Shown here piece by piece: positions 1-30,472 of a stretch of 30,472 bases of DNA (positions are counted from its first letter, which is position 1; every line of letters begins with the position of its first letter). A program made the translations under genes and the position numbers. Where the stretch lies: positions 1 through 30,472 of the forward strand of contig CAVPLM010000012.1 of the NCBI GenBank assembly GCA_963706025.1, written 5' to 3'. Source of the stretch: an uncultured Actinomycetes bacterium (GTDB lineage: Bacteria; Actinomycetota; Thermoleophilia; RBG-16-64-13). The notes under the pieces were generated by a model. That model made no database searches, had not been told where the DNA came from, and was given only the letters and a program-made list of their open reading frames with translations.

Positions 1-205
1 CCTTGCGAAAAAGGAACACCCGCCGGTGGATTGCTCGCCGCCGGCGGGGGCCTGGTCATAACATCGGCGGCTACCGGTCTATTCTTTACTTTGCGCGGAG
101 CCCCCCTCGGCGACCGAGCTTGGGACCCGGCGACGGAGACCCCGTCCGTCCGCCGTGCGCGCTACTCTGGAGACCTCCGCGCCAAGAAGCACCAAAGAAG
201 CAGGG

Positions 206-709
206 ATGACCGAAGACACGGAAAGCACCCCCGGCGGCCGCAGAACCCTGGACCACGTCCTGCACACGACGCTCGAGCTGCCGCTGCCCGTCGAGGCGGT
301 CTTCCCCTTCTTTGCCGAAGCCGCGAACCTCGAGCGCATCACCCCGCCCGAGCTGCGCTTCAGGATCCTGACGCCGATGCCGATCGAGATGCAGCTCGGC
401 ACCCTGCTCGAGTACCGGCTGAGTCTCTTCGGGGTGCCCTTCCGCTGGCGGACCGAGATCGCGGCTTGGGACCCGCCGAACCGCTTCGTCGACGTGCAGT
501 TGCGCGGGCCGTACGCGGTCTGGATACACACGCACACCTTCACGGCGACAGAGGCGGGGACGCTCATCGACGACCACGTCCGCTATCGTCTGCCGTTGCC
601 GCCACTGGGCGAGGTCGCGTTCCCGCTGGTCAGGCGCCAGCTCGCGCGGATCTTCTCGTACCGCCAGCAGGCGGTGCGAAGCGCGCTACTCGGTCCGGGG
701 CGGCGCTGA
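206..709 (+). CDS. SRPBCC (START-like ligand-binding) family protein
   Basis: Motifs [52 protein letters not shown] are typical of this SRPBCC subgroup. ATG at 206 chosen within ORF 155..709. Confidence 0.85.
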
Positions 710-793
710 CATCGCGGCGCCCCCCGGGCTACGGCGCTGACGGAGAGGCGCCCCCCGGGCTACGCCACGCCCCGAGCGCGCTGACGAGAGGCG
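703..793 (+). repeat. 31-bp tandem direct repeat (2 copies plus a partial third)
   Basis: GCGCTGAC-N5-GGCGCCCCCCGGGCTACG at 703-733 and 734-764; partial GCGCTGACGAGAGGCG at 778-793. Copy 1 contains the SRPBCC stop codon. Confidence 0.75.
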
Positions 794-910
794 GGGCGCC
801 GGCCCCGCGGCGCGAGACGTCCGCCCCGGGCGGCAGCATGGGTCTGTTCGCTTGCCCAGGAGGCACGATGGTCCTACAATCTGGGAAAGTGGCCGCCATG
901 AGCGAAGGGC

Positions 911-3341
911 GTGAGTCGCCCGGACAGGGGGTTCGCAGTGAGCGCGTCTTCTAAGCACTCCAGGCGTGTTCCGGCGGTCGCCCTCCTGGCCGGGATTGCC
1001 CTGCTTATGGTCCTGTCGGCCGCCGGTGTCCTGGCGGGGCCTGTGGAGGGTACGGTAACCACCTCGACATCCGCCATTCAGCTCTCCCCCCCTTCACCGA
1101 ACGCTCCCACCCTGCCCGTGACCTTCGCCGCCGCCCAAAAGGCACCCGCCGGCCTCGACTCCGTCCTCGATCAGGTGGAGCGCGTCTACCGGGCAGAAGG
1201 TGAGGACGCCGCTCTGAACTTCGCTGTGACGAGAGGGCTGAGGCTCGAGGGAGAAGGTGTCCGCGTGCTCGTCGAGGCGGAACCGGGCGCGGAGGCCTCA
1301 GCCCGTGCCGCCATCGAGGCCAACGGCGGTAGACTCCTCAGTTCCTATCGCGGCCTCTTTCTGGCTTCGGTTTCGCCAGACAAACTTCGGCGGCTACTCG
1401 AAGGCGCCGGTGTGCGTCGGGTGGTCCCGGACCTGCCCCCCACCTATGACGGCGACGCCTCTCCCCTGGGCCCCTCTCCCCTGGACCCCTCTCCCTCGGA
1501 CGCTTCTCCCTCGAGCGGGCCGCTCCCGGGCCCCGGGGCGCCCATGATCGTCGGCGGCGGAGATCGTCAGCGAAGGAGTGGCGGAGACCAACGCAAGCGC
1601 CTGGCACGAGGCAGGATACCGGGGTCAGGGCATCAAGATCGGCGTCATCGACTTCGGCTTCTCGGGCTATTCGTCACTGCTCGGCACCGAGCTTCCCTCT
1701 GTCGTCACCGCGTGGGGACAGAGTCCGGCGGGCTCAGAAGGCGAGGGCGGAGACCACGGCAGCAAAGTGGCTCAGGTGATACACGACATGGCCCCAGAAG
1801 CAGATCTGTTCCTGGCCCGGGTCGATGCCCTCACCGACTTCGGTCTGGCCAAGGACTGGCTGCTTTCCCAAGGGGTGCAGGTGATCAATTTCTCGGGCGG
1901 CTGGCACTGCTCGGGGCTGCTCGAAGGTGACGGTGACGCCAACACGATCGCGACCGACGCGGTGGACAGAGGCGTCTTCTGGGCCGGATCGGCCGGGAAC
2001 TTTCGCAAAAACCACTGGATGGGTGACTTCACCGATCCCGATCGCGATGGATGGCTGAACTGGGACGGCCAAGAGGAGGTACAGGTCATTTGGGCCGACA
2101 AGGGAAAGACCATCAGCGGCTATCTCACCTGGAAGGATTCCTGGAACGGCGCCAGTCAAGACTACGATCTGTATCTGTACCGTTGGGACGGTCAGAGCTA
2201 CATATACGAAACCGGCTGTGGCAACAGGCAAGACGGGACCGGCGACGCCGCCGGTCCCGTGGAGTGGGTCAGCTTCAAGGCCCCTTCCAGCGCCGCCTAC
2301 GCTTGGTTCATCAGGCGCTATGCAGCCAGTGGGACGAATGTCGACTTCGACTTCTTCTCCTACCACAACGCCTTTGACGATGGATACAGCTATTCCTTCT
2401 TCGACTACGCCCGTAGCCTCGGCAGCGCACCCGGGGACAACCGCTCGCGTGGCTTCATGGCCTCGGCGGCCATCGGTCGGGGACCGGCGTTCGCCCAGGA
2501 GGACTACTCATCGGAGGGTCCCACCCGTGATGGCCGCCTGGCGCCGGAGATAGCGAGTCCTTCGGACGTCCAGGTCTTCTTCGGGACCTTCAACGGCACA
2601 TCTGCCGCGGCCCCTCACCTGGCGGGAGCCGCAGCCCTGGTCCTTCAGGCCTTCCCCGACTACTCGCCGGCGCAGGTGGAGGATTACCTGAGGGCGAACG
2701 CCGTCGATCTGGGGCCGTCAGGGCCGGACAACCAGTTCGGCTACGGCCGGCTGCACCTTCCGGATCCCCCGACCGACCAGGTGGACTTTCCCGATGTCAC
2801 CGAGGCCCACCCCTATCACACGCAGATCAACGCTTTGGCCGCCCTGGGCATCGTCAGCGGCTATGGTGATGGGACCTTCGGCCCCGACAACCTGGTGATG
2901 CGCCAGCAGTTCGCCAAAATGATCGTGAAGGCACTGGGACTTCCGGTCACCGGGACTGAGATCTGCCCGTTCCGCGATGTCGGCGGCGGGATGGACCCCC
3001 GGGACCCGTTCTACCCGGATAAGTACGTAGCCGTCTGCGCGGCCCGGGAGATCACTCAGGGCAAGACCCCGACGAGCTTCGCTCCCTATGACAACATAAC
3101 CGGGCAGCAGCTCGTCACCATGGTGGCCCGCGCGTCGGATCTCTCCGACCCACCTTTGGACTACTTCCCGCCCTTCCTACCCTCCCAGTTCTACCCGCTC
3201 GAGCACTACCTCTTCGCGAGGAAGGCCGCCTACGCTGGGATTCTCGACGGGCTGGAAGGTATGGGGGCCAGCTACGGATTCCTGAGTCCGGCGACACGCG
3301 GCGAGGTCTGCGTGCTGCTCTACAACCTCCTGCGCCGGTAG
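911..3341 (+). CDS. Secreted S8 (subtilisin-like) serine peptidase with C-terminal SLH domains; frameshift near 1545-1560
   Basis: ORF 911 gives a signal peptide and prodomain. The frame of ORF 1578..3341 continues EIVSEGVAET with Asp (IGVIDFGF), His (DHGSKVA), oxyanion Asn (SAGN) and Ser (GTSAAAPH), then SLH repeats (GYGDGTFGPDNLVMRQQFAKMI). Start uncertain. Confidence 0.85.
1458..1517 (+). repeat. 15-bp coding tandem repeat x4 (Ser/Pro linker)
   Basis: CCTCTCCCCTGGGCC / CCTCTCCCCTGGACC / CCTCTCCCTCGGACG / CTTCTCCCTCGAGCG, encoding SPLGP-SPLDP-SPSDA-SPSSG. Confidence 0.8.
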
Positions 3342-3406
3342 GTAGAAATCCTCTCCAGCGATTGCCCAGCCTCTGGGTGGATGATCAGAGAGAACTTGGA
3401 CTTCTG

Positions 3407-3421
3407 CCTCCATTGTGGAGG
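3407..3421. terminator. Short hairpin between convergent genes
   Basis: CCTCCA-TTG-TGGAGG between the S8 stop (3341) and the Ord-like stop (3430). No clear U-tract. Confidence 0.3.
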
Positions 3422-3429
3422 AGGGTCGT

Positions 3430-4497
3430 TCAATGGTAGACGATCTTCCTCACAGGCTTGACGCCCGGGGACCCGCTCCATAGATGCGGCATGGCCAGCT
3501 CGTTCAAGGTATGGAAGCCTGGTGGGGAACGGAGCACCTTCGGCATGGCGTTGACCGCGGCTCCAGCCGTGCCCAAACCGCCCCGCTGAGCGATCTCTTC
3601 CTTGATCCTCACATCCACGGATGGAGTCCCATTGATGCGGGTGTAGTCTCCCATCTGGCTCCGTTCGTCGGTGTCGGGGCCGACAAAAGCCGTCATCTCA
3701 AAGTCCAGCAGCTGTCGATCCCCGGCGAAGCCGACCACCTGCTGCTTGAAGCCGTAGACCCGACCGGGAGAGATGCTCGCGAACTCCGTCTCCCTGCTGT
3801 GGTCTGTCACCAGTGGCTTCTTGGTCTGAAGAAGAAGCTCCACCGGCAGCCCAAGGCAGTGAGCGACCATGGCCGCCGTCTCTATCAGGCCTATGTGACC
3901 GATGTCACCGCTCCGGACGCCTCCAGCGAACTCATCCGGTGTGAGCCCCACCCCGATGTGCCTCATCTCATCTGGACCATAGGGCGAGAAATCGACCACC
4001 CGCCGGACAAACACATCTTCGACCTCCCAGCAGGGGAGAGAACACACGATCGGAACAACGTCCATGGCAAATCCCGGATTGATCCCCACCGAGACGACCG
4101 CGACTCCGGCCTGTTTCGCCGCGGCGTCGATCTCGCCGGCCAACCGCCGGTTCTTCGTCCCGACTGGAAAGAAGAGTTCCTGGGCGATGGCCACCACGCC
4201 GACGCCCCTGGCCAGGAAACCCATGATCTGGGGGAAAGCCTCCTTGGCAAAAGCCGTCGTCGCCAGCAGGACGACGTCGGCTCGGACCCGACCCAGTGCA
4301 CGGTCGCTTGGATGCCTGACCGTAACGCCCATGGCCCTGTCGAGTCCGGCCACCTCTCCCAGGTCTCGGCCGATCTTCTTCTCGTCGTGATCGATGGCGG
4401 CCACCACCCGGACCCGAGGTTTGGCCTGCAGCAGCCGGACCATGTTGCTGCCCATGGCACCAACACCGCACTGTATTACCCTCACCGAATCGGTCAT
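3430..4497 (-). CDS. 2,4-diaminopentanoate dehydrogenase (Ord) / native amine dehydrogenase family protein
   Basis: C-terminal part of ORF 3430..5886, with its own ATG at 4497 and an AGAGGA RBS. Rossmann GVGAMG, GINPGFAMD, DFSPYG and GHIG motifs match the Ord/DapB-like family. Confidence 0.8.
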   Translation of the reverse strand: MTDSVRVIQCGVGAMGSNMVRLLQAKPRVRVVAAIDHDEKKIGRDLGEVAGLDRAMGVTVRHPSDRALGRVRADVVLLATTAFAKEAFPQIMGFLARGVGVVAIAQELFFPVGTKNRRLAGEIDAAAKQAGVAVVSVGINPGFAMDVVPIVCSLPCWEVEDVFVRRVVDFSPYGPDEMRHIGVGLTPDEFAGGVRSGDIGHIGLIETAAMVAHCLGLPVELLLQTKKPLVTDHSRETEFASISPGRVYGFKQQVVGFAGDRQLLDFEMTAFVGPDTDERSQMGDYTRINGTPSVDVRIKEEIAQRGGLGTAGAAVNAMPKVLRSPPGFHTLNELAMPHLWSGSPGVKPVRKIVYH

Positions 4498-4595
4498 GTC
4501 GCATCCTCTCCTGGACCTCGAAAGCTCGTGCCGAACACCAGAAAGCGAGTGGCCGCCCGGCTGTTCGCCACCGGGCCGGCCACCAACGCACACCG

Positions 4596-5886
4596 CTAGG
4601 ACAGACCGGACGTTGATCCAAGGCGGTCCAGGCGGATCTGGGCCGCGAAACGATGGGCGTCCATACCCTCGTACCGACCCTGTGTCTCCGCCAGCCGGGC
4701 CAGCATGAGCGACGCCTGGGTGTCGACCATCTGATGCGTGATCACCTTCAGGAACATGCCCACCCAGAGTCCGCCCGTGTATTTGGCTGCTCGCCCCGGT
4801 AGGCAGTATGTGGTTCGTTCCGGCGACCTTGTCCGCGTACACCTCGGCGGTCTGTTCACCCAGGAAAAGTGAACCGTAGTTGTGCAGCAGCGGCAGCAGC
4901 GCTCGAGGCTGTTCCGTGTGGATCTCCAAGTGCTCGGGCGCCCATTCATCGGCGAAGCGGGCGGCGTCCTCCAGCGTCTCCACCAGTGCGACCTCGCCCC
5001 GCTTTTCCCATGAGGCTCGGGCGACCTCCTCCGTGGTGCGCTCCCGCAGTTGCCTCTCGATCTCCTCGAGGGTGGAGGAGGCCAGAGCCTCGGAGGTGGT
5101 GACGAGGGCGCAGCGTGCATTGGGGTCGTGCTCGGCTTGGGCGAGAAGATCGGCGGCCACGTACTCGGGCTTTGCCGTATGGTCCGCGATCACCATGCAC
5201 TCGCTCGGCCCGGCCAAGAAGTCGATCCCTACCTTCCCAAATACCTGGCGCTTGGCCTCGGTCACGTACTGGTTACCTGGGCCGACCACCAGGTTGACGG
5301 GAGCCAGGCTTTCTGTCCCGTAGGCGAGCGCGCCGATGGCCTGGGCTCCACCCAGACACAGGATCTCGGAGACGCCCATGCGAAAGAGCGTGTACAGGAT
5401 CCCCGGGTTGATGCCCTTCTCCTGGCCGGGCGGGCAGCAGGCCACGATTCTCTTGACCCCGGCTACCTTGGCCGGGACCACGGACATCACCGCGGACGTG
5501 AGGCAGGGATATCGGCCGGCCGGCACGTAACAGCCGCAGGACTCGACGGGGATTACACGTTGCCCCATCACGATTCCCGGCAGCATCTCCTTCTCGAACT
5601 CGGTGATGCTGGCCTTCTGGGCTTCGGCGAAAGCCGTCACTCGCTCGATGGCGAAGTCAAGCTCCTCGATGACGGGCTCCGGAAGGAGTCGTTGCGCCGA
5701 CGCGGCCTCCTCCGGGCTGACGAGAAAAGTGCTGGGTTCGTAATCGTCGAACTTCTTCTCGAAGTACCGCAGGGCCGAGTCTCCCTCGTCCTTGACCTGC
5801 TGGAGGATCGAAGACACCGTCTCCTGCAGTCGACGGACGTCCTCCTCGGTGACCGGTTCGCTCTTCTTGATAAGCCTGTGGTACAT
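4596..5886 (-). CDS. Histidinol dehydrogenase family protein, HpsN (sulfopropanediol 3-dehydrogenase)-like clade; +1 frameshift at 4794-4797
   Basis: GCYVPAGRYP, GPGNQYV, AGPSE, QAEHD, APEHL, YADKVAGTNHILPTG. Removing one base of the C4 run continues as RAAKYTGGLWVGMFLK...EGMDAH to the stop at 4596. Confidence 0.8.
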
Positions 5887-6001
5887 GGCGACCTCCTATC
5901 GTCCCCCTGATTATAGGGAGCGGCGACGACGCCCTCAACAGGGCGGGTAAGGCCCTACCGGCCGCCCAGGGATCGGGGGACGGCCTCGGTCCGAGAGAGT
6001 G

Positions 6002-6018
6002 TGCTATCATATAGAGCA
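6002..6018 (+). promoter_or_regulatory. Putative operator/promoter of the vapBC-1 module
   Basis: TGCTATCA-TATAG-AGCA (TGCT...AGCA inverted ends) upstream of the RHH antitoxin. TGCTATCA is the known FitAB half-site. Confidence 0.4.
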
Positions 6019-6066
6019 TGCATACGCAGTCAACAACTGATATCGGCGACTAAGACCTCCAGGGTA

Positions 6067-6327
6067 ATGACCCTCCGCGGCATCGATCCGGCGCTTCGGT
6101 CGGCCCTCGACGCCGAGGCTGCGAGGCTGGGTTTGAGCCTGAACGCGCTGATCCTGCAGATACTGCGAGGTTCGCTCGCTCTGGGCTCTGACGCGCGCCT
6201 GGCCCATGACCTGGATGCTCTGGCCGGCTCGTGGTCGCCGCAGGAAGCGGAGGAATTCGCCGCGGCTACCCAGGGCTTCGAAGAGGTCGACCCGTCGCTA
6301 TGGCAGGACCCCCCCGACGAGCCATGA
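6067..6327 (+). CDS. FitA-like ribbon-helix-helix antitoxin
   Basis: MTLRGIDPALRSALDAEAARLGLSLNALIL (RHH) and an acidic tail DLDALAGSWS...EVDPSLW. ATGA overlap with the PIN gene. Confidence 0.8.
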   Translation: MTLRGIDPALRSALDAEAARLGLSLNALILQILRGSLALGSDARLAHDLDALAGSWSPQEAEEFAAATQGFEEVDPSLWQDPPDEP

Positions 6328-6734
6328 GAGACGTGCTGCTGGATACCAACGTGCTGGCCGATTTCTTCGCCGGCGATCCGGAGACCGTGGAAGCCTTTCA
6401 GCGCAGTCGCACGTTGGCGATCAACACAGTGGTGCTCGGCGAGTTGCTGGGCGGGTTCGCTCTCGGGACCCGCGCCGGTGCGAACCGACGGCTCCTCTCC
6501 CGCTTCCTTTCCAGTCCGCGGGTCAAGGTGCTGGCCATGGGGGCGGAGACGGCCGAGCACTATGCCGACGTCTACGCGCAACTGCGCCGCAAGGGCAGGC
6601 CGATCCCCTCGAACGATATGTGGGTCGCGGCCAGTGCCCGGGAACACGGCCTGGTCCTGTTCACCCGCGACGTCCATTTCCGGGAGATCGAGGGACTGCT
6701 CACCGCGTCGTCGCTCGACCAGTTGCTGCCTTGA
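6324..6734 (+). CDS. vapC: VapC family PIN-domain toxin
   Basis: LLDTNV, GEL, PIPSNDMWVAA and TRDVHF acidic PIN motifs. Confidence 0.9.
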   Translation: MRDVLLDTNVLADFFAGDPETVEAFQRSRTLAINTVVLGELLGGFALGTRAGANRRLLSRFLSSPRVKVLAMGAETAEHYADVYAQLRRKGRPIPSNDMWVAASAREHGLVLFTRDVHFREIEGLLTASSLDQLLP

Positions 6735-6735
6735 A

Positions 6736-7161
6736 TCACTCGATCACCCTGACGGCTGGACCCTCTTTGCCGACCTTCTTCTGGAGCCGTGCGTCGGCGG
6801 TCCACAACTCGGTATTCAGCCGTTCTGCCAGGGCAAGATAGAAAGCGTCGTAGGTTGCGGGAAGCTTGAGGGATGCCGCCAAGCGGAGCGCGGTCTTCGA
6901 CAGCGCCTCAACGGGCTCGAGCCGCAGGGGCAGTTCCAGCGCCGCCTCGAGCACCAGTTCGGTCGTCACCAGACTGAGGTATCCCGCCTTGTGATAGCGG
7001 TAGAAGACGTTTGCCAACTCGTACATGAGAAGGGTGGGAGCGCAGACGGTCCTGCCTTCGTCACTCCAACCGTCGAGAAGCTTCCAAGCTTGGTCATCCT
7101 CGGGCCCGACGAACAACCGGGCGACGAAGCTCGCATCAACGCAGATCGGCGAGTTGCTCAT
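6736..7161 (-). CDS. vapC: VapC family PIN-domain toxin
   Basis: VDASFV, YELANV, YDAFYLALAE and WTADARL PIN motifs. Confidence 0.9.
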   Translation of the reverse strand: MSNSPICVDASFVARLFVGPEDDQAWKLLDGWSDEGRTVCAPTLLMYELANVFYRYHKAGYLSLVTTELVLEAALELPLRLEPVEALSKTALRLAASLKLPATYDAFYLALAERLNTELWTADARLQKKVGKEGPAVRVIE

Positions 7162-7438
7162 CGCGCTCGTCTCTCGCCTCTTGGAGCATCTCCTCGGGAG
7201 ACGGGATCTGCTTGCCCAGTAACTCCTCTCGCACGCGGCAGCGCACGGTCGACACCGTCTCGCGCCACCCTCGGCCCGCGCCCCTTGCCATCATTCGTTC
7301 GTACTCCGGCAATGCGATGACGACCACCTGGGGAACCCCGCCTCGCTCGACCACCACGGTCTCCCCCTGCTCTGCCACTCGCCGCAAGAGGTCGCCGAAG
7401 TGTACGCGGGCTTCGGTGGCGTTCAGTACGCGCTCCAT
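7136..7438 (-). CDS. Phd/YefM family antitoxin
   Basis: MERVLNATEARVHFGDLLRRVAEQGETVVVERGGVPQVVVI...EYERM; overlaps the start of the PIN gene. Confidence 0.85.
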   Translation of the reverse strand: MERVLNATEARVHFGDLLRRVAEQGETVVVERGGVPQVVVIALPEYERMMARGAGRGWRETVSTVRCRVREELLGKQIPSPEEMLQEARDERDEQLADLR

Positions 7439-7453
7439 CTCTCGCCCACTTTC

Positions 7454-7504
7454 ATCGATGGATCCATCGATTGATAGTCTACCTGACAGCGCGCGGCACT
7501 TCAA
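7454..7504 (-). promoter_or_regulatory. Sigma70-type promoter and perfect 18-bp palindromic operator of the phd-vapC module
   Basis: -35 TTGAAG (7504-7499), 17-nt spacer, -10 TAGACT (7481-7476). Palindrome ATCGATGGATCCATCGAT at 7454-7471 lies over the expected start site. Confidence 0.7.
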
Positions 7505-7570
7505 CGGCTCGGGCTCAGGCGCTACCGTAGCCCGGGGCTCCTTCCAGCCGCCGATGTCGCCTCTCATTCA

Positions 7571-8441
7571 TCAAGCGACCACGCTCAGGATGGTGACCGC
7601 CGCTATGGTGCAGATCACCCCGGCCACCTGGTGAGGGCGTGGTCGTTCCTTCAGAAGGACCAAACCCAGAATGACCGCCACGGTGGCATACTGGGAGACG
7701 GTCACGCCCGCCACCGCCAGCGGTCCGCGCTTGACGGCGAGGGTCATGGCGACCAAGCCCAACACCTCCAGGACGCCGGCACCCACACAGATGGCAACGC
7801 CTTTGCGGCCCAGCACGTTGCGCGGCCCCCGAGTCTGTCCCGCCCTTTGTGCCCGAGCGAGGGCCCAACCAGCCACCGGCAGGAAGAGGATCAAGCTCGT
7901 GATCCGTGACCAGGCCGCCTGCGAGAGCCACGAAAGCTCGCCGGCTTGGTCGAAGAAGATGATCGCAGTTGCCCAGAGCACGCCGGTGAGCAATGCCCAG
8001 CCGGCGCCGGCGGCCGACCGAGCCCGGCCCCGCACCGCGGCCAGCGTGCCGCCGAGGACCGCCAGGGCGATCCCCAGGCCCATCAGAGACGTGAAGCTCT
8101 CCCCCTCAAGGAGCGCAAACACCGCGATGAAGAAGCCTTCCAGCGAGGCCAGCGGGGCCACGAGCGAAAGATCACCGACCTGAAGGGCCCGCAGGATGCT
8201 GAACCATGTCGCCAGGTAGAACGCGCCCGCCGCGGCGCAGTAGGCCACAGCCCGCCACTGGGCACCGGTAGCAGGGAGCCCGTCGGCAAGGAGCGCTGCC
8301 GGGACCAGGATCACCACCCCGGTCGGAATGACCCAGCACAGGACGCGGACCAGACCTGCGAGGCGAGCACATGCGCTGCGCGAGCAGGTCGTGGAAGGCG
8401 TAGAAGACCGCCGACAAGAGCCCGATAAGGACCGTGAACAA
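7571..8441 (-). CDS. EamA/DMT family transporter; frameshift near 8360-8375
   Basis: N-terminus MFTVLIGLLSAVFYAFHD (ORF 8172..8441) joins the frame of 7571..8317. About 10 TM segments; GDLSLVAPLASLE and LGLVLLKERP motifs. Confidence 0.8.
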
Positions 8442-8495
8442 GAGAGCTATCTGCTTGCGCTCAAGACCCTGGACGCTGCGGCACTAACAAGAGGG

Positions 8496-9008
8496 CTAGG
8501 AGTAGGCGCCCCATTGCACGAGTGTCCGCAGACTGCGGCGTCTCTTGGTGCGGGCCGGCTGAGCGGGGTAGCCGAGGGGGGTCAGGATGAGCGGCTCCAG
8601 CTCCGGGGGAAGGTGCAAGACCTCGCGGACCACCGCCGGGTGGAAGTCGGCGATCCAGCAGGTCCCCAGTCCCAGGTCGGCCGCCTGCAGGATGAGGTGG
8701 TCCATCACGATGGCTACGTCGGTCTCGACGTAGGTCACTCCGTCTTTGCGCACCCAGGCCTCGCCCGCAACGGCGCAGGCTACGATGATCACCGGGGCGG
8801 TGTAGAACCACTTGCGCGAGTATGCTCCAGCCATCGCGGTCCGGGTGGGCTCGTCGGTGACGACCAGGAGGCGGAACGGCTGCCGGTTGTCGGCCGTGGG
8901 GGCAAGACGGGCGGCCTCCAGTACCTGGCGGACAAGGTCCTCCTCGACGGGGCGCTGCTCATAACGCCTCACGCTCGCCCGGGTAGTGACCAACTCACGG
9001 AAGTCCAT
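8496..9008 (-). CDS. Nitroreductase family protein
   Basis: MDFRELVTTRASVRRY, APTADNRQP, LGLGTCWI, LGYP; AGGAGG RBS. Confidence 0.9.
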   Translation of the reverse strand: MDFRELVTTRASVRRYEQRPVEEDLVRQVLEAARLAPTADNRQPFRLLVVTDEPTRTAMAGAYSRKWFYTAPVIIVACAVAGEAWVRKDGVTYVETDVAIVMDHLILQAADLGLGTCWIADFHPAVVREVLHLPPELEPLILTPLGYPAQPARTKRRRSLRTLVQWGAYS

Positions 9009-9034
9009 GTTCGTCCTCCTTCTTGTATCTGCAC

Positions 9035-12000
9035 CTAGCGCGAAGCCGCATAGGCATTGCGGAACATCCTCATCCACGGACTGACGCTGCATCCCCATTC
9101 GGGCGGTACCCAGGGCCATTGGCGAAGCTGAAAGCTCCGCTCGGGGTGGGGCATGATCGCCAGGTGGCGGCCATCCGGGGAGCAGAGCGCGGCAATGCCC
9201 AGAGGGCTGCCGTTCGGGTTGTACGGATAGGTGGTGGTCGGGTTCGCGTCAGGGTCGACGAACCGGACGGGTGCCAGTCGGTTCTCGACGATCCAATCCA
9301 GCGTCGCCGGGTCGGGGACATGCAGGCGGCCCTCGCCGTGGGCCACCCAGACCCCCAGTATCGAGTCCTCCATCCCCCGCAGCATGACCGCGGGGCTCTT
9401 CTCGATGAGAACCGTGCTGAAGCGGGACTCGAAGCGTTCCGAGCGGTTCCTGATGAACCGAGGCTTGAGAGTATCGGGGAGATCGAAGCCGGGGATGCCC
9501 AGCAGCGCCATCAGCTGGCAGCCGTTGCACACGCCCAGAGAGAGGGTGTCCGATCGAGCGAAGAAACGGGTGAATTCCTCCGCCAGCCGCTCGTTGTTGC
9601 GGATCACCGATGCCCATCCCTTGGCGGAATCGAGGACATCACCGAACGAGAACCCGCCGACGAACGCGATCAGCTGGAAGCCCTCGAGATCGATAGCCCC
9701 CTTGATGAGATCGGTCATGGTGACGTCCCAGGGCTCGAACCCGGCCGCCAGGAAGGCGGCGGCCATCTCCCGGTCGCCGTTACTGCCCTCCTCGCGCAGG
9801 ATGGCGGCCTTCGGCTTGGTGACGGAGACGCCCCGGTAGCCGCCGCCGCGCGGGCGTCGCTCCGCCGCAGGCTCCGCGTCCGGATCGAAGCTGAGACGGT
9901 ACGGCCGTGTGCCGGCCCCCGACCGATGGGAGAGCCACTCCTCCTCGGCACACTCGGGGTTCGCCTGCAGGCGCTCGAGCTGGTAGCCGGTCTCCTCCCA
10001 GGTAGAGTGCAGCCCGCGCACCGGCTCCTGTAGCACGACTTCCTGGTTGAAGCTCAGCTCGACCGCGCCGTCCTGGACATGCCCCAACTCAATGCCGTCG
10101 ACGCCGTGGCGTTCGAGGATCCGGCGCGTCTGTTCTTCGTCGGCGACCTCTACGACGACGCCCGCCTCCTCCGCGAACAGGCATTCATACAGATCGTCTC
10201 CCTCGACCTTGACCCGCCAGCCCTTCTCGCCGGCGAAGGCCATCTCCAACAAGGTGACGATGAGCCCGCCGTCGCTGACGTCGTGGCAGGAGACGATCGC
10301 CCGGCTCCTGACCAAGTCCTGTACCGCCTCGAAGACCGACTTCAGAGACCTCGGATCCTCTATGTCGGGAGCCTCGTCCCCAAGCTGGGAAAGAACTTGA
10401 GCGAACGCACTTCCACCCAGCCGCCGCCTGCGTCCCACCGCGAGCAGCAGCAGCTTGTTGCCGTTCTCTTTCAGATCGGAAGTCACCCTCAGCCCGACAT
10501 CCGGCACCAGGGCGTAGGGGGCGATCACCAGCTCTGCGGGAGCTTTGACCAGCTCGCTGCCGCCTTCCGGGGTCAGTCCCTGGCTGGCCATCGAAAGGCT
10601 GTCCTTGCCCCCGTCGATAGCCATGCCGAGCGCGATCAGGAGGTCCCGGAGCGCGCACGCCGCGTCATAGAGCCATGCTCCCTCCCCAGGCTGCTTCACC
10701 GCCAGCATCCAGTTGGCCGAGCACTTGATCTCGCTGATGCCCGAGACGACCACGCCCGCCATGTTCAGAAGCGCCTCGGCCACGGCCATCCGAGCGCCCG
10801 CCTCGGGGCTGATCAGCCCCTTGATCGGTTGCTCGCCCAGGCTGAGGGCGGTCCCCGAGGGGTCGGCGTACGTCTGGGCGATCACCGCATAGTCCGACAG
10901 GGGCAGATGGCGGGGGCCGACCAGTTGCCGCTGGATGACAAGCCCGGTGACGTCCAGGTCGGCCTTGTTGGTGAGGAAGCGCTTGGAGCCTATTCCTGGA
11001 AGCCGGAGCACGAGGTCGAGCACCCGGCGCAGATCCGCGGCCGGGGGAAGGACCAGGGGCTCAAGGTCCGCCCGCCCCAGCCCACGCGGGGAGCGGCGCT
11101 CGAACTCGAACCTCTTCGGAGGCAGCCGCCCCAGGATGTCGTCCAAGGGGAGCTCGACCGGCCTGCTGTCGTCGGTCTCGTCGTACAGGACCAGCAACCC
11201 GTCGCCTGTCACCCGGCCGACGATCGCCAGCGGAACATTCTCGCGCGCCGCCAGGGTTTCCACGATCTCGAGCTTGGCGGGCAGGACGAGGAGGGCGTTC
11301 CTTTCCTGCGACTCGTTCCCCCATATCTCGAGGACAGAGAGCGTCTGATCGCCGACGGGGATCGCCCGCAGGTCGATCACCGCGCCGGCCGGCTCCACGA
11401 TCTCGGGCAGGGCATTGCAGTCGCCGCCGGCCCCCAGGTCGTGGGCGGAGACGATGGGATTCGCCTCGCCGAGCTCCACGCACGCCCGCATCAGGCGGTT
11501 GACCCGCTGCTCCATCTCAGGATCGCCGCGCTGGACGGCGTTGAAGTCGAGTTCCTGGACGTTCTTGCCCTGCTCCATGCTGCTCGCGGCTCCTCCGCCC
11601 ATGCCGATCCGGTAGGCCGGGCCGCCCACCTGCACCACCAGCATGTCCTTCTCCGGCCTGCCTTTGACGGTGTGCTCGTCCCTGATCTGGCCCGCTCCCA
11701 CGCTGTACATGATCGGCTTGTACCAGGAGCGGTAGCCATCGGGCAGCCGGAGGCCGAAGGTGCGGGTGAAGCCGTAGATGAGGGGTTCGCCGAAGCAGTT
11801 GCCGTAGTCGGAGGCGCCGTTGCTGGCCTCGATGAGGATGTCGACGGGCGAGGCGAGATCGGGAGGATGGGAGTAGCCGTCCTCCTCCCAGGGCAGCTCA
11901 TAGCCGGGGAGGTGGAGGTTGCCGACACAGTAGGCCGCGCCGGAGGCGTAGACGAGCCCGCCCCGCCCGACCGCCTGGTTATCCCGGATCCGCCCGCCCC

Positions 12001-12958
12001 CGCCCGTCGCCGCGCCGGGATAGGGGGCGACACCCGAGGGGAAGTTGTGGGTCTCGGCAGTGAGGGTGGGATGCAGGAGAACCGGCCTCGGCAAGAGAGG
12101 CGACGGGCCCAGCGGCTCGGAGGCCACGAGCAGGTTCACTTCTCTTCCCCGGATGGCCGAACTGTCGTCGCGGAAGGCGATCACGGAGTTGGGACCTGAA
12201 GCCGCGAGCGGCTGCCTCACGATATGCATGAGATTCTGCTCGGGCACGCGGACGCCGTCCACCCAGAGCTCGCCCTTGAACACCCAGTGCCGGGAGTGCT
12301 CCGAGTTGGCCTGAGCGATCTGGAAGAGCTCGACATCGGTGGGATCCCGTTCCAGCCGCCGGTAGATCCCGGCGATGAGCTCGAGGTCGCCGGCATCCCA
12401 GCTGCAGCCGTGATCTCGGTCGAATCCCCGCAAGGCCTCTACTCCCTCCGTGAGCAGCGGGATCACCCTTACCGGTTGGGGAGAGAGACCGGTCTCGAAC
12501 GAGGCCAGAGGCTCGCGGTACCGCATCTCCGTCATGCGGTCGTGGAGAGAGGCAAGCAGCTCATCCGCCTGCCGATCGGAGATGGCCACTGGGAGCCCGA
12601 GCCGCACCGACCGTTCGAGGCGGCGCACGGAACGGACACCGGAACGCCGGCAGATCTCTACCGCGGCCGAGGACCAGGCAGTCTCGAAGTTCAGTCGCGG
12701 GCCATGCTCGATGACCGTGGGGAATCTCCCATCGAGGAAACTCACCGGCCCGAACTGCCCGGGTTCGAAGGTCTCCGACAGCAGATAGCGGAGAACGGTC
12801 AGATCTTGGGTGTCAAGCGGCTGGTCGGTCTCCTCGACGTAGAAGCAGTATTCCGTCCCCACCGGCCCGACGAGCCGCCCGACGACCCGTTCGGCGATCG
12901 AAATGAACGCCTCGACCCTCGTCGGGGTCATGCTTGGTGTCCGGAAGAAGCGCAACAT
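9035..12958 (-). CDS. purL: Phosphoribosylformylglycinamidine synthase, large single-chain type
   Basis: ~1300 aa; NSEHSRH, AETHNFP, HDLGAGG, GKDSLSM, HDVSDGG; fused glutaminase with GVCNGCQ and MPHPER. Start taken at MLRFF (12958); the ORF extends to 13009. Confidence 0.95.
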   Translation of the reverse strand: MLRFFRTPSMTPTRVEAFISIAERVVGRLVGPVGTEYCFYVEETDQPLDTQDLTVLRYLLSETFEPGQFGPVSFLDGRFPTVIEHGPRLNFETAWSSAAVEICRRSGVRSVRRLERSVRLGLPVAISDRQADELLASLHDRMTEMRYREPLASFETGLSPQPVRVIPLLTEGVEALRGFDRDHGCSWDAGDLELIAGIYRRLERDPTDVELFQIAQANSEHSRHWVFKGELWVDGVRVPEQNLMHIVRQPLAASGPNSVIAFRDDSSAIRGREVNLLVASEPLGPSPLLPRPVLLHPTLTAETHNFPSGVAPYPGAATGGGGRIRDNQAVGRGGLVYASGAAYCVGNLHLPGYELPWEEDGYSHPPDLASPVDILIEASNGASDYGNCFGEPLIYGFTRTFGLRLPDGYRSWYKPIMYSVGAGQIRDEHTVKGRPEKDMLVVQVGGPAYRIGMGGGAASSMEQGKNVQELDFNAVQRGDPEMEQRVNRLMRACVELGEANPIVSAHDLGAGGDCNALPEIVEPAGAVIDLRAIPVGDQTLSVLEIWGNESQERNALLVLPAKLEIVETLAARENVPLAIVGRVTGDGLLVLYDETDDSRPVELPLDDILGRLPPKRFEFERRSPRGLGRADLEPLVLPPAADLRRVLDLVLRLPGIGSKRFLTNKADLDVTGLVIQRQLVGPRHLPLSDYAVIAQTYADPSGTALSLGEQPIKGLISPEAGARMAVAEALLNMAGVVVSGISEIKCSANWMLAVKQPGEGAWLYDAACALRDLLIALGMAIDGGKDSLSMASQGLTPEGGSELVKAPAELVIAPYALVPDVGLRVTSDLKENGNKLLLLAVGRRRRLGGSAFAQVLSQLGDEAPDIEDPRSLKSVFEAVQDLVRSRAIVSCHDVSDGGLIVTLLEMAFAGEKGWRVKVEGDDLYECLFAEEAGVVVEVADEEQTRRILERHGVDGIELGHVQDGAVELSFNQEVVLQEPVRGLHSTWEETGYQLERLQANPECAEEEWLSHRSGAGTRPYRLSFDPDAEPAAERRPRGGGYRGVSVTKPKAAILREEGSNGDREMAAAFLAAGFEPWDVTMTDLIKGAIDLEGFQLIAFVGGFSFGDVLDSAKGWASVIRNNERLAEEFTRFFARSDTLSLGVCNGCQLMALLGIPGFDLPDTLKPRFIRNRSERFESRFSTVLIEKSPAVMLRGMEDSILGVWVAHGEGRLHVPDPATLDWIVENRLAPVRFVDPDANPTTTYPYNPNGSPLGIAALCSPDGRHLAIMPHPERSFQLRQWPWVPPEWGCSVSPWMRMFRNAYAASR

Positions 12959-13080
12959 GCTGTTCAGCCGAAACCTTACCACCCGACCGCTCGGTCGTGT
13001 TGCCGCCATCGTGCGAACAAAGGTGGATGGCGGAAGCCGGAGCGACGAGCGAGACTATCGCCGACTATGGAGCGAGACCG

Positions 13081-13123
13081 CTGACAGTCCTTTTTACGTA
13101 CGCTATGATGTCCTTCATAACGT
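13081..13123 (+). promoter_or_regulatory. Promoter and overlapping inverted-repeat operator of the phd-parE module
   Basis: CTGACA (13081-13086), 17 nt, TATGAT (13104-13109). Inverted repeat ACGcTATGA-TGTCCT-TCATAaCGT at 13100-13123. AGGAGG RBS at 13130-13135. Confidence 0.65.
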
Positions 13124-13140
13124 CACTCAAGGAGGCAGTC

Positions 13141-13421
13141 ATGTCGGCGATCCGGCCTTCCACGGATGTGCTACCGGTCACGGAGTTTCGCGCGAACACG
13201 TCGGCGTTGCTAACGCAGCTACGGGCCAGCAAGCGGCCGATCGTGTTGACTCAGCACGGTCGTAGCGCGGCGGTAGTTATGGATGTGGATGTGTACGAGG
13301 GCCTACTCGATGAGATCGCTTGCTGCGGGACATCCGCATCTCGGAGGAGCAGATAGCGCGCGGAGAGGGGATCGCGCACGATGAAGCCGTGGCGGGACTC
13401 CGGGCGCGGTTGACCAAGTGA
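13141..13421 (+). CDS. Phd/YefM family antitoxin; frameshift near 13320
   Basis: DVLPVTEFRAN...KRPIVLTQHGRSAAVVMDVDVYE. Adding 1 nt near 13320 gives LLRDIRISEEQIARGEGIAHDEAVAGLRARLTK* ending at 13421. Confidence 0.8.
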
Positions 13422-13462
13422 AGGTCATCTGGTCCCCGCTGGCGTGCGACCACGTCGCCCAG
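13418..13462 (+). pseudogene. 5' remnant of a RelE/ParE family toxin
   Basis: GTGA-coupled to the antitoxin stop. MKVIWSPLACDHVAQ resembles the ParE N-terminus, then similarity is lost. Confidence 0.6.
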
Positions 13463-13489
13463 GCCCCGGACGAGGTCGGTACGCTTCAC
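13460..13489 (-). pseudogene. 5' remnant of a HicA family toxin
   Basis: GTGA-coupled to the hicB stop. MKRTDLVRGL resembles the HicA N-terminus, then runs into the antisense of the parE remnant. Confidence 0.55.
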
Positions 13490-13677
13490 GCGACGCTCAG
13501 TTCACCGACCTTGTGGACCCGGGGGATCTCCCCCGAGACTAGCTCCTTGTACACGTCAAGCAGATTGTCCTGCAATTGTTCCATGGTCTCGCCCTGGGTG
13601 CGATAGTCAGGGTAGTCCTCAAGCCAGCCCACGAGGAACCCGTCTTCCTCGTAGTAAATGAACCTTTTGGTCTCCAT
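13486..13677 (-). CDS. hicB: HicB family antitoxin (short, UPF0150 type)
   Basis: YYEEDGFLVGWLEDYPDYRTQGETMEQLQDNL; GGAGAGG RBS. Confidence 0.85.
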   Translation of the reverse strand: METKRFIYYEEDGFLVGWLEDYPDYRTQGETMEQLQDNLLDVYKELVSGEIPRVHKVGELSVA

Positions 13678-13804
13678 CGCCTCTCCCCCGGATTCATCGG
13701 CCGGAACCAGTTTCCTATTCTACCTCGCCCGAAGTCCGGCGATCGCGCGAAACCCTACAACGAAAGGTGGACGACAGAGGGCGTGGCGACCCGCGGAGTC
13801 CAGG

Positions 13805-14266
13805 CTACACGTGTGTGCCGGCAACCTTGAGCAGCGCTTCCGCCTCCAGTCCGTCCTCCGGGCATGACGCAGTGCCGAAACTCGCCCTCATGGTGACGAA
13901 ATCCTCGCCTACCTTGATTCTCGTCTTCTCTAGTGAGTCGGCGATACGCCTCCCCGCCGTCTGGGCGGCCTGCTTCTCGGTCTCCTGCATGATGACGGCA
14001 AACTCGTCCGCACTACACCTGGATACGATGTCCACGTCGCGCAGGTGCGTCTCTATGATTGTCGTCAGATACTCGAGAGCGGATTCTCCGGCGGCATCCC
14101 CAGACGCATCCTTGACCCACTCGAGATTGTCGAACCTGATCAGTAGCAGAGAAAACGGGCGGCGGTAACGTTGGTAGAGCTTGATATGGCGTTCAAGCTC
14201 GTGCAGAACGTACCAGCGGCTGTGAAGGCCGGTGAGAGGATCCCGACCGAGACTGTCTTCCGTCAT
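13805..14266 (-). CDS. Stand-alone degenerate GGDEF-domain protein
   Basis: RDPLTGLHSR N-terminus, RDVD I-site, SADEF in place of GGDEF, ASFG strand. Confidence 0.85.
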   Translation of the reverse strand: MTEDSLGRDPLTGLHSRWYVLHELERHIKLYQRYRRPFSLLLIRFDNLEWVKDASGDAAGESALEYLTTIIETHLRDVDIVSRCSADEFAVIMQETEKQAAQTAGRRIADSLEKTRIKVGEDFVTMRASFGTASCPEDGLEAEALLKVAGTHV

Positions 14267-14324
14267 GTCGCGTCTCCCCCTGGTCGTTTCGGAATGCCCA
14301 CATCCGGTAGTTTACGCTCTTAGA

Positions 14325-14352
14325 ATCTACCAGGTTCGAGGGACAGGTCAAC
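14325..14352 (-). promoter_or_regulatory. Putative sigma70-type promoter of the GGDEF gene
   Basis: On the minus strand TTGACC-16 nt-TAGATT, about 60 nt upstream of the ATG. Confidence 0.45.
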
Positions 14353-14472
14353 GCAAGGGACGCACCAAAGCCCCCGCAACTGCCTGGTGCCGTCCGGGGG
14401 CCTGGAAGGTCTAGGATTCCGGCCGAAGAAATCAGTAGACTGGTCCCAAACGTAACCGCACGGGAGCCGAAC

Positions 14473-15808
14473 ATGAGGCGCGGACTAGGGTCGATATCCG
14501 TTCGCTCTCTGGTGGCGTTCGCCGCCGGGTCCGTCTTTGCCATCGCTGTGCTGGCCGCTCTCCCGGCGACCGCGCGGGCTCAGCCCGCGACGCACTCTCA
14601 AACCGCCGCGGTGGCCCAGACCTTCACCGACATCCAGGGGAACGAGTGGTACGCGCAAGCCGTGCGCGCTCTGGCCCGGCAGGGAATCGTGGAGGGGCGC
14701 CAAGACGGCTCGTTCGGTCCGAATGAATCGGTGACTCGGGCGCAGATGGCCGTGTTCCTGGCCCGGGCACTCGGGCTGCCGGAGTCGCCCGGTCAACCGT
14801 TCTTCGACGTGAACAAGCCGGATTGGTTCGCAGGCGCCGTGGGGGCCCTCTACCAGAAAAGGCTTATCCAGGGCACCAGCCCGATCGTGTTCTCGCCCGA
14901 CCGGCCGATCAATCGGCAGCAGGCAGCCACGTTGGTGATGCGCTGCTTGAAGTTCTTCCTCGAGAGCGACCCTGCGTCCGCCGTCGAACACGAGCTGGCG
15001 AAAGAACAGGCGGCGGTCTGGCTGGTGGGCTTCCGCGACCGGCCGCTGATAGCCCCCGATCACGCTGTCTCGGTCGCCAACGCGTACCGCCTGGGGGTGA
15101 TCGAAAGCAACGGCCGACGGCTGGTTCTATCCCGCGCTCAATCTCACCCGGGCCCAGATGGCGGTGATGCTCTACCGGGCCTTCTTGCAGCCCATCGAGG
15201 CGAGGAACGTCTACCCCATAGAACTGCCGGCGGTGTCGAGCTACGCCCCACAGTCGGTGGGTTCGGAAGGGAGCCTCGTGTCTTTCCTCGAGGCCAGGCT
15301 CACCGCTCTTCACTACCCCTGCGGTCCGGTGGACGGGGTCTATGACCGCCGCACCAGGGACGCGGTGATGGCCTTCGAGAAGGTCGAACGGCTCAAGCGG
15401 GACGGGAGCGTGGGGGCTAAGGTCTGGGAGCGCCTCCTCTCGGCCAAGACGCCCGGTCCGCGTCGGTCTCTCGGCGGTACCCGATGCGAAGTCGATGTTT
15501 CCCGGCAAGTGCTCTTCATGATCACCGACAACAGCGTCTGGAAGATCGTGCACGTTTCGACCGGTAGGCTGGGCACCCGGACCGGCCACTTCGCGGTGGG
15601 GGTCAAGTACGAGGGTTGGGTCCAATGCGTGACGCTCGACGGCGAGATGTACTACCCCTCGTACATCGTCAGCAAGACGGCCATCCACGGGTACCGAAGC
15701 GTTCCTCCCTATCCGGCGAGCCACGGGTGCGTGCGCGTCCCCGTGTGGACGGCGGTCGAGCTGTACGAGCAGCTGCCGAAAGGCACGCCGGTCGACGTCT
15801 ACTACTAG
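14473..15808 (+). CDS. SLH-domain / peptidoglycan-binding L,D-transpeptidase (YkuD); frameshift near 15105-15115
   Basis: Signal peptide and SLH repeats (FTDIQGNEWYAQAV, VTRAQMAVFL). The third SLH continues in the frame of 15158..15808 (DGWFYPALNLTRAQMAVML). PG-binding GPVDGVYD and YkuD AIHG...SHGCVRV follow. Confidence 0.85.
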
Positions 15809-15918
15809 GGCGCCGGGGCAGGCAACAGCGCCGAGCAGCGGCGCCAAAGGAGAAGGGAGCAGTAGGGAGAACACGTCACTCCGAGCAACTCTGCAATACG
15901 TCAGGAAGGATCCAGAGT

Positions 15919-16176
15919 ATGGAGCGCGGAGAACGCAGCGCACGCGTCAGTGTGCAAGCCAGAAGGTTCAGATGCGAGGGGGACATCGGTGTGCCGACTG
16001 CTGGTGGCTACAGGGACCGGGTGATCGATCTCTTGAATGATGTTAGCGACTTTCTTGCCCTCGCAGACGTCCTGCTGTACCGGGCAAGCGAAGGAGCAGC
16101 CTCCGAAGATCCCGTCCACTACGATGTCTTCCTTCTTCGCAAGGGCGAGATCGAGTTCGTTGTTCCGCTGGACTGA
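15919..16176 (+). CDS. Small conserved hypothetical protein (DUF6812-like)
   Basis: 85 aa with RCEGDI...RVIDLLN..DFLALADV...FLLRKGEIEFVVP pattern; GGAAGGA upstream. Confidence 0.55.
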   Translation: MERGERSARVSVQARRFRCEGDIGVPTAGGYRDRVIDLLNDVSDFLALADVLLYRASEGAASEDPVHYDVFLLRKGEIEFVVPLD

Positions 16177-16550
16177 TAGCTAAGAAGAACCATCGCCGAA
16201 TCAACAGGCCCCGCCGGCCCCGTCCCCGTCGGAAGCTGCCGAAAGCGGCTCGCCCTCTGGTAGGCGTGGTGATCGGGGGAGCAATAAGACCTTGACCTGC
16301 CTGGCACACGCAACTAGAGCGCGAGCCCCAAGTGGCTCCGCTTTCCTTCCTTCAATGACCCCCACTTGCCGATGCTTCAATGTACTTCGCGGTGTTTTAC
16401 CCCCGCGTTTCCTCTGCACCAGCTCCTGTGAGAACCTCTGGAAGACGCGCTGCGTCTCTCGGGACTCGCAAGGTTCATATTCCCTGACCCCCAGATCCTA
16501 AACATGTGGGGACCAACCATCTTGCCGACGCGAGGATTCCAACCTCAGGA

Positions 16551-16585
16551 CCTGCTCGGGCTACTGACTGAATCAGCCCGGCAGG
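16551..16585 (-). terminator. Hairpin downstream of the acyl-CoA dehydrogenase gene
   Basis: CCTGCtCGGGCT...AGCCCGGCAGG stem 16 nt after the stop; no U-tract. Confidence 0.35.
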
Positions 16586-16601
16586 CTAACGCAGCAACCT
16601 C

Positions 16602-17741
16602 TTACAGGCCGAGGCTCCTTGCGATCACGAGTCTCATCACTTCGGAGGTGCCCTCGCCGATCTCCAGCAGCTTGGCATCTCGCAGATAGCGTTCCACCGG
16701 GAACTCCCTGATGTATCCGTACCCGCCGTGGATCTGGATGGCATCTAGTGCTGCTCTGGTCGCCATTTCAGAGGCAAAAAGCTTCACGTAGCTTGCCTCT
16801 CGAGAGTAGGGCTGGGCGTTGTCTCGCAGCCAAGCGGCCTTCAGATACATGAGCCTGGCCAACTCTATGTTCATCGCTATGTCGGCCAGCTTGAACTGGA
16901 TAGCCTGGAACTTGCCGATGGGCTGGCCGAACTGGACACGCTCCTTGGCGTACTTCACGGAGGCGTCCAGGCAGGCCTGGGCGATCCCCACTCCCATCGC
17001 GCCGATGGCGATGCGGCCGCCGTCGAGCACCTTCAGGAACTGCTTGAAGCCTTCTCCACGCACGCCGATAAGGTTTCTCTCGGGCACTCTCACGTCGTCG
17101 AAGAACAGCTCCGTGGTGTTGGAGCCATGGAGGCCCAGTTTCTCGTATGCCGCCCTAACGGTGAACCCCGGCGTTCCGGTGGGCACGATGATGTCACTGA
17201 TGCCGCGTGTGCCTTTGCCCTTGTCGGTCACCGCGGTAATGGTCACGAACTTGGCGAAGCTTGCGTTGGTGATGTAGCACTTCGAGCCGTTGATGACCCA
17301 CTCGCCGTCCTCCAGCCTGGCGGTGGTCTGAGTACCACCGGCATCGGAACCGGCGTTTGGCTCCGTGAGGCCGAATGAGCCCATGCTCTCACCGCTGCAG
17401 AGCGGGGGCAGGAACTCCTTTTTTTGCTCCTCGCTTCCAAAGAGATAGATGGGCATGCAGCCGAGGGAGATGTGCGCCTCGTAGGTCAGGCCTGTCGAGC
17501 CGCAGGCCCCGGTGATCTCCTCGAGGGCCAGGCAGTAACTGACGTAGTCCCCTCCGGCTCCCCCGTATTCCTCGGCTATCGGCAGCCCCATCAACCCAAG
17601 CTCGGCCATCTGCTTGAGCGTCTCCACGGGGAAGGCGCCGGACCGGTCGACCTCCGCCGCCCTGGGCGCGATCTCGCGTTGGGCGAAGTCCTTGACCATA
17701 TCCCTGATCATCCGTTGATCTTCTGTTAGCTTGAAGTCCAC
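16602..17741 (-). CDS. Acyl-CoA dehydrogenase (short-chain/butyryl-CoA type)
   Basis: FGLTEPNAGSDAG, NGSKCYITN, KLGLHGSNT, GRIAIGA, QIHGGYGY, IGEGTSE. Confidence 0.95.
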   Translation of the reverse strand: MDFKLTEDQRMIRDMVKDFAQREIAPRAAEVDRSGAFPVETLKQMAELGLMGLPIAEEYGGAGGDYVSYCLALEEITGACGSTGLTYEAHISLGCMPIYLFGSEEQKKEFLPPLCSGESMGSFGLTEPNAGSDAGGTQTTARLEDGEWVINGSKCYITNASFAKFVTITAVTDKGKGTRGISDIIVPTGTPGFTVRAAYEKLGLHGSNTTELFFDDVRVPERNLIGVRGEGFKQFLKVLDGGRIAIGAMGVGIAQACLDASVKYAKERVQFGQPIGKFQAIQFKLADIAMNIELARLMYLKAAWLRDNAQPYSREASYVKLFASEMATRAALDAIQIHGGYGYIREFPVERYLRDAKLLEIGEGTSEVMRLVIARSLGL

Positions 17742-17771
17742 TTTCTCCCGCTTTCGCTCTGACCTAGAATC

Positions 17772-18539
17772 CTATGCCTCGAAATGTGGTTCTCTTTTGT
17801 CCAGAAAAGCACCGCAACCCTCGCGAGGTTCTTCGGTGGAGAACATCAGAGCATACAGACCTGACTCCAGGTGAAGGGCTTTCTCCAGATCCATATCCTG
17901 GCCGCGGTTCACGGCCTCTTTGCTGAGTCTCACGGCCTGGGTTCCTCTGCCGGCGATCCTTTGGGCCATGTCTAGGCAGTAGGCCAGCAGTTCGTCCGCC
18001 GGGACCACTTTGTTGACCAAACCCATCTTGCACGCCGATTCGGCATCGTACTGATCCCCGGTGAATAGGATCTCCTTGGCTCTGCCCGGGCCGACCAACC
18101 TGGTCAGTCTCTGTGTCCCCCCAAACCCGGCGATCATGCCCAATTTGACCTCAGGCTGTCCGAATACCGCCCGATCGGAGGCCACCCTGATGTCGCAGGC
18201 CATGGCCAGCTCATTGCCTCCGCCGAGGGCGTAGCCGTTCACCGCTGCGATGACCGGCTTCTTCAGGTTCTCGAGCCTGCTGAGCGTTCTGTGACCCAGG
18301 TCCGACCACTCCTTCGCCCGCTGGGGAGAGAACCCGCTCATATGGACGATATCTCCCCCGGCGACGAAAGCCTTACCCGTACCCGTGATGACCAGCACCC
18401 GTACCTCGTCATCGCTTTCGACCTGCGCGATGGCCTCGGAAAGCTCACCAAGCATGGCGACGTTCAGGGCGTTGAGTGCTTCGGGCCGGTTGATGGTAAG
18501 GAGCGCGACTCCATCATGCTTCTGTAGATCGACGTACAT
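17772..18539 (-). CDS. crt: Enoyl-CoA hydratase (crotonase)
   Basis: INRPEALNALN, AFVAGGDI, ALGGGNELAMACD, FGQPEVKLG (both catalytic Glu), GGTQRL. Confidence 0.9.
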   Translation of the reverse strand: MYVDLQKHDGVALLTINRPEALNALNVAMLGELSEAIAQVESDDEVRVLVITGTGKAFVAGGDIVHMSGFSPQRAKEWSDLGHRTLSRLENLKKPVIAAVNGYALGGGNELAMACDIRVASDRAVFGQPEVKLGMIAGFGGTQRLTRLVGPGRAKEILFTGDQYDAESACKMGLVNKVVPADELLAYCLDMAQRIAGRGTQAVRLSKEAVNRGQDMDLEKALHLESGLYALMFSTEEPREGCGAFLDKREPHFEA

Positions 18540-18638
18540 ACCGACTCACCAACCTCTCGTGTGCTCGACCGCCCCGGAGATGCCGCAGACGAAGTAGAAT
18601 ACCTCGCACGCACGATACGACACAGTAGGAAGAACCGC

Positions 18639-19190
18639 ATGATCGAGATACGATGGCACGGCAGGGGCGGACAGGGTGCGATCACCGCGGCGAAGATATT
18701 CGCCACGGCGGCATTCCAGTCTGGATACACCGGGGTGGTCATGGCCCCGACCTTTGGTACCGAACGGCGCGGCGCCCCGGTTTTCACCTCCCTCAAGATA
18801 GCCAGGGAAAAGATATACGACGTCTCCCCGATCGAGACCCCCGATATCGTGGTCGTCCTCGACCATCTTCTGCTGGCCGAGGTAGAGGTGGCCAATGGGC
18901 TCAAGGACGGCGGGCTCATCGTCCTGAACACCCCCAAACCCCTTGCGGCCTATGACTTCGGCGGCATGCGGCTGGCCGTGGCCGATGTCACGGCCCTGTC
19001 CGTGGAGGCGGGGCTGCGGCAGGGCATGGTGAACTCCGGTATCATCGGGGCCCTGTGCCGGGCGGTCGACCTCGTACCGTTCGATCTGGTCCTCGCGGAG
19101 ATCGAGGCCGAATTCAAGGACAAGAAACCGCAGGCCAACGCGCAGGCGGCCAGGCTCGCGTACGAGAAGACCATCGTGAGAGGCGCATGA
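18639..19190 (+). CDS. porC: Pyruvate/2-oxoacid:ferredoxin oxidoreductase gamma subunit
   Basis: EIRWHGRGGQGAITA, FGTERRGAPV. Confidence 0.9.
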   Translation: MIEIRWHGRGGQGAITAAKIFATAAFQSGYTGVVMAPTFGTERRGAPVFTSLKIAREKIYDVSPIETPDIVVVLDHLLLAEVEVANGLKDGGLIVLNTPKPLAAYDFGGMRLAVADVTALSVEAGLRQGMVNSGIIGALCRAVDLVPFDLVLAEIEAEFKDKKPQANAQAARLAYEKTIVRGA

Positions 19191-19537
19191 TGGGAACCAG
19201 GGGATATCGTTACAAGACATCACACAGCGAGTCCGGTCCGGGCGACGGCGGTAGGACGGGGTCCTGGCGCGTCCAGCGTCCGGTCCTCAACACCGAGCTC
19301 TGCACCCCGGCCCGGCGCGGCACCGAGGCCTGCTTCATCTGCTGGCTCTACTGCCCCGACTGTGTGATCTCGCGAACCATCCCGCCCACTATCGACTACG
19401 AGTACTGCAAGGGCTGCGCGATCTGCGCCGAGGAGTGCCCCACCAAGGCCATCACCATGGTGGACGAAGCCGACCGGCCCGCGGACGACGAGGAACCGAC
19501 GGCATGCTCATACGAGGGACCGAGGCCATGCACATAA
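19187..19537 (+). CDS. porD: 2-oxoacid:ferredoxin oxidoreductase delta subunit (2x[4Fe-4S])
   Basis: TGSWRVQRPV, CFICWLYCPD, IDYEYCKGCAICAEECP. Confidence 0.9.
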   Translation: MMGTRGYRYKTSHSESGPGDGGRTGSWRVQRPVLNTELCTPARRGTEACFICWLYCPDCVISRTIPPTIDYEYCKGCAICAEECPTKAITMVDEADRPADDEEPTACSYEGPRPCT

Positions 19538-20727
19538 TCGAGAATGGCAACGTCGCGGCGGCCCTGGGGGTCAAACTGGCCGGAGCCCAGGTGATCGCGG
19601 CCTATCCCATCACCCCGCAGACCCCCCTCACAGAGAAGCTCTCCGAGCTCATCGAGGCCGGCGAGATGCAGGCCCAGTACGTCCCGGTGGAGAGCGAGCA
19701 CTCCGCCTTGGCGGCCTGCATCGCCGCGAGCTCGACGGGCGCGCGGGCGTTCACGGCCACGAGCGCCAACGGGCTGCTCTACATGCATGAGCAGATCCAC
19801 TGGGCCGCGGGCGCCCGGTTACCCATCGTCATGTGCGTGGTGAACCGGGCCGTGGGTGCTCCCTGGTGCATCTGGAACGACCAGCAGGATTCCATCTCGC
19901 AGCGCGACACGGGCTGGATCCAGATGTATGCCTGCGACCACCAGCAGATCATCGACGGCGTCCTCAAGGCCTTCTCCCTCGCCGAGGCCACCAGCATCCC
20001 GGTCATGGTCTGCTATGACGGCTTCCTGCTCTCGCACACCTATATGCCCTTTGTCGTGCCCGAAGAGGAGAAGGTCGCGCGCTTCTTGAAACCCTTCAAA
20101 CCGGCCTATGCCCTGGACCCGGATAATCCGGCCAACCTCAACACCGTCACCCTGCCCGATATACGCATGGACGTCACGGGCGAGATGGCCCATGGGTATA
20201 TGGAGATCCGCTATCTGCTCCAGGAAGACCTGAGAGCCGCCCTGACAGTCGCCCAGCAGACCGAGGACGCATTCAAGGAGATCTTCGGGCGGGGCGGAAA
20301 CGCCCTCGTGGAACCCTATCGCTGCGACGATGCCGAGTACATCGTGGTCGGCCTGGGTTCGCTGACCTACCAGCTGCGAGATGTCGTGGAGATCCTGCGG
20401 GGCGAAGGGCTCAAGCTGGGCGTGCTCGGAGTCAGGCTCTACCGGCCGTTCCCCGATCAGGCCCTGGCCGAGGCCCTGCAGCATGCACGCGGGGTGATCG
20501 TCATCGAAAAGGCGCTGTCCTACGGCTACGAAGGCGCGCTTTGCTCGGATATCAAGGCCGCCCTGTATGAGCATATCCAAGACAGAAGCCGGGCCCCCTT
20601 CGTCAAGGGCATGATCGCCGGCATCGGGGGCCGCGACATCAGGACCCCCGACCTGACCGCCACTCTGCGCGCCGCCATCGCCGGCACGCCCGAAGAAGGT
20701 CCCGACTGGATCGGGATCAAGCTCTAA
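19528..20727 (+). CDS. porA: 2-oxoacid:ferredoxin oxidoreductase alpha subunit
   Basis: AYPITPQT, VESEHSA, TATSANGL, NRAVGAPW, RLYRPFP, GIGGRDI. Confidence 0.92.
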   Translation: MHIIENGNVAAALGVKLAGAQVIAAYPITPQTPLTEKLSELIEAGEMQAQYVPVESEHSALAACIAASSTGARAFTATSANGLLYMHEQIHWAAGARLPIVMCVVNRAVGAPWCIWNDQQDSISQRDTGWIQMYACDHQQIIDGVLKAFSLAEATSIPVMVCYDGFLLSHTYMPFVVPEEEKVARFLKPFKPAYALDPDNPANLNTVTLPDIRMDVTGEMAHGYMEIRYLLQEDLRAALTVAQQTEDAFKEIFGRGGNALVEPYRCDDAEYIVVGLGSLTYQLRDVVEILRGEGLKLGVLGVRLYRPFPDQALAEALQHARGVIVIEKALSYGYEGALCSDIKAALYEHIQDRSRAPFVKGMIAGIGGRDIRTPDLTATLRAAIAGTPEEGPDWIGIKL

Positions 20728-20740
20728 GGAGCGCCTGCTA

Positions 20741-21640
20741 ATGCCCACCAAGACCACGATACTCACGCTGCCCAAAGAAGAACTCGTCCACCCGGGTAAT
20801 CGGGCCTGCACGGGCTGCGGTCTGAGCATCGCCTACCGCATCGGGCTCAAGGCCCTGGGGCCGGATACCATCCTCATCGTGCCGCCCAGCTGTCTGACCG
20901 TACTGCAGGGACTCTTCCCCGTCGCCTCCACCAAGCTGCCCTGTCTGAACGTGACCTTCGCGTCCACCGCGGCGGCGGCCACCGGTGTGCTGGAGGCGCT
21001 CAAGGCCCAGAACAAGGAACACATCAAGGTCGTCGGCTGGGCCGGCGACGGCGGTACGGCGGACATCGGCATCCAGGCGCTGTCCGGGGCGGCCGAGCGC
21101 GGGGATGACTTCATCTTCCTGTGCTACGACAACGAAGGTTACATGAACACCGGGGTGCAGCGTTCGGGCACCACGCCGCAGTGGGCCTTGACCGCCAATA
21201 CGCCCATCAAGGGAAAGCTGCAGCAGAAGAAGGATATTCCCGCCATCATGGCCGCGCACGGCATCGACTACGTGGCCACGGCCTCGGCGGCCTACCCGTT
21301 AGACCTCTACGACAAGATCGGGAAGGCTATCTCCATCCGGGGGACCAAGTACATCCATATCCACACACCCTGTCCGCCGGGGTGGGGTTTCGAACCGCGC
21401 TATTCCATCAAAGTCGGCCGGCTTGCTGTGGAAACCGGATACTTCGATCTCTACGAGGTCGATCATGGCGCGTTCAGGCTGACCGGCGCTTCAGAGAAGC
21501 TCCTGGAAAAACGACAGCTTGTCCCGGTGCGGGACTATCTGAAGACCCAGTCGCGCTTCAAGATCCTCACGGAGGAGCAGATCGCCGAGATCCAGGCCCG
21601 GGTCGACGCCAAATGGAGCACGTACTACCAGGGGGCGTAG
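20741..21640 (+). CDS. porB: 2-oxoacid:ferredoxin oxidoreductase beta subunit (ThDP-binding)
   Basis: ACTGCG, AGDGGTADIG, YDNEGYMNTGVQRS, PCPPGW. Confidence 0.92.
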   Translation: MPTKTTILTLPKEELVHPGNRACTGCGLSIAYRIGLKALGPDTILIVPPSCLTVLQGLFPVASTKLPCLNVTFASTAAAATGVLEALKAQNKEHIKVVGWAGDGGTADIGIQALSGAAERGDDFIFLCYDNEGYMNTGVQRSGTTPQWALTANTPIKGKLQQKKDIPAIMAAHGIDYVATASAAYPLDLYDKIGKAISIRGTKYIHIHTPCPPGWGFEPRYSIKVGRLAVETGYFDLYEVDHGAFRLTGASEKLLEKRQLVPVRDYLKTQSRFKILTEEQIAEIQARVDAKWSTYYQGA

Positions 21641-21915
21641 GGGTCCGCCTCGAGCACTGCAGAGTACTGCAAAGCTCGCGGCAAACCCCTACGCCCCCTT
21701 GGTCATGAGGTGTGAGTCGCGGCAGCCCCGCCGTTGCCGGCGACTAGACGGCCGCCGCGAGCACTGCAGAGTACTGCAAAGCTCGCGACAGACCCCCACG
21801 CCCCCTTGGTCACGAGGTGTGAGTCGCGGCAGCCCCTAGCCGAAGTGCCGCCGAGGGGGAGAGCGAAGCTTTGCGTACCCGCAGTGCTTCGCGGAGACCC
21901 CTATGCCCCCTCGGC
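21630..21915. repeat. Cluster of REP-like palindromic repeats between convergent genes
   Basis: 79-bp direct repeat at 21651-21729 and 21758-21836 (4 mismatches, 107-bp period). Large hairpin AGGGGGCGTAGGGGT...ACCCCTACGCCCCCT at 21630-21699. Diverged inverted third copy at ~21851-21915. Confidence 0.85.
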
Positions 21916-21917
21916 CA

Positions 21918-22898
21918 CTAAGCGAGCGCCTGCAGCAGGTGCTCGTGATCCAGGTTTCCTCCGGACATGACGAGGGCCACGTTCTTGCCGGCCAGCCGGT
22001 CTTTGATCTGGAGTGCAGCCGCGATGGATGCGGCCCCGGCCCCTTCAGCCAGATTGTGTGTGACCTGTAGGGCCAGCCGGATACCCTCCAGTATCTCCTC
22101 TTCGCTCAGCAGCACCACGTCCGCGATGTGGTCCTTCATGATCGCGTAGGGGAGCTGGAAGACGCTCCGTGCCGCCAGACCGTCGGCCACGGTCTCGGCC
22201 CCCTCGATGGTGACCCGCTCGCCCTTCTTCCAGGAGTCATGGAAGGCTGCCGCCCGTTCGGCCTGCACCCCGATGATCTCCACCCTCGGGTTGATGGCCT
22301 GGGCCACCTTGATCAGCGAGGCGCAACCCGAACCGCCGCCGATAGGACAGATGATGACGTCCACCTCCGGGAGGTCCTCGAAGATCTCGAGCCCCATGGT
22401 GCCAAGACCGTTGAGGATCTCGGGTTCATTGCCCTGTTCGACGTAGTAGTACCCGGCGCTGTCGACCAGTTCGTCGCAGTAGGATTGGGCATCGTAGAAG
22501 TCATGCCCATGCACGATGAGGTCGGCCCCAAAACTCTCGACGATGCGGTTGATCTCGGGATTGTTGTGCTCCGGGACGACCACGGTGCAGGGCACATGGA
22601 ACCACCGGCCGGCCCAGGCCATGGCGAGGCCGTGGTTGCCGCGCGTGGCGACCAGCACGCCGCTCTCCAGTTCCTCTGTGGACATGTGGTGGAAGAAGTT
22701 GAGGGCGCCGCGGATCTTGAACGAACCGGTGGGGTTGTGGTTCTCGTGTTTGATGAAGACCTCGCAGCCGGCCAGGCGGGAGAGCTCCGAATAGTAAGTC
22801 AGATTCGTCCGGTTCAGGTAGCGGCTGATGACCGCCCTGGCCTTGATGACACCTATCAGATTGACCTCAGCGCTGAGCGCTTCATAATTCCTCAACAC
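21918..22898 (-). CDS. PLP-dependent serine/threonine dehydratase (fold type II, no ACT domain)
   Basis: KHENHNPTGSFKIRGA (PLP Lys), ATRGNHG, PIGGGSG, TVADGLA, SGGN; GGAGGAGG RBS. Confidence 0.88.
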   Translation of the reverse strand: MLRNYEALSAEVNLIGVIKARAVISRYLNRTNLTYYSELSRLAGCEVFIKHENHNPTGSFKIRGALNFFHHMSTEELESGVLVATRGNHGLAMAWAGRWFHVPCTVVVPEHNNPEINRIVESFGADLIVHGHDFYDAQSYCDELVDSAGYYYVEQGNEPEILNGLGTMGLEIFEDLPEVDVIICPIGGGSGCASLIKVAQAINPRVEIIGVQAERAAAFHDSWKKGERVTIEGAETVADGLAARSVFQLPYAIMKDHIADVVLLSEEEILEGIRLALQVTHNLAEGAGAASIAAALQIKDRLAGKNVALVMSGGNLDHEHLLQALA

Positions 22899-22957
22899 CC
22901 ACCTCCTCCACCGTATCGTGGGCCTCCTCCTGCCGATCGAAGCGTCATCTCCACCGT

Positions 22958-23548
22958 CTAGAACGAGAAGCCTTCGGGTAGCGAACCGACTTTCGTGCCC
23001 GCGGGAACCCAGGAGAGATCCAGGATCGTATAGGTCGGATTGAATATCTTGAAGACCGGCAGCACCCGCATCCCGATCTGGGGCTCGCCTAGTAGAAGAT
23101 AGCTGAACAGAATGGTAGGCACGTTCTCGAATTCGACATTGATGAACTTGATCGGCTTGTCAAGCACGCTGAACGCACCCGATCTCTCGCAGACCATGAA
23201 CGTGTGAATGGTGGCCGTTTCCTTGGCAAGGTCGGTCATGTCGATGACCGTGCACTTCGAGAGACAATCCGGGCAATGGATCCTGAACGGCTGGAACACC
23301 GAACCGTTGGCTTCGCAGGCCGGGTTCTCGCACTTGGTAGCCATCAGCTTACCTTGTGAGAGCGATTCAAAGAATATCGCCTCGCCCCCATAGGAATGGA
23401 CATACGTCATATCCCTGGGCTTCGTGACGCCCATAAGCTTCCAGCCATGATCAGCATCCCTGATGGGCATATTCTGCTCGAGGCGATGGAAGTCACCCCT
23501 GAACCTGTACTTGTTGTCTTTTACCTGGACCCGTCCGTATGAACTCAT
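22958..23548 (-). CDS. Zn-ribbon/OB-fold (DUF35-type) thiolase partner protein
   Basis: FFESLSQGKLMATKC...C...HCPDC Zn ribbon followed by an OB fold ending IGMRVLPVF; directly downstream of the thiolase. Confidence 0.85.
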   Translation of the reverse strand: MSSYGRVQVKDNKYRFRGDFHRLEQNMPIRDADHGWKLMGVTKPRDMTYVHSYGGEAIFFESLSQGKLMATKCENPACEANGSVFQPFRIHCPDCLSKCTVIDMTDLAKETATIHTFMVCERSGAFSVLDKPIKFINVEFENVPTILFSYLLLGEPQIGMRVLPVFKIFNPTYTILDLSWVPAGTKVGSLPEGFSF

Positions 23549-23560
23549 TGTCGGCCTCTC

Positions 23561-24997
23561 TCACGCGTCTTTCTTCAACAGATGATCGGGGTCCATGAGG
23601 ATGGTCGCCGTCACGTGCGACCCCACGCCGGCGTGGCTCACGGAAAGGGCCCTCTTGGCATCCTTCACCTGCAGGTCGGTCCAGTCCGCGGGCTTCACCC
23701 TGCCGAATTCCTTCCACCGGTTCGCGTCGCCATGTATCTCGGCCCACCGGCCCCAAAGATGCGTCGCTATCTCAAAGACCTGCATGATGCCACTGGCGCC
23801 GACCGCATGCATGCAGCCCAGCAACCCGCCGGAGAGGTTTGACGGGAGCTTGCCCGGCTTTCCTGTGTGCGGGTTGACGTGATAGCAGTCGCCGGACTCG
23901 ACATAGTCACGTCCGTGGCCATATGGTCTGATGCCGACGTCCTCGTACGTCTGCACGTCGCTGATCGTGAAAGCGTCATGCAGTTCGATGACGTCAAAAT
24001 CCTCTGTGGGATCGACGACGCCTGTCATATGGTAGGCATAGTAGGCCGCCATCCTTGCAGCGAGGAAACCGGTGAAACCCGGATAGCGCTCGCCCCCGGG
24101 GAATTCCTTGCCCAAGTTCTTGTACTGATCGGCCGTTTCATTGGGAAGCAAGGGTATGGCCATGTCGCGTCTGTCCGCGGGGCGCAGGGTATGCGAACCG
24201 GCGGTCACCCAGATTCTAAGCGGCTTGTTCTTGCTGTCCTTGGTCAACTCGGCCGCCGTGTCCTCGTCGCAGAGGATCGCGCATGCGGCCCCCGTGCTCA
24301 TCAGGCACGCATCCAGAGCCCGCAGGGGGTCGGCGATCACGGGCGACATCAGAACGTCGTCGACGGTGATCTTCATGCCGCTCTGCGCGAAAGGGTTGAA
24401 CCGGGCGTAGCCGTGGTGTTTCACGGAGATCTCGGCAAGAGTGCGCCGGAACGAAGCCTCGGCCTTGCCGAACACCTGCCAGTATTTCTGGGCCATGACC
24501 GCGTAGTAGCCCGTGTATATGTGGCCCAGGGGAGACTCCCAGTCCCTGTCGGCCGCGCACGAGATCAGGAAGTTGCCCTCGTCGGTGGGGACTTCATCCA
24601 TCCGTTCCCATCCCATGGCGAGAACGCAGTCCGAATACCCGGATGCCACCGCCTTCGCGGCTTCCCAGAGGGTCGAGCCGCCCGTTGCCCCGCCGGACTT
24701 TATTCCGATGTTGCCCAGAGGATCCAACCCAAGCCGGTCGTGGATCACCGCCTCACCAAGAAGCTGATCCCCGAAGTGGTCTGCAAAATGCCCGTAGTAG
24801 CAGGAATGTATGTATTGCTTGAGTTCTGCCGGAGTAAGGTCGAGCAGCTCCGCCGCCATGGTCAGGGCGTCGACGCACAATTCTTCGGTTCTCTTGTCCG
24901 GAATCGCCCTGTCGTATTTCGACTGACCGGCGGTCACCAGATACACCGGCCGCAAAAACTTGGGCGCTTTGAGTTGTTGCTGGCTGAACTTGATCAT
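23561..24997 (-). CDS. SCP2/archaeal-type thiolase-family protein lacking the canonical nucleophilic Cys
   Basis: SGGATGG at the CxS position, NPFAQ, DACLMSTGAAC, ELHDAF, NLSGGLLGCMHAVGASG. ATG at 24997 with AGAGGGG RBS. Confidence 0.85.
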   Translation of the reverse strand: MIKFSQQQLKAPKFLRPVYLVTAGQSKYDRAIPDKRTEELCVDALTMAAELLDLTPAELKQYIHSCYYGHFADHFGDQLLGEAVIHDRLGLDPLGNIGIKSGGATGGSTLWEAAKAVASGYSDCVLAMGWERMDEVPTDEGNFLISCAADRDWESPLGHIYTGYYAVMAQKYWQVFGKAEASFRRTLAEISVKHHGYARFNPFAQSGMKITVDDVLMSPVIADPLRALDACLMSTGAACAILCDEDTAAELTKDSKNKPLRIWVTAGSHTLRPADRRDMAIPLLPNETADQYKNLGKEFPGGERYPGFTGFLAARMAAYYAYHMTGVVDPTEDFDVIELHDAFTISDVQTYEDVGIRPYGHGRDYVESGDCYHVNPHTGKPGKLPSNLSGGLLGCMHAVGASGIMQVFEIATHLWGRWAEIHGDANRWKEFGRVKPADWTDLQVKDAKRALSVSHAGVGSHVTATILMDPDHLLKKDA

Positions 24998-25134
24998 CTG
25001 TCCCCTCTTGTGCCGGATAGTACGTGCACGAGCTGAACCCATCCCTAGGTCAGTGTCCTATGATAGTGCGAGAGTCGACCCTTGTGTAAGTGCCGGGGGC
25101 TGTAGAGGAATCGAGGCGTTAGAGGAGGAGCAGC

Positions 25135-26103
25135 ATGCAGGCCATCAGAGTGCACCGGTGTGGCGGGCCTGAGGTCCTGGTCCTCGACACCCTCCCGACG
25201 CCGGAGCCCGGCCCGGGGGAGGCCCTCGTCCGGGTCTCGGCGGTGGGCGTCAACTTCATCGAGATCTACCACCGAACCGGGCACTACGCCCTTCCACTTC
25301 CCATAGCCATGGGGGGAGAGGGGGCAGGGGTCGTCGAGCGACTGGGACCGGGTGATTCGCCCGTGGCCGTGGGCGACCGTGTCGCCTGGGTGGGTGGCCA
25401 AGGAGCGTACGCCACCGAGGCGATCGTCTCTGCCGACCGGCTCGTCCCCTTACCCCCGGGTGTCGATGAACGTCTCGCCGCGGCCGTGATTCTGCAGGGC
25501 CTCACCGCCCACTACCTCACCCGCTCCTCGTACGAGCTCAAGCCGGGAGACACCTGCCTCGTGCACGCCGCGGCCGGCGGAGTGGGGCAGTTGCTCTGCC
25601 AGATGGCGAGACTCGCCGGGGCCCGGGTCATCGGGACGGTCTCCACGGAAGAAAAGGCCTCCCTCGCCAAGGCCGCGGGGGCCGACGAGACGATCAACTA
25701 CGAAGAAGAGGACTTCGTGCAACGGGTAAAGACGCTCACCGGAGGGGTGGGCGTCCAGGTAGTGTACGACGGAGTGGGCCAGAAGACGTTCAGCCGGGGG
25801 CTCGATTGCCTCGTGCCCCGGGGATACATGATCCTTTTCGGCGGCGCAAGTGGACCGGTCGCGCCCTTCGATCCCCTCATCTTGTTCCACAAAGGCAGCC
25901 TCTATCTGCAAAGACCGACTCTCTGGGACTTCATCCGGACCCGAGACGAGCTCATGGCGCGGGCGACGGAGATGTTCGGCTGGGTGGAGTCCGGCAAGCT
26001 GAAGGTGACCGTGGCGGCAACCTTCCCCTTGTCCGAGGCACCCGAGGCACACCGGCTGCTGGCCTCCCGGAAGGCTGCCGGCAAGATCTTGCTCATCCCC
26101 TGA
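25135..26103 (+). CDS. qor: NADPH:quinone oxidoreductase (zeta-crystallin/Qor type MDR)
   Basis: GVNFIEIYHRTG, LQGLTAHYL, HAAAGGVG, VYDGVG, GSLYLQRPTL. Confidence 0.9.
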   Translation: MQAIRVHRCGGPEVLVLDTLPTPEPGPGEALVRVSAVGVNFIEIYHRTGHYALPLPIAMGGEGAGVVERLGPGDSPVAVGDRVAWVGGQGAYATEAIVSADRLVPLPPGVDERLAAAVILQGLTAHYLTRSSYELKPGDTCLVHAAAGGVGQLLCQMARLAGARVIGTVSTEEKASLAKAAGADETINYEEEDFVQRVKTLTGGVGVQVVYDGVGQKTFSRGLDCLVPRGYMILFGGASGPVAPFDPLILFHKGSLYLQRPTLWDFIRTRDELMARATEMFGWVESGKLKVTVAATFPLSEAPEAHRLLASRKAAGKILLIP

Positions 26104-26126
26104 ATTCTGGTGCGACGAAGGGCGCA

Positions 26127-27583
26127 ATGATGGAAGAGGAGTTAGCTGAGGCAGCCTGCAACCTCGGGTGGGATGACGTTCCCCAGGAGGTGCGCGCCTC
26201 CATTCGCGATCTGTTCGTGGATTGGCTCGGTTCGGCCTTCGCGGGAACGCGCTCCGACCCGGTGCAAGCCCTCTTGGCCGCCGGACATGATCTGGCCGTG
26301 CAGTCAGCCGCCCCATCGGGGAACGGAGCTACTGTGCTGCCGACGCTGGCCACTGCCAACCCGCTTTGGGCGGCGCTGGTCAACGGGGCATCAAGCCACG
26401 TTGTCGAGATGGACGACCTGCATAACGCCTCGATATATCATCCGGGCAGCTGCGTCTTCCCTGCCGCGCTGGCCGTGGCCGAAGCGAACGGCCGTTCCGG
26501 CAGCGACTTTCTTCTCGCAGCCCTTGTGGGCTACGAGGTCTCTCTAAGGATCGGCGAAGCTCTGGGGCGCGAGCACTATGTGTTCTTCCACACGACTGGA
26601 ACGGTGGGTACGTTTGGTGCGGCCCTGGCTGCGGCCAAGCTCCTGAGGCTGCCCAAGGCTCAGACTCTATGGGCCATGGGCAACGCCGGCTCGCAAGCGG
26701 CGGGTCTTTGGGAGTTCCTCGCGGATGGTGCGATGACGAAGCAACTCCACCCGGGCAAGGCGGCGCTCAACGGCGTCCTTGCCGCCTACGCCGCCCGTCG
26801 TGGCTTCTCCGGACCTGCACACATCATCTCCGGCAAGCGAGGCATGCTGCGAGCTATGACGGCGGCGGGTGCACTGGAGATGGGGACTTTCGATCCGGAG
26901 GATCGGGCGAGAACCGCTTGGAGGCTACGCTTCTGGAAGGGGTCGAAAAGGGGGAGGGATCAGAGGCGGTCTTCACCCGATTCAAGTCCCCAGAGGTCTC
27001 TCTGAAGTACCATGCCTCCTGCCGGCACACGCATCCCGCGGTCGACGCGCTCCTCGAGGTGATGGCGAAAAGCAGGATCCCTGTGGAAGAGATCTCTCTG
27101 ATCCGTGCGCATGTCTACACTGTCGCCTATGATCGACTCAACGATACCGAGGTGTCGAGCCCGTGGTCGGCGAAATTCAGCTTTCCTTACTGTCTGGCTC
27201 GGGCGGCACAGCTCGGCAGTCTGGGAATAGGGGCGTTCACTCCAGAGTCGCTGGAGGATCCCGCACTGGCCGGCCTTATGGGCATAGTTGACGTGCAGGT
27301 CGACCCCGAGCTTGACAGGCTCTATCCCGGGTGCTGGAGCTCCTGGGTCGAGGTCGAGACCAAGGACGGCGTGGTGCATACGGGACGTGTTGAAATCCCC
27401 AAGGGAGATCCTGATAACCCTCTCACGGCACACGAATTGAGAGAGAAGTTCCTCGAACTCACCCGATCCGCCGAAACGCTTACGGAGCAGGGCGCCCGGG
27501 AGCTACTGACCAGGTGCTATGAGGTCGAATCGCTGAGCGACATGAGTCTACTGTTCACCGGCCTTGAACGCGGCAGCAAATGA
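26127..27583 (+). CDS. MmgE/PrpD family protein; frameshift near 26870-26910
   Basis: NGASSHVVEMDDLH...HPG, FHTTGTVG, KQLHPGKAA in one frame; SLKYHASCRHTH, AKFSFPY, PKGDPDNPL in the other. Confidence 0.88.
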
Positions 27584-28941
27584 GCACCGAGCCCTGCCAC
27601 AAGGTCCTCTCCCCGACGGCGATCCTGGGCTACGGATTCCCGGAAGAGTCGTTCCGTCGCGGTCTGGAGAAGCACCCCGACCTCATCGGTGTCGATGCCG
27701 GGAGCACCGACCCGGGCCCCTACTACTTAGGTTCGGGCACGTCGTTCACCAGCCGGGCCGGGGTCAAACGCGATCTGGCGCTGATACTCGAGGCGGCGCT
27801 GGAAGCGGGAATCCCCTGCATCATCGGCTCGGCCGGGGGATCAGGCGCTCGGGAGCACGTGAACTGGGCGCGGGAGATCATTCAGGAGATCGCCCGGGAG
27901 CGCGGCCTCAGGTTCCGCATGGCCGTCATCAGCGCGGATTTCTCCCGGGACATGGTGACCGCGGCCCTGGACGCCGGCAGGATCTCATCCCTGTTCCCCG
28001 CTCCCGATCTCACCCGGGCTGATATCGAGGGAAGCACGAGAATCGTCGGGCAGATGGGAGCCGAGCCCGTGCTGGCCGCCCTGCGCGAGGAGCCCGACCT
28101 GATCCTGTGCGGTCGGGCCTATGATCCGGTGGTGTTTGCAGCTCCCGCCATCGGGGCCGGCTTCGACCCAGGTTTGGCGCTTCACATGGGCAAGATCCTG
28201 GAATGCGCTGCCATAGCTGCCACTCCTGGGAGTGGCAGCGACTGCGTTCTGGGTTCGCTCTACGAGGATGCGTTCGTACTTGAATCCCTGAACCCGGCTC
28301 GAGCATTCACCTCTGTGTCCACCGCGGCTCACACGCTCTATGAGAAGAGCGACCCCTACTCGCTGCCGGGCCCGGGAGGGACGCTGGACCTACACATGAC
28401 CCGGTTCGAGGAACTCGGCGGGGGCCGGGTGAGGGTGACCGGGTCGCGCTACGTGCCGGCCCCGGTCTACACGATCAAGCTGGAGGGAGCCGGTAAGGTC
28501 GGATATCGCACCATATCCATCGCCGGGATTCGAGACCCCCTCTTGATCAGCCAGATCCACGATGTGCTGGCGACCATCGAGGGCCGAGCGACACGAGACC
28601 TGAACATCGAGGGCCGGGTGCTGTTCCACGTCTACGGGCGCGACGGGGTGATGGGCCCGCGCGAGCCCGAGCGAGAGCGCGCCTCGCATGAACTGGGGCT
28701 GGTGATCGAGGCGGTGGCCGCCACTCAGGCCGAAGCGGACAGTCTCTGCTCGAGCGTGCGCAGCACCCTGCTTCACTTCGGGTATCCGGGGCGGATGGCC
28801 ACCGCGGGCAACCTCGCTCTTCTCTACAGCCCCTCCGACATCGCCTGCGGGGAGGTGTTCGAGTTCACCATCTACCACTTGCTCGAGGTCGACGACCCGG
28901 TGGCTCCTTTTCCGATCGAGTACTGCGAGGTGGGACCATGA
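27580..28941 (+). CDS. AtuA (DUF1446) family protein
   Basis: LGYGFP, DAGSTDPGPYYLG, IGSAGGSG, VGQMG, GRAYDP, HMGKILECA, AAHTLYEK, TAGNLA; ATGA-coupled to the upstream gene. Confidence 0.85.
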   Translation: MSTEPCHKVLSPTAILGYGFPEESFRRGLEKHPDLIGVDAGSTDPGPYYLGSGTSFTSRAGVKRDLALILEAALEAGIPCIIGSAGGSGAREHVNWAREIIQEIARERGLRFRMAVISADFSRDMVTAALDAGRISSLFPAPDLTRADIEGSTRIVGQMGAEPVLAALREEPDLILCGRAYDPVVFAAPAIGAGFDPGLALHMGKILECAAIAATPGSGSDCVLGSLYEDAFVLESLNPARAFTSVSTAAHTLYEKSDPYSLPGPGGTLDLHMTRFEELGGGRVRVTGSRYVPAPVYTIKLEGAGKVGYRTISIAGIRDPLLISQIHDVLATIEGRATRDLNIEGRVLFHVYGRDGVMGPREPERERASHELGLVIEAVAATQAEADSLCSSVRSTLLHFGYPGRMATAGNLALLYSPSDIACGEVFEFTIYHLLEVDDPVAPFPIEYCEVGP

Positions 28942-29273
28942 ACGATCGGCTCCCCCGACTGGTGGCTCTCTCGGAGCTGGCGGTCGTCATCCGCAGCAAG
29001 AATTCCGGGCCCTACGAACTGACTCTGGATGTCATCTTCCGGAACAAAGACGACTATTTGCGACTCAAGGAGAGAGACTTCTTTACCCCCGCTCTTATCG
29101 CGGGGCTGTACCAAACCGACCCCGAGGACGTGTTCAAGATCGTCTACTTCGACCCGGCTCTCGCTGTGAAGGCCACCATGAAGCGGCCGGTGCCTTCCGG
29201 AGCGCTGGGCGATACGGATATCTATGGGGCGCAGCAACACGCGCCTCTCCTGGGGTTGATGGTGGATGCTTGA
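28938..29273 (+). CDS. DUF4387 domain protein
   Basis: LAVVIRSKNSGPYELTLDVIF...GDTDIYGAQQHAPL; ATGA-coupled to the AtuA gene. Confidence 0.88.
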   Translation: MNDRLPRLVALSELAVVIRSKNSGPYELTLDVIFRNKDDYLRLKERDFFTPALIAGLYQTDPEDVFKIVYFDPALAVKATMKRPVPSGALGDTDIYGAQQHAPLLGLMVDA

Positions 29274-29478
29274 TCCGTCGTCGGCTGACCCTTCTATGTT
29301 CTTGAAGGCGGGCTGTACTGCTGGGCTCGTTTTCCGTCGCGCTGTGGTTTCATGCCAGGGGGTTGGTGGCAGATAGGGTATCCTAACGCGACATCAGGCG
29401 GCACATAGAGGGCTTGGAAAGTCCCATGCGCTGTCAGCCTGTCACCAAGCGTGACTACCGGTAGAAGGAGAGCCGAGA

Positions 29479-30456
29479 GTGGCTAATTGGAGGTCCCGGA
29501 TTCCGGGCTACGCGCGCGCGGCCCGCCGTCGCCGGTCGGCGCAACCACGCGTGCTCCCAGTGTCGCTCATCGTCCTTGTGCTTTCGCTGCTGGCGATCTC
29601 TCTCGTTACAGCGTGCGACGCGAGCTCAGAGACAACGACCAGCGTCACGAAGCCGAGCACCACCCTCTCAGCATCCAGTACCACGACACTCGGCGTTTCG
29701 GAGCTCGTCCTGGCGTCGACCACATTGACGAAGGACTCCGGCATTCTGGATGTCCTGGTGCCCGCCTTCACCGAGGCCTACCCGCAGCACATGGTGACGG
29801 TGATCGCCCTGAGCAGCGAGGAAGCTCTGAAGCTCGGGGAGGCCGGCGACGCCGATGTCCTGCTGGTGCACTCCCCAGCCTCCGAGGAGATCTTCATGGC
29901 CAACGGCTTCGGAATCGGGCGCAGGGCGGTCATGCATAGCGACTTCATCATCGTGGGACCGAGAGACGATCCCGTGGGGATCAAGGGTATGACCGACGCG
30001 GCCGGGGCGTTTGCCGCCATCGCCGGGGCACAGGCCCAGTTCTTCAGTCGTGGCGATGACTCCGACTTCTACGATGTCGAAAAGGGCATTTGGGAGGCGG
30101 CGAACGTCACGCCCTCGGGTGTCTGGTATCAACGTACCGACCAGGGGATGGCTGAGACACTCGTCCTGGCCGACCAAAGGGGCGGTTACGCGCTGACCGA
30201 CCGGGCGACCTATCTCTCGGCAAGGGCATCACACCAGCTGAGGATCCTGGTGCAGGGCGACGGGGCCCTCTTGAACCAATACCACGTGATAGCAGTCGAA
30301 GGCGCCAAGAACATGCAGGGCGCGGTCGATTTCATGAATTGGGTCACTTCCGACGACGTCCAGCGGGACCTCATCGCTCCATTCCGGTTCGAGATGAGGA
30401 GCAAGCGGCAATTCGTACAGCAGCTCTTCGTTCCCAACGCAGGCGAGGTCGAGTAG
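29479..30456 (+). CDS. TupA-like (tungstate ABC transporter type) substrate-binding lipoprotein with divergent binding motifs
   Basis: Lipobox LVTAC and Ser/Thr linker; DSGILD, DADVLLVH, DFIIVGP..DP, FFSRGDDS, YALTDRATY, LLNQYHVI. Confidence 0.8.
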   Translation: MANWRSRIPGYARAARRRRSAQPRVLPVSLIVLVLSLLAISLVTACDASSETTTSVTKPSTTLSASSTTTLGVSELVLASTTLTKDSGILDVLVPAFTEAYPQHMVTVIALSSEEALKLGEAGDADVLLVHSPASEEIFMANGFGIGRRAVMHSDFIIVGPRDDPVGIKGMTDAAGAFAAIAGAQAQFFSRGDDSDFYDVEKGIWEAANVTPSGVWYQRTDQGMAETLVLADQRGGYALTDRATYLSARASHQLRILVQGDGALLNQYHVIAVEGAKNMQGAVDFMNWVTSDDVQRDLIAPFRFEMRSKRQFVQQLFVPNAGEVE

Positions 30457-30472
30457 GGTCGAACTGCCTTTC

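Follow-up and report, generated by a model that had tools for sequence, protein, structure and literature searches.

The window, that is, the whole stretch of 30,472 nucleotides that was analysed, carries two adjacent genes of different dehydrogenase families on its minus strand between positions 3430 and 5886, just as the original prediction had it. The upstream gene (4596..5886) belongs to the HisD/HpsN family (PF00815, E 4.8e-130) and falls into a clade marked by a GRYPC motif and an Asp-Lys pair. The downstream gene (3430..4497, 355 aa), which we refer to as Ord-like or 'Q-type', combines the DapB_N and DAP_DH_C domains (PF01113 + PF19328, E 6.6e-46 in a profile scan of the 30 window ORFs) of the Ord and native amine dehydrogenase family. 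The spacer between them (4498..4595, minus strand), read from the sequence, runs from the HisD-like stop codon TAG at 4598-4596 to the Ord-like ATG at 4497 and measures exactly the 98 nt originally reported. It contains a Shine-Dalgarno-like AGGAGAGGA at 4512-4504, and five of its bases, at 4588/4589, are missing from all three public runs that cover the region.

Upstream of the pair lies a divergent intergenic region (5887..6066, considered here on the minus strand), across which a gene for a FitA-like RHH antitoxin is found on the plus strand. A sigma-70 consensus scan returned three sites against 0.4 expected, and two sigma-70-like sites precede the operon, at 6033-6006 and 5938-5910; the HisD-like gene has a ribosome-binding site, AGGAGG, at 5897-5892. 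A minus-strand ORF at 6030-6677 might have opened the operon, but it was rejected because it shadows an RHH-PIN toxin-antitoxin pair on the plus strand. A scan of 3200-8600 detected no terminator-like site, and an Rfam scan of the whole window gave no match, hence no riboswitch or leader ahead of the operon. TRAP transporter genes do not adjoin the pair in the window itself.

In the deposited sequence, 3430-5886 is a single ORF of 818 aa, and the same gene call is on record for the contig. The HisD-like part is nevertheless divided between two frames offset by +1, the N-terminal 363 codons at 5886-4797 and the C-terminal 66 at 4796-4599, with a one-extra-base site at 4791..4793, where the minus strand reads ACC GGG G[C]G [A]GC. 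A single ORF results because no stop codon interrupts the run-on frame between the extra base and the Ord-like gene. All the motifs quoted in the original prediction (QAEH, PEH, YADK-GTNH, YTGGLWVG, EGMDAH and AQEL) are in the sequence, but the HisD-like ones had been presented as one reading, silently passing through the shift. Read as in its intact relatives, the HisD-like gene encodes 429 aa.

The extra base is absent from the contigs of all three public runs covering 4791-4793 (X1, X2 and X15; the contigs of a fourth run, X4, do not reach the site). Run X1 lacks the A at 4791 and runs X2 and X15 lack the C at 4793, whereas the window carries both bases, as expected of a consensus blending two alleles. 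Moreover, an intact 429-aa relative (P0123) is 99% identical to the HisD-like gene, and four intact 429-aa and five 355-aa proteins share the 90% cluster with the 818-aa call of the window. As these runs lack the base and these relatives are intact, the 818-aa fusion is most likely an artefact of assembly, and the 'fusion protein' in the record should be treated as such. The assembly is indel-rich: 37 of the 55 gaps between the window and haplotigs about 97% identical to it are single bases, and a hisD gene on another contig, C5, is broken into at least four frame pieces.

The frameshift could instead be real, the HisD-like gene being a pseudogene in this strain (or the 818-aa protein a true fusion) and the cassette decaying. 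The shift is, after all, present in the deposited sequence, no orthologue of the operon was found in 40 relatives, and in a haplotig of a sister strain (C13) nothing but two remnants of roughly 80 nt is left of the operon, a loss compatible with decay too. We consider this improbable in view of the runs without the extra base, the blended-allele pattern and the frame breaks common in the assembly, those of the his-operon hisD included. Additionally, none of 24 long HisD-family representatives bears an Ord-like domain.

The N-terminal part of the HisD-like gene alone passes the hisD model TIGR00069 (421 bits against a cut-off of 243.8), and the C-terminal part adds 27.8 bits over profile positions 340-393. 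The zinc-binding and catalytic residues are all kept (Gln250, His253, Glu318, His319, Asp352 and His411); they align with those of CpHpsN and HisD and are invariant in our alignment A2. According to published work, HisD is marked by a loop motif and by a Tyr after the zinc-binding Asp, whereas HpsN is defined by the motif G-R-Y-A/S-H, which includes the sulfonate-binding His126, and has a Lys353 that contacts the sulfonate (PMC11382572). HisD-type representatives indeed carry Asp-Tyr at this position, whereas the gene in the window has the HpsN-type Asp-Lys (YADK), D352 and K353 both being invariant in A2. The HisD-type loop (G-S-A-P-L or G-x-A-x-Y) is also absent, GRYPC standing in its place. 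In the alignment to the CpHpsN structure 8v35, a Cys occupies the position of His126; among the homologues listed, 117 of 120 have GRYPC and two have GRYPT.

Among PDB structures, an intact orthologue of the HisD-like gene matches CpHpsN best (336 bits); its scores with HisD structures are 305 and 270 bits. The IQ-TREE tree, built from 49 rows of 124 (the 75 left out being mostly Asp-Tyr representatives), splits the family into Asp-Lys and Asp-Tyr halves with support of 94/91. The GRYPC sequences form a clade of their own (100/100) on a long stem within the Asp-Lys half, outside the HpsN clade (100/98), which was anchored through the PDB (P0259 = CpHpsN). A FastTree tree likewise places the gene in the half containing HpsN, apart from HisD. 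Searching plasmids by tblastn for an annotated HpsN to serve as anchor gave 387 records, none of which reached 60% identity and most of which were annotated as hisD. The two regions inspected among them, from Klebsiella (L037) and Alloyangia (L038), proved to hold other uncharacterised Asp-Lys paralogues and not HpsN. The attribution to the HpsN branch made in the original prediction was thus partly right: the Asp-Lys pair and the half of the tree agree with it, but the gene belongs to a separate GRYPC clade in which His126 is replaced by Cys.

The genomic context fits a function outside histidine biosynthesis, as had been proposed. No other his gene occurs among the 30 window ORFs, and a second hisD lies elsewhere in the genome, in the hisD-hisB-hisH/A-hisF cluster of contig C5. 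In the accessible part of the AGeNNT report, PF00815 is mentioned solely within his operons (PMC5445326). Judged from its residues and tree position, the gene is assigned to a new subfamily of the HisD/HpsN family and not to biosynthetic hisD.

As for the Ord-like gene, Ord is its best NCBIfam match, but the score of 293 bits is below the 400-bit cut-off of the Ord equivalog NF040740. The best PDB matches are 7xdu and 6g1h (215 and 197 bits), with 6iaq and 6iau also matched. The catalytic residue of native amine dehydrogenases is a Glu, E102 in AmDH4 and E108 in CfusAmDH, and the AmDH4 E102A mutant is almost inactive (PMC9325545). The residue of the window's protein that aligns with it is Gln106, and Gln occupies this position in all 121 clade members, whereas the Glu is retained by all four of the more remote homologues from related genomes. 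The AQEL motif noted in the original prediction is where the catalytic Glu has been lost. An Arg aligned to R161 of AmDH4 (Arg166) is kept in 121 of 121 members; the AmDH4 N163 position is Val, and the H264 position is Met, as in 114 of the 121. We take R161 and H264 of AmDH4 to be positions P9 and P15, respectively. In native amine dehydrogenases of groups G1 and G2, the Arg at P9 and the His at P15 serve the terminal carboxylate. In one study, Glu-less members of the family showed no reductive amination activity (PMC11164908). Because Gln replaces the catalytic Glu throughout the clade, canonical amine dehydrogenation or oxidative deamination by this enzyme is doubtful.

By its score and these residues, the gene is not a true Ord. 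Neither ornithine aminomutase nor AKP thiolase was found among the 30 window ORFs, as originally noted, or in the neighbour clusters of 99 loci. The two genes might still be ordinary ones, that is, a duplicate biosynthetic hisD followed by a true 2,4-diaminopentanoate dehydrogenase of ornithine fermentation, since the first passes the hisD model and the second has Ord as its best match. This reading is very improbable: the first gene lacks both G-S-A-P-L and Asp-Tyr, stands opposite HisD in the tree and coexists with a hisD placed within a his operon, while the second falls below the Ord cut-off, lacks the catalytic Glu and has no aminomutase or AKP-thiolase family in the window.

The pairing of the two genes is conserved across phyla, although it is not obligatory, and the operon is present in many sediment bacteria; conservation in other genomes had been the expectation. 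Among 19 loci anchored on Q-type Ord-like genes, the HisD-like gene lies directly upstream in eight and nearby in one more, and a different Asp-Lys HisD-like gene is found in two; in the flanks of the remaining eight, of which two are on short or edge-limited contigs, no HisD-like gene is seen. When loci were anchored on HisD-like genes at least 70% identical to that of the window, the pair was found in 20 of 28 informative cases. The Ord-like neighbour is missing in seven of the 28 close loci and in 25 of 28 loci of more distant GRYPC genes.

The recurring gene order is dctPQM-(eamA)-HisD-like-Ord-like, with TRAP transporter genes often directly upstream. In 30 paired loci we counted DctM in seven, EamA in six, a CocE/NonD S15 hydrolase in five and a GntR/FCD regulator in four; besides the transporters, the neighbours vary widely among loci. 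In a Bathyarchaeia locus, an Fe-ADH and an aldehyde:ferredoxin oxidoreductase occupy the usual place of the HisD-like gene. The TRAP binding protein has only remote PDB matches of at most 137 bits (an unspecified DctP, SiaP and an isethionate binder), and therefore no ligand can be inferred from them. BKACE and an amino-acid permease adjoin the pair in two related loci only. A link to hydroxyproline, suggested by an AcnX / X-Pro-peptidase context, was not adopted because AcnX is limited to two related loci. With no orthologue in 40 relatives and a sister haplotig that has lost it, the operon is an accessory cassette; in the explanation preferred below it would also have spread horizontally.

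A sulfonated substrate, which the original prediction had thought possible, lost ground. On this account the HisD-like gene would be a functional HpsN acting on DHPS or cysteinolate, and the Ord-like gene would replace HpsO/HpsP or sulfolactate dehydrogenase. The account draws on CpHpsN as the closest solved structure, on the shared Asp-Lys pair, on the JGI annotation of many clade members as sulfopropanediol 3-dehydrogenase, on TauE/SafE-family genes near the pair in two loci (L024 and L060) and on the remote likeness (127 bits) of the TRAP binding protein to an isethionate-binding DctP. Nevertheless, 117 of the 120 clade members listed have Cys in place of the HpsN-defining His126, the GRYPC clade stands outside the HpsN clade, and hpsO- or hpsP-like neighbours do not recur. 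In a sulfolyase search made up of Xsc and the SuyB-type domain, Xsc exceeded the cut-off in one of five pair-carrying genomes and the SuyB-type domain was found in one of five; the genome of the window (G000, 92% complete) has neither. A sulfonate as substrate is thus not supported, and we regard the pathway as quite improbable.

The original prediction taken literally, namely that the first enzyme converts an amino-alcohol to an amino acid and the second forms an oxo-acid by oxidatively deaminating an amine of that product, is unlikely but deserves more credit. The Ord-like gene does belong to the Ord/native amine dehydrogenase family. In a sister subclade of the GRYPC clade, the partner of the same HisD-like clade is a PLP enzyme of PF01041, the family to which the cysteinolate racemase CuyC belongs, and its gene lies directly upstream in 19 loci. 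Class-III aminotransferases adjoin Q-type genes in three loci (L022, L026 and L031), in one of which (L026) E-type and Q-type enzymes stand in tandem. Such partners imply that C-N chemistry, and hence the amine idea, may still apply. Against it stand the Gln found in place of the catalytic Glu in all 121 clade members, the near inactivity of AmDH4 E102A (PMC9325545), the lack of reductive amination reported for Glu-less members in PMC11164908, and the Val and Met at the positions of AmDH4 N163 and H264.

The explanation that we prefer as a whole, with a confidence slightly above even, is that of a genuine two-gene operon, artificially fused by assembly, whose HpsN-like and Glu-less Ord-like products would form a catabolic module carried by an accessory cassette. 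The module would act on a small organic anion, often imported by TRAP transporters, most likely an anionic 2-amino- or 2-hydroxy-alcohol. The HisD-like enzyme would be a Zn2+/NAD+-dependent four-electron dehydrogenase, taking a primary alcohol through the aldehyde to the carboxylate; its substrate would be amino- or hydroxyl-substituted at the neighbouring carbon and would also carry an anionic group, to be recognised by the HpsN-type Lys beside the zinc-binding Asp. The Ord-like enzyme would be an NAD(P)-dependent oxidoreductase of the Ord/native amine dehydrogenase fold. As its catalytic Glu is lost, its probable reaction is the oxidation or reduction of a neutral C-OH/C=O, or of an imine, in that same carboxylate-bearing molecule, and not classical oxidative deamination. 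Family placement, residues and the conserved pairing are observations, whereas the order of the two steps, the kind of substrate and the reaction of the Ord-like enzyme are inferred.

More tentatively, the pair may represent an undescribed route widespread in anoxic sediments, in which a carboxylated, non-sulfonated amino- or hydroxy-alcohol is taken up by TRAP transporters, a Cys-bearing cousin of HpsN makes the acid, and a native amine dehydrogenase scaffold has been switched by the Glu to Gln change to hydroxyl/ketone or imine redox. If this is true, the 'Glu-less' branch of the native amine dehydrogenase family would for the first time have a reaction and a role in physiology assigned to it. 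HpsN enzymes take part in organosulfur cycling. Native amine dehydrogenases serve as biocatalysts, but to our knowledge most of them have no known natural role. The clade is currently distributed among the automatic names histidinol dehydrogenase, sulfopropanediol 3-dehydrogenase, dihydrodipicolinate reductase and 2,4-diaminopentanoate dehydrogenase, and the residues argue against each of them. Owing to this mis-naming, DHPS, histidine or ornithine functions may be over-counted when metabolism is reconstructed from sediment MAGs. The conserved operon, with a TRAP binding protein adjacent in several loci, offers a direct experimental path to the substrate.

Among characterised systems, HpsN (CpHpsN 8v35; Bilophila HpsN), the (R)-DHPS 3-dehydrogenase / L-cysteinolate dehydrogenase, comes closest to the HisD-like gene. 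They share the fold, the PF00815 family, the zinc ligands, a Glu/His catalytic pair at identical numbering, the Asp-Lys pair and the G-R-Y start of the discriminating loop; the cluster representative of CpHpsN is about 43% identical, and its structure is the closest solved one (336 bits). The loop then departs, GRY[A/S]H becoming GRYPC, so that Cys replaces a His126 that binds the sulfonate and is a ligand of zinc in the apo form. Unlike HpsN, the gene has neither hpsO/hpsP nor sulfolyase neighbours, its partner being the Ord-like enzyme. With HisD (E. coli 1k75, Brucella 4g07) it shares the family, the metal site and the four-electron mechanism expected of it, but it differs in having Asp-Lys instead of Asp-Tyr and GRYPC instead of GSAPL/GTASY, in lying in the other half of the tree and in being free of a his operon.

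The Ord-like gene shares its two-domain fold and the R161-aligned Arg with Ord, the 2,4-diaminopentanoate dehydrogenase, and with AmDH4 (7xdu, 6g1h; native amine dehydrogenase groups G1/G2). Unlike these, it has Gln for the Glu at P3, Val for N163, Met for H264 and no ornithine-fermentation neighbours. It most resembles the 'G5' class, which PMC11164908 describes as Glu-less at P3 and of divergent activity. As to the arrangement, the subclade of the window differs from the CuyC-HpsN pair of the D-cysteinolate pathway (PMC12814064) in that its partner is an NAD(P) oxidoreductase instead of a PLP enzyme and in that no CuyA or CuyB was seen nearby. In both, nevertheless, the gene of a HisD-family alcohol-to-acid dehydrogenase would stand beside that of an enzyme acting on the adjacent stereocentre.

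On the minus strand, window 3430-5886 forms one uninterrupted frame of 818 aa, in which Pfam places a Histidinol_dh domain at residues 14-369, covering only profile positions 5-361 of 411, followed by DapB_N (residues 469-543) and DAP_DH_C (residues 606-805). Translation of the other frames revealed the missing HisD C-terminus in the +1 frame (…RAAKYTGGLWVG…YEGMDAH…stop), and the interval therefore holds two genes. These are a HisD-family gene from 5886 to 4596, whose reading frame shifts by +1 near 4791-4797, and a gene similar to Ord (2,4-diaminopentanoate dehydrogenase) from 4497 to 3430, which encodes 355 aa and has AGGAGAGGA ahead of its start. The original prediction had put 98 nt between them, which is the distance we measured; the motifs it listed are all present, but they can be read only through a frame jump that it did not mention.

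An assembly artefact is the most likely origin of the frameshift. The nearest database relative of the HisD-like protein (P0123, 99% identical) is unbroken at 429 aa (363 + 66 residues), reading …NHILPTGGAAKYTGG…, and its 90% cluster contains four 429-aa and five 355-aa proteins of other assemblies in addition to the window's own 818-aa gene call. An Ord-like domain was found in none of 24 long HisD-family representatives. Contigs from four public sequencing runs (X1, X2, X4 and X15) were compared over window 3400-6000; those of X4 stop short of the frameshift site, and all three runs that cover it, from three studies, leave out one base, at 4791 (X1) or 4793 (X2 and X15). The window has both the A missing from X1 and the C missing from X2 and X15, and its extra base looks to us like a consensus blending two alleles. 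A real frameshift, which would make the HisD-like gene a true pseudogene, is what the window displays at face value; set beside the three runs, we consider it improbable.

This assembly (30 contigs, 3.66 Mb, 92% complete, 7.3% contamination), of which the window is the entire contig C12, is generally indel-prone. Alignments of the window to two haplotigs ~97% identical to it, contigs C13 and C3, contain 1-3 gap openings per kb; single bases account for 37 of the 55 gaps. The hisD of the his operon (contig C5:761353-762558; about 9350-10630 of locus L008) runs through at least four frames, hisH and hisA of C5 read as a single ORF, an SBP/permease pair is likewise fused, and PrpD (window 25806-27583) is split across two overlapping ORFs. 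Given so many frame breaks, gene calls from this genome need caution.

The HisD-like gene of the pair is not the biosynthetic hisD. Whether a separate hisD exists, a question raised by the original prediction, is answered by a second PF00815 locus on C5, in a his cluster where it adjoins IGPD (hisB), GATase and His_biosynth (hisH/A) and His_biosynth (hisF). Although the gene passes the NCBI hisD model (421 vs. a 243.8-bit cut-off), published discriminators say otherwise: HisD homologues carry G-S-A-P-L and homologues of HpsN, the DHPS/cysteinolate dehydrogenase, carry G-R-Y-A/S-H, the sulfonate being bound in HpsN by His126 and Lys353 (PMC11382572), whereas this gene has G-R-Y-P-C and Asp-Lys. 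GRYPC occurs in 117 and GRYPT in 2 of the 120 homologues listed. Among PDB entries, an intact orthologue (locus L021) matched CpHpsN best (336 bits), followed by Brucella HisD (305) and E. coli HisD (270); aligned to CpHpsN, its Cys faces His126 and its D-K faces Asp352-Lys353. Trees of 50%-identity family representatives and clade members (FastTree, 124 rows; IQ-TREE LG+G4, 49 rows) both separated an Asp-Lys half, which includes this gene, from an Asp-Tyr half (IQ-TREE support 94/91), where the HisD anchors P0312 and P0349 fall. The GRYPC clade (100/100) is positioned outside the HpsN clade (100/98; anchor P0259, which matches CpHpsN at 737 bits). The assignment to the HpsN side, away from HisD, made by the original prediction holds in the broad sense of the Asp-Lys half, but the His that defines HpsN is absent.

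The Ord-like protein scores 293 bits against the NCBI Ord model, below the cut-off of 400; among PDB entries it is most similar to 7xdu (215 bits) and AmDH4 (6g1h/6g1m, 197 bits). In this family the catalytic residue is E102 of AmDH4, equivalent to CfusAmDH E108 and MATOUAmDH2 E111 (PMC9325545), at a position named P3 in PMC11164908. In the motif alignment, AmDH4 IAEEMAFP stands opposite window IAQELFFP without gaps, with Gln106 facing E102. When the window protein and the 120 homologues listed were aligned with MAFFT, all 121 sequences had Gln106, Glu107 and Arg166; opposite AmDH4 N163 and H264, the window protein has Val and Met, as do 118 and 114 of the 121 overall. The P3 Glu is kept in all four more distant homologues from related genomes. 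Since members of group G5, which have no Glu at P3, are reported to be inactive in reductive amination, and divergent activity must be assumed for them (PMC11164908), the AQEL flagged by the original prediction is the key feature of this gene, arguing against the oxidative deamination assigned to it there. An ordinary HisD beside an ordinary Ord, as the hisD model score might suggest, is scarcely credible with these two sets of residues. At one locus (L026:4868-7062), two Ord-like genes, one E-type (VAEELAYP) and one Q-type (IAQELFFP), named for the residue at the catalytic position, lie in tandem after a GntR/FCD regulator, with class-III aminotransferase and Amidohydro_2 genes next to them.

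Pairing of the two genes recurs elsewhere, as the original prediction had wondered, but they are separable and many copies are unpaired. With the Ord-like protein as anchor, 19 loci were recovered in GTDB genomes. In eight, a HisD-like gene of 70-76% identity lies directly upstream on the same strand (the MAGs bear the labels Aminicenantes, "delta proteobacterium", Eubacteriales, Sumerlaeota, Spirochaetota and Anaerolineaceae); in one it is 3.7 kb off, and in two rhizobial loci a Cupin_7 gene separates the Ord-like gene from a different HisD-like gene of the Asp-Lys type (44-47% identical). No HisD-like gene was found within the flanks of the other eight, two of which are on short or edge-limited contigs. 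With the HisD-like clade as anchor, 80 loci on metagenome contigs were kept, and a gene was called unpaired only if each side had 300 nt or more of sequence: 22 were paired, 2 had the partner nearby, 32 were unpaired and 24 cannot be judged. Paired loci concentrate where the HisD-like gene is at least 70% identical to the window's (20 paired, 1 near, 7 unpaired, 9 cannot be told), compared with 2, 1, 25 and 15 below 70%; the operon therefore characterises the window's subclade of GRYPC genes. Uncharacterised Asp-Lys paralogues, all annotated as histidinol dehydrogenase, were also seen in the orders XRE-cupin/HisD-like/Cupin_7/Q-type Ord-like (L034 and L036; Mesorhizobium, Aminobacter), LacI-type regulator/HisD-like/GntP-type permease (L037, Klebsiella plasmid) and SDR/hydrolase/RraA/HisD-like (L038, Alloyangia plasmid).

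Two sigma-70-like sites are predicted ahead of the HisD-like start; no Rfam families or terminator-like sites were found. Upstream, a pair of adjacent type II toxin-antitoxin modules (window 6001-7567), FitA-like RHH + PIN on the plus strand (about 6001-6734) and Phd/YefM + PIN on the minus strand (6736-7567), separates the operon from an EamA gene; downstream is a convergent S8/SLH protease gene. From 5977 onward the window has a match in haplotig C13, which is missing the operon except for two ~80-nt remnants of the 3' part of the Ord-like gene (C13:35945-36107; window 3410-3489 and 3629-3711). Among 40 relatives there is no HisD-like orthologue (best match 49% identical); the Ord-like protein was not found in three same-genus genomes, and other relatives have homologues only 32-34% identical plus one 61% fragment. 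The pair is therefore an accessory cassette at strain level, scattered patchily across phyla. C13 also lacks window 6763-7133 (PIN gene), and window 20841-30472 occurs a third time at the end of C3. Two 85-nt direct repeats of the window (21645-21729 and 21752-21836; 94% identical, 22 nt apart) are found again in its C13 and C3 counterparts. A separate organic-acid/acyl-CoA cluster (16602-29273), over 10 kb away from the operon, encodes acyl-CoA dehydrogenase, enoyl-CoA hydratase, 2-oxoacid:ferredoxin oxidoreductase subunits, a PLP threonine-dehydratase-like enzyme, a thiolase-domain protein, Zn-ADH, PrpD and AtuA-family proteins.

Transport genes recur among 30 paired loci (DctM in 7, DctQ in 6, DctP in 5, EamA in 6), with the recurring order dctP-dctQ-dctM-(eamA)-HisD-like-Ord-like, as do CocE/NonD S15 hydrolase (5, plus 2 Ord-only loci) and GntR/FCD (4). 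Varying neighbours include AcnX, Opp-type ABC with C45/C69 peptidases, M19 dipeptidase, CoA-transferase, BKACE with an amino-acid permease, and TauE. In a Bathyarchaeia MAG (L031:2016-8582), Fe-ADH, a 4Fe-4S ferredoxin and aldehyde:ferredoxin oxidoreductase precede a Q-type gene that faces a class-III aminotransferase; this Fe-ADH and oxidoreductase are possibly an alternative alcohol-to-acid route, a non-orthologous replacement of the HisD-like step.

In a search for Xsc and SuyB-type lyases, Xsc above cut-off and a SuyB-type domain were each found in one of five pair-carrying genomes, and neither in the window's 92%-complete genome. Because these markers are rare in carriers and His126 is changed to Cys, a DHPS or cysteinolate role is unlikely; the sulfonated substrate offered by the original prediction loses ground, and a true sulfonate pathway is very doubtful even with the Lys shared with HpsN. 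We consider it moderately probable, from residues and homology, that the pair combines HisD-like oxidation with Q-type Ord-like redox. The substrate would be an imported organic anion ending in -CH(NH2 or OH)-CH2OH. The HisD-like enzyme, judging from its homology to HpsN and HisD, would convert the -CH2OH end to carboxylate in two NAD+-dependent steps at its Zn site, with Lys353 (perhaps also Arg125/Cys128) gripping the anionic group. After or before this, the Q-type enzyme may carry out an NAD(P)-linked redox step on the same molecule, which bears the carboxylate, at a neutral hydroxyl/ketone or imine centre, as suggested by the Glu-to-Gln change together with the retained Arg. The context analysis in PMC11164908 is reported to have given no clear metabolic role, and no prior account of the pairing or either subfamily was found in PMC open-access and bioRxiv full text.

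The unpaired sister subclade (L083-L118, e.g., L093, L099, L112 and L115) has a different, tightly conserved operon: GntR/FCD, PF01041 (DegT/DnrJ/EryC1, an aminotransferase family), HisD-like, creatininase-family, UPF0261, HD and a PHP "histidinol-phosphatase-domain" protein, with PF01041 directly upstream of the HisD-like gene in 19 loci. An IlvD/EDD dehydratase is divergent, and a ComB-like phosphatase occurs in four loci. By analogy, this layout seems to echo the HisC-HisK-HisD logic on some other substrate. Since CuyC, the racemase for cysteinolate that partners HpsN (PMC12814064), belongs to PF01041, C-N chemistry at the neighbouring carbon stays in play; deamination by the pair itself, with Gln in place of the catalytic Glu throughout the aligned set, is nevertheless rather unlikely. 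The sister subclade and the CuyC-HpsN pair are alike in placing a HisD-family gene beside a PF01041-family gene.
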